DNA from: a virus
Reading direction: 5' to 3' (one strand)
IMG/VR virus record: IMGVR_UViG_3300032182_000187
Span: 8,497-72,496 of that record
Length of the DNA stretch: 64,000 bases
Shown here: positions 1-64,000 of the stretch, piece after piece
Position numbering within the stretch: the stretch's first letter is position 1
Layout: every line of letters begins with the position of its first letter
Program-made: the position numbers and the translations under genes
The notes under the pieces: model-generated
Databases searched by the model: none
What the model was told of the DNA's origin: nothing
What the model saw: the letters and a program-made list of their open reading frames with translations, nothing else

Positions 1-188
1 TCATCATTCAACTTCTCGTCAGGAGAAATCCAGTCACCTTTACTAAGATGCCAATGAGTCGTGACATCTGCATGAGGACAAGTGACCCATTTAATAGTTG
101 TATCTGGACCATCATATACTTCAAATTCCTGTCCAGGATCTACAACCTCGTTGATGATACCTCTAAAGTCAAGTAAAACTCTTTTCAT
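1..188 (-). CDS. Hypothetical tail-associated protein, 3' end runs off the window (not in ORF track)
   Basis: ATG at 188 opens MKRVLLDFRGIINEVVDPGQEFEVYDGPDTTIKWVTCP..., open to base 1; late-promoter-like GATAAATA at 212-219 upstream. Confidence 0.75.
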   Translation of the reverse strand, partial: MKRVLLDFRGIINEVVDPGQEFEVYDGPDTTIKWVTCPHADVTTHWHLSKGDWISPDEKLND

Positions 189-217
189 GATAGTAAACGT
201 TATTCCTGTATTATTTA

Positions 218-979
218 TCAGATGTATTCATAGATGACCACGATGCCATCTTTACCAGTTGATCCATGCCCATTTCTTCTATAACCACCAGCACCTCCTG
301 CGCCAGGAGCAGCATTATCTTTGTAGTTATACGCAAAGTTACCGCCATTTGGATGACCACAAGGACCACCACCGCCGAAGAAACTTGCTCCAGCATTACC
401 CACACCATAATAGATGTGTCCTGATCCCCCGCCACCAATAATATTTAGGTCTCCGCCAGAACCAGAACCTCCAATACCGCCACAATGTCTATCGGTTTGA
501 TTTCCGCCATTTCCTCCTGTAGCAGACAAAAGACTACCAAATGAAGTAGTTCCTCCTGCACCTGCAGCAGCAGAATATGTAGCATAATCAACGCTACCAA
601 GTCCAATAGTAACGCTAACAGAAGATCCAACTTGTGCTGGTGTCAATAGTCTTTCCGCATATCCACCAGCACCACCAGATTCTGAATATCCAGATCCAGC
701 ACCACCACCACCAGTGAGCATGACAAAGATCCTTGTTACATCTGATGGAATATTATATGTTCCACTTTCGTTAAAAACAACAATATTGTCTGGACCTGCA
801 ACGTTATATGAAACAGCACTGCCATCTGTATACAATGCCTTACTAGGATTTAATGCAGGGTCTGGTGGCATAGTGTCTTCATTAATAGTCATACCAGCCA
901 CTGATAGACTATAACCATCTGGAATATGAATTACCCCAGTTTGAGACGATACAATTTCGTTTACTTTAATTGTTGACAT
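218..979 (-). CDS. Glycine-rich fibre/adhesin-like virion protein, paralogue 3
   Basis: 253 aa; N-terminal MSTIKVNEI motif; GGGG/GAGG blocks and FGSxLSATGG motif; collinear with the two upstream paralogues. Confidence 0.8.
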   Translation of the reverse strand: MSTIKVNEIVSSQTGVIHIPDGYSLSVAGMTINEDTMPPDPALNPSKALYTDGSAVSYNVAGPDNIVVFNESGTYNIPSDVTRIFVMLTGGGGAGSGYSESGGAGGYAERLLTPAQVGSSVSVTIGLGSVDYATYSAAAGAGGTTSFGSLLSATGGNGGNQTDRHCGGIGGSGSGGDLNIIGGGGSGHIYYGVGNAGASFFGGGGPCGHPNGGNFAYNYKDNAAPGAGGAGGYRRNGHGSTGKDGIVVIYEYI

Positions 980-980
980 T

Positions 981-1739
981 TTATTTAAATTCGTATACTA
1001 CAACGAGACCACCTTTACCATATCCACCCTGGATTGAAGTGTGATAACCAGGAGATCCACCAGCACCAAATGCAGCACTAGCAGTATTATCTAGGGCATA
1101 ATCACCTGCGTTTGGATATCCAGTAGGACCAGATCCTCCAAAAAAAGAATTGCCGCCTGTAGGACCAGCATAATACTGGTGACCTGCCCCACCACCACCA
1201 TATAGATTCATATCACCACCAGAACCTACACCACCTACACCACCACAGTGTCTATGATCTTGATTGCCTCCTTGACCACCAGTAGCAGAAAGATAACTTC
1301 CGAAAGAAGTAGTTCCTCCGTTAGATGCAGCATCCGAGTATTGTGTAGAATCTGTATTCCCGTTTCCGATTGTTACGGTTACTGAAGATATTCCAGTAAT
1401 ATCAATAAGTCTTTCTGCATATCCACCAGCACCTCCGCCCTCACCAACTCCAGACGCAGATCCTCCGCCACCAACAAGACGAACTAAAATTTTATTTACG
1501 CCTGAATCTGGGGTGTATGTGCCACTACTAGTAAAAGTTACCATTCTGTGTGGACCTACTGCGGTCCACGAAGCAACTCCACCAACACATTTCAAAAATT
1601 TTCCTGCCTGTCCAGAAGTCGATGGGGGCATTGCTGTGCCATCTAAAATCTTTCCATCCAGACTCAAGTTATGACTAGATGGAATTTCGATTGTGGTTCC
1701 AGAAGAAGATTTAATTTCGTTAATTCTTAAAATTGACAT
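981..1739 (-). CDS. Glycine-rich fibre/adhesin-like virion protein, paralogue 2
   Basis: 252 aa; same architecture (TFTSSGTYTP...VRLVGGGG...GLVVVYEF). Confidence 0.8.
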   Translation of the reverse strand: MSILRINEIKSSSGTTIEIPSSHNLSLDGKILDGTAMPPSTSGQAGKFLKCVGGVASWTAVGPHRMVTFTSSGTYTPDSGVNKILVRLVGGGGSASGVGEGGGAGGYAERLIDITGISSVTVTIGNGNTDSTQYSDAASNGGTTSFGSYLSATGGQGGNQDHRHCGGVGGVGSGGDMNLYGGGGAGHQYYAGPTGGNSFFGGSGPTGYPNAGDYALDNTASAAFGAGGSPGYHTSIQGGYGKGGLVVVYEFK

Positions 1740-2498
1740 TTACATATACTCCATGATTACAACAATACCATTTGATCCTTTTGCTCCACCGTGGGATCTT
1801 GCCCATCCACTAGCACCACCGCATCCAGGAGCAGCATTTTCTTCATTATTAATAGGATATCTTCCTCCATTTGGGTGTCCACCTGGACCACCACCTCCGA
1901 AATAACTTCCACCCCCTTTACTATTATATCGACCGTGACCTGCACCGCCGCCTCCATAGATAGAAAGCATTCCACCAGATCCTACTCCACCTGGACCTCC
2001 AGAGTGTCTAGCAGCTTGATTAGCACCACTTCCTCCACCAGCAGTCATAAAAGAACCGAAAGAAGTGGTTCCTCCAGTTCCAGCTGCTCCTGCATAAGTA
2101 GTACCACTACCTCCAGTACCTACAGTAACTGCGACTGTATTAATATTATTATCTTCTAGGTTAATAAAACCTTCACAGTATCCAGCAGCACCACCAGTTT
2201 CTGAATAACTAGTTCCACCACCGCCACCACCAACAAGTCTAACATAAACAATTTTGGTTCCTGCACTAGGAACGTATTGTCCACTTTGAGTAAAAACAAT
2301 AATATTACCAGCACCATAATCAGAATAAACGAAACCAGTTCCATCTGAATAAACTAGTTTACCATCTTGACCAGAAGTTGACGGCAAAACTTTATTTTTA
2401 TCCAGAGCTCTTGAACCAATTTGCAACGAATGTCCTGCAGGAATCAGGACAGTCGTGCCAGTGGATGCTTGGATTTTGTTTACGAATAGTGTACTCAT
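1740..2498 (-). CDS. Glycine-rich fibre/adhesin-like virion protein, paralogue 1
   Basis: 252 aa; same architecture; its stop directly abuts the next start codon. Confidence 0.8.
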   Translation of the reverse strand: MSTLFVNKIQASTGTTVLIPAGHSLQIGSRALDKNKVLPSTSGQDGKLVYSDGTGFVYSDYGAGNIIVFTQSGQYVPSAGTKIVYVRLVGGGGGGTSYSETGGAAGYCEGFINLEDNNINTVAVTVGTGGSGTTYAGAAGTGGTTSFGSFMTAGGGSGANQAARHSGGPGGVGSGGMLSIYGGGGAGHGRYNSKGGGSYFGGGGPGGHPNGGRYPINNEENAAPGCGGASGWARSHGGAKGSNGIVVIMEYM

Positions 2499-2504
2499 AG
2501 TTCT

Positions 2505-5500
2505 TTACACAACAGACCAGGCAGAACCTGCCGAGATAGTAATTGTTACGTTATTATTTATAGTCAATGGTCCTGCACTTACAGCATTGGTGTTTGATGG
2601 AATAGTGACATCTTCTGAGATAATAGTTCTGTTAGTTTTAAAGATGCCATAACTATCAATATACTGACGATCTCCATTAACATAGAAGACTTCAGTATTT
2701 GCACCACTGGTAAAGGAAGCACCATTGATACCGAAACTTCCAGAAACCTGTAAACCGTAGTCTGGGTTGCCAGTAAATCCATTTGCAGTAGGATCTGCAT
2801 TGATCCAAACTTTAGATGCTCTAAAGATATCAAGTTCATTTTGTGCTTCAGTCCAACGTGAAGTAACGAACTCAGCGTTGTTCTGGAATAGTTGACCATT
2901 GAAGTTAACATCACCTTGAATGTTCAGTTGATAATTTCTTAGTGTGTTATCTTCAGGATCTGTTCCACTGAATGCAGTTGTATTGATTGCAACTCTTCTA
3001 GTGTTACCCTTGATTGCGATAGCAGGAGTTGTGCCCCAGTCAACGCCACCATTGGAATCAGAAGGTGTGATATCAAAGACATCATCTGCAAGTAACTGAT
3101 TACCAATTCTGAAGTTTCTGAATCCAGTGGATCCTTTAAATTCGATTGGAGCACCATTGTTGTTAGATGCATCATTAATAAGAAGTTTAGTGGAGGTATA
3201 AATATTGCCTGCCACATGTAGTTTATAATCCGTTGCGGTAGTTCCAGTCGTTCCTAAGAACAGGGTGCCAGTGCTATTGAGTTGCATTCTAACTGCACCC
3301 GCATTGGAACCAGATCCAGCAGAAGAGTTAACTGTAGGAACAGATGTTCCATCAAACGAAACTGTGAAATAACCAACATTACTATCGTCTGCACCAATTG
3401 CCCAGAACTGATCGTCGGTTCTGTCGCTAAATCCAATCTGTGGAGATCCAGCAGTATAACCCAACTGAATTCTTCCATGGTTTGAAGTCTGCTCTTCAAA
3501 GATTGCCCAGACATCGTTACCTTCAATAGATCCATCATTAGGAGTGATAATGTGCAAGAGAGACTGTGGATTGTTATGTCCAATACCAACACGTCTGTCC
3601 GTAGAATCAACATACAGAACGTCAGTTGCAACAGAAAGATCGGTAGCGATTGTGACATTGCTTAGGAAGTCTGCTCTACCAGAAATGCTCAGTGCCTGGG
3701 TAGTTGCTAATACACCAGTAATGGTCAAAGGACCAGACATAGTATCACCAGACTTCAGTACGTTCAGCGAAGCAGAACCTACCAGTTCAGCACCAGCATC
3801 TAGAGTGATAGTGCCAGCACCGAATCCACCGTTAGCATCACGAATAACACCTGTGTTTGCTACGCTTCCAGTATTGAAAGTAATGTTACCAGTGTTCCAG
3901 ACTGTGTTGCCGTTGATGGAGAAACCATCAGCGTTGACAACCTGTACGTCTAACGTACCGCTGGAGTCTGTGCTATTACCACCAGTTGCGATAATTGCAG
4001 TGTTATAGTTTGCTGCTGCTTGTTCAGAAGATCTGAAGTAGATACCTGGGGAAGAAGGAATGCCATCCTTTCTACCAAGTCTGAGGTTTGCAGTACCACC
4101 ATCACTCTCAAGTCTTGCAACTTGGAAAGTGCCTGTGGAGTCAAGGGTGAAATCTTGGAAAGCAACACGGTTGTTTGCTTCACCAATAGTCTCAGCACCA
4201 TCGAAAGTACCAGACTGTAGTACACCGTAGATGATTGTGAAATCGTTGAAGTTATCAGTTTCGTCGTTAGTTACGATCTGAGTAATCTGAATTTCACCAA
4301 CACTCTGTGCAAGGTTATTGTAGAGGTTAATTGGGTTGCCAGGTAAGAATGGCGAAGAAGTTAGAATTGCACCAGAGATGTAGATTCTATATCTTGCGTT
4401 ACCAGAGATCGAAAGGATATCTAAACTGTCCTGAATCGACTTAGGAGTGAAGAAGTCTGGCAGTCTATTGTCGGACAACTCACCGAAGTTCATGTTGTAT
4501 GCGTTCTGATACCAGATACCTTGACGGTTGTCCAGTTTGTCAGCATCAAGGTCAGTACCAGGACCATCGTTGAGTGAGGTCCAGACCTTACCCCAAGAAC
4601 CCCAGTCATCCAGAGTGGTTCCAGAACCACGGAGCCACATGTTGTCATTATCAGTAAATGCTAACTGTCTAGCACCACCACCAGTAGCATCAAATCCAGA
4701 ACCGAAGTTTCTGATAGTCATTACTAGGTGTCTTTGACCACCGTCGAGGAGACCATCAGCAGTGTTGTTTCTAGTATCAGCAATAATACCAGAAGAGAAC
4801 AGGTTAGGAGATGGAGAAGACGTTGGGTTAGTTACACCAGTAACGAGTCTGAGAGTGTTACCAGACTGACCCGAGATGCTGATGTTGTATGTACCAGACA
4901 TACGATCTGTTGGTACAGTACCTGCGTTTAAGTTAGAAGCATCTAGGTAGTAAGCACCCTGCACACCGTCTAGAAGGTCAGCATCAAGACCACTATCAGC
5001 ACCAGTCTTCAGTGTGATAGAACCGTTTCCAGATTCTCCAATCTCGAACTGAGACTTTCTAAATCTCGAAACACCGATTGTGCCATATTCATCAGCAGAA
5101 ATTGTCTGGTTAGTAGCACGAAGAACGTCAACCGAAACGTTAGCAAACTGCTTATTAACTGTACTAATCTTCGCCTGGAGAACGAGACCAACACCAGATC
5201 CAATCTCTGCAGGCAGAGAGGTGATGTTAAAGTCTGCATTGTAGTTAAGACCACCATCAGTTACGGTGAGTTCAGTAACCTCTCCACCAGAAACAATGAC
5301 GTTTGCTTTGAGTCCTGTACCAGTACCACCACTTAGAGTCTGGTCAAAGTATTGACCATCAGTGAAACTAGAACCACCCTCAGCAACAACAATGTTGTCT
5401 ACGAATGTACCTTGAGTGTAAGAAGACTCAAATGTAATTGGAGAAGCGCCACGCTCAAATTCAATAATAGTTCCTGCGGGAATTGTTGCAATCAGTGGGT

Positions 5501-8500
5501 TGGAGATAGATACAGTTGTCAAACCGCCAGAGGTAAGAACACCATCAATGTTAGTGTTTTCCTGAATACCAACGACATTTGCTACTACTTCGTGACCAAG
5601 TAGAGTGTCGGAATTGGTAGTAAAGATTAACTGCTGACCACCAATACTTGCATCACTGTATAGTCTAGCAAAGTATCTTGTCTCAGCACCCTTAATAGAC
5701 TGAACTGCCAGAGCATAAGACTGGTCACCACGTAAGAATGTGAAGGAGTTTGCAGCGTTGGAGTTAAGTGCCAAACGAGCAGTCTCAATAACACCCGAAG
5801 TAATGTCAGATGCTGCAATCTGGTTAGAGGATAGAGATACCCAGTTATTGCTATTGAAAGAAGAGGTGTTAACAACTCTTGTGACATTAACTACTGTTGG
5901 TGGAAGATCACTAGAGTTGATGGTGTCTGCCTCAGTTAACTTGAGTCTGTTTACAATGTCACCATAAAGTCTGTTTTCAATTAGAGCACTACCAGTTGCT
6001 TGTGTACCAGAACCAGATGGTGCAGAGAAGGTAACTGTTGGTTGTACAGTGTATCCCTTACCACCAATAAGACCATTAAACTCTTGGATTTCAACAACAA
6101 CGACCTGACCGTTAGCAATTTCTGCTGTAGCAGATGCTTGGATGTTGCCAGCAGTTGGTTGACCACCAGTAATTGTAATAACAGGTGGGGAAGTGTATCC
6201 AGAACCAGGATCTGTGATGATGATCTGGAATACAACACCAGTTCTGTATTCAGTTGCTTGAATCTGACCGTTAGACTGACTACCAGTAAAGATATCACCT
6301 AGGGTGAATGATAGGGTAGGATCAACGGGGAAGGATACAAACAGACTATCTAAGTCATTGTTAAGAATGAACGATGTCGATGTATCCTGTTGGATTGCGA
6401 TGTCACCTGCAAGTGCGCCTTCAATGGAGGTTCTTGCTGTAGCATCGGGAACAGTGAATACACTGAAAGGACGTAGAGCAGGGATCTGGTCAACAGAAAT
6501 CTTACCAGAGTCGGTAAGTTCGACCAGTGCTCTAGGAACAGCGTTTGTAGAATATGGTTTGTTGATGTAAGGACCAAGGTTATTTGTAATGTAGTCCTTA
6601 ACTGCTTTCTGAGTAGGTAGTTTGGAGTCAGTGGAGTTAGCGCCACCCAGTGTGTTGGATGCGTCGAAACCAGTAACAACAACGTCGCCACCCTTCAGTT
6701 TCAAGAATTCAACTTCCGAGATCGTAACCGTACCAGTGAAGGTGATGTTACCAGTTCTGTTCTCGATTCTTGCGAAAACACCAACCTTGAAGTCACCAAG
6801 TTCGTCAGTACCAGAGACGTATACACGACCATAGCGTTCAGAAACTTGCTCGTTTGCTTCAACTTTAACACCACCGTTTTCAGGCAAGGAGTTGTAGTTA
6901 GTACCAGAACCTGCGAATTCCCAAGTGTGGGAGGAGGAGTTAACGATAGAAGGTCTGTGTAGTCTGATTGTCTCACCATTCAGACTGGTTGTGGATACTG
7001 CTTGCTGGGTAGCAATATTCTTAAATTCAGCACCGCCACCAGAACCAGAGTCAATTGTAAGTTGAGCAGAGAAAGGAGGACCAACTGTTACAGCATCAAC
7101 TGCATCAATGAAGTATTCAATCTCAGCACTTACGTTTTCAAAACCATCAATCTTGACGATATAGTGCTCAAGAGGTTCTCTTCCAAGACCATCAACGGTA
7201 AAGATTGTTCTACCAGTTGGAGTAGCAGATACGTTCGTGATAGTACCAACGTCAAAGATGTATGCCTCTTCTCTAAATCCAATAGCACGTAGAGCGAAGA
7301 TACCGAAGTTGGTAGCAGAGTTAGTGATAGATGCATAACCACCAGACTCAGAAAGAACACCATCAGCACAGAAGATAACGAAGACCGAAACCAACTGAGT
7401 GTAACCATCGTTGATAACCTTATAACCAATACCACCGAAGGAAACAATCGTGAATGCCGCAGCAACCATCGACTTACCCTGGTTGGGGAAAGTTGCGGAA
7501 CCGTCAAGTTCTAGACCTGCGAAAGGACAGTTAGGTTGTTTGACTCTAGAACCGTCAATTAGAGCACCGCCACCACCTAGGAAGGAGATGATTGAAGAGT
7601 TCTGGGTATATGGAGATGCTTCAATGATTGGGAAATCATCGAAATCAGAACGTGGTGTAAGAACAGTTCCGTTAGCATCGTAGATAGTTACGTCTGGATA
7701 TGTGTAAAGATCAACCGTATCTAGAAGTGTGCCATAGTTCTTAACTGTACCACCAGGAGCAATATCTCCACGAAGAATATCGTTGAGCAGTGTGAAGGAG
7801 GTTGTAATGGCAGACTCAATACCTGCACAGTATGGAGTTCCTAGTTGATCAACTAGAATGCTGCTATCTGTGAACAGAGGAATTGGTGAATGAACTGGAG
7901 TATATACTGCACCCGCACCACCTAAGGTCGCCCAGTTCCTCATAGCGAGGATACAAAGATCTCTTACCTGCTCGAAAGCATAGATGGTTTCATCTCTCTG
8001 TGCTTCGGGAATACCAGTTAGAATAGTTCCAGAATAATATTCCTCAGCGTTCGTAACAATAGCGGCATTACCACCGAGAATAATATCTCTAATCAATGCA
8101 GTGATAATATAGTTAATATCTCTTCTGCATTTTCTTTGATTAATATCATTCAGAAGAAGGGATGGATACTGCGCTTCAGTCTTGCCTAGTGCTTCATCCG
8201 CAATGAAGTCTCTGTTTCTAGCAATCAGGTAACCTGCATCCAACTTAGTACCAGATGCGTCATTAGTTAGAACATCGACAAACAGATAGGACAGAACATT
8301 GATTGCTGACTTAACGTTTGCACAATGCTCGACTCCAGGTTGAGTTAGATCTTCTAGAATCGTTGGGTCGATGTACTTGGGTAGAGAAGTATACTGTGCG
8401 GTATAAACGGGATCCGTTGGAAGACCTGTGCCAGTTCTCCACTTACGCATTGCAAAGATTGCTAGTTCTCTAGCATACTCAATTGCACGTACAGTTTGAA

Positions 8501-11500
8501 TAATTTCGTTATCGATGTAGGTAGCAATTTGAGTGCCTTGAATGTACTTCTTAGCAGCGTCAATAACATTGTAGTTGCTTCCATACTCAAGGTCACGGAT
8601 GACAGCATTAAGGAAGTGTCTAATGTCTCTACGACACTTGTTGTCACTAACTGGAATATTGAAACTTGGATATGTCTTCTGTGTAACTACGTTATCAACA
8701 GTACACTCAAGAAGAATGTCAGCAAGTTGTACGATACTATCATTTGCTAGTCCTGGGATAGCACTATCAGTTGTGATAGTAGCAGCACCAGTTACAGTAT
8801 TGTCATAAACAAAGCTGGTGATATTATAAGTAGATCCACCAAATGTTACTGTTCCGCCACTTACGTAGTCATGAACAAATCTCGATGGTCCGAGGAATAG
8901 TTTGAATTCGTCGCCACCAACAGACAAAGCATTAGTTGCTGCTCTTACAAATGTGTGAGCAGACTGTGGTAAATGTTTGACTGCTTCTGCAGTAGCACTC
9001 ACAAATGTGTGAGTAGATTGTGGTTCAAACTTAATTGCTCCAGGTTGAGCACTTACGAAGGTGTGCGTAGAACCCGATGCAGTGCCTGCGTCACCGACGT
9101 TGATAGTAAATGTGCCAGTTTGCCTTCTAATAGCGTCTGTAGCGATGCTGACGAGGGTGTGAGCGCCTGTGTAATCAGAACCACCAATGTTGATTCTAAA
9201 TCCATCCTGAGTTACATTGTCAATCTCAAAGTAACGGTTGCTAGCATAGTCGTAGTTAGTTCTTGGGTAAGACTTGTTAACCGTATTGCCATCTAGAACA
9301 CAGGAATAGGTGAGGGCATTATCCTCGACCATAATGTAATCACCATCAGCAAATCCATGACTTGCTAAGGTGAACTGGATAGTTCCTGCAGCAGCGTCAT
9401 AAACTGCATCTGTAGGAGTGTGAGATGTGAAACCAACGTTAGTGATTTCAATGGACTTACCAGAGTAAGGATCTTGTCCTGCACGAGGATATGTGTGGAC
9501 TTGGGTATTGCCGTCTTGATCGCAAGTGAATGCGAAAGAATTGTCCTCAAGAACAACATGCTTACCAACTTGTAAACCATGCTGCCCTACAGTGACAGTC
9601 ATGTCACCAGTTGAGGCATTGTATGCAACGTCTGTTGGTTGGAAATATTTGTTAGCGGGAGAAGCACCAACATTAACTGTGATGGTGTTCTCGGAAATCG
9701 CTGTGATGGGGATAGAACGCTGTGAGAAGAGATCGTGTCCAGGTCTTGGATAGGTCTTGGCAGCGTCATTGCCATCCATGGTGCAGGTAAAGGTCAACGA
9801 GTTGTCATCGATGACAATACCTTCTCCTACATCTAGTTGGTGAGTTCCAATGGTAAGAACTAAGTTACCTGTTGCAGGATCATAAGTTGCATTAGTTGGA
9901 GTGTACAGTTGGTTAGGACCAGAAGCACCAACATTAAGTGTAAACGTATTAGTGGTTACTGATTCAATAGGAATTGCTTTGCCAGTAGCATAGTGATGAG
10001 ATTGTGGTGCAGTGTGCTCGGTATTGTTACCGTCCATTGCACAAGTGAAGACAATGCTGTCCTCTTCAATCTTTACACCATCACCAACAGATAACCCGTG
10101 GTTTGCAACAGTGAATGTAGAAAGACCAGTCGCAGGATCATAAGTTACATCAGTAGGAGTGAACTGCTGTGTTGGTGTACCATCTACATCATATACAGCA
10201 AAGTATTCTTTCTTAAATTCATCATTGACTCTACCAACAACTTCATCTGCAATAAAGTCGATATTGTTTCTAATTTGTAGAGAAGCATCTTGGAATCTTC
10301 TTGCTACAGGTGTCGCCATATCAAATTTGTTTGGCGAGTTCAGCAAGGAAAGAGTTACGCCCTTAGATGCCGAAGAAACCTTCGCTAGGTTGCCAGGTTC
10401 AAAATTGGAGTCTGTGATGACCGAAGTCTTTTTGGGAATAACAAAACGTCTCGAACGACCGTCAGCATCTTCGAGAACTTTGTAAATTCTCTGCTTACCA
10501 TTCAAGAATGATAAGTCAGGACCAGAAGTAGGCAGACCTTCAATTAGAATTTCTTGACCTTCTTTTAGTTCGTGGACGTTCTGTCTACCAATCAGTGCGT
10601 TGGTGTAGAAGACGATACCACCAAGATCCTCTGGACCAGCGCCGTCCCATCCATATTGGAATCCACCAGTAGCAACTTCGTCTGTGCCCTGTAGAGAGAA
10701 GTCAATTCTGGAAATAGGATACTCTACTTCTCCTGGTTCATTGGTGAATACAACTTCACCCTCTGCTCTAATGGACTGAATGTCAGTAGAAACGAACTCA
10801 TATTCTGCATCCAGATAATCCAGTGCGTTTGCTCTTGCAGATACAAATGTATGTGGATAGTTGCCACCAGAGATAACAGCGTTTGCTAGAGCACTATCAA
10901 ATGCATGTTCATACTGATCGTCAGGTCCAGATGCACCTACGTTAATTGTAATTGTTGTAGAAGTTACTTCTAGAATTTCTACCGCAGTGTCGTATGCTGG
11001 GTCAGTTGTTCTTGGATAGAAGTGGACACTGGAATAACCATCTTGAGAGCAGGTAAAACCAAGAGACTCTGTTCTTAACTTAATAGAAGTTCCTACAGTT
11101 AGCGTATGAGTGCCAATTGTTAGAACAGCAACACCAGATGCAGGGTCATAGGTAGCATAAGATACCTGATGATTGACAAGTTGAGAGTCGCCAACATCAA
11201 GTTCAAATGTATTAGTTGTTGCTGCAGAAATAGTTAGGAACTGGTTTGCAATTGGGTCGGAAGATCTTGGATAGTATTTGACATTGGTGTTTCCATCCAT
11301 GTCACATGTGAATCCAAGAGATTCGATGTTAATACGAATTTTATCACCATTAGCAAATCCATGGTTGGGAACCGTAAACTCGGAGATACCAGTTTGTGGA
11401 TCGTAGGTTACGTTTGTTGGTGTATATGGAGTGGTAATGAAGTATTCAAATGTTTCACCAGAGATGAATGAACCACTGAGAATTTCAATGTTAGCAGTAC

Positions 11501-12974
11501 CTGAGATGTAAGCTTGTACACCTGTAACTGTGTCAAATACTACTTCATTGACTAATGCAGTTGCACCAGTGTTAACACCTCTTAGAGATAGACCAGCGGT
11601 AAGCTGGTTTAAACCAGTGTTTGTCTGGAAGGTAACTCTCTCACGATTTGGACCAAAGATCTGGTGACCAACTGGGAAACTTAATCCAAAGTCTCCATTA
11701 GCAGATGCATCAACTTCAATTCTTTGCTTGTCATCGAAGACCATAGCAAAGTCCCACGTTGCAACAGAGTCGCCGTTGGAATCAATTTGGTCACGATAGG
11801 TAACACCGATGACATAGTTCTTGTCACCAAATTTGAAAATATGCTTTCTTGGGTTTGCTGGGCGGATGATAACCAGACGCAGGTTGTCACCAACAACCGA
11901 TGCATCGGGAGGAATGGAAATTGGGTTATCTTCTAGATAATCACCGCCAGCAACGATAATTGTTTCTTTGACGCCAGGTGTTTTCCATGCTTCCTGACAT
12001 GCTTTTTTAATTGTTCTTACAGGAGCAACAGCAGAACGACCATCGTTGTCGTCACTACCAATAGTCTGCGAAACGTAGATACGACCACCAACGTCGTTCT
12101 GTGCTAGGTTCAGAACATATTCTGTAGTTGCAATCTTGTCAGACTTATCACCCAGGAGAGGTGTGATAGATCTTGGATAGAGACCTGAGTCACCAGTCTC
12201 TTCGTAGTAAGGTTGAGTATCGTCAACAATACGGAAACCAATATGCTTCAGTTGTGCGGTTCCGTTCGCCTCAATACCATCAATGTGTGTAGGAGCAGAG
12301 GTTCCAGTAGTACCAGTTTCAATAACCTGATATACATTACCACCAAAATATCTAAAAGTATTCTTCTGAACAATAACGTTAGGTGCCCAGAGAGTACCAC
12401 TGTTGTTAATATAAGTTTTTAAGTTTGGTGCTCTAAAGTTTGCGTCTGGAGTAACGAAGTTATCGATATCCAGGTTTAGAATTCTCGCCGTGTCTGAAAT
12501 GATCGACGTAGATGTTCTAATAGCACCGTTAATGTCAAGTTCAAAGTCAACAGTATCTAGGAATGCGATACCAACAGCACCAGTACCATTACCACCACTA
12601 ATTTGTACGACTGGAGCAGTTTCGTATCCATCACCAGGATCATCAACAATAATCGCACTAACTTGACCATTGAAAATTGCCGCCGATGCCAATGCTTGAC
12701 GACCACCCTCCAAAGTTGGAGCACTAAGTTCAACTGTAGGGACTAAGGTGTACCCACTACCACCCTGTCCATCGGGAATATCAATTCTTTCAACTCTTTT
12801 ACCAGTTCTATTAATACCTACCCTAGGTAGACCTGTCTCAGCGTCTAACTGTGCTCTAAAGATCTCCCTCTCTGTTGCCCCAGTTCCAGCACGAATTACA
12901 TAAGTTTGGTCTGCGATAACCGATGGGTTGACCGCCCTTAAAATTTCCTTATCAGAATTAAACTGAAAACTCAT
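2505..12974 (-). CDS. Giant tail-fibre-like virion structural protein with beta-domain repeats and two phycobiliprotein-like domains
   Basis: 3489 aa; G-x-GY repeats, GLDADLLDG/DLDADKLD fibre motifs, YDPxTG...FTCxxDG repeats, two KCRRDI motifs, C-terminal SAGPLTI...WSVV. Confidence 0.85.
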   Translation of the reverse strand: MSFQFNSDKEILRAVNPSVIADQTYVIRAGTGATEREIFRAQLDAETGLPRVGINRTGKRVERIDIPDGQGGSGYTLVPTVELSAPTLEGGRQALASAAIFNGQVSAIIVDDPGDGYETAPVVQISGGNGTGAVGIAFLDTVDFELDINGAIRTSTSIISDTARILNLDIDNFVTPDANFRAPNLKTYINNSGTLWAPNVIVQKNTFRYFGGNVYQVIETGTTGTSAPTHIDGIEANGTAQLKHIGFRIVDDTQPYYEETGDSGLYPRSITPLLGDKSDKIATTEYVLNLAQNDVGGRIYVSQTIGSDDNDGRSAVAPVRTIKKACQEAWKTPGVKETIIVAGGDYLEDNPISIPPDASVVGDNLRLVIIRPANPRKHIFKFGDKNYVIGVTYRDQIDSNGDSVATWDFAMVFDDKQRIEVDASANGDFGLSFPVGHQIFGPNRERVTFQTNTGLNQLTAGLSLRGVNTGATALVNEVVFDTVTGVQAYISGTANIEILSGSFISGETFEYFITTPYTPTNVTYDPQTGISEFTVPNHGFANGDKIRINIESLGFTCDMDGNTNVKYYPRSSDPIANQFLTISAATTNTFELDVGDSQLVNHQVSYATYDPASGVAVLTIGTHTLTVGTSIKLRTESLGFTCSQDGYSSVHFYPRTTDPAYDTAVEILEVTSTTITINVGASGPDDQYEHAFDSALANAVISGGNYPHTFVSARANALDYLDAEYEFVSTDIQSIRAEGEVVFTNEPGEVEYPISRIDFSLQGTDEVATGGFQYGWDGAGPEDLGGIVFYTNALIGRQNVHELKEGQEILIEGLPTSGPDLSFLNGKQRIYKVLEDADGRSRRFVIPKKTSVITDSNFEPGNLAKVSSASKGVTLSLLNSPNKFDMATPVARRFQDASLQIRNNIDFIADEVVGRVNDEFKKEYFAVYDVDGTPTQQFTPTDVTYDPATGLSTFTVANHGLSVGDGVKIEEDSIVFTCAMDGNNTEHTAPQSHHYATGKAIPIESVTTNTFTLNVGASGPNQLYTPTNATYDPATGNLVLTIGTHQLDVGEGIVIDDNSLTFTCTMDGNDAAKTYPRPGHDLFSQRSIPITAISENTITVNVGASPANKYFQPTDVAYNASTGDMTVTVGQHGLQVGKHVVLEDNSFAFTCDQDGNTQVHTYPRAGQDPYSGKSIEITNVGFTSHTPTDAVYDAAAGTIQFTLASHGFADGDYIMVEDNALTYSCVLDGNTVNKSYPRTNYDYASNRYFEIDNVTQDGFRINIGGSDYTGAHTLVSIATDAIRRQTGTFTINVGDAGTASGSTHTFVSAQPGAIKFEPQSTHTFVSATAEAVKHLPQSAHTFVRAATNALSVGGDEFKLFLGPSRFVHDYVSGGTVTFGGSTYNITSFVYDNTVTGAATITTDSAIPGLANDSIVQLADILLECTVDNVVTQKTYPSFNIPVSDNKCRRDIRHFLNAVIRDLEYGSNYNVIDAAKKYIQGTQIATYIDNEIIQTVRAIEYARELAIFAMRKWRTGTGLPTDPVYTAQYTSLPKYIDPTILEDLTQPGVEHCANVKSAINVLSYLFVDVLTNDASGTKLDAGYLIARNRDFIADEALGKTEAQYPSLLLNDINQRKCRRDINYIITALIRDIILGGNAAIVTNAEEYYSGTILTGIPEAQRDETIYAFEQVRDLCILAMRNWATLGGAGAVYTPVHSPIPLFTDSSILVDQLGTPYCAGIESAITTSFTLLNDILRGDIAPGGTVKNYGTLLDTVDLYTYPDVTIYDANGTVLTPRSDFDDFPIIEASPYTQNSSIISFLGGGGALIDGSRVKQPNCPFAGLELDGSATFPNQGKSMVAAAFTIVSFGGIGYKVINDGYTQLVSVFVIFCADGVLSESGGYASITNSATNFGIFALRAIGFREEAYIFDVGTITNVSATPTGRTIFTVDGLGREPLEHYIVKIDGFENVSAEIEYFIDAVDAVTVGPPFSAQLTIDSGSGGGAEFKNIATQQAVSTTSLNGETIRLHRPSIVNSSSHTWEFAGSGTNYNSLPENGGVKVEANEQVSERYGRVYVSGTDELGDFKVGVFARIENRTGNITFTGTVTISEVEFLKLKGGDVVVTGFDASNTLGGANSTDSKLPTQKAVKDYITNNLGPYINKPYSTNAVPRALVELTDSGKISVDQIPALRPFSVFTVPDATARTSIEGALAGDIAIQQDTSTSFILNNDLDSLFVSFPVDPTLSFTLGDIFTGSQSNGQIQATEYRTGVVFQIIITDPGSGYTSPPVITITGGQPTAGNIQASATAEIANGQVVVVEIQEFNGLIGGKGYTVQPTVTFSAPSGSGTQATGSALIENRLYGDIVNRLKLTEADTINSSDLPPTVVNVTRVVNTSSFNSNNWVSLSSNQIAASDITSGVIETARLALNSNAANSFTFLRGDQSYALAVQSIKGAETRYFARLYSDASIGGQQLIFTTNSDTLLGHEVVANVVGIQENTNIDGVLTSGGLTTVSISNPLIATIPAGTIIEFERGASPITFESSYTQGTFVDNIVVAEGGSSFTDGQYFDQTLSGGTGTGLKANVIVSGGEVTELTVTDGGLNYNADFNITSLPAEIGSGVGLVLQAKISTVNKQFANVSVDVLRATNQTISADEYGTIGVSRFRKSQFEIGESGNGSITLKTGADSGLDADLLDGVQGAYYLDASNLNAGTVPTDRMSGTYNISISGQSGNTLRLVTGVTNPTSSPSPNLFSSGIIADTRNNTADGLLDGGQRHLVMTIRNFGSGFDATGGGARQLAFTDNDNMWLRGSGTTLDDWGSWGKVWTSLNDGPGTDLDADKLDNRQGIWYQNAYNMNFGELSDNRLPDFFTPKSIQDSLDILSISGNARYRIYISGAILTSSPFLPGNPINLYNNLAQSVGEIQITQIVTNDETDNFNDFTIIYGVLQSGTFDGAETIGEANNRVAFQDFTLDSTGTFQVARLESDGGTANLRLGRKDGIPSSPGIYFRSSEQAAANYNTAIIATGGNSTDSSGTLDVQVVNADGFSINGNTVWNTGNITFNTGSVANTGVIRDANGGFGAGTITLDAGAELVGSASLNVLKSGDTMSGPLTITGVLATTQALSISGRADFLSNVTIATDLSVATDVLYVDSTDRRVGIGHNNPQSLLHIITPNDGSIEGNDVWAIFEEQTSNHGRIQLGYTAGSPQIGFSDRTDDQFWAIGADDSNVGYFTVSFDGTSVPTVNSSAGSGSNAGAVRMQLNSTGTLFLGTTGTTATDYKLHVAGNIYTSTKLLINDASNNNGAPIEFKGSTGFRNFRIGNQLLADDVFDITPSDSNGGVDWGTTPAIAIKGNTRRVAINTTAFSGTDPEDNTLRNYQLNIQGDVNFNGQLFQNNAEFVTSRWTEAQNELDIFRASKVWINADPTANGFTGNPDYGLQVSGSFGINGASFTSGANTEVFYVNGDRQYIDSYGIFKTNRTIISEDVTIPSNTNAVSAGPLTINNNVTITISAGSAWSVV

Positions 12975-13009
12975 TTCTCTCTCGCTGATGGTGGGATAAT
13001 CCTATAGTA

Positions 13010-13016
13010 TATTTAG
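13010..13016 (-). promoter_or_regulatory. T4-type late promoter variant (CTAAATA)
   Basis: TATTTAG on + strand, 35 nt upstream of the 3489-aa gene start; resembles the gp55 late consensus TATAAATA. Confidence 0.6.
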
Positions 13017-13018
13017 CA

Positions 13019-13528
13019 TCAAGTCCAATCAATACTAATGACTTGTGCCACTGCTACCCACTTAATTTCGTTGGTAGTACCCGCTCTAACTGTTGAATAA
13101 CTAAACTTATTTGCACTACCACTATCGAAAGGAACGCATGTCCATTCTTGACCTGATGGAATACTATCTTTGATAATAGTTTCCATTGTGGAAAGTGTTT
13201 GTACCTGACCCGCAGCATCATTAGTTACAACAGACTCAAATTTCTTTGAGATGTTTCCACCACCGCTATCATTGACGCCAATAATATGCGCTGTAATAAA
13301 ATTAATTGTATTATTAGGTAAGGTGATTTGAGAACCAACATTATCCAAGGAGAGAACAGCGGTGTTCAATCCTCTAAGAATAAACGTGGTTGCCGAACTA
13401 TCGGTAAATGTTTGATTCTTTAATTCTAGACTATTTAGATTCTGGGCATCGTTGAGTTCGTTAACAATAGTAGTATTGCTAACTGAAAAACCATGTACAG
13501 AATCAAAAGTTGAAATGTTTGTTGCCAT
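13019..13528 (-). CDS. Virion structural protein
   Basis: 169 aa, beta-rich (FDSVHGFSV N-terminus); tightly packed between structural genes. Confidence 0.7.
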   Translation of the reverse strand: MATNISTFDSVHGFSVSNTTIVNELNDAQNLNSLELKNQTFTDSSATTFILRGLNTAVLSLDNVGSQITLPNNTINFITAHIIGVNDSGGGNISKKFESVVTNDAAGQVQTLSTMETIIKDSIPSGQEWTCVPFDSGSANKFSYSTVRAGTTNEIKWVAVAQVISIDWT

Positions 13529-13529
13529 C

Positions 13530-16500
13530 TTACTTATTTACATAACTGGTGATTGTTACATTACAAGAGTTTCCAAGATTTAGATCTGGATGTAGAGATA
13601 CGTTAACTCTAACATTGTTTAATGCATTATAATCAAAAGTTGCAGTGAACAAATCAATTCCAGTCTTGATGTTACCGTAATCAGTATATACAATATCTGT
13701 ACCATTATCTATAACAGAAAGTTCAAGTTGTTCTTTCTGGTTTAGAGTAGTATTTTCGACTGTAATTAAAATTCTTGCTCCTTTATCTGTAGTTTTATAA
13801 ACTTCAGTACCAAAAGTATCATTTGTTCCTTTTACCAAAGTAGAAACAGCAGATTTGATTCTAACATCAGCAAACTCAACTGTTCTCAAATCTCCACTAA
13901 CCATGGTCAAGAAATCTGGAACTCCACCACCATTTGGGAAGTTAACATTGTATTTAATATCACCTGTATCAGATAGTCTCAAGAACTTGTCAATGGTAAG
14001 ACCTTGCGACATACCAATGTCAAAGTGCTCTCTGGTGGTATAGAGATAAGTCTGAGTAGTATCACTATGCTCTAGAACCAGAGCACCATTCTCGAATGTC
14101 AGACTTTCAATATTAACATTCAGATTATCTGTTGTGGAGGAGAATACATCTTCAATACCATCAAAGATAAATTCATTCTCAGTAACTCTAACAGTGTTTA
14201 CACCGTTGTTGTAGAAAAACAAAGTGTTCTCGTTTTCGCCAGGAGCAGTTTCTGGGATGATGTACGTGTTACCATCAACGTCACGAACACCACCAAGAGA
14301 AGACCAGTTGTTTCCATCATAACCTTCATATTGAAGGATGTCTGTGTTAAATCTAATCGAACCAGTTACTGCAGCACCTCTTTGGTTGTTATCTCCAACA
14401 GGAATTTTTAAAGAACTTGCTGCATCAATAGAAACTTTCTTACCAGAGTTTGGTCTAATAATTAAGTCATTGATGTCTGTAGAAATTACATTTCCAAGGA
14501 AACGAAGTTCTCCACTAACAACGAGTGGAGTATCTCCAAATGGGTCAATACGAACTTCAGAAATTTCTTGGAATGTTAGAGCATCTACAGCAGTAGCAAT
14601 CCACTGTAGAGTTGCAGTACCATTGATAAATGGATCTCCGCTAGTATCGGTTGGTTCGTTACCAGATGTTGCGGTAACACCAGCACCGACAACCTCATAG
14701 ATGTTGTTTCTGTACTTGAGTTTTGTGGTGGGTGTAGTAACCGTTACAGGAATATTTGCAAACCACTCTGTATATGTTGGTGCGGTGGTGTTTGCAGATC
14801 TAATCTTCTTAGTGTTTCTAAAGTCTAAGAAGTTTCTTGTTACCTGTAATGTATTAACGTTATCGTTGTAGAAGTACAAAGTATTGTCATTTGCACCTGG
14901 GAATGCTTCTGCATCGATGTATGTGTTGCCGTCAAGGTCTCTAACACCGCCCAGAGAGGACCAGGAAGACGTTGTTTCGCTGTATCCTTCATATTGGTTC
15001 GTTTCGGTGTTAAAGCGGATTGCACCGTCTTGTACCTGCCCCACAAGAGGTCTTGCAGACGTATCACCTTTGGGGATAACCAGTGCTGTCGCAGAATCAA
15101 TTTTAGTAATCTTTCCAGCAGCAGGAGCAATAAAGATACTATGGTTTGTAGTAGCAGAAATAGTATCATTAACAATGCTCAGAACATCATTGACATTAAT
15201 TTTGTTGGTAGTCTTGATAATACCATTAGTATTGAGAGTACCAGTGTCTCCATTGACTGTAAAATTATCACCAAGCGATAATGATGTGCCAGTAAAGATA
15301 ATCTCTCCACCCAAAGCAGTAATGGAGGTCAGGGTTGTTTTGTCTGCGTTCAATTCTAACGCAACTTCTGGTGTTACGGTTCTTGTGAATTCTCCCTCGT
15401 CTCCAGTGATATCTGTTGTTGTGATAGTTTCTACGTTTACATCAGTACCTGTGATAGAAGAAACATTGAAAGAACCATCAGCAACAGCACCTGTAATAAT
15501 ATCAAGTTCTTGTACTTCAAATGCTAAAATTTCAAATCCCGAACCAAAAGTCTTGGGGTTATTGAAATCAATAGTAATTGAACTAGTACCAGACATACCT
15601 GGATGGACGCCACAATAATAATACATAGTGGCTGGAGTAGTATCTGAAGGAGTGAATACTACATAATCGTCTGCATAAGTAACTTCAGCGCCATCATATT
15701 GAACACCAGCAAATACAGCAACAGCAGCACCAGGACTAGATGGAAATTCTGTTAACGTAATTGTATTGCCGTTAATTGCTTCAACAAAAGTATTCTCTGC
15801 AAATTCTCCAGGTTCAGTCTCATTATTTGTAGTAACAGCCATGCCAACTTGAATCGAGGAGGCATCAGTTACCGTAATATCTTTAGAATCAGTAGCAACA
15901 GTTACAGTCTCGGAATATTGATTGTGGATACCATCTTGGAAAATACTAAATCTGAATGGGTGACTACCAACATTCTGGACATCAAATCTATACCTATTGT
16001 TTACAAATAAAGTTAAACTTGGGAAATTTTGAACATTGCTACCATCTTCAGAATCATCTAAAGTGTATCTATTGACATCTTCTACTGATGCTACACTATG
16101 AGTTGAATTACCAGTAACATTATACCCAACATCTGCACTACCATCTGCCCAAGCAACTACAATACTTGCAATACTGCTGCCACTAAGATTAACTTCTAAT
16201 ACTTCACCAGTCGAAGTAAGACCTTCACTATCAGACGGGTCAACCGTAGTAACAGTTTGTCCTGGTGAATATGCACTATTGGGAACAGTGCCAGTGAATG
16301 TAATTAATTGACCCGAAACCGTACCTACAATATAGTCAATAGGTTGTGTTAAATCAAAAGGATTTACTGTTAATACGTCTCCATCGGCGTAACCATTACC
16401 AGGGTTATTAACTGCAATTGCAGTAACAACACCAACTTTATCAATAGTATAAGCGTAACCACTGCCAGCATCTCCCCAAGGAACTGTTAAAGTTAATACT

Positions 16501-17357
16501 ATTGTTCCAGTAGTAGAAGCACTAGTGTTTAGTGTAATTGAATTATTTTCAGAATCGACTCCACTAACAACAATATCCAGAGGATTATTCTCAGGATCTA
16601 AAGGTGTAGTAAGAGCTCCAGTGCCGCCAGTTTGGGTGACGATCATACCTTCAATAATACCAGCAACACTAGAAATTCCAGTTACGGTATTTTGGTCCTG
16701 AGTTACAGAACCACTAACATTAGATACTGATGTTGGTAGAGTTAAGACATCTCCTACTTGGTAACCTTCTCCATAAACCTCGATATTTGTAGTACCAAAT
16801 CCACCGTTAATAAACAGAATACTAACAAGGTTACCTGTACCATTACCACCTTGTAGGGGAATATTACTATATTCTGTACCACCCTCTGGACCAACATAGA
16901 CATAGTTTTGTCCAGGGGTAGTAGTACCACTATACTCAGAAACTGTGATATTATACGATCCACTTTCACCAGTACCACCAAAGACAGAAATATCTTCGTA
17001 ACCACCTACATCATAATTTTGACCCGATGCCTGAATTTCACTACCTTCAGTAAACAGAGTTGCTTTTCTAATAATAAAGTCTCTATAGTATACAGAACCA
17101 GAATTACTGTATTCAAAAATTCTTTTAGTTGCACTAACAAATGTTGCAGTATTCTGCTCAGATTTATATAAACCTAATTGTAAATCTGAAGTAAATGCTA
17201 GAGAAGGTTCATTCTTTGTACCATCACCTAACTTCAGATTTCCTGTGGCGAGATCACTACCACCAGCAGCAAATGCGAAGACGTTCTCTGCTATCGTATT
17301 GATTTTTTGCCTTTGAATTTCAAAGGTATCTGTTTTTGCTACATTAATTGCTGGCAT
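13530..17357 (-). CDS. Large virion structural protein with cupredoxin-like motif
   Basis: 1275 aa; N-terminal MPAINVAKTDTFEIQRQKIN; duplicated GxIRFNT...YEGY...WSSLGGVRDxDGNTYI modules; YYYCGVHPGM motif. Confidence 0.8.
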   Translation of the reverse strand: MPAINVAKTDTFEIQRQKINTIAENVFAFAAGGSDLATGNLKLGDGTKNEPSLAFTSDLQLGLYKSEQNTATFVSATKRIFEYSNSGSVYYRDFIIRKATLFTEGSEIQASGQNYDVGGYEDISVFGGTGESGSYNITVSEYSGTTTPGQNYVYVGPEGGTEYSNIPLQGGNGTGNLVSILFINGGFGTTNIEVYGEGYQVGDVLTLPTSVSNVSGSVTQDQNTVTGISSVAGIIEGMIVTQTGGTGALTTPLDPENNPLDIVVSGVDSENNSITLNTSASTTGTIVLTLTVPWGDAGSGYAYTIDKVGVVTAIAVNNPGNGYADGDVLTVNPFDLTQPIDYIVGTVSGQLITFTGTVPNSAYSPGQTVTTVDPSDSEGLTSTGEVLEVNLSGSSIASIVVAWADGSADVGYNVTGNSTHSVASVEDVNRYTLDDSEDGSNVQNFPSLTLFVNNRYRFDVQNVGSHPFRFSIFQDGIHNQYSETVTVATDSKDITVTDASSIQVGMAVTTNNETEPGEFAENTFVEAINGNTITLTEFPSSPGAAVAVFAGVQYDGAEVTYADDYVVFTPSDTTPATMYYYCGVHPGMSGTSSITIDFNNPKTFGSGFEILAFEVQELDIITGAVADGSFNVSSITGTDVNVETITTTDITGDEGEFTRTVTPEVALELNADKTTLTSITALGGEIIFTGTSLSLGDNFTVNGDTGTLNTNGIIKTTNKINVNDVLSIVNDTISATTNHSIFIAPAAGKITKIDSATALVIPKGDTSARPLVGQVQDGAIRFNTETNQYEGYSETTSSWSSLGGVRDLDGNTYIDAEAFPGANDNTLYFYNDNVNTLQVTRNFLDFRNTKKIRSANTTAPTYTEWFANIPVTVTTPTTKLKYRNNIYEVVGAGVTATSGNEPTDTSGDPFINGTATLQWIATAVDALTFQEISEVRIDPFGDTPLVVSGELRFLGNVISTDINDLIIRPNSGKKVSIDAASSLKIPVGDNNQRGAAVTGSIRFNTDILQYEGYDGNNWSSLGGVRDVDGNTYIIPETAPGENENTLFFYNNGVNTVRVTENEFIFDGIEDVFSSTTDNLNVNIESLTFENGALVLEHSDTTQTYLYTTREHFDIGMSQGLTIDKFLRLSDTGDIKYNVNFPNGGGVPDFLTMVSGDLRTVEFADVRIKSAVSTLVKGTNDTFGTEVYKTTDKGARILITVENTTLNQKEQLELSVIDNGTDIVYTDYGNIKTGIDLFTATFDYNALNNVRVNVSLHPDLNLGNSCNVTITSYVNK

Positions 17358-17541
17358 CTCTTACGATCTCTCTAAGAAGTTGTTTGATTTCAGATAGTTC
17401 TTCCTTCAATGTATTTATGTCATGTTTCATACTATGAAACTCAGATGAGACTCTCCTACTAGAGATTTTATCTTTGTTGATAATTGCTCCAGTAGAAGAG
17501 TCTCTAACTAGGTTTGGATGACCTTCAACTTGTATGTACAT
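17344..17541 (-). CDS. Conserved small baseplate-region protein
   Basis: 65 aa; VEGHPNLVRDSSTGAIIN followed by a coiled coil; overlaps both neighbours. Confidence 0.75.
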   Translation of the reverse strand: MYIQVEGHPNLVRDSSTGAIINKDKISSRRVSSEFHSMKHDINTLKEELSEIKQLLREIVRDASN

Positions 17542-20500
17542 CAGTAGGAAGCGACTACACGCAGATCTTGAATTTTAGGTGCGTACGCTGGGTCGGAAGA
17601 TTTCATAACTACTTTAATAGCAAATGAAGTGAACTCGGAAACATCCTGAACACTAAATTCATATTCCTGATAAGAAGACTGATCTTCAGCAACTGCGGAG
17701 ATAGAATTTTCTGCAGTTGCTAGATCATCATTGTCAGACAATCCATTACCATTGAAGTATGTCCAATTAATGTCTTCAAAGTTGAGTTGAGCAGAAGACT
17801 CCTTAGTCTTAAACAAGACTTGGATATTTTCTCTTTCTTTAACATTTACAGTCATCTTGACATTAATAGAAGTTCCTGGTTCATTGATTGAAACTTCTTT
17901 TGTTACATACTTAGCAAGAGAAGAACTATTTCTAGAGTCTGTTTCTGAAGTAAAGTCAACACCATTTTCAAATGACATTCCATTTACAGTTACATAATAA
18001 TCATCTTGAGACTTAATAATGTCACCAACTCTAAAGATATCAGACGCTTGGTTTTCTTGCGTTCTTACAAAAGGACTATCTTTAAGAATAGCTCCTTCGT
18101 AATTATTGTTGATAGGAGCATATGGATTTTCAACAATCAACTCCTTATCATCAGCATCCCAAGAAATTACTGTGCCATCAATAATATTGGCATAGTTAAA
18201 ATTAAAGTTGGATGGGAAGTATCCAAATACATTAGTTCCTTCTGTGAAATTAAATTTCTGTTCGGAGATAGTATTAGCAGATAGAGCAATTCCAGATAAC
18301 GCAATGCCATCTGCACTCTTAGTAACTAGACTTTCGCCAACCTTGAATACTACAGAAGAAGACAATGCAACTAAACAAATGTTGCTGTCATATGATAGCA
18401 ATGTTCCAGTTGCTTTTGAAGTGACTCCTTCAATCTGTACTCCAGGAACTAGAACACTAGTATCAGCATTTGATGGAATAATACTTACACCCAAATTGTA
18501 TAGAGGACTGAATGACAGTTTCTGATACTTCTTGCCAAATCTCTTCTCCTGACCTGTAGAGTTGTCAATTCTATTAGTAGAAGTTTTAACTGAAGCAATA
18601 TTCAGATCAATTACTGGAGACAGGTAAGAAACATTAGAAGTCATGTTAACTTTATAAGTCAACGATCTGTCAATAGCATTCAAAGTAGAATTAATTCTAG
18701 ATGCAATAATTTTTTGATTAGTAAAATAATGCTCTTGGTTTAAGAAAGTCCTCTCATATGCAGATTGTGTATACGAAGGGAAGTTAACAGAATTAGAATC
18801 TAAAGCAGTGATATTGGTAGTTTCTACCTCGGTATCAATAGTAGTTCCTTCTAATTGTAAGTAAGAAATTTGGGCATAAAGTTTTTCATATTTTCTGTTA
18901 TATGTTGCAAATACAGAATCGCCACCACCAAACAAACTAGATCCTGCTCTAGTTGGCATTTCAATAACATAAGAATCAAGACCAGAGTTTTTGACATCAA
19001 ATAGTTTTGCATTCAATACAGTAGAAGAGATACCGCCAACGTCTTCAGATCCTCTAAAGTATACAGAAGACATACCAGCATCTTCAAAACCATGATCTCT
19101 GTGGTAAACTTTTACTAATGTATTATTGTTCTTGAACAAATCAGAAGTTGCATTGGAACTAGATCTTACACTAGTTTCAAATGGAGCCGAAGCAAGTTTT
19201 TCATAACCAAGATCTTCAGTAGTGAGGAGAAGATTTGCTTTAACACTAGTATCAAATTCTGCTCTGTAAAGAGTAAACTTGATATCTTCAAACAGATCTT
19301 CTGTCCAATTGTCAATATTCTGAGACTTGTAAACAGAACCAAGTAATGGTTGGGAGTTGACAGTGGTGCTTGTGGCAACCTCGGTTTCACCGAGTCTAGA
19401 TACCCAGAGATCATATTCGATAGAATCAGTCTCTACAACTAGAGCATACTCAGTGTCATTCTGTAGATATACAGGATGCTCGAAATCAAAGTGGGTTGGA
19501 ATCGTAGATGGGGTATCTGCGTTTGCATCAGTTGCAACACCCATTCTTACTGCAGGGGTGTCGATCTCGATTTTAGACGTAATGACAGCATCACCAGCAC
19601 CCAGACCTACACCTTTAATAACAACTGAAGGTGCCTCGGTATAACCACGTCCAGAAAGGACTAATTCGGAAGCATAGATCTTGCCTTCCGAAACGAACAC
19701 GTTACCAGTTGCAGTAGATCCACCTGGAAGTTGTGGACTTTCAATAGTGACAGCAGCAGTTTCATAATTAGAACCAACCTGCTCTACTTTGAGGTCTACC
19801 AATTTACCAGAGTCTTTGGCAATATTAATAATAACTTCTTTATTTCTGGTGTTATTAAATTCAGTTACTGAAGGAATAATAAGTTGCTCGTTAGGAACAA
19901 ATGAGATGCCATTATGGTTTTCTAGAACAAGAGTGTAAACTTGCTCTTTGTTTAGTTGCAACTGAATTGAGTTTTCATCACCAACTTGGATGTTGTTTTT
20001 ATCAAATACCCTTAGGATAGGACCAGATGCATTAGTAGAAGATCCTTTTACAAACTCTCCCTTCTTAACAGAAATGGTATCATTATCACCAGTAACAAAG
20101 ATCTTTAGATATGTCTCAGGATACTTAATGGAAGTAGAACCTGGGATTACATGCTTGCCTGGTTTTCCAGTGTCAATATTTGTTAGGTAGGTTTTGATGG
20201 GAATAGAAGTATCTTTATTCTGGAAGAATAAATCAACGCCCGTTACAAAACAACCACCACTAAAGTTCTCAACCTTAAAGGTTTGTGCAAGTGGATTTGG
20301 TTTAACTTCTTGATCTGTATTGCTATTTACAGACTGAACACCTTCATTTGCTTTGAAATAAGCAGCAGATGTAGAAATAATTGAAGAAGGATTCTCTGGA
20401 AGGATACCAGTAGAATAGAAAATCACGTCTGCATAAGAATTTGATGTAGACTTGTTAGAGTAATCTACTGCATCTGTGAACGTAATAGTCTTTTCACCAG

Positions 20501-23500
20501 AAGCGATATAGATTTCTTCGGAAGCACCATTGTATGTTACACTATCTGCAGATCCTGTCCACCTAGAGTTTGAAACTGGTTCATAACCTGCAGGAATTAG
20601 TAACAAACCACTGAGATCTCCATTGGAATTAGTTCTTAATTCAGAACCAAATGTTGTTAAAGAGTTGCCAGCGATACCACTGAAGTTACTATCTGGAATT
20701 GCCCATGCGTTTACATTTCTACCATCAATAAACACATTCAACTTGGTGTCCGCTTTCAATCTTTGAACTTTAAAGAAGACTGGAATAGAACGAGCAAAGA
20801 ATTCTAGAGAAGAAGATACTTTAGTGCCGTTGATAGTCTTTGTAGATACACCTTTGGCAATTTCATTATTCTGTGGGTTTACATTGGAAGAACTTGCAAT
20901 ATTTGCTTTCTGGACAAAAGAGTCAACTTTGTCAGAAGTTACGGTTGCAAAAGAGTTGATGGACATCAACGAAGAATCAGATCCAGTCCAATTAACAATG
21001 AAAGAGTTAAAGATCGATCCAATGGATTCTTTTACATCAGATTTTGCTTGGAAAATGGAATAGTGATTAGTGTTTGTGTTTAGAGCGAGAGGTGCAATCT
21101 CAGTATTATACCACTGATCAATGGTTGGAGAAATGCGACAATCACCAACATATTGAATGACTACAAAAGGATTTGGATTGATAGTCTTAGTTGCAAATTC
21201 ATTACCAAGTAACCTGAGAGAAGTATATGGCAGTGTTACAACGCCATTGTTGTTAACATAACCAGAAATCAATCTTTGGTCGTTTCTAGTATTTACTTCT
21301 TCTAAATTGAAACTATTTTCTCTAACAGAAGGACGTAATACAGACTGCTGAGTATCAATAGAACATCTGTAGTCTGGAGAAATTAGATTACCAATTCCAT
21401 GACCTTCAAAGTTGTCTACAATAAATCCAGACTTAAATCTATCAAAACCTACATTGTCTTTAATCTGCATGTTTAGAGTCTGTTGCTCTAGAATGCTTAA
21501 CGTAGTGTAATACTCAAGACGCTCAATGCGCTTCTCTAGTTTACCAATGTCACGCATTGTATAGCGACGATTGTCTACAGGAACAATACGTACGTCTTTA
21601 TTACTCTTAGTAAACGCTGGAATATGTAAGTATGCAATAGTAATTGCATCATCCACATTATCTGGTTTTGCTGGGTTGAGAGAAGCATTTCCTTTCTTGA
21701 CAACAAATTCTCCTTTTTTATTCAAGAAGATACCATCAATACGATCTAAGAACTGCGTCTCACTGAAGGACATAGTATATTCTAAAGCAGGATCAGATGC
21801 TGGAGCAAGTGCAGTAACACCAGAATCTCCAACAAAATTAATATAACTAGCACCAGAAGGATTGGATAGAATAGAAACGTCTTGGAAACCTGTAACAGTA
21901 GTGGTAGAATCTACCTTAGGTCTGAAATCAAGAACATCTTTCAACGAAACAATACCATGTACAGACGAGTTGAATGAAGGTACTTCACTGCCCTCTACAC
22001 CTGCTTCATGAATGTAAGAATCTACGGTACAGAAATCACCAGAAGAATGCTCGAAGTAATCGAATGCTACAACTAATTGACCTTGGGTAGGTTCAAATCC
22101 TGGTTTGAGAACCAACCTAGAGACATCATATAGGGTATCTCTTTGTCCATCATCAAAGGAGAACTTATAAGTTACATCAGTACCACTAATTAGAGAACCA
22201 GAAGAATCAACATCAGGAGGTGTAGTTGAAGAACCTTCATATACATATCTCAGTTTAAATGCATCTGCATAAGATACGATAGAGGTTGCAACACCATCGT
22301 AGTCAGAACCACGCAAAGGAATAACACGGTCCCCACCAGAAATAATTACAATTCGTTGATTTCTAATCGCTGTTTTTAATCTTGGTTTTGCTTTGTCAAT
22401 TTCAACTGTGGCAGACAACTTCAGTTTAGGATATGTGGTCAAACCTGTACCAAAGAAATCTGCTGGCATTTGAATAACAAGAGATCCAGCAGTAACACCA
22501 GTGTTGTCTGAAGTAGAAGAATTGATAGTTACATACTTTGGATCGATATAAACGATATCGCCGTTATTTACTACAGAGGAATCACCCTTAGACAGAACTG
22601 TTAAGACATAAGAATTTTCATTATAAGTGATAAATCTCTGGAATCCTACAGGTAGTTGTGCTGTAAATGTTACAGCACCACCAGCAGCGTTCAGGTCTGC
22701 AGTAAAATCCTTTCTGACATAATATCTGATCTTAGTATCAGAAGTATCATTGATCAAAGAAGAAATTTGCTTACTTCCTGTTGGGAAGACCAACGAAGAA
22801 TTTACATTAGATACGAGAGGTCTAACTCTAACAACAGATACATTAGTTACAGTATCTTTTAGTGTGTATGTTAGGTAAATTCTAGATTTGATAGTTCCTT
22901 CTGCATCACTAGTCCATTGAACGATATTTCTAACGATATTATCATTATCGTCAGTATATTGAATTACATCACCTTGCACAAGATCTTTAGCAAGGTTTGC
23001 ACCAAAACCACTACACTCTACAAAATTAGATCCCTGCTTACCAGAGAAACTAAAATTAGTAATTGGTTTGTATTCAGAATAATTTGTCTTAGAGAAATCT
23101 ACATCAGCAGTAAATTTATAATTGTTGTACGTAGATTGAAGTGATTTAATATTTTGTGGTGTATATGTTAAGACAGTATTCTTGAATAGTACAGGAATGA
23201 TCGTTGGACTATTTGCTTCATTATCTTGTAAAGGATATGCTACTACTTCTGGAGGTGCAATAAAAGTTTCTCTTAGAGAAGATCGATCTAGAATATCAAT
23301 TTTATAGATACCCTGTCCAGCAACTCTTGGAGCAACCTTTGCATTATTAAGTTCATTACCATTTACATAAATCGAAGTAGATGCATCATCACCATATCCA
23401 GTTCCACGCTTGGTGCAAATGAAATGTGAAATGGTATTGTCTTTTGCGATCTTAGTTGAGTATCCTTGTTCGTCAAAAATGGTCTCTCCAGAAACAAATT

Positions 23501-25625
23501 GACCAGCAACAGAAGTTACGAAAAGAGTTGTACCACTACTATAGTTTCCAGAGAGATCATTTTCAATAACACCAACAGCATTACTCTGCTTACCATAGAT
23601 ATACTTACCAGAATTAAATCCTTCGGATGGAGCAGATTCTAATGTAATTTTAGTAAAGAATGTTGGATTAAAGTATCCAAAATTAAAGATACCACTATAT
23701 GGTTGGGAGTTAACTCCAGACTTACCTCTAGAAATAATTTTGTCAGTATCTTGATTAAATCCAGATGGTCTATCAGAAAGAGTGAAGTCTTTTGGTTTTA
23801 CTACACCAACGGTTGGAGTAATTGTATTCGTGTAATTAACAAGTCTACCAAAAGTCAGATCTGGAGTATATCCATCTGGTGGCAAAATGTCAGATTCTGA
23901 CATATACAGCATTCTATACTTAGATGGATCTCCATCATCATATTCTACAAAATACTCATCAAGTACAGATCTCTCTCCAAATAATGTTGCCTCTACAAAG
24001 AAACTAGATGTTCCTGCTACATTAATATCATTTGCCGTGGAGAATGCAATAACTTCTACACTACCAGCAGAGGTTGGTGTGTTTCCACTTCTCGACTTCA
24101 CGTACCATAGAGTAGTTGGGAATTGATCTTTGGTTACTGGAAGAGGTCTGCCATCAGTAACAGAGATCATTACTGTCTTGACGCCCTTGTCCAATCCAAA
24201 TTCTTTAGAGCGTCTGTCTAACGTGAATTTGTAAGAAGTCTCTCCTTCAAGTCCATTAAGTCCAATACTACCATCATTGAATGTGGTATTTAAAAATACA
24301 TCTGGGAATGCGGTGAGTTCTCCAGCAACTGTATTGAGAGGTACGCTACCGTAAACATTACTAATTTTAAAAGAAGATGATCCTCTAGACTTGATAGTTA
24401 CATTATCTCTAGTCAAAGTATCTCTTGCTTTATCGATATTAAGATACTTGACTTCTTTGTTTACAATCTCAAATCCACGAACATATGCCTTACCAGGACT
24501 TACGCTTGCGACTAGTTTTGCTTCTGCATCCGTAGCAGACATACCTTTAACTAGACCGTCATCTCCTTGCTTATATAAACCGTTGTTATTATTGCGTTGG
24601 AAAAATTCTCTTACGTCAATAGTAAAATCTTTAATAACATAATCTCCAGACTCATCATAAGTTCTTCTAGCAAGAGTTTCTTCTAACAGACTATAGTCTG
24701 CAGGTTTAACCTGTTTTTCAACTACACCATTCTTAATTTGAATAATTTGGATGAAGTTTTTGTCAGTTAGTGCGTTATAATCAAATTTTTTGAGTTCTAG
24801 ACTAATTTTTAGTCTATGAGCGCCAGGAGCAGAAGAATTAGAGAATCCTCTAGCATTGTCATATAGAGAAGCATCCTCCTCTGGAGTGATGATATCTTCT
24901 ACGATAGTAAAACCTACCTTTACAGAAGCTCTATCATAGTAATCATTAAGAACAATCAATTGCTCGTCATTGCGGACAAAAAATCCGTTAACGAAGTAAA
25001 TACCTTCTTCTACTTTCAGTGCAGTCGCATATCCCATTGCAGGACTGCTGAGACTTGTAATATCTCCAGTATCTGGATCCTCTACTTCAATGGTTGTTGG
25101 GAGAACACTACCATCAGTACCAACAACTAGTAATGGGGTATTAACACCACCAACAACTTCTAGAGTTTCACCTTGTCTGAATGTAGACTCGTTGCCATCA
25201 TCTCCACTGTTGACGTAATTTACAAAAATGAGATCTGCAGAATCTGTTGTAGCATACTTGACTTCTACTACTACAGCAGTAACACCAGAGTTAATACCTC
25301 TTAAAGTAGAACCAATTAGTTGCTTGATATCATATTTTTTATAGACGATGCCACCATTCTCATTTACAGCAACTTCGGAAACAGAAGACAGTTTAACAAA
25401 ATTGAGTCTGTTGTTCAGACCCACCTCACCAGGAATTACCAGTTGTCCTTGTTTAAATCTATATTTGCCGTAACTTTCTATCTGATTTTGTAAGATAGAC
25501 TGAAGGGATGTTAATTCCCTAGTCTGCACAGAATATCCAGGTCTGAAAAGAACCTTATAAAAATTCTTATCAGCATCAAAATCATCAAAATATGGAGATA
25601 CGTTTAGGTTAGTCTTCTGTGGCAT
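17541..25625 (-). CDS. VrlC-like (DUF4815-type) virion structural protein
   Basis: 2694 aa; N-terminus MPQKTNLNVSPYFDDFD...VLFRPG...QxRELTxLQSILQNQ; LARRTYDESGDY; RYTMRDIGKLEKRIERLEYYT; PLAQTF. Confidence 0.9.
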   Translation of the reverse strand: MPQKTNLNVSPYFDDFDADKNFYKVLFRPGYSVQTRELTSLQSILQNQIESYGKYRFKQGQLVIPGEVGLNNRLNFVKLSSVSEVAVNENGGIVYKKYDIKQLIGSTLRGINSGVTAVVVEVKYATTDSADLIFVNYVNSGDDGNESTFRQGETLEVVGGVNTPLLVVGTDGSVLPTTIEVEDPDTGDITSLSSPAMGYATALKVEEGIYFVNGFFVRNDEQLIVLNDYYDRASVKVGFTIVEDIITPEEDASLYDNARGFSNSSAPGAHRLKISLELKKFDYNALTDKNFIQIIQIKNGVVEKQVKPADYSLLEETLARRTYDESGDYVIKDFTIDVREFFQRNNNNGLYKQGDDGLVKGMSATDAEAKLVASVSPGKAYVRGFEIVNKEVKYLNIDKARDTLTRDNVTIKSRGSSSFKISNVYGSVPLNTVAGELTAFPDVFLNTTFNDGSIGLNGLEGETSYKFTLDRRSKEFGLDKGVKTVMISVTDGRPLPVTKDQFPTTLWYVKSRSGNTPTSAGSVEVIAFSTANDINVAGTSSFFVEATLFGERSVLDEYFVEYDDGDPSKYRMLYMSESDILPPDGYTPDLTFGRLVNYTNTITPTVGVVKPKDFTLSDRPSGFNQDTDKIISRGKSGVNSQPYSGIFNFGYFNPTFFTKITLESAPSEGFNSGKYIYGKQSNAVGVIENDLSGNYSSGTTLFVTSVAGQFVSGETIFDEQGYSTKIAKDNTISHFICTKRGTGYGDDASTSIYVNGNELNNAKVAPRVAGQGIYKIDILDRSSLRETFIAPPEVVAYPLQDNEANSPTIIPVLFKNTVLTYTPQNIKSLQSTYNNYKFTADVDFSKTNYSEYKPITNFSFSGKQGSNFVECSGFGANLAKDLVQGDVIQYTDDNDNIVRNIVQWTSDAEGTIKSRIYLTYTLKDTVTNVSVVRVRPLVSNVNSSLVFPTGSKQISSLINDTSDTKIRYYVRKDFTADLNAAGGAVTFTAQLPVGFQRFITYNENSYVLTVLSKGDSSVVNNGDIVYIDPKYVTINSSTSDNTGVTAGSLVIQMPADFFGTGLTTYPKLKLSATVEIDKAKPRLKTAIRNQRIVIISGGDRVIPLRGSDYDGVATSIVSYADAFKLRYVYEGSSTTPPDVDSSGSLISGTDVTYKFSFDDGQRDTLYDVSRLVLKPGFEPTQGQLVVAFDYFEHSSGDFCTVDSYIHEAGVEGSEVPSFNSSVHGIVSLKDVLDFRPKVDSTTTVTGFQDVSILSNPSGASYINFVGDSGVTALAPASDPALEYTMSFSETQFLDRIDGIFLNKKGEFVVKKGNASLNPAKPDNVDDAITIAYLHIPAFTKSNKDVRIVPVDNRRYTMRDIGKLEKRIERLEYYTTLSILEQQTLNMQIKDNVGFDRFKSGFIVDNFEGHGIGNLISPDYRCSIDTQQSVLRPSVRENSFNLEEVNTRNDQRLISGYVNNNGVVTLPYTSLRLLGNEFATKTINPNPFVVIQYVGDCRISPTIDQWYNTEIAPLALNTNTNHYSIFQAKSDVKESIGSIFNSFIVNWTGSDSSLMSINSFATVTSDKVDSFVQKANIASSSNVNPQNNEIAKGVSTKTINGTKVSSSLEFFARSIPVFFKVQRLKADTKLNVFIDGRNVNAWAIPDSNFSGIAGNSLTTFGSELRTNSNGDLSGLLLIPAGYEPVSNSRWTGSADSVTYNGASEEIYIASGEKTITFTDAVDYSNKSTSNSYADVIFYSTGILPENPSSIISTSAAYFKANEGVQSVNSNTDQEVKPNPLAQTFKVENFSGGCFVTGVDLFFQNKDTSIPIKTYLTNIDTGKPGKHVIPGSTSIKYPETYLKIFVTGDNDTISVKKGEFVKGSSTNASGPILRVFDKNNIQVGDENSIQLQLNKEQVYTLVLENHNGISFVPNEQLIIPSVTEFNNTRNKEVIINIAKDSGKLVDLKVEQVGSNYETAAVTIESPQLPGGSTATGNVFVSEGKIYASELVLSGRGYTEAPSVVIKGVGLGAGDAVITSKIEIDTPAVRMGVATDANADTPSTIPTHFDFEHPVYLQNDTEYALVVETDSIEYDLWVSRLGETEVATSTTVNSQPLLGSVYKSQNIDNWTEDLFEDIKFTLYRAEFDTSVKANLLLTTEDLGYEKLASAPFETSVRSSSNATSDLFKNNNTLVKVYHRDHGFEDAGMSSVYFRGSEDVGGISSTVLNAKLFDVKNSGLDSYVIEMPTRAGSSLFGGGDSVFATYNRKYEKLYAQISYLQLEGTTIDTEVETTNITALDSNSVNFPSYTQSAYERTFLNQEHYFTNQKIIASRINSTLNAIDRSLTYKVNMTSNVSYLSPVIDLNIASVKTSTNRIDNSTGQEKRFGKKYQKLSFSPLYNLGVSIIPSNADTSVLVPGVQIEGVTSKATGTLLSYDSNICLVALSSSVVFKVGESLVTKSADGIALSGIALSANTISEQKFNFTEGTNVFGYFPSNFNFNYANIIDGTVISWDADDKELIVENPYAPINNNYEGAILKDSPFVRTQENQASDIFRVGDIIKSQDDYYVTVNGMSFENGVDFTSETDSRNSSSLAKYVTKEVSINEPGTSINVKMTVNVKERENIQVLFKTKESSAQLNFEDINWTYFNGNGLSDNDDLATAENSISAVAEDQSSYQEYEFSVQDVSEFTSFAIKVVMKSSDPAYAPKIQDLRVVASY

Positions 25626-25664
25626 CGTAAATGAGTCTCTCTAGTTGATCCTGTTTCCCTCTAT

Positions 25665-25671
25665 TATTTAG
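25665..25671 (-). promoter_or_regulatory. T4-type late promoter variant (CTAAATA)
   Basis: TATTTAG on + strand, 39 nt upstream of the VrlC-like start and just past the gp8 terminator. Confidence 0.6.
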
Positions 25672-25678
25672 CAGGGAT

Positions 25679-25707
25679 AAAAAAAATCCCCCGATTTCTC
25701 GGGGGAT
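25679..25707 (-). terminator. Rho-independent terminator after gp8
   Basis: Minus strand ATCCCCCGA-GAAA-TCGGGGGAT followed by a T-run. Confidence 0.9.
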
Positions 25708-25729
25708 CTGAAAGATATGTTTGAGGAGA

Positions 25730-27559
25730 TCAGAACTCGATGACGAGTTTGATGTCTTCAATCTGGTCAGGAGCACGGGTGATTAGACGACGGTTCTCAA
25801 CGTAAATCATCTCACCAGAGTTAGCAGCGATCTCAGGGTTTGCAAGACCACTTGCGAACTGAACGCCAAGGACGTTGCTGTTATCGCCAGTGTCAACGTT
25901 TGCAGAGGTTAGCGAGGTAGTGCCAGTGATTGCATTACCTGCATTGCTCTCGAACGCACGGACAACACCCGAATCGGAGTGGAGGTCAGGAGACTGGATG
26001 TACTTGAGAACACCTTCGGTGGTCGAACCACTGTCGAGAGTCCAAGAAACAACGGTGCCTCTTGCAGTACCACCAGTTACGCTCTGCTCGATAGTTTCGT
26101 CAGGCTGGAAGTCAGAAGAAGCATTGTTCAACTTGACTGCGTACAGACCGTTAACGGTATCGACGGTTGCGAAGGTGGTGCTACCGAAGACATATGGATC
26201 CTTAAGGATACCAATACGACGGAAGTCGTTGTCAACGGGGAAGTCGCCAGAACCTTCAGCGTAGGTTAGACGGATGTTGGTCATGATACGCTTAGCATTC
26301 AATTCCAACTCCATGTCAGCACCGTGACCGCCTTGTGGAGGAAGAACAACTTCAACAGCACCAACAGCAGCAGCACCAACAGTTACAGAAGCGGTTAGAC
26401 CAGCATCGCTAAACAGACCATATGCAGTAGCACCGCTACCAGTACCAGTCTTAAGTGCAACAGATGCATAGGTGTAACCAGAACCAGCATCGGTAACAGT
26501 TACCGAGGAGATTGCTTGAGCGGTTACAGTGATCTGAACCTTACCACCAGTACCATCACCGAGGATAGGAGCATAGTGGGTGCCGTTAGGGAGGTTAGCG
26601 CCAGCGTTCTCAATTAGAGCAACGTTAATGCCACCATCAACTGCTGCTGCTTCAGTTGCCTGACGAGTTGCATCGGATGCAGCAACGATAGGCATGAAGT
26701 CAGTAGAGAGGAAGCGGAGAACATCATTCGTAGGAATGGTGTACATGTACTTCCAAATGTAACCAGCGTTGCCAGGCTCTTCGGTGAAGATGTCACCAGC
26801 ATACGAACCTTGACCAGCAGAAGGAGTAGTCTTAGGCTCATCGGTTGCGTTCTGACCAGAGGGGTTGGCAGGAGTTTCACCGTTGTAGAGGCACTTGAAT
26901 ACTTCGTACTGGGAGTTGATTACATAGAACTTCGCTTCACCAATAGTGGTAGCGCCAGTTGCTGCGGTCTTACCAACTTGACCACCGCCACCAGGGGTAG
27001 CAGAGTAGTCTGGCTTCCACATGTCGAATTTGGGATTAGCAACTAGATCCCAGTTGTAGCGACGGATAACTGCACGAGCGAACTCATCAGTAATACGCTT
27101 AGCAGCGATGATGTCGTCATACAGATCGAATTTTTCTTTTTGGTTGTCGAGAGGTACGGGGGGTACGTCCTCAGTAGCGTAGCGATAAACGCCAGATACT
27201 GCTTCAGCACCAGTGTCTGCAGTGCCGTTCCATGCCTTGAGGGTAGAACCTGCTGCGGGTACGCTGGAGGTAGAAGGACCGATGTTATAGAGTAGGAGGG
27301 AATCCTCGTATACTGCTCTAACGACACCTTTAAATGTAGCGCCAGCATAGTTGGCACCAACATAAACTTCGTTGCCTTCTACAAACGCTGTAGCGTTCTG
27401 GTTATAAATCTCTACGTAAGCATCCCAGCGTTGAGGACGACCAACAAAGAAGTACATTCTTGTACGCTCGTTGCCCGTATCGGAGGAGCCTTCAGATAGA
27501 GATTCTAGGAATTGTTTCGCATTAAAAATGCGAAATTTATCTGAAATAATTGCGGCCAT
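25730..27559 (-). CDS. gp8: Baseplate wedge subunit gp8
   Basis: 609 aa; MAAIISDKFRIFNAKQF, FYVINSQYEVFKCLYNG, GYIWKYMYTI, C-terminal IYVENR...QIEDIKLVIEF. Confidence 0.92.
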   Translation of the reverse strand: MAAIISDKFRIFNAKQFLESLSEGSSDTGNERTRMYFFVGRPQRWDAYVEIYNQNATAFVEGNEVYVGANYAGATFKGVVRAVYEDSLLLYNIGPSTSSVPAAGSTLKAWNGTADTGAEAVSGVYRYATEDVPPVPLDNQKEKFDLYDDIIAAKRITDEFARAVIRRYNWDLVANPKFDMWKPDYSATPGGGGQVGKTAATGATTIGEAKFYVINSQYEVFKCLYNGETPANPSGQNATDEPKTTPSAGQGSYAGDIFTEEPGNAGYIWKYMYTIPTNDVLRFLSTDFMPIVAASDATRQATEAAAVDGGINVALIENAGANLPNGTHYAPILGDGTGGKVQITVTAQAISSVTVTDAGSGYTYASVALKTGTGSGATAYGLFSDAGLTASVTVGAAAVGAVEVVLPPQGGHGADMELELNAKRIMTNIRLTYAEGSGDFPVDNDFRRIGILKDPYVFGSTTFATVDTVNGLYAVKLNNASSDFQPDETIEQSVTGGTARGTVVSWTLDSGSTTEGVLKYIQSPDLHSDSGVVRAFESNAGNAITGTTSLTSANVDTGDNSNVLGVQFASGLANPEIAANSGEMIYVENRRLITRAPDQIEDIKLVIEF

Positions 27560-27594
27560 TGAAAATCTCTCTTAGAAACGTTGTTGTCTTTGGT

Positions 27595-27608
27595 TATTTA
27601 TATTTATA
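27595..27608 (-). promoter_or_regulatory. Two overlapping T4 late promoters (TATAAATA)
   Basis: TATTTATA on + strand at 27595-27602 and 27601-27608, upstream of gp8. Confidence 0.8.
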
Positions 27609-27613
27609 ATGAA

Positions 27614-30600
27614 TTAACTAGAAGATCCAAATGTTCTCACATAGTCTCCTGCGGAGTGAGCCGTAGGAGTGGTTCCCTCATATCCTCTTGTTAGATCTTG
27701 TAAAGTATTGCCAGACTTGCTGGTATACCTAATCAATTCAGTTCCGATGAGAATCACGCCAGAATCTGGGAAGGGACCCGCATTATTTATATCCAAACTT
27801 GTCTCGTTTGTAATAGATGCGGAGAGAACAGATCCAACTTCATTGATAGTTGGAATACCCATGTTGAAGCGTTCGCCTGTCATGGTTACGGAAGAACTAT
27901 GCCTTTCGGTAAAGTCTTCGATAGTCATGTCGGGGAACATTCTAGTAATAGTATCAATATCACCCGATACTCCAAGAGCACCAGTATCAATCAGTAGGTT
28001 ATTTTCAAATCCAGTCATAGTGAATCCTGCATTACCAACCGTGTATCCATCATAGAATGCATCACGCTCTCTGTTAGCGTTAAGAACGAGTATAGTTCCT
28101 TGCTCTCTAGTGAAGACCTCGTTAATAGGATCGTTGAGGTCAAATTCGCCTTGGTCTCTCGTCTTGATCTTCGGAGGTAGAACATATAGTTCAGTGAAGA
28201 AGTCGAGAATACCGATTTCATAATCGATCTCTCTGGATGCACCTTGCTGATCCTGCTCATCAGCAAGACCAGAAGTAATACTAATGGTATGCTGAATCTC
28301 ATCTGGTCTTGTGGTTGCAACAATATTAGTTGATGTTGCAGTAAGTCTAGAAGAGATTGTAGGTTCAATCGTGAAGAATGCAGGAATCTCAGCAGTCTTA
28401 GAAACTGTTACCAGTGAAGATGTAGTCTCTAAGGTGTCTACCTTGTCGGTGATTGAAGTAGAGAATGCTGTGATTGTCGTATCAACGTCATAGGTAACAG
28501 TGTTCGCAACGGAATGATTTGTTTCATGCGTTGAAGTGACAATATTGCTAGAAATAGCACTTAGATCATTAGTAACTACACTAATCTGAGAAGACAGAAT
28601 AGTTTCAGCACTTTCTTCTACAATCGTACCGACTGCGATTTGTCTGTCAACATTAGCAATCGTTACTTGCTCAATAGTAGCAAGTTCTAGTGGAGGTGCA
28701 TTGAAGTAGAAGACACGGGTGATTCCGTATTCAGTATCCACTTGAGCAACAGAAGCAGCAGGTTGGATGGTTACCTGCTTGTTGATGCTTTGGATTGTTG
28801 TAGTAAGTAGACTATCGGATACAACATCAACTTGAGGTTTGATGATGTGCTGACTGCTTACTGTCTTAACAGAAGGATCAGTGTAGATGTTTACACCGCC
28901 CTGTACAACAGTTGCCTCGTATTCAACTCTAAAGAAGTTGGATGTGACTGTCTGCTGATAGTCAGTCTCAAATGGATCTCTAACAACCTCTGTAGAAATC
29001 ACCAGTTCATGGTTAATATCGAGTCTCAGAACTTTGAGAGACTCTCTAATGGCGTTAGTATCAATTCTAGCGGAAGAGACAATTCCTTCTACACCAACGC
29101 CAGTAACCTCTACGCCAACTACGGAAGCAGAAGTTAGTGCCTCAAGTACCTCTTCCCTTTCAGAAAGAGTTACACGAGTGTGAGTAATCTTCTGAATTTC
29201 GGTGAGGGTCTCAATCTGAAGAACCTCAACATTGAGAGTTGGGACATCAGATGTTACGTTGATTAGGGATACATTATCCTCAATCGCACCACGTTGAGTC
29301 AGTTGTACAGTTTCTTTCCACTCCGTGGTGAATGCCTTAACATTAGACTCACTTGTGGCGTAAGTAGAAACGATGAATGGATTTAGTTTCTCGACTCCAG
29401 GTAGAATTGAAGTAATCGAATCAATGTCATTGACCTTAGAATCAATGACAACCGAGTGATTAACTTCAGTAAAGTCAAGTTCACGTTGTACTACATTAAT
29501 AAACTGATCCTGAGAGTTGACTGTCTTAGTAACAGTGGTCTTCAGGGAAGTTACAGAAGAGAAGTCGTAATCAGTCTCAGAAACGATCTGCTTAGATACG
29601 ATAATGTCGTAGTTGATACCAAGATCAAACGTATTGACAATTCTGAGAGTAGTATCTTCTAAAGTAACTAGACCAGAAGATACCGCACCTTCAACACCTG
29701 CTGGAGGAATGATCGACTTGACCTCACTCTTACTATTGTGGATAGTAGTAATAGTAGGAGTGACAAATTCGGGAGGAATGATGATGACTTCTTCAGATAC
29801 AAAGAATCCTTCAATCTTGTGTTCAACTTGAGTATCACGCTCAACTTGAGTCGTAACCTCTAGTTCACTTACGGACTTAACATCCGAGAAACTTGTAGCG
29901 GTAACTGTTGTTGCTTGAGTCTGAGTTTCCTGAACACGAACGGAAGTCTCGATGCTGAAGACCTCGATGTTGCCGATAGGTACAACACTGATGAGTTCTG
30001 GTAAGTGTCTGAGGTAGTCACCTGCATTGTGAGTCTGTGGTTCGGTGCCGAAAGTACCTCTTTCGACATACATGAACCTGTCTTGCTTGGTCTTGGTATA
30101 GGTAACAATCTCCTTACCAATAAGCAGTCTACTTGCTTTGGGGAATCTCCTTGTATCTGGTACAAAGATGATATTATCATCCAGATCAACTGGAGCATCC
30201 AAGAATGCGCCAACATCATTAATAGATGCAGTATCGAGTTGATGTACTGCTTCACTAATGACAGTAGGAGGAAGAATCGTGGTAATTTGCGTTGTAGTAT
30301 CACTGACACTAGCAGTGCTTTCAATCTGCTGAATACCTGTGAATGGAATTGGATCCCTGATGATATCAATCTCAGCAGGTTGTACAACCTTAACACTGCT
30401 GCTGACAGACTTCTCAATACCAGTGAATGCAACCTCACTTTCTTTGATACTAGCAGGAGGCATTGAAGCGATGCTTGCTGCCGCTGCTGGAATAATAGTA
30501 ACCTGCTGAGTAGTATCTAAGTTACCAACTGCTGCACTCAGGTCAACGAAGATGAATAGAGATTCACCTGCCTCACCTGTTTGAGTAATAATAATTTCAG

Positions 30601-33600
30601 TAGCAAAGGTTTGTTTCAGACCTTCAGATATCTGGATTGGTGGGGAAATATCAAGAATAGATGTACTCTTAATAGTTCTAGTATTACCCTTGATTCTGTC
30701 GAATCCTCTTGCAACACGAACTCTGGGTGGTTCTTCGTAACCATAACCACCCTCAAGTAGAACCAGATCAATTACATTACCACCAGTGGCAATAACCTGC
30801 GCCTTAGCACCACCACCAGCATTTGTGGATGGAATAAACTCAACAATAGGTGGAGTAAAATACTGATACGCAGAAGATTGAATGAGGATGTCATTTTCAA
30901 AATATAGAGTTAGATCCCTACGGTTCCAGTTTAACTTGGTGACAGAACCATTAGCATCAATTTCTGCAGTAATAGCAAGACCTTCACCTCTTACAATATC
31001 ATTGTAATTAGTAGTTTTAATATTTGCGTAGATGTCCTGAGATAGGAACTCATTCTTATTAAACTGCTTAGATTTGACCTTTTCAGGAAGATCTAGGATT
31101 TCTCTATAATCTTTCTCACCATCAATACGAATTAAATCACCAGGGCTGAGGTTAGCATAGATAGAGGACTTGTTTAGATATGCTTGGTATCCTAGTTCAG
31201 TTCCTTTGATCCATGATGGAATATCTAGACCAAGCAGTGGATTTCCATCAGAATCGGTATCGAACTCAACCGATCTTATCTGTACAGGAATATTTCCAGG
31301 TCCAGGTAGGAATCCATTTTCAATCTGAAGTTCAGTTACAGCACCTGTTTTTGGATCACTGAAGATAAAATCTAGATCATCGGATCCATATTTAAGATCG
31401 AAGAAATATGGAGTATTGATTATGAGAGTTAATGTTCTATATGCTGTACCATCAATAACTTCGTCGTCAAATTCGACACGCTTGATTTTGCCAAGAGTAT
31501 CATCTTTTTGATTTAATTTTACATCATTACCTTTTCTATTGATAAACCAGTTTTCTAGATCATTAAGATCGGAAGCAGCAGTAGCGTCTGAAAGAGCATT
31601 AGAGATCTTAACCGTTGCTTCAGCAAGGAAGGTGTCTGGTTCGTAATCAAAGAAAGTTAGGGATTTTTCTTTATCTCTGCCATATAAGAGGAGAACATCA
31701 ACTTTTTGTGGATAAAATGTTCCATCCTCTTCTTCATGATAGTTTAGAGGAGCACTGAATGTAATAGTTGGTCCTACGATATTATAAGACTTACCAGGAA
31801 TTTGTAGAACCCCGTCTACAAAGACGACAGCATATTCTGGGGAATCAACTTTAACAACATCATTAGTAACTTCATCTCTAAGGAGGAATGGACCACCACC
31901 CTTATACTTGATAGTTTGTTCATCAATTACAAGACGAGTATATGAACCTACGCTGTAGATAAAACACTTCTCAGCGATCTTGATGTCATCATCGCTTTCA
32001 TACAATTCACCATGACTAATAGGTGGTTCGGTAAATTGAATTTGGTCAGTTCTATTTGGATCTACAGATCTAATAATTGCATAAGAATTACCGAAAGGCA
32101 CTTCCTCGTCCTTTCTTGCTCTCTGCAAAACGCCATTCAAGGTAACAATTAACTTTTCATTGGGAAGAGTTTTGACAATGCTACCATCTTCATTGTATAG
32201 ATCAAACAAGAATTTAGTTCCATCAAATTGATCACTAATGTCTGCAATCTTTCTGATGTATTGTTCATTAAGATCGTCATCTTTAAATTTAATAGACAGG
32301 CAGTAGAACTTCTGTGCTACAACTTCTTGCCCTTCTGCTATCCTGATTCCAAGAGGAGGTTCTGTAAAGACAATTTTATTACCTTGAACAGTGAAAGATT
32401 CTCCAGGTTCTTGTAATACACCATCTATAGTGACAATCAAACCATTTTCACTATATGGAGCGTATGCAGTGCCAGCTCTTGGATCTATTAAGGTATAAAT
32501 TGTATCTCCATAGAGAACCCCACTATCTTCATTATAGTCGCCATTGAATGGTCTATCTAAGACCAATTCTTTAGCAACTGTCTCTCCTGTATCAAATGTA
32601 TCAACAGAAACAGAACCAATACCACGCTGGACATTAAGACCAGTAGAAAGTAGGATGCTCTGCTTAACAAATTTCTTAGTATCTACAACAGAGATGTTTT
32701 TGGGTTCTAGGTTAATAAAAGAATGTGTTTCAATAACTCTAGACTCTTGAGGCATTCTGGTCTGTGCCTCAGATTCAACCATCATCTCACCAAACAGTTG
32801 GAATCCTGCTGGGTGAGTAGTTTCTCTAATTAAGTCTCTCCAAACTTCAATAGAAGTTTTAGATTTGACAACATAGGAATAATCCTGATAGAAGTAAGAA
32901 TCTGCTAATTTCTGTGAGTTCTTACTGAGTTGACCTCTTTCAGAATTGAATCTACCAAGATTATCTGAATATGTTCTGAGATCTGGTGTGAAATCAGTTA
33001 CAATTTGTCTTACAATATTGGCGGTCTTGCCATCAAAATATCCCTGTATGGGTACATCATTTCTAAAGACGCCGACAACGTTTTCTAGTTTGAGAATATT
33101 GCTTCCACTTCTCCAACCATTCTTAGATACTCTACCTTTGGCAACAACTACACCATTGACAAACTGTTTAATCTCTTCTCCACTGTAAAATTCTGTAGAT
33201 CCAAAATCTTTAAGTGCTAGTGCTAATGTAGAAGTAAATTCTGGTAAAGTAGTGTAGTCTGAAGTATATCCATAACCAGATCTGATGATCTTAGCATTCT
33301 TTGGAGTACCGATATTGTTACTAGTAAAGAACGCCGTTACGTCAGACTCAAATACCTTAATTTCTGCAAAGGTATAATCTTTACCACCATTACGTGTAAT
33401 GATAGACTTGATCTTTCCATTTTCTAGAACACACTCAAATCTTGCTCCAACACCATCACCATTTGTTACAAATGCAACTGGTTTAGAATAGTTTGATCCT
33501 TGATTAATGACACGAACTGATCCAATGCTACCATTACTAGTATCAACAACTGCCTCCAACTCCGCAAGATAATCGTTTGTTGGTAGAATTCCTCTGCAAA

Positions 33601-36600
33601 TAGGAAGATCTGTATAGTTAGATCCAGTATCGATGATATTGAGTTTAGTAATACTACCAATGGCAAAAGCACCAGATGTGGTGTAAGAAATTGATCCAGA
33701 ACCATCATATTGTGGAACCGAGTTCAGTTCATATGCAAATCTATTGGCAGTAGAATAGATTACTCTATGCTCTCCTGCAAGTGGATCTTGAATTACTTTT
33801 AGGGAAGCACCCTCTGTATTAACATCTTCTGATGCTTTAATAAAGTAATAGTAATTGTTGAAATTTACAGGAACTTCATTTTCATATGTATTTGTACTGA
33901 TGTTGGGACCAAATCCCAATTTTAGAGAAACAAAAGATCCAGGTGTTCCAGGTAAATTGGTACTTACAGATTTTTCAGAAGTCAATAAATTATAATTGAC
34001 ACTAGCAGAGAAATCCAAGAACGTATTGTTCATGGAAGAATGACTGGTATCAAAAATGTACTTGTAGTATTTCTGTACTTCAATCTCAGGATTTACCGTA
34101 AAATTAATATTATCTGTACTGAACTCAAGTTTATATTGAGCAGGTTCAATTGATTTAATACGTACAAATTTGGAAGGAGCATTTTGATCAAAGAAAATGC
34201 TACTTTGCAAGAAAGTAATTGGAGATGCAGTTGTATATGAGAATGCTGTAATTAGAGTCTTAGTTTCTCTATCGTATGATACAACATATGGTTTATTGAT
34301 GTCTGCACCTAATGGTTGATAGTTGACATCTAATTTATAGAAAGACTCTTCAATTTCAAGTGGTTGATTATTAAAATGATCGACTGCCTGAGTATTATTC
34401 TGACCTCTTAAAACAGTTACAGTATTATTTTGGCGATCAACGCCAGTTACGGTTACAATTTCTGTGCCAATACGAAGTTTATCATCATTGGAGATATCTG
34501 TTGCAGATGATACATTAATAAGAGTTTCATCTGCTGCAAATCCGACATGATCAACAGAAACTGTTAATCTTGCCGAAGAAGTGGTGTCTACATTTCTGTT
34601 TAAGAAATTGTCCGCAACTGTTAGTACATCCCCTCTTCTGTAACCAGATCCTTTCTCAGTTAATTCAATAAAACTTACACGACCAAATCCGCCGCCAACA
34701 TTATATACGGTAATATTTGCTCTAGCGTTGTTAGGATCTCCAGGTCTTCCAATATTAGTTCTTACTTTAGTCTGATCTTGGAAATATAATTCAACTCCAG
34801 TGTACGTACCTTCTTGATAACCAGCACCACTATTCATGATCACAAATCTACCAACCCCAGTATCATTGATTCTGGAATTAATAACAATATCCTCAATTTG
34901 CACAGTTTGATACAAACGTTTTCTCACATAGTAAGTAGTTGTTGTTAAATTATCATCGGGGAAAATGTTGACGTTAATTTTATCACCAGATCCTAAATTA
35001 TGATTTTCGCTAGTTTGAATTAAACCAATATTATCTTTTATACTTACAATATCAATGTTCTCACTCAAGGAGTTTACAGAAATAACTTGTGATTTAGAAG
35101 TATCCTCAAGAACACTACTCTTTAAGGTATATCCACTATCATTAAAAAAGTCTCCAGAGGTAACTCTTACTTTAACAGAATTTTGCTTAAATGTACCATC
35201 TAATACAACACCAGAACCAAATGTCAAACCAGATTCATCATTTACCAAAGAGAGGATAGCACCTTCCGAATATGTGGCGTCACTAGAAAGTAGTAAATTA
35301 ACAACTCTAATTGTAGCAAAGATAGGTAGTGTAGGATCAAATTCTCCTTCAACTCTTCTAAGCACAACTCTATTGTTATTAACAACATCACCAATTACTT
35401 CACCTTGAATGATATCTCCTTCGACAGCTTGAATAACACGGTACTCGCCGTTAGGTGGTTCGAGAATAAGATCATTAACAACTTTTACGTCAGGAGAATT
35501 TGACAACTCAAATGCACTAACAGTACGAGTATCTGTGATTAGTTCACTTTGAGTAATACCTTCACCTTGATATACAGTATCTCCAGCAAAGAAATACGCC
35601 GAAGTTACTGTGTCAATTACTACAGCATTAGTGCTTTCGGATTCTAAAGCAATTACTTCTTTGCCAGTAACTTCTGAAACTAGTGCTTTAGCGCCAGATC
35701 CACCCGTATTGGTGTTGTCTACAAAAACCTCTCCGCCAACAGAGAAATTTTCTACGGATTGATCTGTATAAATGGAATTTACATTACCCTTAATAACATC
35801 AGCAATAGTTGCTAAGGTGTCAATACCATTAACATCTAGAGCATCGGATCTTAATCTTCGGACGTTCTTTGGAAGATCATCCTGAGTCATTTGGGAATTG
35901 TAGTTAGAATCTACTGGCAGAGAGTAGAAATTCTTACCGAGGATATATGGAAACTTAGGATCTCCACTAGAATCAATAGTTACGAAGTATGCATAAGTTC
36001 CTTGTGGATATTCTGGAGTGACACAGAATCTACCGTTGTTTTCATCAAGTTCAGTTTTTCCACTGTTAATGGTAGGAGTCCATTTCCAGTCATCAATAAA
36101 AGTACCCACTTCATATCGATTAATATCTGGACCATCTGTGCGATTGTTTTGTAGCACATATCCGCTATTCATCCTAGTAATAGTCGATGTAGGATCTCCT
36201 GGTTCGGAATATCCGTAAGGACCATAAATGGGATTGCCATCATACGCCCAACCAATAATAGGTGAGTGTGTATATGGAGCAGAATTTTCCGCAAGAACAT
36301 TATTATTGTTATCACCAAGTCTGTATCTGAGGTTTCCTGGGTTGGCGACTACCGCATAATGCTTACCTCTTCCGCTATACTCATCAAAAGTTAAACCATG
36401 ATTATCATCTAGATCCGCTTGACGTAGTTTGTAGCGATCTTTTATCCATCTTTTGATCTTTGCTTCCGCAACTGCACCACTACCAACAGGGATAACATCT
36501 ACAATTAGACTATTTCTATCGTATAAACGTCCGCCATTGATCTTCTGACAGGAAGCAAGACGACCATCTGTAGTCAATACCGCCTCAAATTCCGCAAACG

Positions 36601-38518
36601 AACCTTTCCCAAGCGCATCAAAAATTCTGATCTGCGGAGGAGATGAGTAATATTCTCCAGGTTCCGTAACAATAATACTCGTAATCTCACCAGAAGTTAC
36701 AATTGGTTTTACTTTTGCTCCTCTACCAGAGGTAATTGTGACATCGGGGTCGCTAGAGTATACATCTTCAATATCAACTCTAACACTTTGAACGACCTCT
36801 CCCGCCATAATAGCGGTTGCTTTATATGGTTCGTTATTAATTAGTACGAAAGGTGGGGATTGATAACCAACACCCTTGTTCTGTATAGTGAGGGTTTCAA
36901 TCTTTCCGCTAGAAATTTCTTCTTCATCTCTGTAACCAACAGCAACAGAACCATCTAAGAAAATAGCAATGTCTCTTCTGCTAGTTTCGTAAATTTCTGT
37001 GGTGTTAGAAGGATATTTTCTTACTAACTTTAAAAATTTGCCATCTATTAAGTTGGTCGGAGAAGACTCTTTTAATAATGAATGATGTGGATAACCACTA
37101 GAACAAATATAGAAATACTGGTCATCTTCATAGATTGCCGAAACATCGCTATTTAACTGACTGATTGCAGCGGATGCGGCAGCATTTAAAGGAGAAGATG
37201 CCTTTCTATAGTTCTCATTAACAAACCAATCAGAAGAGTCAATGGCAGGATGAATAGATTCAAATCCAGGTTTAGAAATCTGAACCTTGTCGCCACTATT
37301 AGAGTAAGGATTTGGGGAACTTGGGTTAATGTTGTAGACAAGACCCAGTGCTAACAGAGTAATAATACCATTTTCTGTTTCTGCAGTAATCCTATCTCCA
37401 CTGTAAACTGGAGTACCTGCAATATGAGTAGTGTTTGGGTTTGATCTATCGGCAAGAATAAACTGAGTTACATTCTTGTCTTTGTACGTAAAAGTCTCGG
37501 TATTGATAACAAATGTTCCAGGAATTCCTTCCCATCCCGCAGTAGAACCAACATCTACTCTGTCATCAGTACCTGAAGCAACTGTAATGTTAGTTTTTAG
37601 TGTGGTTTGAGCAGCAATTTGAAATCTGCCGTTTACAGAACTGGGGGATAAGATAATTTCAAATACATCATTAGAACCACCATATCTAACTGCATCAACA
37701 ACAGCAGATGCATAGTTATCTCCACTACGCTGTACAATTTTTCTACCAACTAAATTATCTGCCTGTCCAAAGAGGATCTTTGCTTTTAAACTGTAATTAC
37801 TGATCCAATCAGAAGTAGATGTTTTTAAAGTAAAGTCCTTTGGATTATATACCTCTGGAACATCCTCTTCATCTTTTGCTACAATAGCGTTGAAGATAAA
37901 CTTAATTGACTTATCAGTACCCTTAGACTTGTAGAAACTACTGATATTCTTAATCAGGGTTCTCTTGTCTACTTCACCCTTGAGATATTTCTCTGGGAAA
38001 CCACCTAGATACTGGGATTCAAAGTTCTTGACTAGAGCATATAAGAACAGGTTACTAATGTTGTAAACTTCATTGTTTACATAATGTGGTTCTGCTTGTG
38101 TCGTAACAAAGTTAGATTCTCCATAAAGATCACCTAATGTGGTGTTTCCACTAACACCTCTACTAACTTCTAAAAATTCTGTATCAGTTCTAGTTTTATA
38201 AAAACAAATCTCGTTTCCAATTTTAATATATCCATTCTCTTCTGGAAATGAAGTTGCATCCTCGACGACGATGGTAGTCGCTGCATCTTGAACAAATTCT
38301 GCAACTCTAGTATACTGTTTTAGTAAATTCTTTTCGTAAAAATTAATGTCACTGTATTTGGTGACATTCGCAATGATGTCTAGAGGTCCGCCTCTGTTTT
38401 CTAAATGCTCGTAATATTTTTCTACAAATTTAGAGAAGTCCTGATATTCACTTGCGATGAAAGCAGGTAACTGACTCTCAATAAGAGTAGAAATATTCCT
38501 AGTCGTAACGGATGCCAT
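27614..38518 (-). CDS. gp7: Baseplate wedge initiator gp7-like giant protein with a YHYH-like domain
   Basis: 3634 aa between gp6 and gp8; ISTLIESQLP, LIKNISSFYKSKGT, DSYFYQDYSYVVKS...HPAGF; HSPIIGWAYDGNPIYGPYG. Confidence 0.85.
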   Translation of the reverse strand: MASVTTRNISTLIESQLPAFIASEYQDFSKFVEKYYEHLENRGGPLDIIANVTKYSDINFYEKNLLKQYTRVAEFVQDAATTIVVEDATSFPEENGYIKIGNEICFYKTRTDTEFLEVSRGVSGNTTLGDLYGESNFVTTQAEPHYVNNEVYNISNLFLYALVKNFESQYLGGFPEKYLKGEVDKRTLIKNISSFYKSKGTDKSIKFIFNAIVAKDEEDVPEVYNPKDFTLKTSTSDWISNYSLKAKILFGQADNLVGRKIVQRSGDNYASAVVDAVRYGGSNDVFEIILSPSSVNGRFQIAAQTTLKTNITVASGTDDRVDVGSTAGWEGIPGTFVINTETFTYKDKNVTQFILADRSNPNTTHIAGTPVYSGDRITAETENGIITLLALGLVYNINPSSPNPYSNSGDKVQISKPGFESIHPAIDSSDWFVNENYRKASSPLNAAASAAISQLNSDVSAIYEDDQYFYICSSGYPHHSLLKESSPTNLIDGKFLKLVRKYPSNTTEIYETSRRDIAIFLDGSVAVGYRDEEEISSGKIETLTIQNKGVGYQSPPFVLINNEPYKATAIMAGEVVQSVRVDIEDVYSSDPDVTITSGRGAKVKPIVTSGEITSIIVTEPGEYYSSPPQIRIFDALGKGSFAEFEAVLTTDGRLASCQKINGGRLYDRNSLIVDVIPVGSGAVAEAKIKRWIKDRYKLRQADLDDNHGLTFDEYSGRGKHYAVVANPGNLRYRLGDNNNNVLAENSAPYTHSPIIGWAYDGNPIYGPYGYSEPGDPTSTITRMNSGYVLQNNRTDGPDINRYEVGTFIDDWKWTPTINSGKTELDENNGRFCVTPEYPQGTYAYFVTIDSSGDPKFPYILGKNFYSLPVDSNYNSQMTQDDLPKNVRRLRSDALDVNGIDTLATIADVIKGNVNSIYTDQSVENFSVGGEVFVDNTNTGGSGAKALVSEVTGKEVIALESESTNAVVIDTVTSAYFFAGDTVYQGEGITQSELITDTRTVSAFELSNSPDVKVVNDLILEPPNGEYRVIQAVEGDIIQGEVIGDVVNNNRVVLRRVEGEFDPTLPIFATIRVVNLLLSSDATYSEGAILSLVNDESGLTFGSGVVLDGTFKQNSVKVRVTSGDFFNDSGYTLKSSVLEDTSKSQVISVNSLSENIDIVSIKDNIGLIQTSENHNLGSGDKINVNIFPDDNLTTTTYYVRKRLYQTVQIEDIVINSRINDTGVGRFVIMNSGAGYQEGTYTGVELYFQDQTKVRTNIGRPGDPNNARANITVYNVGGGFGRVSFIELTEKGSGYRRGDVLTVADNFLNRNVDTTSSARLTVSVDHVGFAADETLINVSSATDISNDDKLRIGTEIVTVTGVDRQNNTVTVLRGQNNTQAVDHFNNQPLEIEESFYKLDVNYQPLGADINKPYVVSYDRETKTLITAFSYTTASPITFLQSSIFFDQNAPSKFVRIKSIEPAQYKLEFSTDNINFTVNPEIEVQKYYKYIFDTSHSSMNNTFLDFSASVNYNLLTSEKSVSTNLPGTPGSFVSLKLGFGPNISTNTYENEVPVNFNNYYYFIKASEDVNTEGASLKVIQDPLAGEHRVIYSTANRFAYELNSVPQYDGSGSISYTTSGAFAIGSITKLNIIDTGSNYTDLPICRGILPTNDYLAELEAVVDTSNGSIGSVRVINQGSNYSKPVAFVTNGDGVGARFECVLENGKIKSIITRNGGKDYTFAEIKVFESDVTAFFTSNNIGTPKNAKIIRSGYGYTSDYTTLPEFTSTLALALKDFGSTEFYSGEEIKQFVNGVVVAKGRVSKNGWRSGSNILKLENVVGVFRNDVPIQGYFDGKTANIVRQIVTDFTPDLRTYSDNLGRFNSERGQLSKNSQKLADSYFYQDYSYVVKSKTSIEVWRDLIRETTHPAGFQLFGEMMVESEAQTRMPQESRVIETHSFINLEPKNISVVDTKKFVKQSILLSTGLNVQRGIGSVSVDTFDTGETVAKELVLDRPFNGDYNEDSGVLYGDTIYTLIDPRAGTAYAPYSENGLIVTIDGVLQEPGESFTVQGNKIVFTEPPLGIRIAEGQEVVAQKFYCLSIKFKDDDLNEQYIRKIADISDQFDGTKFLFDLYNEDGSIVKTLPNEKLIVTLNGVLQRARKDEEVPFGNSYAIIRSVDPNRTDQIQFTEPPISHGELYESDDDIKIAEKCFIYSVGSYTRLVIDEQTIKYKGGGPFLLRDEVTNDVVKVDSPEYAVVFVDGVLQIPGKSYNIVGPTITFSAPLNYHEEEDGTFYPQKVDVLLLYGRDKEKSLTFFDYEPDTFLAEATVKISNALSDATAASDLNDLENWFINRKGNDVKLNQKDDTLGKIKRVEFDDEVIDGTAYRTLTLIINTPYFFDLKYGSDDLDFIFSDPKTGAVTELQIENGFLPGPGNIPVQIRSVEFDTDSDGNPLLGLDIPSWIKGTELGYQAYLNKSSIYANLSPGDLIRIDGEKDYREILDLPEKVKSKQFNKNEFLSQDIYANIKTTNYNDIVRGEGLAITAEIDANGSVTKLNWNRRDLTLYFENDILIQSSAYQYFTPPIVEFIPSTNAGGGAKAQVIATGGNVIDLVLLEGGYGYEEPPRVRVARGFDRIKGNTRTIKSTSILDISPPIQISEGLKQTFATEIIITQTGEAGESLFIFVDLSAAVGNLDTTQQVTIIPAAAASIASMPPASIKESEVAFTGIEKSVSSSVKVVQPAEIDIIRDPIPFTGIQQIESTASVSDTTTQITTILPPTVISEAVHQLDTASINDVGAFLDAPVDLDDNIIFVPDTRRFPKASRLLIGKEIVTYTKTKQDRFMYVERGTFGTEPQTHNAGDYLRHLPELISVVPIGNIEVFSIETSVRVQETQTQATTVTATSFSDVKSVSELEVTTQVERDTQVEHKIEGFFVSEEVIIIPPEFVTPTITTIHNSKSEVKSIIPPAGVEGAVSSGLVTLEDTTLRIVNTFDLGINYDIIVSKQIVSETDYDFSSVTSLKTTVTKTVNSQDQFINVVQRELDFTEVNHSVVIDSKVNDIDSITSILPGVEKLNPFIVSTYATSESNVKAFTTEWKETVQLTQRGAIEDNVSLINVTSDVPTLNVEVLQIETLTEIQKITHTRVTLSEREEVLEALTSASVVGVEVTGVGVEGIVSSARIDTNAIRESLKVLRLDINHELVISTEVVRDPFETDYQQTVTSNFFRVEYEATVVQGGVNIYTDPSVKTVSSQHIIKPQVDVVSDSLLTTTIQSINKQVTIQPAASVAQVDTEYGITRVFYFNAPPLELATIEQVTIANVDRQIAVGTIVEESAETILSSQISVVTNDLSAISSNIVTSTHETNHSVANTVTYDVDTTITAFSTSITDKVDTLETTSSLVTVSKTAEIPAFFTIEPTISSRLTATSTNIVATTRPDEIQHTISITSGLADEQDQQGASREIDYEIGILDFFTELYVLPPKIKTRDQGEFDLNDPINEVFTREQGTILVLNANRERDAFYDGYTVGNAGFTMTGFENNLLIDTGALGVSGDIDTITRMFPDMTIEDFTERHSSSVTMTGERFNMGIPTINEVGSVLSASITNETSLDINNAGPFPDSGVILIGTELIRYTSKSGNTLQDLTRGYEGTTPTAHSAGDYVRTFGSSS

Positions 38519-38523
38519 TTAGA

Positions 38524-40317
38524 TTACTCTTTGTATGCAGTGAACTTACTTTGGGACATATCAACGTCCAGATAAACCTCTCTTAAGGCATTGATGTCAT
38601 TACTTAAAGGACGTACTCTAATAGAAATCTTATTATCTTCAGACGATCCTTTAATAATAGTCAAGTCAGTTAGGACAACTTCACCCTCATCATACTTCAC
38701 ATAACCAGCGTTGTCATTCAACACTAGTTTTAATCCATTAAATTCATCTATTCTATATAGGACGATTCTGCCATCCCTATCTTCAAAATACACGGTGTAG
38801 TCTGGGTACTCGGAGATTCTGAACCCCGTAGATTGGACTGTAGGTCCTTCACATGCCTCATAGAAAGCATTTTGAAAACAAACTTCATAATACGTATTAG
38901 AATTGATGAAAGGATAGAAATCCTTTCTCATCATCACTGTAGTCTGGTTTGAGTTGATTGCTCTGTCTGCATCATCAATTACACCAACAAATTTACTGTA
39001 TCTAAATTTACCATTAAATTTTTCAGTATCAGAAATCTCAATATACTCCTCAATAGAATTTCTAACTTTGCTAATAATTTCTTCTGATAGTAGAGTAGTT
39101 CTCTGCCCATCAAAGAAAACTTTAGAAGTTAACTCAACATACAAGATAGATGGGTCTACGATGTCTGCAATAACAGATCCGACCATGTATTTCTTCAGTT
39201 CTTCCTTGATTTCGCTTTTAACGAAAGAAGAAAGTAAATCACTGTTAGATGGTTTGACAACAATCTTTACTTTACCATATTCAGGTGGTTGCTCTTGCTC
39301 ACCACCATATGTGATGATGTCTGCAACCGCAGGGTAGATATTTCTAACGATAGCAGCATAGTCCTGAGCGGTCACTGCACGGTTCTGTGTGCCGTAAAAG
39401 CGTGGAGCGTTGTACTTGATCTTATCAATGCTTTCAACCGCCTCTCCGCCCGTTGCAGGGGTCACTGAGGTGATTGTGGTGCTCAACTGGTAAGCGTTAC
39501 CGTCTTTATCGTCAATTACACCATTGAAGACAAAAGTTTTTGCTCCGTTTGTCGCAGGACCATTAGAAACAAGATACTGGACCTCAACAAACTGTCCGTT
39601 TTCTAGTTTCTTACCTAGAACACCGTCACCAAAGAAAAGTTCATAATTCTCATCTTCAATTTCATTGATGAAGTATGCATTACTCTGGGAGTTGATATCT
39701 AAGATATTCGCTGCTGGTTTAAAATACTCGAATGCAGTCGATCCTTGCTGTGGATATACCTTGACTCTCATTCTAGCAGTATCTACACCCTGGTTCTGGA
39801 TTAGGTAACGTGTAGATTTGAGTGCTGTGTTGATAACGTAAGAATTTGTAATAAGAGATCCTTCATAGACCTCAACGTTCTGGAAAGTCGCAACACCGTT
39901 CGATACAGGTGCAGATACGTCATCAATCAGGGTATACTGGTACAATGTGCCGTCAAAGACCGTTGTGAAGGCGCTACCTGCCCTTAGAAGAGCGACGGAA
40001 GGTGCCGAGGCACTGAATGTAGCATTGAAGGTTACAAACGCCTTAGGGGCGCTTACAGACTTAGGTGTGTATCCTAGTTGCTTAGCGATTGAAACTACAT
40101 TGTCTCTTAGACTTGCAGAGTCCAAGAACAACTCGTTAACAACTAGATTAGTGTTAAATGCTGTATAATAGGTGTTATAAGCAAGAACGTCCAGCAGGAC
40201 ACTCCAGGTAGATCCTTCAAAATCATAATCAGTGAAATCAGTCTGTGCCCTCAAGTAATCCTTGAGTGCTAACTTGATATCATTGAAATCTAAGTTTGAG
40301 ACTTGTGCGTACGGCAT
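38524..40317 (-). CDS. gp6: Baseplate wedge subunit gp6
   Basis: 597 aa; LDFNDIK...FTDYDFEGS...LAYNTYY...NELFLDSA...LGY; QNRAVTAQDY. Confidence 0.95.
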   Translation of the reverse strand: MPYAQVSNLDFNDIKLALKDYLRAQTDFTDYDFEGSTWSVLLDVLAYNTYYTAFNTNLVVNELFLDSASLRDNVVSIAKQLGYTPKSVSAPKAFVTFNATFSASAPSVALLRAGSAFTTVFDGTLYQYTLIDDVSAPVSNGVATFQNVEVYEGSLITNSYVINTALKSTRYLIQNQGVDTARMRVKVYPQQGSTAFEYFKPAANILDINSQSNAYFINEIEDENYELFFGDGVLGKKLENGQFVEVQYLVSNGPATNGAKTFVFNGVIDDKDGNAYQLSTTITSVTPATGGEAVESIDKIKYNAPRFYGTQNRAVTAQDYAAIVRNIYPAVADIITYGGEQEQPPEYGKVKIVVKPSNSDLLSSFVKSEIKEELKKYMVGSVIADIVDPSILYVELTSKVFFDGQRTTLLSEEIISKVRNSIEEYIEISDTEKFNGKFRYSKFVGVIDDADRAINSNQTTVMMRKDFYPFINSNTYYEVCFQNAFYEACEGPTVQSTGFRISEYPDYTVYFEDRDGRIVLYRIDEFNGLKLVLNDNAGYVKYDEGEVVLTDLTIIKGSSEDNKISIRVRPLSNDINALREVYLDVDMSQSKFTAYKE

Positions 40318-40710
40318 TTATCGTGATCTCTCCAAGAAGAATTCTACGTTTAGTGGTAAATCATCACGACCAATAACTTCAAATTCAAGACTTACTTCAA
40401 AACCATTGTCATCATAGTTGGGGACTACTCTTAGAGACTCGATACGAATTCTTGGTTCGTACTCCTCTAATGTTCTAGTAATCTCAGCTTTGACTAACGC
40501 AGCAGTACCATAATCTAAGGGTTCAAACAGTAAATTGGTGATTCCAGACCCAATTTCAGAATTAAAAAGTCTCTCTCCACGATTGGTCAATAATAAGTTG
40601 ACAACCGCCTGCTTAATAGCAGCATCCCCCTTTACCACGACTAGATCGTCGGTAACGGGATGTGCCTTGAAAGTAATTGAGAGATCTTTAAAAGTCTGAA
40701 ATTGTGGCAC
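40318..40710 (-). CDS. gp25: Baseplate wedge subunit gp25
   Basis: FKDLSITF...HPVTDD...NLLLTNRGERLF...LLFEP...YEPRI; probable GTG start at 40710 (track start 40719). Confidence 0.93.
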   Translation of the reverse strand: MPQFQTFKDLSITFKAHPVTDDLVVVKGDAAIKQAVVNLLLTNRGERLFNSEIGSGITNLLFEPLDYGTAALVKAEITRTLEEYEPRIRIESLRVVPNYDDNGFEVSLEFEVIGRDDLPLNVEFFLERSR

Positions 40711-40731
40711 TGGACACAAAACGTTTCTTAT

Positions 40732-40738
40732 TATTTAG
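40732..40738 (-). promoter_or_regulatory. T4-type late promoter variant (CTAAATA)
   Basis: TATTTAG on + strand just upstream of gp25. Confidence 0.6.
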
Positions 40739-40741
40739 TCC

Positions 40742-40915
40742 TCATTTTCCAACGTATCCGTCGTCCCATTCTGCTTGACTAAGAAACTCATTTAACTTTT
40801 TGTTTTTTTGGCGTTCACTATGCAACCTCAACCAGCGGTCGCTCGCTGGTTGTGATATCAGAGTCATCCCCGCCTCGACGAAAGACTTACTTACATCCGT
40901 TGGACTATTCGCCAT
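40742..40915 (-). CDS. Conserved cyanophage-type small hypothetical protein
   Basis: 57 aa from ATG 40915 (MANSPTDVSKSFVEAGMTLI...). Confidence 0.65.
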   Translation of the reverse strand: MANSPTDVSKSFVEAGMTLISQPASDRWLRLHSERQKNKKLNEFLSQAEWDDGYVGK

Positions 40916-41369
40916 CTTTAACAATCCTCCTATGCATTTCGGTTGACCAATACTCGTAATACTCTGTTTTAGACAAAGTATTTCTTGCTCTTAACAGACC
41001 TTTACGTTCTTGACAGAGCATCAAATTTCCCTCGTTGAAATTCGTCTGAATTCCACTAATAAACGTTGGATCGTCTTTGTGATCCTCAAGAAAGATATAA
41101 TCCTTATATCTCCTATTTAATGCATTCCTCCAATCAACCAACTCCTCAAACGTTATATTGTTAGTAATCACAAAAATAGCGACATCAACCCCATCAACTG
41201 GAGCGACATCGCTAATCTCCGATTCTATTACCGTATACTTGGCAGTCTCCGCAAATGGACAGATGCTAAGTCCGCCCATCTTACGTTGTGGTTTGGTTAG
41301 TCTGCGAATCCACTCATCGACCTTGACCTCGATACGGCTTCCTCGCTTTGTTACGAGAAGTCGCTGCAT
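40905..41369 (-). CDS. Hypothetical protein with a DUF1415-like CPFA motif
   Basis: GGLSICPFA motif; nearest in-frame ATG is 41369, start uncertain. Confidence 0.6.
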   Translation of the reverse strand: MQRLLVTKRGSRIEVKVDEWIRRLTKPQRKMGGLSICPFAETAKYTVIESEISDVAPVDGVDVAIFVITNNITFEELVDWRNALNRRYKDYIFLEDHKDDPTFISGIQTNFNEGNLMLCQERKGLLRARNTLSKTEYYEYWSTEMHRRIVKDGE

Positions 41370-41460
41370 ACTTGGTATGCTTCCCAGCACCCTGCCTAGT
41401 ATTCTTTGGAGTAGATTCGATGTTAACACCATTTCCTGTGAGCGACGGTCGCTTTGCCAT
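41314..41460 (-). CDS. Small basic protein ending in YRGQGR (not in ORF track)
   Basis: 48 aa MAKRPSLTGNGVNIESTPKNTRQGAGKHTKYAATSRNKARKPYRGQGR; late-promoter-like AATAAATA just upstream. Confidence 0.8.
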   Translation of the reverse strand: MAKRPSLTGNGVNIESTPKNTRQGAGKHTKYAATSRNKARKPYRGQGR

Positions 41461-41511
41461 AACTTCCTATTTATTGGGACTCCACCAGTATACCACGCTC
41501 AGAACGCTCTG

Positions 41512-41874
41512 TCAACCGATATGTAAGTTAGTATGCTGAAATGGTCCTACAATAGGTCTCGGAGTTCCACCAGATATTCTCTTCGCCTCGTCTCCCTGCA
41601 CTGCGGGTAGTTTGCCATTGATGAAAACTGTGGTATTCACCGCAGGAGTTACGACCCTAACGCCAGGTATACAAGGTACTGGAATTAATGGGTTAATTTT
41701 TTGTCCCTCCACCTGATCAGGGACCGATGTGGCATCATAAGTCTCCAAGAGATCTCCATTCACATAAACATTCGGAGACACGGTGGGGGAACCTCCAAGT
41801 GCCTTCGCAGGATATAAACAGTTTCCATCCGTGTCAGCAGTGTCAACTGCGTCCTTGCCTACTAGAAAGGGCAT
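41512..41874 (-). CDS. PAAR-like baseplate spike-tip protein (gp5.4-like)
   Basis: 120 aa; SPNVYVNG and NTTVFINGKLPAVQGD repeats; located upstream of gp25. Confidence 0.7.
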   Translation of the reverse strand: MPFLVGKDAVDTADTDGNCLYPAKALGGSPTVSPNVYVNGDLLETYDATSVPDQVEGQKINPLIPVPCIPGVRVVTPAVNTTVFINGKLPAVQGDEAKRISGGTPRPIVGPFQHTNLHIG

Positions 41875-42019
41875 TTAATCTTTCCTCCACCGTATCTAAG
41901 TATTCTGTGATATTTTGATGTTCCCCGCCAGGGGGTTTGTACATTAACTTCAGATTGTATAGCACGTTTTCAAGTGCTTCGATCCTCTCAATCAAGGAAC
42001 TCTCGTTCGGGTTGCTCAT
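41843..42019 (-). CDS. Small coiled-coil hypothetical protein (not in ORF track)
   Basis: 58 aa MSNPNESSLIERIEALENVLYNLKLMYKPPGGEHQNITEYLDTVEERLNALSSRQGRS; fills the gap between two genes. Confidence 0.7.
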   Translation of the reverse strand: MSNPNESSLIERIEALENVLYNLKLMYKPPGGEHQNITEYLDTVEERLNALSSRQGRS

Positions 42020-42206
42020 TATTTGTCACCTTCTCTTGTTTTGTCATATTATCATATTGTGTCAGTACGCTCATTTCGGGAACCATGCCAGAGGCATAGT
42101 AATCGACTGCTGCGTCCTGTACAAGGTCTGCGAATTCATTGAAGTCATCGAATACTTGCTCTTTCAATGAACCATCTTTAGTTTTGTAAGTTACTCGGTT
42201 TTTCAT
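41988..42206 (-). CDS. Hypothetical protein
   Basis: 72 aa; late-promoter-like GATAAATA at 42269-42276 upstream. Confidence 0.7.
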   Translation of the reverse strand: MKNRVTYKTKDGSLKEQVFDDFNEFADLVQDAAVDYYASGMVPEMSVLTQYDNMTKQEKVTNNEQPEREFLD

Positions 42207-42358
42207 TGCTCGACTTCTGGGGCGATTTTTTTCTGGGCGGATTTTTTTGAAATGGGGGACCCTATCGATATTTATCGAGCGTCTGGAAACGTTTATAGCT
42301 TAGAAAGACGGTACTTTTTTGGCATCGCTCGGGCTTAATAACAATTACAAATAAATTA

Positions 42359-42430
42359 CGATTAACTGTGTTAATAATTAATCAGTGCTGTTTAATTATA
42401 ATTACACAGTGCTGTTTAATACTTATCACT
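42359..42430. repeat. AT-rich direct repeats with 24-bp period
   Basis: CAGTGCTGTTTAAT at 42383-42396 and 42407-42420, plus recurring TAATTA. Confidence 0.7.
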
Positions 42431-42436
42431 GACAAT

Positions 42437-42464
42437 AAAAAAAGCGAGGTAAAGAATACCTCGC
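42437..42464 (-). terminator. Rho-independent terminator ending the early region
   Basis: Minus strand GCGAGGTA-TTCTT-TACCTCGC followed by T7. Confidence 0.85.
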
Positions 42465-42495
42465 CACTGTGTATTATTAATAATTAGACGATTGT

Positions 42496-42768
42496 CTATA
42501 ATTCAATAATAGTGAGATCTCCAGATTTACGTGCCTTTGCTATCACTGAACCGATGCTAATTTCCTCGGAATTCCAGTTAGTTAAGAGGGCACGAATGTG
42601 GGCGATAAACCTATCGCTACCCCTGAAAATATACTGCTTTTCAGTGTTGCTTTGGTAGGCAATAGTTACGTTGTTATGTAACACTGAGATGCAGTAGATT
42701 GCAGAGGATTCATCAACACTGAATTCACGGAAAAGCATGGAATCAGTGATATCGAAGGAGACAGACAT
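42496..42768 (-). CDS. KTSC-like domain protein
   Basis: 90 aa; SSAI...VTIAY...QYIF...SIGSVI pattern; similar to 45490-45726. Confidence 0.55.
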   Translation of the reverse strand: MSVSFDITDSMLFREFSVDESSAIYCISVLHNNVTIAYQSNTEKQYIFRGSDRFIAHIRALLTNWNSEEISIGSVIAKARKSGDLTIIEL

Positions 42769-42794
42769 TTGTTGAGAAAAGTGTGAACAATAGG

Positions 42795-42812
42795 AGGGGG
42801 ATTGCTCCCCCT
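42795..42812 (-). other. Intergenic GNRA-tetraloop hairpin
   Basis: Minus strand AGGGGGA-GCAA-TCCCCCT without an immediate T-run; possible RNA stability or processing element. Confidence 0.55.
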
Positions 42813-42827
42813 ATGTGATGCTAACCC

Positions 42828-43130
42828 TCAGACAGGGGTGTTAACGTTTTGTGCCCAATTCTGCAGGCGAGCGTTACTCGCTTTGTTGAAAACACGGTCG
42901 GTGTGCATCACTTCGCCTCGGAAGATTACACGGTGACGGTTTGCTGCTTTCGCTGCAGATTTGAGTGCATCACGTCCTAACTTACGCTCTGCTTTAGTGT
43001 TACCATTGAAGGCAAGATCGAAGAGCATAGCAGCACGACGGCGACCAACGATTTTGGGGTTGTTGATAACAGCGTGAGCGAGAGATTCAGCGTTGTTAGT
43101 GAGAACGAAGAATCGAGTGGAAGTGAACAT
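42828..43130 (-). CDS. Basic hypothetical early protein
   Basis: 100 aa from ATG 43130 (MFTSTRFF...); the track's upstream start lies inside the promoter. Confidence 0.7.
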   Translation of the reverse strand: MFTSTRFFVLTNNAESLAHAVINNPKIVGRRRAAMLFDLAFNGNTKAERKLGRDALKSAAKAANRHRVIFRGEVMHTDRVFNKASNARLQNWAQNVNTPV

Positions 43131-43188
43131 GAAACAAATGTAAAGGGTTTGGGCGGTTGGGGTCGTTGCCTCCCCCCCTCGCTTGAAC

Positions 43189-43234
43189 ATAGTATGCCCC
43201 ACCTGCCCCTCCCGTGCGGTATCGGTTGATACCG
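43189..43234 (-). promoter_or_regulatory. NtcA-type site plus -10 element
   Basis: GTA-N8-TAC at 43219-43232 inside the palindrome CGGTATC-N4-GATACCG; CATACT/TACTAT 22-24 nt downstream on the minus strand. Confidence 0.6.
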
Positions 43235-43277
43235 TTTTGGATATTAGTTTGGATGAATTTATTTGCCCTCCTATGTA

Positions 43278-43454
43278 TCACTTACGGCACCAACGGTAAG
43301 CATCACCCTGGTGGGGAATTCTCCAGATGATGCACTCCTCCGCCCACGCAGTTGCTAACCGATAGGCGTGATTAATGTCTGTTGCCCATGTACAACCAAC
43401 GGGGTCAAATTGACCCCATGATGATGGTTGAACTGCCCAAGTTGCTGTGCTCAT
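43278..43454 (-). CDS. Trp-rich small hypothetical protein (not in ORF track)
   Basis: 58 aa MSTATWAVQPSSWGQFDPVGCTWATDINHAYRLATAWAEECIIWRIPHQGDAYRWCRK; starts 4 nt after the GP88-like stop. Confidence 0.7.
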   Translation of the reverse strand: MSTATWAVQPSSWGQFDPVGCTWATDINHAYRLATAWAEECIIWRIPHQGDAYRWCRK

Positions 43455-43458
43455 TGTC

Positions 43459-44187
43459 TCAAACTGCTGCGGTTTGCTTTACCTTTGCCCGCTGAATCTT
43501 GCGGTTGTTTCGTGATGCTTTGCCCCACTCAGATCCCTTCGGTTGAGTACCATGAACTAGCAGGGCGAAAGGACCATCCTCGAAGCAAGATTTATCCTGA
43601 GAGTCTACTTTAAGACCCGCACGGTTTGCATCATCTTCGGACATGAAAACCTTAGCGTAACGTGTGAACAACCCCTCATCGATCATATGATCAAACTTGC
43701 CGCCATATGATGCGGTAAAGTAGAAATTAGAGGGCAACTGCAAACCAACAAATAGTGGCAGATTCTTCGAGTAGCAGTAGAACTTAAGATCAGGATTGTG
43801 CTGGGCAACTAACACCCATGCCATCAAATACTCACGATTGAAGAAATCGCCAGACTCGTGAATTCTGACCTTAGTTGTTGTTTTCTTGCGAGCATTTTGC
43901 AGACCCTCGTTGATAAGGTCAGCAGCATTTCCGTCTCGCAATGCTTTAACAATCGTCTTAAAGTTTTCTTGACGGTTGTTGTAGACTGCATCATATTGCA
44001 CCTCAGATGATGCAGCGAAGCAACGAAATTGTGTGAATTCGCCATCACGAATCGTACGCTTGCCGTTATCACCTAAGACTGCCATTGAGAGGCAATTTAA
44101 TGCACCTGGGCAAGTAAATCCTGCGGGTAAGTTAAAAATAACCGTGTCACGGTTAAGTTTAGCGTTGCCGTGAGAAAAGCGAAGCAT
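43459..44187 (-). CDS. GP88-family (radical-SAM-like) protein
   Basis: 242 aa from ATG 44187; GNAKL...FNLPAGFTCPGALNC...CFA; VRIHESGDFF; FYCYSK. Confidence 0.75.
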   Translation of the reverse strand: MLRFSHGNAKLNRDTVIFNLPAGFTCPGALNCLSMAVLGDNGKRTIRDGEFTQFRCFAASSEVQYDAVYNNRQENFKTIVKALRDGNAADLINEGLQNARKKTTTKVRIHESGDFFNREYLMAWVLVAQHNPDLKFYCYSKNLPLFVGLQLPSNFYFTASYGGKFDHMIDEGLFTRYAKVFMSEDDANRAGLKVDSQDKSCFEDGPFALLVHGTQPKGSEWGKASRNNRKIQRAKVKQTAAV

Positions 44188-44215
44188 TTGTGAAAAGAAT
44201 TGCTTAACTGTTAAT

Positions 44216-44272
44216 ACAATACAGGATTTTAGGCACAATGGTAAATGTTAGTGCCACTTGTATTAGTGGCAC
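44216..44272 (-). promoter_or_regulatory. Early promoter with palindromic upstream box
   Basis: GTGCCACT-N6-AGTGGCAC at 44251-44272; TATTGT -10 element 29 nt downstream. Confidence 0.65.
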
Positions 44273-44279
44273 ACACTGA

Positions 44280-44465
44280 CTAGAATTCGATGGGATCTAG
44301 TGTACCGTTGTTGATGCTAACTCCCTGAGAGATAGTATCACCAACTGCCTGTACGGTTTGCATCACCTCGGTCTGACAATCGCTGGTGATAGCATCAAGA
44401 ATCTGCAGGATTTGTGCTCCATTGCTACCCTTACGGAGCAGAGAAATCATCACGTTGGTGTTCAT
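44280..44465 (-). CDS. Small cyanophage-type hypothetical protein
   Basis: 61 aa from ATG 44465 (MNTNVMISLLRKGSNGAQILQILDAI...). Confidence 0.7.
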   Translation of the reverse strand: MNTNVMISLLRKGSNGAQILQILDAITSDCQTEVMQTVQAVGDTISQGVSINNGTLDPIEF

Positions 44466-44480
44466 AATACAAATGCAATT

Positions 44481-44624
44481 TGATTGGGTTTGTATTAGTA
44501 ATACACTGTGTGTTAGTATTACTAATAGATAGTGAGTTTGTATTAGTATTACATAGTGAGTTTGTATTACTAATACATTGTTAGTTTGTATTAGTATTAG
44601 ATAGTGAGTTTCTAATACTAATAC
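44481..44624. repeat. Six tandem 24-bp AT-rich repeats (iteron-like)
   Basis: Units start at 44481, 44505, 44529, 44553, 44577 and 44601; consensus ATAGTGAGTTTGTATTASTAWTAS. Confidence 0.9.
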
Positions 44625-44736
44625 AAACAAACAGTTATTAAAGGTTAATGCTTATCTTTTAATAACTGTTCACTGTGTTTAAAGTTTAAAAATAAAAAAA
44701 GTGAGAAATTTAACTTTCTTAAAAATCTCACTTTTT
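44584..44736. repeat. Three consecutive inverted repeats
   Basis: 18-bp perfect stem 44584-44601/44611-44628; 13-bp stem 44630-44642/44658-44670; 11-bp stem 44696-44706/44726-44736. Confidence 0.85.
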
Positions 44737-44751
44737 CATTTTTATGAATTA

Positions 44752-44973
44752 TCAATAATGATGATAACTCATAACACTGTTAGGATCAGTGTACCAATCA
44801 TTGTCATCATCTTCCATTTCTGGAGGATTCATCCACTCGTTAACTTTGAGCATGTCCTCAACATCATCCTGAGACATGTATTTGAGGCAGCAGAGTAACA
44901 TCTCCTTGTATGCACATTGCTCTTCAGCAATGCCCATTGCTTCGTCACGAAAGTTGATGATGGTGTTGTTCAT
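44752..44973 (-). CDS. Small acidic hypothetical protein
   Basis: 73 aa from ATG 44973; CCLKYMSQDDVEDMLKVNE. Confidence 0.7.
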   Translation of the reverse strand: MNNTIINFRDEAMGIAEEQCAYKEMLLCCLKYMSQDDVEDMLKVNEWMNPPEMEDDDNDWYTDPNSVMSYHHY

Positions 44974-44994
44974 GGTGTTGTGTGAACTGATGTC

Positions 44995-45051
44995 AGTATA
45001 GGGCAGATGGGTCAGTCTCGGTCGGAAATGTTCCAGATCCCCCACTGTCCA
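44995..45051 (-). promoter_or_regulatory. Early promoter with upstream box
   Basis: GTTCCAG-N9-TGTCCA at 45030-45051; TATACT 29 nt downstream. Confidence 0.6.
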
Positions 45052-45185
45052 CCTGTGCCCTCGGTCAGACTCCCATGGGATGCCTGACGTGCCTGACGTT
45101 GCATCATCTCCCTCTCAATGCACTGGCGGGCGATGTCTGCCAACCAGTCGTTTGAAGCGTAGATGCCGTTGCCGTAGTCTTTCAT
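45012..45185 (-). CDS. Small hypothetical protein (not in ORF track)
   Basis: 57 aa MKDYGNGIYASNDWLADIARQC...GQWGIWNISDRD; has its own promoter upstream. Confidence 0.7.
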   Translation of the reverse strand: MKDYGNGIYASNDWLADIARQCIEREMMQRQARQASHGSLTEGTGGQWGIWNISDRD

Positions 45186-45208
45186 GGTTGTGTCGTGTTG
45201 ACCTCTAA

Positions 45209-45266
45209 AGAATAAACCCCACCAGACCCCTCTGGAAGCGCCTGTGTGCCACCTCTAGAACTGGTT
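45209..45266 (-). promoter_or_regulatory. Early promoter with upstream box
   Basis: GTGCCAC-N9-TGGTT at 45246-45266; TATTCT 31 nt downstream. Confidence 0.6.
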
Positions 45267-45298
45267 GGGTGGGGTAGAGTATTCAATTCATTATGATA

Positions 45299-45460
45299 TC
45301 ATTCCCAGTCAGAATACTCATCATAGTCCTTAAATTTGGATTGTTGTTTCTTCCGAGAAGAATAACGCTTCTGATTTTGGACTTGATAACCGAAATCTTC
45401 GTAGTCATCCTGGAATGACTCTTTAGTGGATTCGGTGTACTTTTGACTCGATTTTGCCAT
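45299..45460 (-). CDS. Small charged hypothetical protein (not in ORF track)
   Basis: 53 aa MAKSSQKYTESTKESFQDDYEDFGYQVQNQKRYSSRKKQQSKFKDYDEYSDWE. Confidence 0.7.
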   Translation of the reverse strand: MAKSSQKYTESTKESFQDDYEDFGYQVQNQKRYSSRKKQQSKFKDYDEYSDWE

Positions 45461-45489
45461 TTTTTGGTGAAATTGTGTACTATTTAGAG

Positions 45490-45726
45490 TCAGACTGCAA
45501 CAATCTGAAGAGTTTTGTCCTCTTTGATCGATTTGTTGACGAATTTGCCAACAGAACGACCATTTTGAACAATATCAGTCATAGTATTGACAAAATCAAC
45601 ACTATTAATACCATTTAGAGCATATTTGTACTCATTACCACTAGTAGTATAGGTGATCATAACATCACTGTCATTTACCTCTACTTTACTAATAGCAGAA
45701 GAGTTCAAATTGTTAAAGGAAGTCAT
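45490..45726 (-). CDS. KTSC-like domain protein
   Basis: 78 aa; NSSAISKV...ITY...GNEYKY...SVGKFVNKSIK matches the KTSC pattern (SS.I...Y.Y...S.G.F.N..IK). Confidence 0.65.
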   Translation of the reverse strand: MTSFNNLNSSAISKVEVNDSDVMITYTTSGNEYKYALNGINSVDFVNTMTDIVQNGRSVGKFVNKSIKEDKTLQIVAV

Positions 45727-45848
45727 AGTTAGTTAATGGTTAACTTTTAAAATTAAAAAATCTCATTTATTAAACTTTTTAAGTTTTTGAGATTTTTGAT
45801 TTATCGAAGTTTTAGGAAAGTTGCCAATCCCTCAACCTCGATACATCT

Positions 45849-45906
45849 AATATACTCGGAATGCTTGGATATGTCAAGGTCTGTGTGCCACTTCGAGGTC
45901 TGTCCA
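45849..45906 (-). promoter_or_regulatory. Sigma70-type early promoter with upstream box
   Basis: TTGACA (45872-45877)-17 nt-TATATT (45849-45854); GTGCCAC-N9-TGTCCA at 45885-45906. Confidence 0.85.
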
Positions 45907-45996
45907 TTAGTCCTTGACTTTCGATAGCAGGTGTGCTAAGGCAACAAGACCTCCGTACATTACAGAACATTACCTATGTTTTTTAAACCATTTCTT

Positions 45997-46029
45997 TTTT
46001 CCACAGGTTTTTCCACAATGTTTTCCACA
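45997..46029 (+). promoter_or_regulatory. Three cyanobacterial-type DnaA boxes
   Basis: TTTTCCACA at 45997, 46009 and 46021 (exact 12-bp period), intergenic. Confidence 0.65.
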
Positions 46030-46077
46030 GGCACTATATCAAGTGTCCATAAACCCTGACACACACTAGAGAGTGGT

Positions 46078-46668
46078 CTAAGAGTAATAACTAATATTCA
46101 GTGGAGAATTACCATATGATGTACACAGTTCTGCTGGTGTACAATCAAATGCCAATGTAATCCTTCTATGGTCAGTATAGTTAGGTGTTACATCATGTTG
46201 GAGTACAGAAGGGAACAATGCAATAGTATTTGCTTTTGGTTCATAGATGAATTCTTCTGTATTATATGGTGTTGGATATGTAGTATCCAGTTTAGTCACC
46301 ATACAGAAATCTTTCGTGAAAGCATGTGGTTTACGAATACAAAAGTTCCCACTGTTAGGCGGTACATCAATGAATACAACACCAGAGATGATGGAGTTAC
46401 CATGATAATGTGTTTGAGCAAAATCCATGTGACCATGGAAGTTTAACCAAGATGATGTAATGTTTACCTTTGTCTTATGTCCTGTTAGTTCTATGTACTT
46501 GTCTATGTGTTGTTTTACTTGTTCTAACAGGAGAGGAAAAACATTTAAAATATCTCTATTGTATGATGTACGACCATTCCCACATGACTCCATGCGTATG
46601 TTATCCCAATGTGTTTCTTCAATTGTAATTGGTTCAATGTAGAGTGGTGTGGGAAATAGGTCAATCAT
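46078..46668 (-). CDS. 2OG-Fe(II) oxygenase-like protein (TIGR02466-type)
   Basis: 196 aa; LFPTPLY, SWLN, HYHGNSIISGVVF, LFPSVLQHDV, RITLAF. Confidence 0.85.
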   Translation of the reverse strand: MIDLFPTPLYIEPITIEETHWDNIRMESCGNGRTSYNRDILNVFPLLLEQVKQHIDKYIELTGHKTKVNITSSWLNFHGHMDFAQTHYHGNSIISGVVFIDVPPNSGNFCIRKPHAFTKDFCMVTKLDTTYPTPYNTEEFIYEPKANTIALFPSVLQHDVTPNYTDHRRITLAFDCTPAELCTSYGNSPLNISYYS

Positions 46669-46874
46669 TGATGTAATTCATTTTCATTGTAATAGAGATA
46701 GACTGTATCATCATCTCCTTTAATCCATTCCAGATACTCATCACCAATAGCAATGGCATCTTCCATACGATCATCTCTAATTAATTCATTGAAACGATCT
46801 TGGAAATATAGGAGGATTTGGTCAGACTGTCTTGAGACAGATTCTTGTTCATTGTGGTTCATAGGTAAGAACAT
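46665..46874 (-). CDS. Small acidic hypothetical protein
   Basis: 69 aa; 4-nt overlap with the downstream gene. Confidence 0.65.
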   Translation of the reverse strand: MFLPMNHNEQESVSRQSDQILLYFQDRFNELIRDDRMEDAIAIGDEYLEWIKGDDDTVYLYYNENELHQ

Positions 46875-47073
46875 TCCTCAAATGATCATAGGAGATAAAC
46901 TTATGTGGTTTAATGAGTTCAGCAATTGCTCTGGCAAACTCATTAGGGAAATATGCATGATATCTCCAGTAGAGAGTTGTCTCTCTTTCAGACAATGTAG
47001 TCTTGGGTTGTGGTTTATCGTTAATAATGACCATGAGTTCTTTCACATGATCTGCGACGATGGATGGTCTCAT
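46849..47073 (-). CDS. Hypothetical protein
   Basis: 74 aa; packed in the minus-strand array. Confidence 0.65.
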   Translation of the reverse strand: MRPSIVADHVKELMVIINDKPQPKTTLSERETTLYWRYHAYFPNEFARAIAELIKPHKFISYDHLRNVLTYEPQ

Positions 47074-47306
47074 TTAGTGAATACCTCAGGTTGATTGGCG
47101 AATTGGTGCAAGAAATCGATGCAAGATTTGTAGCATTGATATTGCATTGGTTGGAGATCAATCCAATCAATAGGATCAGCACTATCCCAGTCAACGTATT
47201 CTACATCATCATCTTGAATGATGTCTGCAGAAATTGCTGTGCCATTATAGTCAATAGCGAGTGCTTTATTTCCAACAACAATGTACATGCAGTCATCGTA
47301 GATCAT
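47070..47306 (-). CDS. Small acidic hypothetical protein
   Basis: 78 aa; AGGAGG ribosome-binding site and its own promoter. Confidence 0.75.
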   Translation of the reverse strand: MIYDDCMYIVVGNKALAIDYNGTAISADIIQDDDVEYVDWDSADPIDWIDLQPMQYQCYKSCIDFLHQFANQPEVFTK

Positions 47307-47333
47307 GGTGTTCCTCCTAGTGTGTGTCTTTAG

Positions 47334-47362
47334 ATCTTAGCAGAGTTAGTCAAACTTGTCAA
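47334..47362 (-). promoter_or_regulatory. Sigma70-type promoter
   Basis: TTGACA-17 nt-TAAGAT with extended -10 TG. Confidence 0.8.
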
Positions 47363-47486
47363 GCAAATCATGGGGCAGGTCCTCTTCAGGTGCAAAGGTA
47401 ATCATTTCCTCTGCTTCATGTAGGATCTTGAGACGAAGTGTCTCATCATTGAAATAATCTTGGGTGAGATCTTCCTGGTAGGTCAT
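47346..47486 (-). CDS. Small acidic protein (not in ORF track)
   Basis: 46 aa MTYQEDLTQDYFNDETLRLKILHEAEEMITFAPEEDLPHDLLDKFD; ATGA overlap with the upstream gene. Confidence 0.65.
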   Translation of the reverse strand: MTYQEDLTQDYFNDETLRLKILHEAEEMITFAPEEDLPHDLLDKFD

Positions 47487-47683
47487 GCTGGTTCAATAAT
47501 GTTGTTGAGTCCTGGTGTGTGAATGAGACAGACGTTTTTGCTGCGATCAGCAAATTCTTTGATGCAAATAGACATATAATGCCTATCAGGATCAGAATAG
47601 ACTACTCTACCGAGAAATCCATTAATCCTGACTTGTGCTCCAACTGGATACATATCGTCGCTCGGTGATCGGTTGTTCTTCAT
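47483..47683 (-). CDS. Hypothetical protein
   Basis: 66 aa; start may be internal (MYPVG). Confidence 0.6.
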   Translation of the reverse strand: MKNNRSPSDDMYPVGAQVRINGFLGRVVYSDPDRHYMSICIKEFADRSKNVCLIHTPGLNNIIEPA

Positions 47684-47879
47684 GGCATATGCTTAAAGAA
47701 TCGGGATAGAGTGTCGCAGCAATGTAGTGTGCTTGCTCAGGTGACGATGCAATAACATATGTACGGACAAAGTAGAAAGTTTCTTCTTCTCCGTCGCCCA
47801 TGGGCATTTCAATTTCAAGTTCGTAGACATGTCCTGAACGGAGATGACTAGCGAATCCGTGGACTACATCAGCAATCAT
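47622..47879 (-). CDS. Hypothetical protein
   Basis: 85 aa; YVIASS...AHYIAATLYPD. Confidence 0.65.
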   Translation of the reverse strand: MIADVVHGFASHLRSGHVYELEIEMPMGDGEEETFYFVRTYVIASSPEQAHYIAATLYPDSLSICHEEQPITERRYVSSWSTSQD

Positions 47880-48021
47880 ATTCTAATGTCGCTGGTAGGT
47901 CCGCTTGTTCTTTTAGGATCTCGTTCTCCTTACGTAGTTTGTTGTTTTCCTCTTGGAGGAACTTTACTAAGTCAGACATCTCTTGGACTAGAGCATCTGC
48001 TTGTTGAGTGGATACGACCAT
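47869..48021 (-). CDS. Small coiled-coil protein (not in ORF track)
   Basis: 50 aa MVVSTQQADALVQEMSDLVKFLQEENNKLRKENEILKEQ...; CTAAATA at 48048-48054 upstream. Confidence 0.65.
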   Translation of the reverse strand: MVVSTQQADALVQEMSDLVKFLQEENNKLRKENEILKEQADLPATLEYDC

Positions 48022-48050
48022 GTTTAATACCGTGTCGGAATCAGATGTAT

Positions 48051-48185
48051 TTAGAGGAACTCATACATGAAGTAATCAACTGTTACTTCAAGACGTGCTG
48101 CTTCCTCTTCAATTGCTTTAGTGAACAGCAAATCAATGTCACCATCCTCATATTGTTGGAGGATATCAAGTTGGTCATTAGTCAT
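48051..48185 (-). CDS. Small acidic cyanophage-type protein (not in ORF track)
   Basis: 44 aa ending EEEAARLEVTVDYFMYEFL. Confidence 0.7.
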   Translation of the reverse strand: MTNDQLDILQQYEDGDIDLLFTKAIEEEAARLEVTVDYFMYEFL

Positions 48186-48369
48186 CAAGGTCTTGCTCCA
48201 TGAAATCAAGTAGTTTTTGATACAGATTGCTTGAATCTACATCGCATTGTTGTTGAAAGAATGCCTCATCTCGTGTTGATAACTGTTGCATGGCGGAGAT
48301 GAGAAATTCTGATTCGTTGTACGTAAGTGTGCATTCCATTGCCTGATTACTCCTGCAATAATAAAACAA
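48178..48369 (-). CDS. Hypothetical protein
   Basis: 63 aa in the track; true start is probably the internal MECTLTY. Confidence 0.55.
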   Translation of the reverse strand: MFYYCRSNQAMECTLTYNESEFLISAMQQLSTRDEAFFQQQCDVDSSNLYQKLLDFMEQDLDD

Positions 48370-48482
48370 TTAGTAATGAGATAAGAAAGGAGTATAACAG
48401 TACGTAAGAGAGCAATATTGTCTGCCTCTCTGTCATTACGTCCCTCCTTTCTTCCTAATGCTAAACTCCATAGTCTCCACAT
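48237..48482 (-). CDS. Small membrane protein
   Basis: MWRLWSLALGRK...ADNIALLRT...ITNCFIIAGVIRQW; one hydrophobic segment. Confidence 0.65.
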   Translation of the reverse strand: MWRLWSLALGRKEGRNDREADNIALLRTVILLSYLITNCFIIAGVIRQWNAHLRTTNQNFSSPPCNSYQHEMRHSFNNNAM

Positions 48483-48622
48483 TACAGTTTAGCAGTGACA
48501 CCTATGATAGTGGCATTAGGATTACGTGCCAGAGCAGTTTCTCTGGCATCCTGATAGTCAGTGGCATGTACAGTCTCGACAAATACTTTGCCTGCCTTGT
48601 ACATTTTTACTTCACAAATCAT
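48482..48622 (-). CDS. Small cyanophage-type protein (not in ORF track)
   Basis: 46 aa MICEVKMYKAGKVFVETVHATDYQDARETALARNPNATIIGVTAKL; overlap-coupled on both sides. Confidence 0.75.
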   Translation of the reverse strand: MICEVKMYKAGKVFVETVHATDYQDARETALARNPNATIIGVTAKL

Positions 48623-48807
48623 GCGTCGTAACCTTCACGACGGAGCATGATACGACGTACATCAATAGCGTCATTCTCATTGGCATAGATGCCAATACGT
48701 ACCCGAGACTCACGATGCACCAGTTCCCAACGATGAGAACCAATGATGCCACGAACAATGTAAGGATTGCCAGTGCCTTGAGGATAGGGTTTCTTTTGGA
48801 ATTGCAT
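48619..48807 (-). CDS. Hypothetical protein
   Basis: 62 aa; ATGA overlap with the downstream gene. Confidence 0.65.
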   Translation of the reverse strand: MQFQKKPYPQGTGNPYIVRGIIGSHRWELVHRESRVRIGIYANENDAIDVRRIMLRREGYDA

Positions 48808-48813
48808 GATGAA

Positions 48814-48951
48814 TCAGTTGAAGTTGTGCAAATTGTGCCACACGGCACCGATGTTCATGTGACCGTGGAAGTACCCTGCAATGATAACACAGAGGGTGAA
48901 GAATATCACCCCCAGGAACATGAGGATAGGTGTGATGGGTTTATCTTGCAT
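48814..48951 (-). CDS. Small membrane protein
   Basis: 45 aa from ATG 48951 (MQDKPITPILMFLGVIFFTLCVIIAGYFHGHM...). Confidence 0.65.
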   Translation of the reverse strand: MQDKPITPILMFLGVIFFTLCVIIAGYFHGHMNIGAVWHNLHNFN

Positions 48952-49348
48952 AGAGATAACCACCAGACCAGTCGGCGTGAGTGTAGAGATACTCACGATC
49001 GCCTTCCTTGAGGATATTATAGCGTATCCCCTTCGCTGGTGCATTGATGCTGGCGGGTTTGTACACATCACCAGTGTTACGATCCACGAAGGCATGGACA
49101 GACCTGCTGTTGCCACTGTCCTTCATCATCACCTTCAGGTAACGACGACCACGAGTGATGTAGAACTCCATGGAAGCACCATGCTCAACGATCTCATCGA
49201 TCTTGGACTGGTGATAGTCCATGTTGATGTCGTTAGCAATGCTCCGCTTGTGGTGGCGGATCTGGTAGTCCTTGAAGTTCATGTAGAGTGCATCACACAG
49301 CATCACAGTGTAGTCCTCGACACGTTCCGCAGTCAGTGTGGTGTTCAT
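48941..49348 (-). CDS. Conserved phage hypothetical protein
   Basis: 135 aa; SVHAFVDRNTGDVYKPAS...PAKGIRYN...ADWSGGYLY; has its own promoter. Confidence 0.8.
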   Translation of the reverse strand: MNTTLTAERVEDYTVMLCDALYMNFKDYQIRHHKRSIANDINMDYHQSKIDEIVEHGASMEFYITRGRRYLKVMMKDSGNSRSVHAFVDRNTGDVYKPASINAPAKGIRYNILKEGDREYLYTHADWSGGYLYAR

Positions 49349-49373
49349 GGGTGGTTCCCTTGATTACTCCGTA

Positions 49374-49430
49374 ATCATAGAGCGTCAAACAGGTCCCTGA
49401 GGTCCATCAGTGCCACTTTGCTCTCTGTCA
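49374..49430 (-). promoter_or_regulatory. Early promoter with upstream box
   Basis: GTGCCAC-N9-TGTCA at 49410-49430; TATGAT 30 nt downstream. Confidence 0.65.
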
Positions 49431-49581
49431 TAGCGGTGATGGTGTCCGACAGTTTGTCGATTATACTCTGGTGCTTCACGCCAGGACTAATAATCTGCTC
49501 TGTTTTTGCGATGTTGTAACTAGAAGTACGTTGCAGACACATAATAATGTGCTGCAACTCTTCTTTAGTGAACTTATTCAT
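49375..49581 (-). CDS. Hypothetical protein
   Basis: 68 aa; ATGA overlap with the upstream gene. Confidence 0.6.
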   Translation of the reverse strand: MNKFTKEELQHIIMCLQRTSSYNIAKTEQIISPGVKHQSIIDKLSDTITAMTESKVALMDLRDLFDAL

Positions 49582-49757
49582 TTTGGTCTGTTGACATGAC
49601 GATCAAACAATCTCATTTGATAACCTTCCCTAAACGCTTGAAGGATGATGTTATCATAGCTATGTGAGTGTAGCGGAATATGTCTGTGCAGAAGATAGTC
49701 TTCACAGTCTTCTGCCAGTTGTTCTTTAAACTCGTGGTCCAATGCATCTAAATTCAT
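49578..49757 (-). CDS. Small hypothetical protein (not in ORF track)
   Basis: 59 aa MNLDALDHEFKEQLAEDCEDYLLHRHIPLHSHSYDNIILQAFREGY...; exactly fills the gap between neighbours. Confidence 0.7.
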   Translation of the reverse strand: MNLDALDHEFKEQLAEDCEDYLLHRHIPLHSHSYDNIILQAFREGYQMRLFDRHVNRPK

Positions 49758-50012
49758 TCAATATCCTGTATAACGGAATACCGCATGTTCCTTGTAATCA
49801 TTCATCTGTTGTTCCAATTGTGTGTTGTTACCAATCTCTTTCATGATGGCATGTTGTTGGATTTCGGTTGGTCTTAAATATTCACCAGTGTCGGGATGCT
49901 TGATTTCAATATCCTCAGTAGTGAGGAAAAAAGCGACAATAGGTGTTTCACCCGAGCGAATTGATGAATACTCATCAAGCCAGGACTTTAGTTGATCTAG
50001 AGTGTAGTACAT
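49758..50012 (-). CDS. Hypothetical protein
   Basis: 84 aa, packed in the array. Confidence 0.65.
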   Translation of the reverse strand: MYYTLDQLKSWLDEYSSIRSGETPIVAFFLTTEDIEIKHPDTGEYLRPTEIQQHAIMKEIGNNTQLEQQMNDYKEHAVFRYTGY

Positions 50013-50190
50013 GAGAGAGAATTTCTTTGGTGGTGGTCATACAGGAACGAGCATAACCAGTGGCATATGCATAACCACAATCAGGGTCAGCATTAGGTGC
50101 ATCATAACATTTTTGAATGGCACTGTCAAGATCCTCAATAAGTTTTGAGAGGATCTCATCATCAATTGTCGAGAGTTGCACGGATGTCAT
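49975..50190 (-). CDS. Cyanophage-type hypothetical protein
   Basis: 71 aa from ATG 50190; GYAYATGYARSCM. Confidence 0.65.
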   Translation of the reverse strand: MTSVQLSTIDDEILSKLIEDLDSAIQKCYDAPNADPDCGYAYATGYARSCMTTTKEILSHVLHSRSTKVLA

Positions 50191-50365
50191 CGAATGAGAT
50201 GTCAGGGAAATGGAGACGGGTTTGCTCGTCTGATTGGTCCCACAGTTTACTATGGATAACCAGAGAGTCAACTTGAAAGAACTGCTCACACTCATCTACG
50301 TCAGTAGCGAGAGCACGTTGAAGGAGTTCGATCAGAAAATCACATTCATCAGCATTGAGTTCCAT
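50162..50365 (-). CDS. Small acidic hypothetical protein
   Basis: 67 aa from ATG 50365, downstream of the promoter at 50388-50444. Confidence 0.65.
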   Translation of the reverse strand: MELNADECDFLIELLQRALATDVDECEQFFQVDSLVIHSKLWDQSDEQTRLHFPDISFDDIRATLDN

Positions 50366-50387
50366 AATGTATATAGCGAACATGATC

Positions 50388-50444
50388 AATATACACAAAA
50401 AAAGCAGGGCGTCTGCCCTGCCTGTGTCAGCGTATAAACTGTCT
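50388..50444 (-). promoter_or_regulatory. Early promoter with upstream box
   Basis: GTGTCAG-N9-TGTCT at 50424-50444; TG-TATATT 30 nt downstream. Confidence 0.55.
50397..50421 (-). terminator. Rho-independent terminator
   Basis: Minus strand GCAGGGC-AGAC-GCCCTGC followed by T7. Confidence 0.85.
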
Positions 50445-50445
50445 A

Positions 50446-50577
50446 CTATGGGTGGACATGACACTCAGTGCCATGACAGTGGTGATTGCCACCATCCCAG
50501 TGAAATGCTCCGTGAGCGATCTCCCAGGTGCTAACAGAAATCACACTAGTTGCGAGAATAGTAAAGAATGTATTCAT
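50446..50577 (-). CDS. His/Cys-rich peptide with a hydrophobic N-terminus (not in ORF track)
   Basis: 43 aa MNTFFTILATSVISVSTWEIAHGAFHWDGGNHHCHGTECHVHP, between a late promoter and a terminator. Confidence 0.65.
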   Translation of the reverse strand: MNTFFTILATSVISVSTWEIAHGAFHWDGGNHHCHGTECHVHP

Positions 50578-50605
50578 CTGAAAATAAAATTGAACGCTTA
50601 CAAAG

Positions 50606-50746
50606 TTATTTATATTCTTTTTCTAGTCTTTCTAATCTATTCTCCAACTCATAGAGGAGATTGGTTGTACCAATGTTTTCCTCTTCTAACCGATCAATCC
50701 TGTCCTCTAATGTTGTGATATACTCTTGTAAGTCATCGTATTGCAT
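50606..50746 (-). CDS. Small coiled-coil protein (not in ORF track)
   Basis: 46 aa MQYDDLQEYITTLEDRIDRLEEENIGTTNLLYELENRLERLEKEYK. Confidence 0.7.
   Translation of the reverse strand: MQYDDLQEYITTLEDRIDRLEEENIGTTNLLYELENRLERLEKEYK
50607..50614 (-). promoter_or_regulatory. T4 late promoter (TATAAATA)
   Basis: Perfect consensus 29 nt upstream of ATG 50577. Confidence 0.7.
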
Positions 50747-50751
50747 TTTTT

Positions 50752-50940
50752 CTACAGCACAGGTTCTTTTATATATGCTCCTGTGTATTTGTAGAGTTTA
50801 TATTTGCAATTGTACCTGTTAATATACTTAACAGCGTGCTCCTCACATGTAAACCAACACTTCTTTTTCTCAGACATGTCATCAAGATAGTATGGAAACA
50901 TCTGCACCCATGGGAACAGTTCTTTCTTCCTACTATTCAT
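50752..50940 (-). CDS. Cyanophage-type hypothetical protein
   Basis: 62 aa from ATG 50940, just after the upstream stop; FPYYLDD...KCWFTCEEH..KYINRY; a longer K/S/T-rich N-terminal extension is possible. Confidence 0.65.
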   Translation of the reverse strand: MNSRKKELFPWVQMFPYYLDDMSEKKKCWFTCEEHAVKYINRYNCKYKLYKYTGAYIKEPVL

Positions 50941-50944
50941 CACC

Positions 50945-51316
50945 TTAATCTCTGGTTTCTTTGCCCTCGCTTTCCGAGTTGTAGTAGTTCCACGTACCGT
51001 TTTCTTCTGGCGAGTAGAAGTAGGGACTGACGAAGGTTTCTTCGTTGATTGCTTTGATGTACTCTTGGTATTTGTCGGTTTCTTCTTGCTCGGTGCTCTT
51101 TTCTTTTTGCTGGGTGTCGATACGGTGCTTGATTTGGTCTTGCTGGTCCTGGGCATACATTTCTCCTGTTGATTCATCATAATACCATGTCCACTCACTA
51201 TCATCGAGACATGTCCACTCATCCTCTAGATCTTCACCAACCCATCGTTTGAGTGCATCGTAGCGATCACGCCACATCTTAACTTCTTCTTCAAGTTGTT
51301 TGATTCTGTCTTCCAT
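50945..51316 (-). CDS. Acidic hypothetical protein
   Basis: 123 aa from ATG 51316, immediately after the carbamoyltransferase stop. Confidence 0.65.
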   Translation of the reverse strand: MEDRIKQLEEEVKMWRDRYDALKRWVGEDLEDEWTCLDDSEWTWYYDESTGEMYAQDQQDQIKHRIDTQQKEKSTEQEETDKYQEYIKAINEETFVSPYFYSPEENGTWNYYNSESEGKETRD

Positions 51317-51317
51317 G

Positions 51318-52820
51318 TCATCTCCTGATAATATCATTGCCAGCAACAACACAATCGAGATCAGATTGATGCAACAGATCTACAGCGTCTTGAATGTGTC
51401 CTGCGATAGGTTTACCATTATTATTTAATGATGTGTTCAATACCATAGGAATTCCAGTAATAGTGTTAAATTTATCAATTAATTGATAATAATATGTGTG
51501 TGATTGATCAACAGTTTGTATTCTAGATGTGCCATCTACATGTGAGATAGCAGGGAATCGATCTGGTTCACGTACATCGGCAACATATAACATATGTGGT
51601 GTAGGATCAGTCCATTTAAAATATACATCAACATGTTCCTCAAGGACCGATGCACCAAATGGTCTAAACCACTCACGATGTTTGACTCTCTGGTTTATAA
51701 TATCCTTACCATTTGGTAGGGTTGGGTTCATCAATATACTACGATTACCAAGTGCTCTCGATCCTATCTCACCCTGTCCTTGATACCATCCAACAATAGC
51801 ACCATTTGCCAACATTTCAGCAACCTCAGTAATAGTTTCCTCTGTTGGTACACTATCAGGTGCCTCATCATCCTGCCAGAATGGGAAACCAGTTCTATCA
51901 AACTCTTCCTCTTGTTGATAATGTTGTCTAAGATATTCTACAATACCAAGACTGAGACCCTCATCACTACAATGTGGTGGAATAACTAATCTCTTATTTC
52001 TAAGAGCACATGTATTTCTGATTGCAGTGTTGAGTACACTATTCTGTGCAACACCACCACTGAATGATATTGTGAGTGCATCTTGTGAAGCAAAGTATTT
52101 ACCAAAGATACGCTCAGTTGCTTCATGCCATAGACCAATGTAATCACATCTACGCTCCCAATCCATCATCTCAAATCCATATACACCCCATACATGGTTA
52201 ATATGCTCAATTGAGAAGCATTCTAATTGTCCTAACAAATGCTGATCGTCTAGCATTCTAGAGAATCCTTTCAATGCCATCAGTTTACCAGCAAAATCAT
52301 AGGGATTGCCTTCAATACCCATGTAATGACCAGCATAGTGTGGCATGATCTGACCAAGACTCATACAATCATCATTGCTATATGCTCGCTGCCTTTCTGT
52401 ATTCCAAAACACAGAGTGTGATAAGTTATCATCACCCCACCCATCAAATACTAATGCTGTGTGTGATCCTTCATCAAGTGGCCATACACTCAACGCATGT
52501 GCCAAATGATGGTCTATTCTATGAATGGGACACTTAAATCCCATCTTCTCAAACACAGGTATGTCGAGATATTCATGAATAATAGTGTCATTTATCTGAA
52601 GATATTCATGTTTATCTGCATCAATGACAATACCAACAGCATCTATCTCAGATGGTGTAACATTCCATCGTTTGAGTACATACTCCCATGATGATAAGTT
52701 ATCAAATCCATGGTGCTTACGCTGTAGATCACGTTCTGACTTATAATACTTTACCTTAACACCGTCTGTATAGGTAATATTAGAGTCATGTTCACACAAT
52801 CTAAGACCAAGGAATTTCAT
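51318..52820 (-). CDS. Carbamoyltransferase (NodU/CmcH/TobZ family)
   Basis: 500 aa; HDS, HHLAHA, DGWGD, GKLMAL, GGVAQN, EIGSRALGNRSIL, KHREWFRPF, HVDGTSRIQTV, LNTSLN. Confidence 0.95.
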   Translation of the reverse strand: MKFLGLRLCEHDSNITYTDGVKVKYYKSERDLQRKHHGFDNLSSWEYVLKRWNVTPSEIDAVGIVIDADKHEYLQINDTIIHEYLDIPVFEKMGFKCPIHRIDHHLAHALSVWPLDEGSHTALVFDGWGDDNLSHSVFWNTERQRAYSNDDCMSLGQIMPHYAGHYMGIEGNPYDFAGKLMALKGFSRMLDDQHLLGQLECFSIEHINHVWGVYGFEMMDWERRCDYIGLWHEATERIFGKYFASQDALTISFSGGVAQNSVLNTAIRNTCALRNKRLVIPPHCSDEGLSLGIVEYLRQHYQQEEEFDRTGFPFWQDDEAPDSVPTEETITEVAEMLANGAIVGWYQGQGEIGSRALGNRSILMNPTLPNGKDIINQRVKHREWFRPFGASVLEEHVDVYFKWTDPTPHMLYVADVREPDRFPAISHVDGTSRIQTVDQSHTYYYQLIDKFNTITGIPMVLNTSLNNNGKPIAGHIQDAVDLLHQSDLDCVVAGNDIIRR

Positions 52821-53178
52821 AATAGTGTTTGGGATCTAAACTAAAGGATTTAATAACTCCATCTACGAAATGGATTCTACAACGAGGATGTCTATCTGGA
52901 CCACTGTATCTCTCTGGATATATCTCAACATAATCAGTAATTAATAATGGTCTGACTTTACCATGAGTACCATTTGGTTTATATGTGAACCACATGGGTG
53001 ATGTGTCATCAGGAACAAAGTCTTGTGTGCCAGATGTATCAATGTGCCATATTCTACCAGATGGATCAATCCAGTAATCATGCATCAAACCACCATCATT
53101 AATATCTTTGGTTTGATTTACACCTTCAAACTCTTTACCAAGTTTGTAAGATGAGCGTACGTGGTCAAACATTCCCAT
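52801..53178 (-). CDS. Conserved phage hypothetical protein
   Basis: Starts MGMFDHVRSSY at 53178; QTKD, YWIDPSG. Confidence 0.75.
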   Translation of the reverse strand: MGMFDHVRSSYKLGKEFEGVNQTKDINDGGLMHDYWIDPSGRIWHIDTSGTQDFVPDDTSPMWFTYKPNGTHGKVRPLLITDYVEIYPERYSGPDRHPRCRIHFVDGVIKSFSLDPKHYYEIPWS

Positions 53179-53180
53179 TG

Positions 53181-53795
53181 TTAATCCTCCCCAACAGCGT
53201 TTTGACAATCAGTATATTCAGAATACATCCAACCAGTCACAAGATATTTAACTTCAGATTTTGGTGGATATCCTCTATGTTCATATTGCCAGGTTGCAGG
53301 AAATACTATTAATTTACCTGTCTCTGGTTGAACTTTAGTTCCATCGATAAATTCGGTGTAACCATCTTCTACAACATCATTGAGATACCAAATAAATGTT
53401 GCTATACGAACATCTAATTTGTTTTCTTTTTCTCTATATCTTGGCATACCATCATGATGCCAGACATAAAATCCTCCTGGTTCAGTTCTCTGTATTTGAT
53501 AACCAGAGTCTTCAACTGGTCGTTTGAATTCATGATAAATTTTGTCCCCTGGCAATTGGTTGACATATTCATCGAATGAAGTGTTTAATGATTTAAAGAA
53601 CACTTCATCCTCTTCACCCCAATCTTCATATGCACTAATCAATAAATCTGTTGATTGTTTTACTTCTGGTACATAACCTGAACCAGTCTTACCTGGAATC
53701 GTACGTTCATCGGCATTAAATTTTTCAATAACGTGGGCACAAAATTCAGGTGTCAATGCATTGTTTTTAATCCAAATGTAATCACTTAGTTTCAT
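53181..53795 (-). CDS. 2OG-Fe(II) oxygenase (prolyl-4-hydroxylase-like)
   Basis: 204 aa; GFYVWHHD (HxD), FIWYLND, GYTEF, FPATWQYEHRG, KY. Confidence 0.9.
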   Translation of the reverse strand: MKLSDYIWIKNNALTPEFCAHVIEKFNADERTIPGKTGSGYVPEVKQSTDLLISAYEDWGEEDEVFFKSLNTSFDEYVNQLPGDKIYHEFKRPVEDSGYQIQRTEPGGFYVWHHDGMPRYREKENKLDVRIATFIWYLNDVVEDGYTEFIDGTKVQPETGKLIVFPATWQYEHRGYPPKSEVKYLVTGWMYSEYTDCQNAVGED

Positions 53796-54030
53796 GTTCC
53801 TTTTCTACAGATTTAATCAATTTGTCCATACGTCTCTCGAAAAACCAACGAGAGATCTTGTTGCTAGGGTGAAATTGAATAATATACCAGTATCGCCTGA
53901 TATTAATCCACACTAGTTTCATTCGCAATACTATGTAGTCAGCGACATTTCTGTCAATTGTGACAACATATAACAAGAGTGCAAAGGTTGAGAACCACAA
54001 CCAAAACCATGTGTCATAGACCATCATCAT
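53782..54030 (-). CDS. Small membrane protein
   Basis: 82 aa; aromatic N-terminal hydrophobic segment. Confidence 0.65.
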   Translation of the reverse strand: MMMVYDTWFWLWFSTFALLLYVVTIDRNVADYIVLRMKLVWINIRRYWYIIQFHPSNKISRWFFERRMDKLIKSVEKEHETK

Positions 54031-54232
54031 CCTCGAAACTTAGGTATTCTATTGCCTTTTTCTGTTTATTGAAATATTTACGACACTTCTTAACTTCTTT
54101 CAGTTCATCTTTGATCATCTGATATGCATCCTCGGCAGTGATTCTCTTTGCCATCTCCATAGCAGTGATCATCTCTACCCTGGTGCCGAAGTGTTTAAGT
54201 GCCTCCTCAAAACAATTTAGTGACTCGTACAT
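54014..54232 (-). CDS. Small helical protein resembling a conserved cyanobacterial hypothetical family
   Basis: 72 aa; LKHFGTRVEMITAMEMAKRITAEDAYQMIK. Confidence 0.7.
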   Translation of the reverse strand: MYESLNCFEEALKHFGTRVEMITAMEMAKRITAEDAYQMIKDELKEVKKCRKYFNKQKKAIEYLSFEDDDGL

Positions 54233-54250
54233 GTGAATCCTTCAACTATA

Positions 54251-55468
54251 CTATTTAATATCGATAGCGGGTTCACCCTTATCGAAGATAGTTGATACAA
54301 CCTCGTTCAAACGTTGACGAGTGTTCTTACCGTAGTTCTTGAACACAGGCACAGTAACAAAACCAGTGCTCTTGCGATACATGGAGAAGTTACCAGCAGG
54401 GATTTTGCCAGACTGAATGTCAGCACTGTCCTCTTTGTTGAGACGAATCACACGACCAATAGTCTGTGCCATCTCAATGACAGGGAGATTACGGAGAAGA
54501 ATAGTATGTGTCAGACCACTCACATTGATGCCTTCAGAAAGAATGCTGTAGTGGAAAATGATGAACTTACGATCACGCTGCATACCCCAACGATTAAGAG
54601 TCTGGAAGAACTCATCACGGGTCACTTTTTGTTGATTGACATAGGCACCATGCTTGCTGGTGATGTGCATGACATCATAACCACGCTGAGAGAGGTCTGT
54701 AAGGACCTGTGTGGTCGATAGCATGTTCCACAGTACCTTTGTGCTAGGAGCAGCGACAAGGACCTTCTGGGCGTTGCTAGCGTCCAGTCTGTCAATCATG
54801 TCGATGAGAGTCTGTGCATCATTCTCAGCAGCATTTGATTTGCATCGCTCGATGTCAACCTCATGGATATCAATCGTAGGACGCAGAATGCTGCCCTGTT
54901 GTACAAGTTCAGGTGCAGGCACGTTAGCAATAATATCACCGAAGATGATACGATTGTTCATGCCATTGCCATTCCTTCTATGCTTAGGAGTAGCAGTGAA
55001 GTAATAATAGTTGTCAGCATCACAAACACTGACATAATCAAAGAAATCTTTGCGTACTCCATTGTGTGCTTCATCGAAGTAAGCAACACTGATGTCAATC
55101 TCAGACTCATTAACACGACGCAGTGAGTTGTAGGTAGTGAAGATGATCTTGTGATTGTCAACGATCTCATCCCACTCTTGAATGACAGATGCTTTGGTGG
55201 TGCTCTTGTAGCGTGTCTCTCCACTGTGGACATGGAGAACGTTGGCACAGTCAATAAACTCCATGAACTCACTGCAGAGTTGCTCTGCAAGCAAGATACG
55301 TGGAGCACAGACAACGATGGTCTGGGGTGTGGTAGCGTTCTCGATGCGACGGAGAGCATCAAAGATCATGATCAAGGTCTTGCCAGCACCTGTGGGAGCA
55401 ATGACCTGACCATGTGTGTGCGTGGACAGAGCGTTGAGTGCTCGCTGCTGGTGGGGGCGAAGTTCCAT
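54251..55468 (-). CDS. Superfamily 2 (DEAH-type) helicase/ATPase
   Basis: 405 aa; LRPHQ Q-motif, APTGAGKT Walker A, FDEAH, TATP, LSEGIN, QTIGRVIR. Confidence 0.92.
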   Translation of the reverse strand: MELRPHQQRALNALSTHTHGQVIAPTGAGKTLIMIFDALRRIENATTPQTIVVCAPRILLAEQLCSEFMEFIDCANVLHVHSGETRYKSTTKASVIQEWDEIVDNHKIIFTTYNSLRRVNESEIDISVAYFDEAHNGVRKDFFDYVSVCDADNYYYFTATPKHRRNGNGMNNRIIFGDIIANVPAPELVQQGSILRPTIDIHEVDIERCKSNAAENDAQTLIDMIDRLDASNAQKVLVAAPSTKVLWNMLSTTQVLTDLSQRGYDVMHITSKHGAYVNQQKVTRDEFFQTLNRWGMQRDRKFIIFHYSILSEGINVSGLTHTILLRNLPVIEMAQTIGRVIRLNKEDSADIQSGKIPAGNFSMYRKSTGFVTVPVFKNYGKNTRQRLNEVVSTIFDKGEPAIDIK

Positions 55469-55488
55469 GGTGTGGGGTGATTACATAG

Positions 55489-55519
55489 ATAGTATCCCAC
55501 GAAATGCCCTACGTGTCAA
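55489..55519 (-). promoter_or_regulatory. Sigma70-type promoter of the helicase
   Basis: TTGACA (55514-55519)-17 nt-GATACT, with overlapping TACTAT. Confidence 0.7.
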
Positions 55520-55524
55520 CCCCC

Positions 55525-55553
55525 TTGACAAAACCTCAGTAGATCAGTAGAAT
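55525..55553 (+). promoter_or_regulatory. Divergent sigma70-type promoter, antisense to the late tail genes
   Basis: TTGACA (55525-55530)-17 nt-TAGAAT (55548-55553). Confidence 0.7.
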
Positions 55554-55567
55554 AACTCTGCCAAGGT

Positions 55568-55945
55568 TCACTGATATGGTAGCTCTGTTAATCCTTTGAT
55601 ACTATTATTTCCTGCAAGGAACATACCATTACAGAACAAATAATACTGAACAAAGTAATCAGGATCTGCTAGATCTTCAGCACGTTCTGGTAGATTCTCC
55701 GCAACAAATGCTCTTGCTTCCTCTTCAGTATCCCAGTAGATGAATACGAACTCATTATATAATAATTTATCAAACATGCCAGGATATTCTGACAGGTTAA
55801 GATGATATGCAGAATAGATCTTGTTTGCTTTAGTAGCATCCTCTACACCATCAGGACCAACAGTCCTCAAGATCATTAGATATCTTCTTTCATCTTCTTG
55901 ACCAGTCAGGTCATTAGCAAAACTAAGAAAATCGTGTACTTGCAT
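55568..55945 (-). CDS. Hypothetical protein of the tail cluster
   Basis: 125 aa; last gene of the fibre operon. Confidence 0.75.
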   Translation of the reverse strand: MQVHDFLSFANDLTGQEDERRYLMILRTVGPDGVEDATKANKIYSAYHLNLSEYPGMFDKLLYNEFVFIYWDTEEEARAFVAENLPERAEDLADPDYFVQYYLFCNGMFLAGNNSIKGLTELPYQ

Positions 55946-55947
55946 GA

Positions 55948-56886
55948 TTACTCCGATACTGTTAGCGTATTGATATCAAAGTCAAAGAGTCCTTCTGCTA
56001 ATTTATATTGCACCATGATATCATATAGTTGTTTGTCTACAGGTGTCCCTCTTTCATTACGTAACTTTTGATTGTTGATGATTGCAATCTCATTTCTTCT
56101 AATATAGATTTGTTTAGTAGTAGAAACAGACTCTGGATATACACTGTATTGATCATCAGTCTCTAGATATCTACCACTGTCTCTATATTCAGCATGATAA
56201 ACTAATGGATCAATAGGCCATTTAAATTCTGCCTTGTAGATAAGATAATCTAATTGGTCATCAAATGCATTAGGAGCTTTAACTATATCTCTAAGTTTTG
56301 CTCTCCACTGTGTCCATAACACTTTTTCCCCACTAAATGTTTCTGGATAATCATCTAAGACTCTATAATCAGACTCACGTAATAGTTCATCTCTTTGCTC
56401 AACCATGTGAGCGTAGACTTCTTCAAGATACGCATCTTTTTCAAGAATCTCTAACACTGCCTTATCTCTAGCAGTAACATTAGATTCAATCTGAATGAAT
56501 ACTGTTGCTTTTAATACATTAAAGATAGTAGTAGCATCTTCTAAAGTGAAATCATCTACGTCATATTTGACAAAAAATGATTTATCCTCTTTAAAATTGT
56601 ACTTAAGTTTTTGTTTCATTGCATAGAATGTACCATCTTCATAAATTGCAAAGAACAACAACTGATCTTTTGCATGATGATACTCATCAGGAAGACCAGT
56701 TAGTACATTATTGTTCAATTCATTACCAAGATATACTGATTGATACTTATATCCACCATTGGTAGCATCTTCAGTACGCACTAGAATGAGTTTAGATTTA
56801 GAGTCATACTCAAGCAAAGCTTTCTCCAGTCCTTCTGGAACTGGAGATAAATCTTGCAAAATAAAGTCTTGTGGGGTAAATGCCAT
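55948..56886 (-). CDS. Tail fibre assembly chaperone-domain protein
   Basis: 312 aa; RDELLRESDY...D.P...WTQWRAKLRDI...WP motif; directly follows the fibre gene. Confidence 0.75.
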   Translation of the reverse strand: MAFTPQDFILQDLSPVPEGLEKALLEYDSKSKLILVRTEDATNGGYKYQSVYLGNELNNNVLTGLPDEYHHAKDQLLFFAIYEDGTFYAMKQKLKYNFKEDKSFFVKYDVDDFTLEDATTIFNVLKATVFIQIESNVTARDKAVLEILEKDAYLEEVYAHMVEQRDELLRESDYRVLDDYPETFSGEKVLWTQWRAKLRDIVKAPNAFDDQLDYLIYKAEFKWPIDPLVYHAEYRDSGRYLETDDQYSVYPESVSTTKQIYIRRNEIAIINNQKLRNERGTPVDKQLYDIMVQYKLAEGLFDFDINTLTVSE

Positions 56887-56905
56887 CGTAGTCTTTTATA
56901 TGTAT

Positions 56906-59900
56906 TTAGAACGCTTTGATCATCCAGTGGACATATGAGTATGGTGCGATCAAAGGAACTTTATCTTTTGGTGATAATTCAGGAACAGGAATCAACTGTT
57001 TAGTCTGATTTAATACAAATGTTCCAGGAAGAATTTCCATTCCAACTTCAAAAGAATCAAATCTCATATCTACTTCAGTGGTAGCAAATGTACTACCAGC
57101 AGTCATAACACCAGCACCATCATCTTTACCCCAACTAAATGTTTGATCAGGATCACCTGGATCATTTAAACTAATGTAGTGACTGTGTTTTGCTCTTGTT
57201 GGTCTATATGCTTGTACTTGGATAAATTTCTCAGGAACATCAACTGCACCAATAAATCTATACGAACTACCAGAACTATTTGATGATCCACCAGACCATG
57301 TTTCTAGGTTAATATAAGAAGCAATTTCATTGTAATTACTTCCGTCTTTTTCAATGTTGGGTTGCTCCACAGTCAATGAAGAATACTTGTCATCAATATA
57401 TTCTCCAACAAATCCAGAATCTGAACTCCATTCTTTACTACTTTTAGCAAAAATAGGGATGTTTCCATCATCATTTGACGAGATGTCTGTTCTTGGAACG
57501 TTATCTGGATTTTGAATTAGATAATCTCCAGTTGCATATCCCCAGATATTGATTCTAGTTACATCTGTAACAATAGAAGGACCGTCTTCACCTGCTTTAC
57601 TGGTAAGTTCGATTGCTTGGTTTGAATAAGCACCAGATCTACCCCACTGGACATAACCTTTGTTCCTGGATGGATCGGGAGCGCCAGAAACTAGATCGTG
57701 GAAGTGTCTAGGAATGTCACGAATTTGTGCTTGACCTATACTAATAACACCGCCCATCTGTCCAGTTGCTTGGAATTCTACTGCTCCTTGAACATTAGAA
57801 TATCCTTCAGTTCTGACATTAGCAATAGTAAAGAATGGACTTTGTTGTGCTGGTTGTCCATCAGGAGGAGTAATTACTTGTTCAAATTCATTATTGTCTC
57901 CCTGAGTATCAACACCAGGATCACCAATAGTATTAATAAACCATTGTCCACCTTGAGATCCTGGAATATTTCCAGATGCATTGATAGATGACTTTGCGGG
58001 TCCATACAATGGATTCAAAATTGGTGATGATGATGAGTTGCCATCAATAGGACCAGTTCCAACAATTCTTCTATTCCTCATGTCAGGAACTTTGAATAGA
58101 TTCGGATCTGCGGTTGTTGCACCGTAGTCAAAATCAAGAACTTCAAATAACAATGGATAGTCTAATTTATTTACATATCTACCATCACAATACACCCATC
58201 CATGGAATCTAGAGTCTGCTTTACCATCCAAGACACCCCAGTTGTCTGCTAATCCATCTTTGTTAACTGCAGTAGAGTCTTGGAACACTGGCATAATAGT
58301 TCCAATTGGTAGACCCTCAAATTTAGTAGAGAATCTAATCTGACCGTCTCCTCCTGGTTTAATAGTTTGAATACTACTATACCATTGACCTCTAATAGGA
58401 TCTTGAACAGGAGAGTTAGCAAATACTGTGAACGGTGTTTGATATGATCCGACAGTAACAATACCACTAGTATCGAAACCAGCAACAGCAGATGCAAGAA
58501 GTCTAACTCGGAACTGTTGTCCTGCTGTAATAGTTACAGCATCTAGAACATCAATGGTTGAATATGTTCCAGTGAGACCAATATCAAATTGGATGCCATT
58601 AGTACCATAAATTGGTACTGCAACATTAATACCATTTACAAGAATAATCTCATTAGATTCACCATATTGTAGTGGTTCTGCAAATACATCAGTGAATAAA
58701 AATGGGTCTGGGTTTACACCAAAATTACCTTCATTAGAAACTTGCCATTGAGTTGTATATGTACCACATTCAATAGTAAAATCAACACTATCTCCTAAGA
58801 TATTAGAAGTTTGATATTCTAATTTAATTACATCATTTTGTTGAACAGTTACTTCACTTAAACCTGTCTGGTCACCATTAAGAATAATAGTTGCATTTGG
58901 TGTACCACCATCATCTCTAGTAACTCTAAAGAATGTTGTTGAATCAATTCCTCTAATAGTAACAGAGTTAATTGATGTTACCAAAAGATCTAATGGTTGA
59001 TCTTCTAGTGGGAAGAAGAAGAAATTATCTGGTGTGATATCTGGTTCGTCCATAGTACGAACTTCAAATTTCTTCGGTGGTGATACAGGTGTAGATCCTA
59101 CTTGTACAGTAGTGGATACTGTTGTTTGATAGTCCTCAGATGCAGGTAATCTTACCTTAAAATATTGATTATTACTAATGTATAATGGATTGCCAATTCC
59201 CGCAGCAGTGAAAGCACTACAAGTATCTACAGGACCACAAATAGCAAGTTCTGCACCAGTTCCACCAACAGTGTAAATTTCTACAGCAGTGTTAATACCA
59301 GAAATGAGAATAGGTTCTGATACAATTAAATTTGGATCAGTTGTTGTGCTTGGTTCTACATCATTTACTGGAGGAATTTCAAATGGGTTAGGTAGAGTAT
59401 CGGGTGGTTCGCCAGTTTCTACTTCCCATGTAAATCTCTTGATACCAATGTCAATAGTGCTAACATATTTTGAATAATAATCAAGACCAGTAGTCATTCT
59501 AAGTTGAATCCACTGTTCATTTGCAACTAGAACTGAAGGAGAATCCCAATCTGATATTAATGTAACCCCATCAGTATCATATACTCTTACTTGACAATCA
59601 TTTTCTGCTACTGTCACCAATACTAAACCAGTAATACCTCTAACTTGTACGATGTTAGAATCAACAGTGGTATTTGGAGTTTGACCAGTTAAAGTATTAA
59701 ATGTAACTGGTTCTGGATCTCTATCTTGTGGAGGGAATCCAAGGAGAATAAATCCGCCATCTCCTGATGCTGCTCCTTGCTGTGGTGGTACAGTTTCGCC
59801 ACCAACAATATCAAGACCTAAATTACCTGCTAAAGTAACATAGGTATTATCATAATAAGCACCACCACCTTGTCCAGCAGTGGTATCAAGGTCATCTGTT

Positions 59901-62452
59901 TGTACTTCAACACCAAACGCATCATCTCTAGTGGTTAACAAGGAACCAGCAGTTCCCCATCCACCTCCACCACCTCCAGGTCCACCACCTTGCGAAGGAT
60001 TATCATCAGCATCTTCTGCACCAATACCAGATAAACTATTTCTAAGTGATCCTTGAGTGAGATAATTGCCATGCATATTATCTGGAGGAACTTCAGTATC
60101 ATTACCAGCACCTGCACCACCTGCACCACCACCTGCTAAAACAAGAACAGTACCATCAACTAATGCAATAGCAGTGGCACCGCCACCACCTCCACCAGAA
60201 CCAGATCTATCGCCAGGTCCAGCATCGCCACCATTGCCACCAGTGTCATATCCCCACCCACCATTGCCTCCAGAAGCAGATGCGGTGAAAGTAACTCCAT
60301 CCTGACCAGCAGCACCTAAGTACAAGTTAAGTTGATTGTTTGCAATTAGGTATGAAACTGGTAGCGTTAATGTACCTCTCATTTCATTACCAGCTGCTCC
60401 AGCACCACCAAAACTTTGTGGAGCGTCATCTCCACCATTACCACCACCAGCACCAGTAACAACAAAATCTACATTTTGTGCGTACGTTGGAACATTTACG
60501 ACAAGAGGAGCACTAATGTCGCCAGCATTTTTATACGTTACATAGTCATAATTTTCTTTACCAGTGTAAAGATAAACAGTATCACTCCTAGTGCCAATTT
60601 GTATAGTTGCGTAGACATAACTACCAAGTGTAGTTGATGCCACCATTTTAACTTGAATAGTATCTCCTTCTACCACATTTGGAATATTATTTCCGTTAAA
60701 GGTAGAACCATCTTTACTAATTTGCGCTCCAGATGCTGGACTCGAATCAGTAATATTAACGGTAACAGGTTCATCAATACCTACAACTTCAAAAGTAGTG
60801 ATAACTACTTCGCCAGGTAAGGCATTATATGTATTAGACGATTTAAATGGATATGGTGTTACACGAGCTTGTCTATTTTTGATAGTAATAGTATCAGTTA
60901 CATCAGGTCTTGATCTATTTGCTACATCTGGACCCTCAGTTGGGTTTCCATTAGGTCCACCAAATGGAGGACCTTCAAATAATAGAGTGCTAGTAAAGCT
61001 AGTGTTATATGTAAGAGGAGAGCGTTGTCTAATTGTAATTAAATCACCATTTTTAACGTACATGGATTGTACCCATGGACCACCAACATTTTTGTTTCTG
61101 ATATCTGCGTTACCACCAGAAACTCTGGCAAGAACATATACATCATTTAAATTATTAGGATCATTACCACCAACTGCAAAGTTATCTTTAATAGGACCAG
61201 TTGGTTGGAGATTAATAAATCCAGATCTAGTAATATCTAATGGTTGTTCTAAATCTAGATATGCACCACCAACATACTCTACACCAAGACCACTGATTGG
61301 CAGATCTGCATAGTAATATCCATACACAATCTCGTCTAATTCATCTTCAATAGAAACGTTTGCATAATTGTATACATTTTGACTGGATACAACAACTTCA
61401 TCACCATCTGAAATAATATAGATGGGTTTGCATTCTACTGGATCTGGATAACGCTTTACCTCAGTCCATACATTCCAATCATCTTGCTCATCTCCAGTCT
61501 CTTGAATGACAGAATATTGTCTACTTACATTTAGATCAGGTCTGCCGTATGTTCCTGCTTCATTATTGTCATAATAATTACCATTACCATCATCATAAGT
61601 TTCACTAGGAACAGCATATACTCTAACATCTGTCTCTGTTTTTTCAGTCCAAGTTCCAATAGCAACTCTAGTGTAGATAGTATCTCCCAATACTACATTT
61701 CTAAGATCTTGTGTCCAGTTAATACCATCTTTAGATACTTCACCATCTTCTGTTGCAGTTGCTCTAAGAACACAGTCATCATCAATTAAGTCAGTGTCTA
61801 ATGTTACTGATTTGTATGTACCAAGTTCTGCTTCAAGTACATCAACAAAATCAGTAAAAACAATAGGACCAATGGATTGCTTTTGATCTCTAGTAGTAAT
61901 TGACCAAGTATCAATTACTCTAGTCGATGCCTCTCCAATACTTGTACCAAATGTCTCGTCACCAACAGTGAGTTCAACATTTGTTGTAGTTGTGTACCAT
62001 TTTTCTGTTTTAACTCTTAATCTAATAGTGTCACCGTTCTGAACATTAGCAGTAGTTACCCACGTTCCACTACTATTAACTTCAAATGCAGCAAAAGACT
62101 GATTACCTGTTAGATCTCTTCCGCCAACATTTGGGTTCTGTGGACCACTTGTAGTTACAGAGATGTTTGCGGGAATAACAATTTCAATACCATTTAATAA
62201 AATAGTGTTTGAATAGTAAAAACTGTCCTTCTCAAATGTTTGTACTGCTTGGTTTAACTCATTAGTACCATTTTGATTGACAAAAGTAAAGGGATCTACA
62301 GTAGCATCAGGAATTCTTGTACCAAACGTAACGTCAGTAGGATCTAGTCCAGTACCAATTTGGACCTGAACGGTAGTTTGTGTATTCCATGTGGATGGTG
62401 TAGGGTATCTAATCTGTACCTGATCACCCTTACCTACTAAAACCTTAGCCAT
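56906..62452 (-). CDS. Tail fibre protein with tail-collar and glycine-rich domains
   Basis: 1848 aa; PIGTIMP...GWVYCDG...YPLLFEVL...FKVPDMR collar domain; HFH and HSH motifs; C-terminal WMIKAF; PDPFxF repeats. Confidence 0.85.
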   Translation of the reverse strand: MAKVLVGKGDQVQIRYPTPSTWNTQTTVQVQIGTGLDPTDVTFGTRIPDATVDPFTFVNQNGTNELNQAVQTFEKDSFYYSNTILLNGIEIVIPANISVTTSGPQNPNVGGRDLTGNQSFAAFEVNSSGTWVTTANVQNGDTIRLRVKTEKWYTTTTNVELTVGDETFGTSIGEASTRVIDTWSITTRDQKQSIGPIVFTDFVDVLEAELGTYKSVTLDTDLIDDDCVLRATATEDGEVSKDGINWTQDLRNVVLGDTIYTRVAIGTWTEKTETDVRVYAVPSETYDDGNGNYYDNNEAGTYGRPDLNVSRQYSVIQETGDEQDDWNVWTEVKRYPDPVECKPIYIISDGDEVVVSSQNVYNYANVSIEDELDEIVYGYYYADLPISGLGVEYVGGAYLDLEQPLDITRSGFINLQPTGPIKDNFAVGGNDPNNLNDVYVLARVSGGNADIRNKNVGGPWVQSMYVKNGDLITIRQRSPLTYNTSFTSTLLFEGPPFGGPNGNPTEGPDVANRSRPDVTDTITIKNRQARVTPYPFKSSNTYNALPGEVVITTFEVVGIDEPVTVNITDSSPASGAQISKDGSTFNGNNIPNVVEGDTIQVKMVASTTLGSYVYATIQIGTRSDTVYLYTGKENYDYVTYKNAGDISAPLVVNVPTYAQNVDFVVTGAGGGNGGDDAPQSFGGAGAAGNEMRGTLTLPVSYLIANNQLNLYLGAAGQDGVTFTASASGGNGGWGYDTGGNGGDAGPGDRSGSGGGGGGATAIALVDGTVLVLAGGGAGGAGAGNDTEVPPDNMHGNYLTQGSLRNSLSGIGAEDADDNPSQGGGPGGGGGGWGTAGSLLTTRDDAFGVEVQTDDLDTTAGQGGGAYYDNTYVTLAGNLGLDIVGGETVPPQQGAASGDGGFILLGFPPQDRDPEPVTFNTLTGQTPNTTVDSNIVQVRGITGLVLVTVAENDCQVRVYDTDGVTLISDWDSPSVLVANEQWIQLRMTTGLDYYSKYVSTIDIGIKRFTWEVETGEPPDTLPNPFEIPPVNDVEPSTTTDPNLIVSEPILISGINTAVEIYTVGGTGAELAICGPVDTCSAFTAAGIGNPLYISNNQYFKVRLPASEDYQTTVSTTVQVGSTPVSPPKKFEVRTMDEPDITPDNFFFFPLEDQPLDLLVTSINSVTIRGIDSTTFFRVTRDDGGTPNATIILNGDQTGLSEVTVQQNDVIKLEYQTSNILGDSVDFTIECGTYTTQWQVSNEGNFGVNPDPFLFTDVFAEPLQYGESNEIILVNGINVAVPIYGTNGIQFDIGLTGTYSTIDVLDAVTITAGQQFRVRLLASAVAGFDTSGIVTVGSYQTPFTVFANSPVQDPIRGQWYSSIQTIKPGGDGQIRFSTKFEGLPIGTIMPVFQDSTAVNKDGLADNWGVLDGKADSRFHGWVYCDGRYVNKLDYPLLFEVLDFDYGATTADPNLFKVPDMRNRRIVGTGPIDGNSSSSPILNPLYGPAKSSINASGNIPGSQGGQWFINTIGDPGVDTQGDNNEFEQVITPPDGQPAQQSPFFTIANVRTEGYSNVQGAVEFQATGQMGGVISIGQAQIRDIPRHFHDLVSGAPDPSRNKGYVQWGRSGAYSNQAIELTSKAGEDGPSIVTDVTRINIWGYATGDYLIQNPDNVPRTDISSNDDGNIPIFAKSSKEWSSDSGFVGEYIDDKYSSLTVEQPNIEKDGSNYNEIASYINLETWSGGSSNSSGSSYRFIGAVDVPEKFIQVQAYRPTRAKHSHYISLNDPGDPDQTFSWGKDDGAGVMTAGSTFATTEVDMRFDSFEVGMEILPGTFVLNQTKQLIPVPELSPKDKVPLIAPYSYVHWMIKAF

Positions 62453-62483
62453 AGATGCCTTTTTAGATCAGCCCTTCTCGTAT

Positions 62484-62491
62484 TATTTATA
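62484..62491 (-). promoter_or_regulatory. T4 late promoter (TATAAATA)
   Basis: Perfect consensus 31 nt upstream of the fibre ATG. Confidence 0.85.
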
Positions 62492-62663
62492 GGTCGGAAG
62501 GATCAATTAAAATCCACTCTCCATTGTTAACCTTGACTTCAATAGGAACATTAGACTTGATCTCCTGCTTTGTTTTTTCAGGTATATCATCAATCTCAAC
62601 AATTTTTGATACAAAAAAGTCGTCAGGTTTTTGATTGTTTGCGTGTCTATCAGTAAATTTCAT
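62487..62663 (-). CDS. Small protein resembling a single fibre module (not in ORF track)
   Basis: 58 aa MKFTDRHANNQKPDDFFVSKIVEIDDIPEKTKQEIKSNVPIEVKVNNGEWILIDPSDL; ATGA overlap with the upstream gene. Confidence 0.65.
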   Translation of the reverse strand: MKFTDRHANNQKPDDFFVSKIVEIDDIPEKTKQEIKSNVPIEVKVNNGEWILIDPSDL

Positions 62664-62908
62664 GCTGGTGTTTCTGTAGTTTCATTAGAATGCTCTGTCA
62701 ATGTTGGCATGACGGCATCGCAAAAAGTTCTAATTCTTTCTTCGTAGATAGAGTAATCCGTAGATTTTTGAATTCTATAGTAATCTTTGGTCTGTAGATT
62801 GCCATCTGCATCTACAACGTCATAGTAAAATTCCACATAACCATAGATGGTAGCATCATCGGGAACTGTGAAATACTTGACTGTTATTTCTGATAAGTGC
62901 TTGACCAT
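62660..62908 (-). CDS. Hypothetical protein
   Basis: 82 aa, within the late cluster. Confidence 0.65.
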   Translation of the reverse strand: MVKHLSEITVKYFTVPDDATIYGYVEFYYDVVDADGNLQTKDYYRIQKSTDYSIYEERIRTFCDAVMPTLTEHSNETTETPA

Positions 62909-62920
62909 TTTTATTTTTAT

Positions 62921-64000
62921 TTAGTCCATGAGATTAGGATTTTCCCACCCGTTAGGATCGAATTGCGTTTCTGTAATGTTTTTAACATTAACTTCTAAAT
63001 CTTCATTGTCGCTCTTAATTTGAACACCATATGGATATTCTAACTCAATGTTCCAATTATCCGCAATTTCTTCAACAATAGTGGGTGATACCAAATATTC
63101 TTTACTATCTGTTGCTGGTCCAGTATAATTCGGTGCTGGAAATGGTACAGCATCTTTTAAGTCACCAAAATCAAATAGTTCTTCTACGTTTGGTGCTCTC
63201 GTTGTTGCGTTAAATGAGAATGATCGTGTCCCAATAGTATAAGTAAAAGTCTGTGTATTTGTCAGTCCGTTTTCATCTGTATTAAATGGTGGGGCGTCAA
63301 ATCTAAAGTTTAAAATTTCCCCATTACTAACAAGAGTTTGTGTAGTCCATGATGCGCCTACTTTTACAAACAATCCAGCACTACATGTAACTGAAGTTGG
63401 TATGTCAATACCACCAACCGCAGTTGTGTTAACTTCTACTAAATTTCCTGGTCCAGGTTCTAAATTGGTAACATCATTTACCGTAACTGTTGTTGGAGTG
63501 GTGTCATTATATGCTTCAATTAAGACATCCTCTACGATAACATTTGTGCCAGTAGTTGCTTGTAGATAATAATATCTTTGAGATGGTGAGTTATTAGTTT
63601 CTACTACTGATTGAGGTAAATCATTTATATTAAATGTTCCACTAAACCCTATTGTCGTAACGCCTTCACCAGCAGTAGAACCAATTAAAGTTGCATTAGA
63701 CATATTAAGATCAAAATTTGATCCTCCTTTATACAACCTAACAGTTACTGCATCTGCTGTTGTCCACACTAAAGTTGAGTTGTATTTTGGACCACCATTT
63801 GTACTAGTTACTGTAGTTGGAGCAGCATCAAATTCGCTAATTTCTGGTGTAACAATAGTATATTGCAGGGCAAATGTGCCATTACCATAAAAATTGTCAT
63901 TGACACCATCAACTCTAGATACTAATGAACTGTAATAACGACTACCTCCGCCGCCTCCAGGTCCTCCTCCACGGTTTTTGTCAATACCAGGATAACCACC
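62921..64000 (-). CDS. Glycine-rich virion/fibre-associated protein, 5' end outside the window
   Basis: The frame of track ORF 62921-63769 stays open to base 64000 (GGYPGIDKNRGGGPGGGGGSRYY...). Confidence 0.8.
   Translation of the reverse strand, partial: GGYPGIDKNRGGGPGGGGGSRYYSSLVSRVDGVNDNFYGNGTFALQYTIVTPEISEFDAAPTTVTSTNGGPKYNSTLVWTTADAVTVRLYKGGSNFDLNMSNATLIGSTAGEGVTTIGFSGTFNINDLPQSVVETNNSPSQRYYYLQATTGTNVIVEDVLIEAYNDTTPTTVTVNDVTNLEPGPGNLVEVNTTAVGGIDIPTSVTCSAGLFVKVGASWTTQTLVSNGEILNFRFDAPPFNTDENGLTNTQTFTYTIGTRSFSFNATTRAPNVEELFDFGDLKDAVPFPAPNYTGPATDSKEYLVSPTIVEEIADNWNIELEYPYGVQIKSDNEDLEVNVKNITETQFDPNGWENPNLMD

Follow-up and report, generated by a model that had tools for sequence, protein, structure and literature searches.

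Two distant phycobiliprotein homologues with bilin-type residues in a giant virion protein of a T4-like Synechococcus phage

A T4-like Synechococcus phage, which infects marine cyanobacteria, encodes a 3489-aa virion protein with two domains that resemble phycobiliproteins (PBPs). The likeness goes far beyond chance, and both domains are genuine, if remote, homologues of PBPs. The best explanation is that these domains are highly diverged beta-subunit-type PBPs captured by T4-like cyanophages into baseplate or fibre proteins, and we estimate at roughly 40% the probability that they carry an attached bilin. Because the pigment-attachment residues are kept, the presence of a pigment on the particle and its response to light can now be tested.

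Domain layout in a giant structural protein

The following features were located in the window, the whole 64,000-nucleotide stretch analysed here.

2505..12974, minus strand: gene for the giant 3489-aa structural protein, a virion component of the tail fibre or associated with the baseplate (open reading frame list and translation)
10218..10310, minus strand: copy 1, helices A and B (aa 889-919), including Asp896 at 10287-10289, the beta-Asp39 equivalent (domain HMM, AlphaFold)
8670..10205, minus strand: all-beta insert of about 510 aa (aa 924-1435) in the B-E loop of copy 1 (AlphaFold model)
8259..8669, minus strand: copy 1, helices E to H (aa 1436-1572; helices within aa 1444-1570) (domain HMM, AlphaFold)
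8634-8636, 8625-8627 and 8322-8324, minus strand: copy 1 sites Cys1447, Asp1450 and Cys1551, with Arg1449 between the first two
7740..8258, minus strand: copy 2, complete domain (aa 1573-1745) (domain HMM, AlphaFold)
8238-8240, 8127-8129 and 8118-8120, minus strand: copy 2 sites Asp1579, Cys1616 and Asp1619, with Arg1618 before the last
7953-7955 and 7827-7829, minus strand: further copy 2 cysteines, Cys1674 and Cys1716

The 3489-aa protein matches phrog_5342, annotated "tail fiber protein", with an E-value of 0, and its orthologues are SfFR1_80 of phage Sf-FR1 and p091 of phage S-PM2. Sf-FR1 is the nearest complete relative of the window's phage; its counterpart gene is 96.3% identical at the nucleotide level and annotated "structural protein". 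The local gene order is that of S-PM2 p089-p091, in which p091 is annotated "tail fiber protein". These annotations agree with the placement of the domains in a virion fibre protein by the sequence-only reading of this DNA. More generally, the domains occur in the interior of structural proteins of 3000-7000 aa whose annotations point to the virion, tail or baseplate.

All strings quoted in that reading were recovered from the 2505-12974 minus-strand frame at the places given for them. The N-terminal helix string of copy 1 covers aa 894-912 (window 10239-10295) and YPSF starts at aa 1435; the Cys-Arg-Arg-Asp stretches span aa 1445-1467 and 1614-1636, with Cys1447 and Cys1616 as named, and the second-cysteine stretches span aa 1549-1561 and 1714-1730, with Cys1551 and Cys1716. 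Copy 2 is matched almost end to end by the domain HMM (positions 2-172 on window 7749-8264, E 3.6e-76). Copy 1 is matched in two parts, helices E to H by positions 23-167 on window 8259-8699 (E 3.4e-49) and helices A and B by positions 4-36 on window 10209-10307 (E 1.2e-3). In the two-domain AlphaFold model, helices A and B of copy 1 correspond to model residues 5-19 and 21-35, the insert (residues 40-551) consists of strands only, and the E-H helices occupy residues 560-580, 584-594, 598-625 and 668-686. A haemoglobin chain superposes across the insert (model residues 3..687, Z 6.0, 122 residues aligned). The key residues of copy 1 read K C R R D .. D G N Y C. The insert itself is built of repeated modules of about 85 aa with one conserved Cys each, their starts being defined by pattern search, and its structural matches to phage fibre or tail beta domains reach a Z of about 8 at best.

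Kinship with phycobiliproteins

A profile built from 23 domain copies was searched against 177,635 PDB sequences. All 59 matches at E<=10 are PBPs or fluorescent proteins named after PBPs; the best, phycocyanin alpha 2vjr_A (E 2.7e-5), aligns in an identical motif register, with Cys1616 (domain position 47) on Cys84. Comparison by hhalign with 44 cyanobacterial PBPs gave a probability of 95.8% (E 7.9e-9, 117 columns), the alignment beginning at PBP column 42; the values were 93.3% against PC alpha and 90.1% against an APC-like group that includes at least one phycocyanin beta. As controls, a reversed profile reached 0.3%, and none of 20 column-shuffled versions exceeded 2.1%. The profile comparison thus upholds the proposed kinship. 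Identity to PBPs is only about 13-18%, and PF00502 (curated cut-off 22.2 bits) gave no match at E<=1 in the whole protein or either domain, nor any at E<=10 anywhere in the 72.5-kb record.

The AlphaFold model of copy 2 (pLDDT 83.4, pTM 0.84) has six helices and is most similar in structure to phycoerythrin beta 5aqd_M (Z 16.7, rmsd 2.3, 150 of 176 residues aligned). Among the Foldseek PDB matches listed for copy 2, all are PBPs, mostly beta chains, with TM scores of 0.59-0.68, while globin-like folds other than PBPs reach a Z of at most 11.6, 3-5 units below the PBPs. For the two-domain model, all of the 50 matches listed are PBP beta-type chains (Z 12.4-14.0). The predicted fold is therefore globin- and PBP-like, as the earlier reading had proposed, with PBPs ranking first, and the models describe a PBP-type globin core of helices A, B, E, F, G and H. 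The X-Y helix hairpin, which mediates alpha-beta pairing in PBPs, is absent from the copy 2 model, whose residues 1..166 align with chain residues 26..184; in the model of both domains, the X-Y place of beta chains is taken by helices of copy 1 (residues 598-600..851 against chain residues 6..177).

A chance or convergent likeness of a generic helical bundle would fit the silence of PF00502 on single sequences and the middling structural Z-scores that helical bundles often obtain. This explanation is close to refuted by the uniform PBP identity of the PDB profile matches, the gap between hhalign and its 21 controls, the distance in Z from other globin-like folds over so much of the domain, and the shared motif register.

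Matches by tblastn were confined to cyanophage or marine-virus records (320 and 167 of 50,697), and the named phages among them are cyanophages only. This confinement to cyanophages fits capture from a host, the origin proposed in the earlier reading, a direction of transfer that we infer.

Bilin-type sites and competing explanations

Site conservation was counted on 1576 domain instances from 150 representative proteins. At the first site, the Cys is kept in 1440/1476, the Arg in 1378/1480 and the Asp in 1468/1479 (about 93-99%). Cys-x-Arg-Asp is present in both window copies and aligns on PBP Cys84 or Cys82, and the near invariance of the first Cys and its Asp among homologues bears out the expectation that these residues would be conserved. 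Seventeen positions of the aligned region are conserved at 80% or more in PBPs, and only Cys82, Arg84, Asp85 and Gly100 are also the majority residue in the phage family. The bilin-attachment triad Cys-x-Arg-Asp is thus selectively retained. According to PMC11587079, Asp87 hydrogen-bonds rings B and C of the bilin.

The same comparison bears on the suggestion that the domains mimic phycobilisome subunits. As intracellular decoys for host phycobilisome partners such as lyases, linkers or degradation factors, they would profit from their homology to PBPs, and PMC2984593 describes manipulation of host antennae by cyanophages. With the X-Y pairing helices missing, PBP-conserved surface positions lost (4/17 conserved positions kept overall) and the domains lying mid-way in virion, tail or baseplate proteins of 3000-7000 aa, we consider this very improbable, and the mimicry proposed earlier finds no support.

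Among pieces from viral loci, 104/108 carry the second Cys, as do 200/308 representative instances, and it covaries with an Asp39-type Asp (both present in 82, Asp only in 11, Cys only in 3, neither in 36). The two residues mark a subfamily that includes both window copies. A beta-only hhalign places the second Cys on beta-Cys153 and Asp10 on Asp39, at a probability of 35% (E 3.9e-4), and in both AlphaFold models the second Cys directly precedes the last helix. Since the alignment on Cys153 arises in the beta-only comparison alone, the equivalence, which is the earlier assignment to the beta site near residue 155, is supported less firmly than that of the first site. PMC6614406 describes hydrogen bonds from beta-Asp39 to the pyrrole nitrogens of the beta-153 bilin, and partner-subunit residues that help to hold its ring D. 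The propionate binders of this site, Asn35 and Thr149, are not conserved in the phage domains.

This last difference counts against bilin attachment, as do the part that partner-subunit residues play at ring D in PBPs, the missing X-Y helices, the silence of PF00502 on single sequences, the change of 13/17 PBP-conserved positions, the retention of the motif Arg in only 70/126 pieces from 78 viral loci, and a B-E loop that is 6 residues shorter than the PBP loop. Among 1358 representative proteins, single chains have as many as 35 matched stretches, and full loading of such a chain would need many bilins. The main rival explanation, which we regard as quite possible, is that the PBP-derived bundle has no ligand at all and only stiffens or articulates the giant fibres, as a rigid spacer or a joint, with Cys-x-Arg-Asp, Tyr and Asn kept as an internal polar network that stabilises it. 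Such numbers of repeats look like a building block, and large insertions and nested arrangements are tolerated; most PBP-conserved positions and the X-Y helices are gone, P-SSM4 and some third copies have the fold without the cysteines, and no coloured or fluorescent cyanophage particle is reported in the literature searched. However, what has been retained is the chromophore triad rather than structural positions, including a lone Cys conserved at about 98% in a virion protein for no obvious structural reason, and the way in which the second Cys and the Asp39 equivalent vary together mirrors a bilin site. Moreover, degenerate copies lacking these residues (in P-SSM4, P-RSM4, S-SSM5 and Syn19) still score as the fold, which indicates that the triad is not needed for folding. 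A further point against attachment is that P-SSM4 keeps the fold and cpeT, although neither Cys is left in any copy detected there (0/3 and 0/2).

In 771 of 1036 near-complete instances the domain has no Cys besides the first. The conservation of this Cys is therefore not explained by a disulfide within the domain, which largely answers the caveat of the sequence-only reading that the cysteines might be paired. In copy 2, Cys1674 and Cys1716 may form a disulfide; an extra helix-G Cys and the second Cys occur together in 22/25 instances that have the extra Cys. This co-occurrence is one argument for a different cysteine chemistry, namely an inter-chain or inter-domain disulfide, a redox switch, or the former bilin pocket holding a metal or another ligand. 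Further points in its favour are the extracellular, oxidised state of the virion, the usual multimeric build of fibres and the single conserved Cys per domain in most copies. We nonetheless find it unlikely, as it leaves unexplained the Arg, the invariant Asp three residues on and the Asp-Cys covariation, and most instances offer no partner within the domain.

The cpeT association, light-dependent adsorption and known systems

Across 28 genomes, 19 have both the domain and cpeT, 3 the domain only, 6 neither and none cpeT only (Fisher p 2.2e-4, uncorrected). The 19 of 22 domain-bearing genomes with cpeT include Sf-FR1, and in Sf-FR1 and S-PM2 cpeT is located upstream of another giant domain-bearing gene, at a distance of 0.5-1.5 kb. 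It was not found in the window's 72.5-kb record, itself only about 37% of a genome. The signal on a gp6 tree is mixed: every absence belongs to a single clade of 11 rows, and of the sister pairs 2 are concordant and 2 discordant. Counter-examples to the link are P-SSM4, S-SKS1, Sf-CH5 and ACG-2014f; in S-SKS1 and Sf-CH5 the second Cys is present and cpeT absent. Cyanophage CpeT is an orphan lyase.

If the domains do bind bilin, a host-made bilin would be thioether-linked to the cysteines in the infected cell before assembly, the first site being loaded autocatalytically or by a host lyase of the S/U type and the second by a T-type lyase encoded by the phage (CpeT) or by its host. Pigment would in this way become part of the assembled fibre. 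More speculatively, light absorption by the pigment could alter the fibre and permit adsorption, which would account for the light requirement of adsorption in several cyanomyoviruses. In the literature, light-only adsorption is described for S-PM2, P-HM1 and P-HM2, and adsorption in the dark for P-SSM2 and P-SSP7. First sites are intact in S-PM2 (9/9), P-HM1 (5/5) and P-HM2 (5/5), and searches of the P-SSM2 and P-SSP7 genomes revealed no domain; this comparison covers five phages, two of them near-identical and one a podovirus. That cyanomyovirus particles are pigmented photoreceptors, with domains loaded partly by CpeT and acting as the sensor for light-dependent adsorption, is a doubtful proposal at present. 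Our literature search retrieved no paper on PBP-like domains in a cyanophage fibre.

Among known systems, the RsbR N-domain, globin-coupled sensors and photocobilins, some of which are signalling modules, have the broad globin-like fold in common with the phage domains (Z 8-11.6). Non-bilin globin-like sensors were rejected as closer kin (Z at most 11.6 against 16.7; 0/59 PDB profile matches). The core-membrane linker ApcE offers a parallel as a PBP-type bilin domain in a large multidomain protein with a loop insertion, and ApcE-type structures match at Z 12.7-13.6 (4xxi_A, 7eyd_19, 9wg7_N2, 7sc7_BD). ApcE attaches its bilin without a lyase. It is a host phycobilisome component, whereas the phage domains are repeated and reside in a virion protein. 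T-type lyases (CpcT/CpeT, PF06206) serve the Cys153 position of beta subunits, according to PMC10452541, and a Cys of this type is kept in the window's domains, which could make these domains substrates of such an enzyme. The closest comparison is with PBP beta subunits (CpcB, CpeB and cryptophyte beta chains; PF00502). Unlike these, the phage domains have no X-Y hairpin, fall below the Pfam threshold and stand in tandem in a 3489-aa virion protein, copy 1 being split by a 510-aa insert. What both have in common is a globin-type core in which helix E opens with Cys-x-Arg-Asp, helix A bears an Asp at the beta-Asp39 position, and a long G-H loop leads to a second Cys just ahead of helix H.

Layout of the giant fibre gene

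The window comes from a 72.5-kb fragment of a virus record whose estimated completeness is 37%. Over 4 kb it shares 96.3% identity with Synechococcus phage Sf-FR1, a T4-like cyanomyovirus that has a 196-kb genome and was isolated on WH8102. The genes surrounding the phycobiliprotein (PBP)-like domains are as follows:

218-2498, minus strand: three tandem paralogues of 252-253 aa, directly downstream of the giant gene; phrog_863 'tail fiber assembly'
2505-12974, minus strand: giant ORF of 3489 aa with PBP-like domains
38524-40317, minus strand: gp6-like baseplate wedge gene, upstream of the giant ORF
Upstream of the giant ORF, minus strand: gp7-like gene, 3634 aa
Upstream of the giant ORF, minus strand: gp8-like gene
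Upstream of the giant ORF, minus strand: ORFs of 2694, 1275 and 169 aa

The 3489-aa ORF matches phrog_5342 'tail fiber protein', and its S-PM2 counterpart p091, found in an identical gene order, is annotated 'tail fiber protein'; on these annotations it is probably a virion protein. All three paralogues also match tail-fibre families at their C-terminal ends. The small ORFs upstream of another large fibre gene (56906-62452) are interspersed with two 2OG-Fe(II) oxygenase-like genes and one Nol-like carbamoyltransferase gene (46078-46668, 51318-52820 and 53181-53795, minus strand).

Translation returned every string that the sequence-only reading had quoted from its two helical repeats, together with the four cysteines (Cys1447 and Cys1551 in copy 1, Cys1616 and Cys1716 in copy 2), at the positions it gave. 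A six-frame search of the window with an HMM of the domain, trained on 23 copies, yielded three pieces, covering profile positions 4-36 at 10209-10307, 23-167 at 8259-8699 and 2-172 at 7749-8264, and no further match elsewhere in the window; the positions covered show that copy 2 is complete and copy 1 split. For aa 885-1745 (window 7740-10322), an AlphaFold model (20-sequence alignment, pLDDT 80.1, pTM 0.62) places two helices (aa 889-919) ahead of 510 strand-only residues (aa 924-1435), followed by four helical elements (aa 1444-1570) and then the six copy 2 helices. Between model residues 3 and 687, 122 residues align with a haemoglobin chain (Z 6.0), which fits a single globin-type bundle formed by both halves of copy 1 across the insert, although as evidence for the predicted arrangement this is modest. 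PBP beta chains such as 7s96_B (Z 14.0, rmsd 2.1, 140 aligned) align through their residues 6-177 with model residues ~598-600 to 851, so that the G and H helices of the first copy would occupy the place of the X-Y helices missing from copy 2.

Four of six ~85-aa all-beta modules (window 10905-11429 and 9135-10166, minus strand; aa 516-690 and 937-1280) form the copy 1 insert. Each module starts with Tyr-Asp-Pro-x-Thr-Gly and carries one conserved Cys in Phe-Thr-Cys-x-Met-Asp-Gly-Asn as well as a Tyr-Pro-Arg motif; in structural comparisons they match phi92 endosialidase, the Cys half-domain of the E1 enzyme and phage tail parts, at Z ~8 at most. A His-Thr-Phe-Val repeat occurs four times in the ORF (aa 708, 1304, 1322 and 1340), the last three consecutively and directly ahead of the strands that return into copy 1. 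Within the translated piece of S-PM2 p091, half-domains at aa 686-1543 are nested like opening and closing brackets: a series of A-B hairpin pieces precedes a single full domain, and a series of E-H bodies follows it.

Kinship to phycobiliproteins and distribution

Pfam PF00502 does not match single sequences of the family. When all PDB sequences were searched with the 23-copy profile, the 59 found at E<=10 were all PBPs or fluorescent proteins named after PBPs, the best being phycocyanin alpha (E 2.7e-5), with domain residues 8-66 on PBP residues 37-101 and the first Cys on Cys84. Profile-profile comparison with 44 PBPs, whose real genes were fetched from cyanobacterial genomes, gave 95.8% (E 7.9e-9, 117 columns), against 0.3% for a reversed alignment and at most 2.1% for 20 column shuffles. 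The sequence-only reading had called the fold PBP-like, and structure prediction bears this out: for the copy 2 model (pLDDT 83.4, pTM 0.84), the Foldseek matches shown were PBPs only, the best among them being B-phycoerythrin beta (E 5.5e-4, TM 0.66). A second structural search, independent of Foldseek, of 48,161 representative chains placed phycoerythrin beta at the top (Z 16.7, rmsd 2.3, 150/176 residues), ahead of allophycocyanin (Z 14.6) and ApcE (Z 13.6); globin-like folds outside the PBPs did not exceed Z 11.6. The domain begins at about PBP residue 26-34 and so lacks the X-Y hairpin. Taken together, the observation is real and homology to PBPs is secure (probability about 0.95).

Assignment to one PBP subfamily from sequence proved ambiguous, with 93.3% for phycocyanin alpha, 90.0% for phycoerythrin alpha and 90.1% for an allophycocyanin-like group. 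Phycocyanin beta scored 20.5% and phycoerythrin beta 14.7%, few and similar sequences standing behind both values; it is the predicted structure only that points to a beta-type affinity.

Among 50,697 phage records, tblastn with copy 2 matched 320, named Synechococcus (255), Cyanophage (54), Prochlorococcus (10) or Marine virus (1), and a distant eight-repeat representative matched 167, again with names of these kinds only. Structural matches in BFVD that carry a name come from Synechococcus phages (tail or structural proteins) or from uncultured Caudovirales, and no cellular relative appeared in 185,579 prokaryote genomes searched for close relatives with a single domain. These results tie the family to phages of bilin-making hosts. 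Such a distribution fits capture of the domain from a host, as proposed from the sequence, and it is in this direction that we infer the transfer. At E<=1e-3, 1358 proteins among 1.84 billion representatives belong to the family, many of them giant, with up to 35 matched stretches.

Conserved residues and putative bilin sites

The sequence-only reading proposed that the cysteines of each copy correspond to bilin-attachment sites, a proposal on which their conservation in homologues bears. Among 164 unique pieces, drawn from 78 viral contigs, the first Cys (Cys47; Cys1616 in copy 2) is kept in 124/125, Asp50 (Asp1619) in 126/126 and Tyr77 in 124/124, whereas Arg49 is kept in 70/126. The second Cys (Cys147; Cys1716) is found in 104/108 and Asp10 (Asp1579) in 90/95. 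Family-wide, in 1576 instances from the best 150 of the 1358 proteins, Cys is kept in 1440/1476, Arg in 1378/1480, Asp in 1468/1479 and Tyr in 1458/1481; the second Cys, present in 200/308 instances aligning there, is therefore a subfamily marker. Of the 17 PBP positions conserved at 80% or more in the aligned region, only four (Cys82, Arg84, Asp85 and Gly100) carry the same residue in the majority of the phage family. The chromophore triad is what the phage domains retain from PBPs.

In PBPs, rings B and C of the bilin are hydrogen-bonded by Asp87 (excerpt of PMC11587079), and beta-Asp39 holds the beta-153 bilin in like manner (PMC6614406). Phage Asp10 aligns to Asp39 in the profile comparison and covaries with the second Cys (both in 82 instances, Asp only in 11, Cys only in 3, neither in 36), the p-value overstating this covariation because the sequences are related.

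Disulfide pairing had been named as an outcome that would speak against the bilin proposal. The first Cys is the sole Cys in 771/1036 near-complete instances, and therefore an intradomain disulfide does not explain its conservation. The caveat is largely answered, except that in copy 2 of the window Cys1716 has a possible disulfide partner in Cys1674 of helix G. The second Cys is also present in 22/25 instances with an extra helix G Cys of the Cys1674 type.

Several results count against bilin binding: the B-E loop is shorter than in PBPs, Asn35 and Thr149, which bind the propionates, are not conserved, partner-subunit contacts are missing, 13 of the 17 conserved positions are altered, the second Cys of copy 2 has a possible disulfide partner, and proteins with dozens of copies would require many bilins. 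Copies that lack the residues and still match the fold occur in P-SSM4, P-RSM4, S-SSM5 and Syn19. In P-SSM4 (70300-76000), the first Cys is replaced in all three detected copies (by Gln, Lys and Val) and the second is absent from both copies reaching that site, with a cpeT match present, which shows that the fold is useful without cysteines. A literature search found no report of pigment on such domains, nor any paper describing PBP-like domains in cyanophages, within a coverage mostly outside subscription journals; cyanophage papers matching tail fiber and bilin (including PMC2984593) treat bilin genes as metabolic genes only in the excerpts available. Overall, putative bilin attachment is a reasonable proposal, at somewhat below even odds.

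cpeT, light and significance

Sf-FR1, the nearest complete relative, has a CpeT gene and neither a bilin reductase nor a haem oxygenase. We scored the domain (profile E<=1e-3) and cpeT (Pfam PF06206) in 28 complete phage genomes:

Domain and cpeT in complete phage genomes
Both, 19: Sf-FR1, S-PM2, P-HM1, P-HM2, P-SSM4, Syn9, S-ShM2, S-SM1, P-RSM4, Syn33, Syn19, S-SSM5, P-SSM7, S-CAM7, S-SCSM1, S-SCSM2R, S-RIM2, ACG-2014d, S-RIM8
Domain without cpeT, 3: ACG-2014f, S-SKS1, Sf-CH5
Neither, 6: P-SSM2, S-SM2, S-SSM7, S-SRM01, S-CAM9, podovirus P-SSP7
cpeT without domain: 0/28

The naive Fisher p of 2.2e-4 comes from a non-random panel, as the last 11 genomes were picked partly because they seemed domain-poor. 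In a gp6 tree, every absence falls inside one well-supported clade of 11 rows, where two sister pairs are concordant (S-SSM7 with S-SCSM2R; S-SM2 with S-SCSM1) and two discordant (ACG-2014f with S-CAM7; S-SKS1 with S-SRM01). A tblastn search with a single CpeT returned 62 records; it misses divergent cpeT genes seen by the Pfam model and this count was not used.

In Sf-FR1 (15000-33000) and S-PM2 (160000-180000), cpeT is flanked on one side by the gp5 baseplate-hub genes and on the other by a second giant tail gene, annotated as encoding 3504 and 3779 aa, respectively, with four to five more PBP-like domains. This gene lies 0.5-1.5 kb downstream of cpeT on the same strand, and tRNA genes and small ORFs intervene. 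Eight further phage names likewise have cpeT near a domain gene, within 5.5 kb by tblastn coordinates; these cases are not independent because gene order is conserved among these phages. In the S-PM2 record (NC_006820.1), 16 tRNA features at 168556-173383 lie inside the 'short tail fiber protein' CDS (165928-177267), which looks like an annotation clash in RefSeq.

S-SKS1 and Sf-CH5, which have the second Cys and no cpeT, and P-SSM4, which has cpeT and neither Cys, rule out a strict link between cpeT and the second Cys. A tie to phage bilin synthesis genes is unsupported, since S-PM2, like Sf-FR1, has no bilin reductase and P-SSM2 has a reductase without the domain.

According to an excerpt of PMC6628666, P-HM1, P-HM2 and S-PM2 adsorb only in light, and adsorption in the dark is described for P-SSM2 and for two podoviruses, P-SSP7 and P-GSP1. 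First sites are intact in all domains of S-PM2 (9/9), P-HM1 (5/5) and P-HM2 (5/5). The profile finds no domain in P-SSM2, whose repeat-protein match is confined to the fibre-tip end, and none was found in P-SSP7. This comparison covers five phages, two of them nearly identical, and is a lead rather than a test; a light-sensing role of the domains is speculative and, in our judgement, unlikely.

If true, bilin-bearing fibres would give a common answer to three old cyanophage puzzles: the light-only adsorption of several cyanomyoviruses, independent of host photosynthesis; the substrate of the phage lyase CpeT; and the presence of bilin genes in phages of Prochlorococcus, a host without standard phycobilisomes, the reason for which is called 'unclear' in an excerpt of PMC2984593. 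Particles bearing a cofactor that absorbs light would represent a virion function of a new kind. Should no bilin be bound, the 1358 representative proteins still constitute a large unrecognised branch of the PBP superfamily, which escapes Pfam and supplies building blocks for giant phage fibres.

Follow-up and report, generated by a model that had tools for sequence, protein, structure and literature searches.

In a stretch of viral DNA of 64,000 nucleotides (the window), a single ORF encodes a protein of 3489 aa (P0001), residues 936-1352 of which very probably fold, as judged from structure predictions, into four homologous β-barrels of about 100 residues each and of the E1-FCCH type, every barrel being placed in a loop of the preceding one. 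The arm built of these barrels is predicted to lie within a split β domain (D0), and D0 in turn within a phycobiliprotein-fold host domain, where it occupies the loop that connects the second helix with the third, a placement that is supported by the models. If the phycobiliprotein-fold domain, D0 and the barrels D1-D4 are counted, the predicted architecture comprises six levels. Such an architecture is rare and is otherwise known from cyanobacterial RNA polymerase.

Repeated elements of the protein

The gene coding for P0001 (2505..12974, minus strand, as are all features given below; ORF list and translation) includes the segment 8920-11430 (2511 bases), which corresponds to about aa 515-1351 and shares 95.6% DNA identity with Synechococcus phage Sf-FR1, where it is annotated as 'structural protein'. 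The profile phrog_5342 'tail fiber protein' matches P0001 over its full length (E 0, 4916 bits), and the surrounding genes match baseplate wedge, virion structural and fibre-assembly families. Judged by its sequence, P0001 is a fibre or structural protein of a T4-like marine cyanophage. The Pfam search with the whole of P0001 yielded no family at E 0.1, hence neither PF16190 nor PF00502.

P0001 harbours six opener repeats of about 85 aa in the order two plus four (aa 516-598, 601-683, 937-1019, 1023-1105, 1110-1183 and 1184-1266), all six of which are alignable over about 84 columns, and then six HTFVSA-type closers, likewise in the order two plus four: HAFDSA (aa 690) and HTFVSA (aa 708) in block 1, and HTLVSI (aa 1272), HTFVSA (aa 1304), HTFVSA (aa 1322) and HTFVRA (aa 1340) in block 2. 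The fifth opener (aa 1110-1183) lacks its last ~10 columns, which represent the TFTxNVG strand, and the motif TFTINVG is found again at aa 1287-1293, downstream of the first closer of block 2. A closer weight matrix of 16 columns gave exactly six matches of at least 6 bits in the 3489 aa of P0001, all of them known closers, and, across 121 proteins, 1126 matches of at least 10 bits as compared with a single one in shuffled copies. Profile HMMs of the elements a, b, c and e, run on all six frames of the 64-kb window, hit this gene only, with six matches each, spanning positions 8925-11426; on reversed sequences they produced no match at 4 bits or more. The alignment, the weight matrix and the element HMMs thus bear out the first-pass annotation of this DNA, which had described six repeats with delayed closing strands and had noted that the TFTINVG strand missing from the third repeat of the larger block reappears once the fourth repeat is closed. 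The inserted domains appear to be homologous to the domains that host them, several levels deep, and a stack parse of P0001 gave depths of 1-4 in block 2 and of 1-2 in block 1.

Block 1 (aa 516-720) seems, on the basis of its sequence, to be a two-level copy of the same nested design, a reading that is supported by the following parts. The opening part of its outer barrel (aa 516-598, 11181..11429; alignment and HMM) contains elements a-d, the inner barrel (aa 601-703, 10866..11174) is continuous, reaches parse depth 2 and ends with HAFDSA, and the closing strand HTFVSA of the outer barrel (aa 704-720, 10815..10865) was located by the closer matrix, HMM and stack parse. This is in agreement with the earlier remark that the first pair opens twice and closes twice. 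At the DNA level, the repeats within positions 8880-11450 of the window are just 60-84% identical over 19-45 bases and therefore give no sign of recent duplication.

Predicted fold of the barrels and their host domains

An AlphaFold2 monomer model of aa 930-1365, built on an alignment of 45 natural four-blocks, reached a pLDDT of 91.8 and a pTM of 0.84, each of the five models having a pLDDT of at least 90. In the search of this model against 48,161 PDB representatives, all 50 matches listed were single-domain-sized, with 62-95 aligned residues. The majority, 32 of the 50 (with 62-86 aligned residues), cover model residues 89/94..405/407, that is, D2 together with the third closer; 13 cover residues 1/6..424/434, which represent D1 and the fourth closer, four correspond to D4 as a continuous unit (253/255..356/357), and one (53..405) fits no single domain. 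Hence 45 of the 50 listed matches to the predicted structure take in an opener together with a closer located 230-330 residues downstream. Strand pairing was deduced from where the alignments begin and end, together with the DSSP assignment of the predicted structures.

The chain may accordingly be divided into the following parts. The opening part of D1 (aa 936-1022, 9909..10169) and that of D2 (aa 1023-1109, 9648..9908) are delimited by the alignment, the model, the HMM and the respective 13 and 32 matches, while the opening part of D3 (aa 1110-1183, 9426..9647; alignment and model strand 245-256) is devoid of the NVG strand. The innermost barrel D4 (aa 1184-1285, 9120..9425) is continuous and contains the closer HTLVSI. 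The next stretch (aa 1286-1316, 9027..9119), consisting of the late TFTINVG (strand 353-363) and a closer HTFVSA, is assigned to D3, since the D3 opening part, this late strand and the second closer are taken in by one match, 9lc0_I, over residues 222..435 of a larger model described below. The closer HTFVSA of D2 (aa 1317-1334, 8973..9026) and the closer HTFVRA of D1 (aa 1335-1352, 8919..8972), each with a short strand, were assigned from the motif, the closer matrix, the model and the structure search. According to DSSP, the D3/D4 junction of the four-block model carries two long strands, 245-256 and 353-363, the former of which extends into D4, and short strands are found after the closers (385-387, 403-405, 421-423) as well as before the openers (7-9, 93-95, 180-182).

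In both models, therefore, the domains are predicted to be discontinuous, with a later stretch of the chain completing an earlier domain. The first-pass annotation had placed each domain in a loop of the previous one and had suggested modelling as a check; the AlphaFold2 model and the split ranges of the PDB matches agree with this proposal, in that the closers are predicted to complete D1-D4 in nested order and, because the single-domain matches span an opener and its distant closer, the HTFV strands do not make up a separate unit. The same 45 matches are hard to reconcile with ordinary serial domains, in which the repeats would be complete without the HTFV strands and the latter would form a separate small sheet or linker after each block. 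Such an arrangement, which we regard as most improbable, has in its favour that five of the six openers end in an NVG strand of their own and appear complete by eye, and that the entire four-block model, when compared with the PDB by Foldseek, matched nothing except beads-on-a-string arrays of the FN3 type (TM 0.09-0.14, rmsd 18-42 Å), values that are useless for topology. In continuous single barrels, on the other hand, the closer comes immediately after NVG, which speaks against this arrangement. Foldseek against BFVD found pieces of other cyanophage giant proteins only (best TMq 0.64, no named fold), and a profile search of PDB sequences with the alignment of four-blocks found only iota-carbonic anhydrase (E 0.0037, 44 residues), which was taken as chance.

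Most phage fibres are trimers, and P0001 matches tail-fibre families; moreover, both models are of a single chain. One may therefore consider an exchange between chains, in which the protein is oligomeric and the returning closers complete the barrels of a neighbouring chain. This seems unlikely, given that the model of the single chain makes the assignments described above with confidence and in a compact manner. The closers are about 12 residues apart, and the short strands that follow them match those preceding the openers, as would be expected if the chain came back along the arm by which it went out. In addition, the innermost barrel forms a continuous unit of about 100 aa, and so do the single-barrel relatives.

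The barrel fold predicted by the model is FCCH-like at moderate Z scores. The best matches of the four-block are the FCCH domain of UBA1 (9mc4_A, Z 8.1, rmsd 2.5, 77 aa) and 4p22_B (Z 8.0), followed by the phi92 endosialidase (4hiz_A, Z 7.8, rmsd 2.0, 78 aa) and 2v31 (Z 6.8), the barrel Z scores of 5-8 lying within the range that the search tool calls common. D4 has its look-alike in the Atlas in a cluster of viral proteins, 73% of which carry PF16190 (E1_FCCH). At E 1, a search with D4 alone gave no Pfam family, and one with the four-block gave no family at or above the cut-off and no match to PF16190. Among the homologues, PF16190 scores 31.8 bits in P0107, 29.1 in P0119 and 28.5 in P0041, the gathering cut-off being 29.5 bits. 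FCCH domains are described as outward-facing decorations of phage tail tubes with the fold of six-stranded Greek-key barrels (PMC13576161). The single barrels of P0001 are structurally most similar to these E1 FCCH domains (UBA1; siphophage tail-tube decorations); however, the FCCH domains known so far occur singly, as one fusion or one insertion, whereas the barrels of P0001 are predicted to be nested in each other.

A second, independent monomer model of 692 aa, in which the block is given with its context (pLDDT 87.5, pTM 0.68), repeated the assignments of D2 (135..450) and D1 (50..469) and added those of D3 (222..435) and D0. The base domain D0 would consist of a first strand (aa 924-931, 10182..10205; DSSP strand 40-47) and a main part (aa 1353-1436, 8667..8918; DSSP strands 470-551). 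Among the matches listed, four single-domain ones start at model residues 37-39 and end at 536-556; they are weak (Z 6.4-7.2), their targets being chains of the baseplate and tail tip of siphophages and, in one case, a glycosidase. Two barrel matches to the context model, 4hiz_A (51..522) and 4p22_B (51..525), end within D0 and not at the fourth closer.

The top seven ranks of the context-model search are all occupied by phycobilisome proteins, which span the model from residues 1/6 to 686/690. The phycoerythrin 5aqd_M aligns with 150 of 184 residues over the range 1..686 (Z 15.5, rmsd 2.8), ApcE 4xxi_A and the allophycocyanin 8or7_A reach Z scores of 13.2 and 13.0, and the pLDDT of this part of the model is 55-90. 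The host helical domain is thus predicted to have the globin-like phycobiliprotein fold, with its N-terminal helices at aa 889-918 (10221..10310; DSSP helices 5-19, 21-34) and its C-terminal helices, starting with KCRRD, at aa 1444-1569 (8268..8645; DSSP helices 560-685). The idea that the four-repeat block sits inside the first of two phycobiliprotein-like copies, put forward from the letters of the sequence, is in good accordance with the range of the 5aqd_M match. The C-terminal helices of the split copy share 35% identity with the continuous second copy (E 1e-23), and both copies bear a C-R-R-D motif at the start of the third helix, which may resemble the bilin-attachment motif. PF00502 passes the cut-off in homologue P0058 (36.6 vs 22.2 bits), and precomputed matches to this family are present in 10 of the 120 listed homologues. 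In contrast to phycobiliproteins, the domain of P0001 belongs to a virion-type protein and is interrupted by an insertion of about 520 residues.

Opener and closer counts in homologous proteins

The numbers of openers and closers co-vary over 121 homologous proteins (r 0.92), which is what the first-pass annotation would have expected of nested domains and which speaks against a serial arrangement. The proteins contain from 4 to 30 openers. Taken block by block, the two counts are equal in 148 of 212 cases, and over whole proteins in 67 of 121; four-opener blocks possess four closers in 84 cases out of 93. Closers are fewer than openers in 51 proteins and more numerous in 3. Where closers are lacking, the scores of those present tend to be lower (r -0.60), and the deficit may on this ground be attributed to divergent closers having been missed.

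A grammar test was applied to 69 distinct block strings (2650 tokens). The edit cost amounted to 262 for a nested grammar and 204 for a nested one with circular permutation, compared with 1064 for the serial one, which again speaks against serial domains, and 1166 for shuffled strings; a perfect nested parse was obtained for 10 of the 69 strings only. In the case of plain strings (abc abc abc abc eeee), sequence alone fits nested and first-in-first-out pairing equally. Patterns such as a-abce-bc, by contrast, are nested by sequence alone, and so is a cassette of P0018. This protein is collinear with P0019 save one stretch of 421 aa, which the innermost barrel accommodates between its C-x-L-x-G and YPR motifs.

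These data also bear on the question of whether the parts have been recognized correctly and paired wrongly, the closers completing the barrels in some non-nested order and AlphaFold having misregistered near-identical repeats. The four closers are mutually similar and the alignment comprises only 45 sequences, and the simple block strings fit both orders; nevertheless, the chance of such mispairing seems as slight as that of the serial arrangement. Two independent models agree on the assignments, linkers of about 12 residues would not reach past a barrel, and the closers differ by position in a manner that is conserved among phages, the last one, for instance, being HTFVR, to which the patterns and the cassette nested by sequence alone are to be added. 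Nested pairing remains by far the preferred reading of block 2.

In perfectly parsed blocks, the cysteine and the closer histidine are present in 500 of 500 domains and the opener histidine in 468; co-variation of these residues does not discriminate between nested and first-in-first-out pairing. To our knowledge, an invariant Cys and His of this kind is no described feature of FCCH domains. As to the origin of length differences, it had been proposed that the arm changes its length by nested duplication. The length does change, whole balanced cassettes being gained or lost, while an origin by local duplication was found to be unsupported for the P0018 cassette: its best non-orthologous matches are collinear cassettes, ~50% identical, of other proteins.

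Proposed chain path and related systems

According to the models, the chain would go outward via the opening parts of D1, D2 and D3 and then build the whole of D4; on its return, D3 would receive its NVG and closing strands, next D2 would be closed, and D1 last. Since the chain runs out and back, adjacent barrels would be joined by two antiparallel segments, and both ends of the arm would be found at its base. The arm may represent a stiff side projection of a virion fibre. Its barrels would fold from the innermost to the outermost, each as soon as its return strand has been made. Since the entry and the exit of the arm coincide, the host fold would be left undisturbed when balanced cassettes are added or removed at loops, and such gain and loss would allow the phage to vary how far the arm reaches and what its tip is like, probably with a view to contacting the surface of the host. 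The arm tips are candidate host-contact sites.

A more far-reaching proposal is that marine cyanophages build their virion proteins by self-nesting as a heritable rule, giving branched, tree-shaped arms far deeper than published ones, with swaps of balanced multi-barrel cassettes between the loops of different proteins changing the tip and the host range, and with the invariant Cys and His of each barrel holding the late closing strand in place like a clasp, perhaps by way of a metal site. Taken as a whole, this proposal seems rather doubtful at present, if considerably less so than an exchange between chains.

The closest known system is the Si3 insertion in the trigger loop of cyanobacterial RNA polymerase β' (RpoC2). 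In the crystal structure from Thermosynechococcus, Si3 is 150 Å long and comprises eight SBHMs, of which four include 'structural elements from distant regions' (PMC10895346). A 2026 survey treats Prochlorococcus Si3 as a six-level recursive insertion and picks the six levels of the cyanobacterial RNA polymerase as the most complex example of nesting (PMC13114784). In Si3 and, according to the models, in P0001 as well, copies of one small β domain are inserted in each other, some domains are composed of distant parts of the chain, and an elongated arm enters and leaves its host at one loop. Unlike Si3, the arm of P0001 belongs to a phage fibre or structural protein encoded in a baseplate and fibre cluster, not to a polymerase trigger loop. 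Its barrels are best matched by those of E1-FCCH, EF-Tu domain 2 and the FNR type, and the 50 matches listed in either structure search include neither an RNA polymerase chain nor one of the lipoyl/biotinyl type. Furthermore, the order of elements in P0001 is very regular, four opening and then four closing, and the copy number varies widely among its relatives.

Domain insertion or an out-and-back chain is also met with in other phage tail proteins. The tail sheath protein gp18 of T4 has nested domains, which are few and of differing folds, and in the fibre tip gp37 of the same phage the chain runs to the tip and back as an intertwined trimer with no row of barrels. A literature search outside subscription journals yielded no description of nested barrels for the virion proteins of phages.

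The insertion of one domain in another mostly stops at a single level, and P0001 would extend deep nesting to an apparently different fold and a virion-type protein with near-perfect regularity. It also indicates that the very large 'structural proteins' that abundant ocean cyanophages encode, and that lack annotation, may be more than simple strings of repeats. Arms of this kind could serve as a test system for the folding of a chain in which each domain has to await all the inner ones, for the stiffness of double-tethered barrels and for the movement of balanced cassettes between loops. Owing to the differences in copy number, the relatives would provide a natural series ranging from 1 to 9 or more levels; one of them is parsed, error-free, as 19 putative barrels up to nine deep.

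The giant protein and its repeats

The ORF in question occupies positions 2505-12974 of the window (minus strand, 3489 codons) and holds the whole finding. Along its length the deduced product, P0001, matches PHROG family phrog_5342 ("tail fiber protein"), the adjoining genes have their matches in families of baseplate wedge, virion structural and fibre-assembly proteins, and Synechococcus phage Sf-FR1 shares 95.6% DNA identity across the 2511-base finding stretch, annotated there as "structural protein". With the four-repeat block as query, tblastn matched 324 phage records, all of which are Synechococcus or Prochlorococcus phages or "Cyanophage"/marine virus records. Judged from these matches, the virus is a T4-like marine cyanophage and the product a giant protein of its virion.

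As the first-pass annotation had described, the protein contains six repeats, referred to here as openers, which align well over ∼84 residues (aa 516-598, 601-683, 937-1019, 1023-1105, 1110-1183 and 1184-1266). The fifth is devoid of its final strand TFTxNVG, whereas TFTINVG is found at aa 1287-1293, after repeat 4 of the four-block closes. The first pair is followed by the closing strands (closers) HAFDSA (aa 690) and HTFVSA (aa 708), and the four-repeat block by HTLVSI (1272), HTFVSA (1304), HTFVSA (1322) and HTFVRA (1340), so that TFTINVG stands between the first two of the latter. A closer weight matrix found exactly these six sites in P0001; at a threshold of at least 10 bits it gave 1126 sites in 121 related proteins vs 1 in shuffled copies. 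HMMs were built for the repeat elements a (YD..TG...HG), b (GD.V.I...FTC..DG), c (YPR...I.I..V), d (TFT.NVG) and e, the closer (HTFVSA..NA). Run on the window's six reading frames, they detected 6 a, 6 b, 6 c and 6 e, solely in the giant gene, and reversed sequences gave no match at 4 bits or above. The pattern is not due to chance, and the observation of repeats with delayed closing strands is confirmed.

Three tandem paralogous genes (252-253 aa each; window 218-2498, minus strand) lie directly downstream, all with matches to phrog_863 ("tail fiber assembly") and to the C-terminal regions of families of tail fibres. On the upstream side (window 13530-38518, minus strand) lie another three virion genes of very large size (1275, 2694 and 3634 aa), along with a gp6-like baseplate wedge gene; the six-frame HMM search found no barrel elements in any of these genes.

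Predicted structure of the arm and its host domains

From 80 IMG/VR loci, 52 distinct four-repeat blocks of the same spacing were collected; after removal of 4 that run into a further opener and 3 near-duplicates, the remaining 44 and the window's block (block 2, aa 936-1352) formed the alignment for AlphaFold2. The resulting model (numbered as residue minus 929) has a pLDDT of 91.8 and a pTM of 0.84, all five models reaching a pLDDT of at least 90. Strand pairing was read indirectly, from DSSP and the ends of PDB structural alignments. DSSP showed two unusually long strands, one running from domain 3 into domain 4 (245-256) and one returning from domain 4 into the late NVG strand (353-363), as well as short strands ahead of each opener (7-9, 93-95, 180-182) and behind each closer (385-387, 403-405, 421-423).

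A search against 48,161 PDB representatives listed 50 matches, all of single-domain size (62-95 aligned residues). Domain 2 with the third closer accounts for 32 of them (89/94..405/407), domain 1 with the fourth closer for 13 (1/6..424/434) and the continuous domain 4 for four (253/255..356/357), while one (53..405) was assigned to no domain. Since a barrel of ∼77 residues starts at 91 and ends at 405, it must be built of two distant pieces in the model. A separate sheet of HTFV strands was rejected, as 45 of the 50 single-domain matches need an opener and a distant closer; the predicted pairing supports nesting, and neither such a sheet nor first-in-first-out pairing.

The wider context model (aa 885-1576, numbered as residue minus 884; 17 orthologues plus partial rows) has a pLDDT of 87.5 and a pTM of 0.68. 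Its search again recovered domains 2 (135..450) and 1 (50..469) and added domain 3 (222..435; match 9lc0_I, Z 6.4). A further beta domain, D0, has its first strand ahead of the arm formed by the four barrels D1-D4 (37-47) and its bulk behind it (470-552), and is covered by four matches (Z 6.4-7.2; 37/39..536/556). As exceptions, the matches 51..522 and 51..525, which are also to barrels, stop within D0 instead of at the closer. The helical parts at both ends constitute one domain: phycobilisome proteins occupy ranks 1-7 (1/6..686/690), with matches to phycoerythrin 5aqd_M (Z 15.5, rmsd 2.8, 150 aa), ApcE (Z 13.2) and allophycocyanin (Z 13.0). In agreement with this split host domain, the post-arm part aligns with a second, continuous, downstream copy of the phycobiliprotein fold (35% identity, E 1e-23), in which the helices flanking the arm are a few residues apart. 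The earlier placement of the four-repeat block inside phycobiliprotein-like copy 1 is therefore upheld. The single-domain, D0 and phycobilisome spans together support a predicted nesting of six levels, in the order phycobiliprotein-fold domain > D0 > D1 > D2 > D3 > D4.

The two phycobiliprotein-fold domains are situated at aa 1444-1569 (window 8268-8645) and ∼1575-1850 (window ∼7400-8250). The third helix of both starts with K-C-R-R-D, which we take to resemble the C-x-R-D bilin-attachment motif of phycobiliproteins. Two other conserved stretches, aa 286-430 (window ∼11680-12120) and aa 1851-2080 (window 6735-7424), resemble the opening and closing portions of a single beta-helix-type domain. 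They are spaced by 1259 to 4794 residues in 77 homologues and, in some proteins of 4,300-5,100 aa, lie ∼20-100 residues from the two ends. Everything between them, both barrel arms included, may be one giant insertion, adding a seventh level.

According to the prediction, which bears out the suggested out-and-back course, the chain would pass outward via three half-finished barrels, make the fourth whole and return closing the rest, so both arm ends would lie at the arm base. Being doubly connected, the arm would be stiffer than a beads-on-a-string array, and folding of the barrels would be completed from the inside out. Thanks to the single entry point, cassettes could be gained or lost without damage to the host domain, and the arm tip is a putative site of host-cell contact.

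Element order and length change in homologues

Among 121 proteins (the query and the best 120 of 995 matches) the number of openers ranges from 4 to 30 and that of closers tracks it (r 0.92), as anticipated by the first-pass annotation. Closers equal openers in 67 proteins, are fewer in 51 and more numerous in 3. The deficit accompanies weaker closer scores (r -0.60) and may represent missed divergent closers. Counts are equal in 148 of the 212 blocks clear of protein ends, and 84 of 93 four-opener blocks have four closers.

The order in which a, b, c and e occur was tested against a bracket grammar that allows a whole domain at any junction of another, element d being omitted because it is too short for reliable detection. 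For 69 distinct block strings (2650 tokens; 8 of 77 strings, with fewer than four tokens, were dropped) the serial grammar required a minimum of 1064 edits vs 262 for the nested grammar and 1166 for shuffled strings, and serial domains were judged very improbable. Permitting permuted, e-first domains cut the cost to 204. Perfect parses numbered 1, 10 and 11 with the serial, nested and permuted nested grammars, respectively, or 3, 110 and 112 by occurrence in 194 blocks. Recurrent patterns such as a-abce-bc are nested even at the level of sequence, and aa 1003-2981 of homologue P0025 parse without error as 19 domains, branched and up to nine deep. With two confident predictions and this grammar behind it, the proposed insertion of each domain in a loop of the previous one appears likely; that the strands are instead exchanged between the chains of a trimer seems to us very improbable.

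Across a four-block, homologues P0018 and P0019 run collinear save for 421 extra residues in P0018, which sit in the innermost barrel between its C-x-L-x-G and YPR motifs. By our reading the insert holds further barrels, some circularly permuted; at aa 1990-2430 of P0018 the apparently permuted barrels start with a closer-like strand, H-x-Y-V-G-G, and continue with a-b-c-d. The same cassette recurs collinearly (∼50% identity) at other positions in other proteins, and, together with the P0018/P0019 difference, this shows that arms lengthen or shorten as entire balanced cassettes are gained or lost. The postulated length change is thus supported in that form, but not as self-duplication of barrels; the DNA of the finding's stretch carries no recent repeats. 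Some relatives, P0002-P0004 (4,764-5,931 aa), bear the conserved four-barrel block 5 or 6 times in tandem within one protein, hence the block is also multiplied as a whole.

Relation to known systems and folds

The nesting principle is shared with Si3, an insertion in cyanobacterial RNA polymerase beta' for which it is established. Si3 is 150 Å long, and of its eight sandwich-barrel hybrid motifs four are formed from distant chain segments (PMC10895346); a 2026 survey presents it as recursive insertion over six levels (PMC13114784). The phage arm operates as Si3 does but stands outside that system, because its host is a virion protein and its fold, judged without direct superposition, looks different. 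Our literature search turned up no account of this kind of nesting in a virion protein, and the block 2 copy is a clean, moderately deep case of a striking, apparently unpublished architecture.

Among the matches listed, the barrel is best matched by the FCCH domain of ubiquitin-activating enzyme (Z 8.1, 8.0 and 6.8); the inserted barrel of the phage phi92 endosialidase scores Z 7.8, and FAD-binding barrels of ferredoxin-reductase-type proteins and EF-Tu domain 2 rank next. The ESM Atlas neighbour of the innermost barrel is a viral cluster with PF16190 (E1_FCCH) in 73% of its members. PF16190 has no match in P0001 and weak matches in three homologues, one of which exceeds the cut-off. FCCH domains are reported as outward-facing decorations of siphophage tail tubes (PMC13576161). 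The Cys in b and the His in e are kept in 500 of 500 domains and the His in a in 468, and one may speculate that they form a clasp or a metal site.
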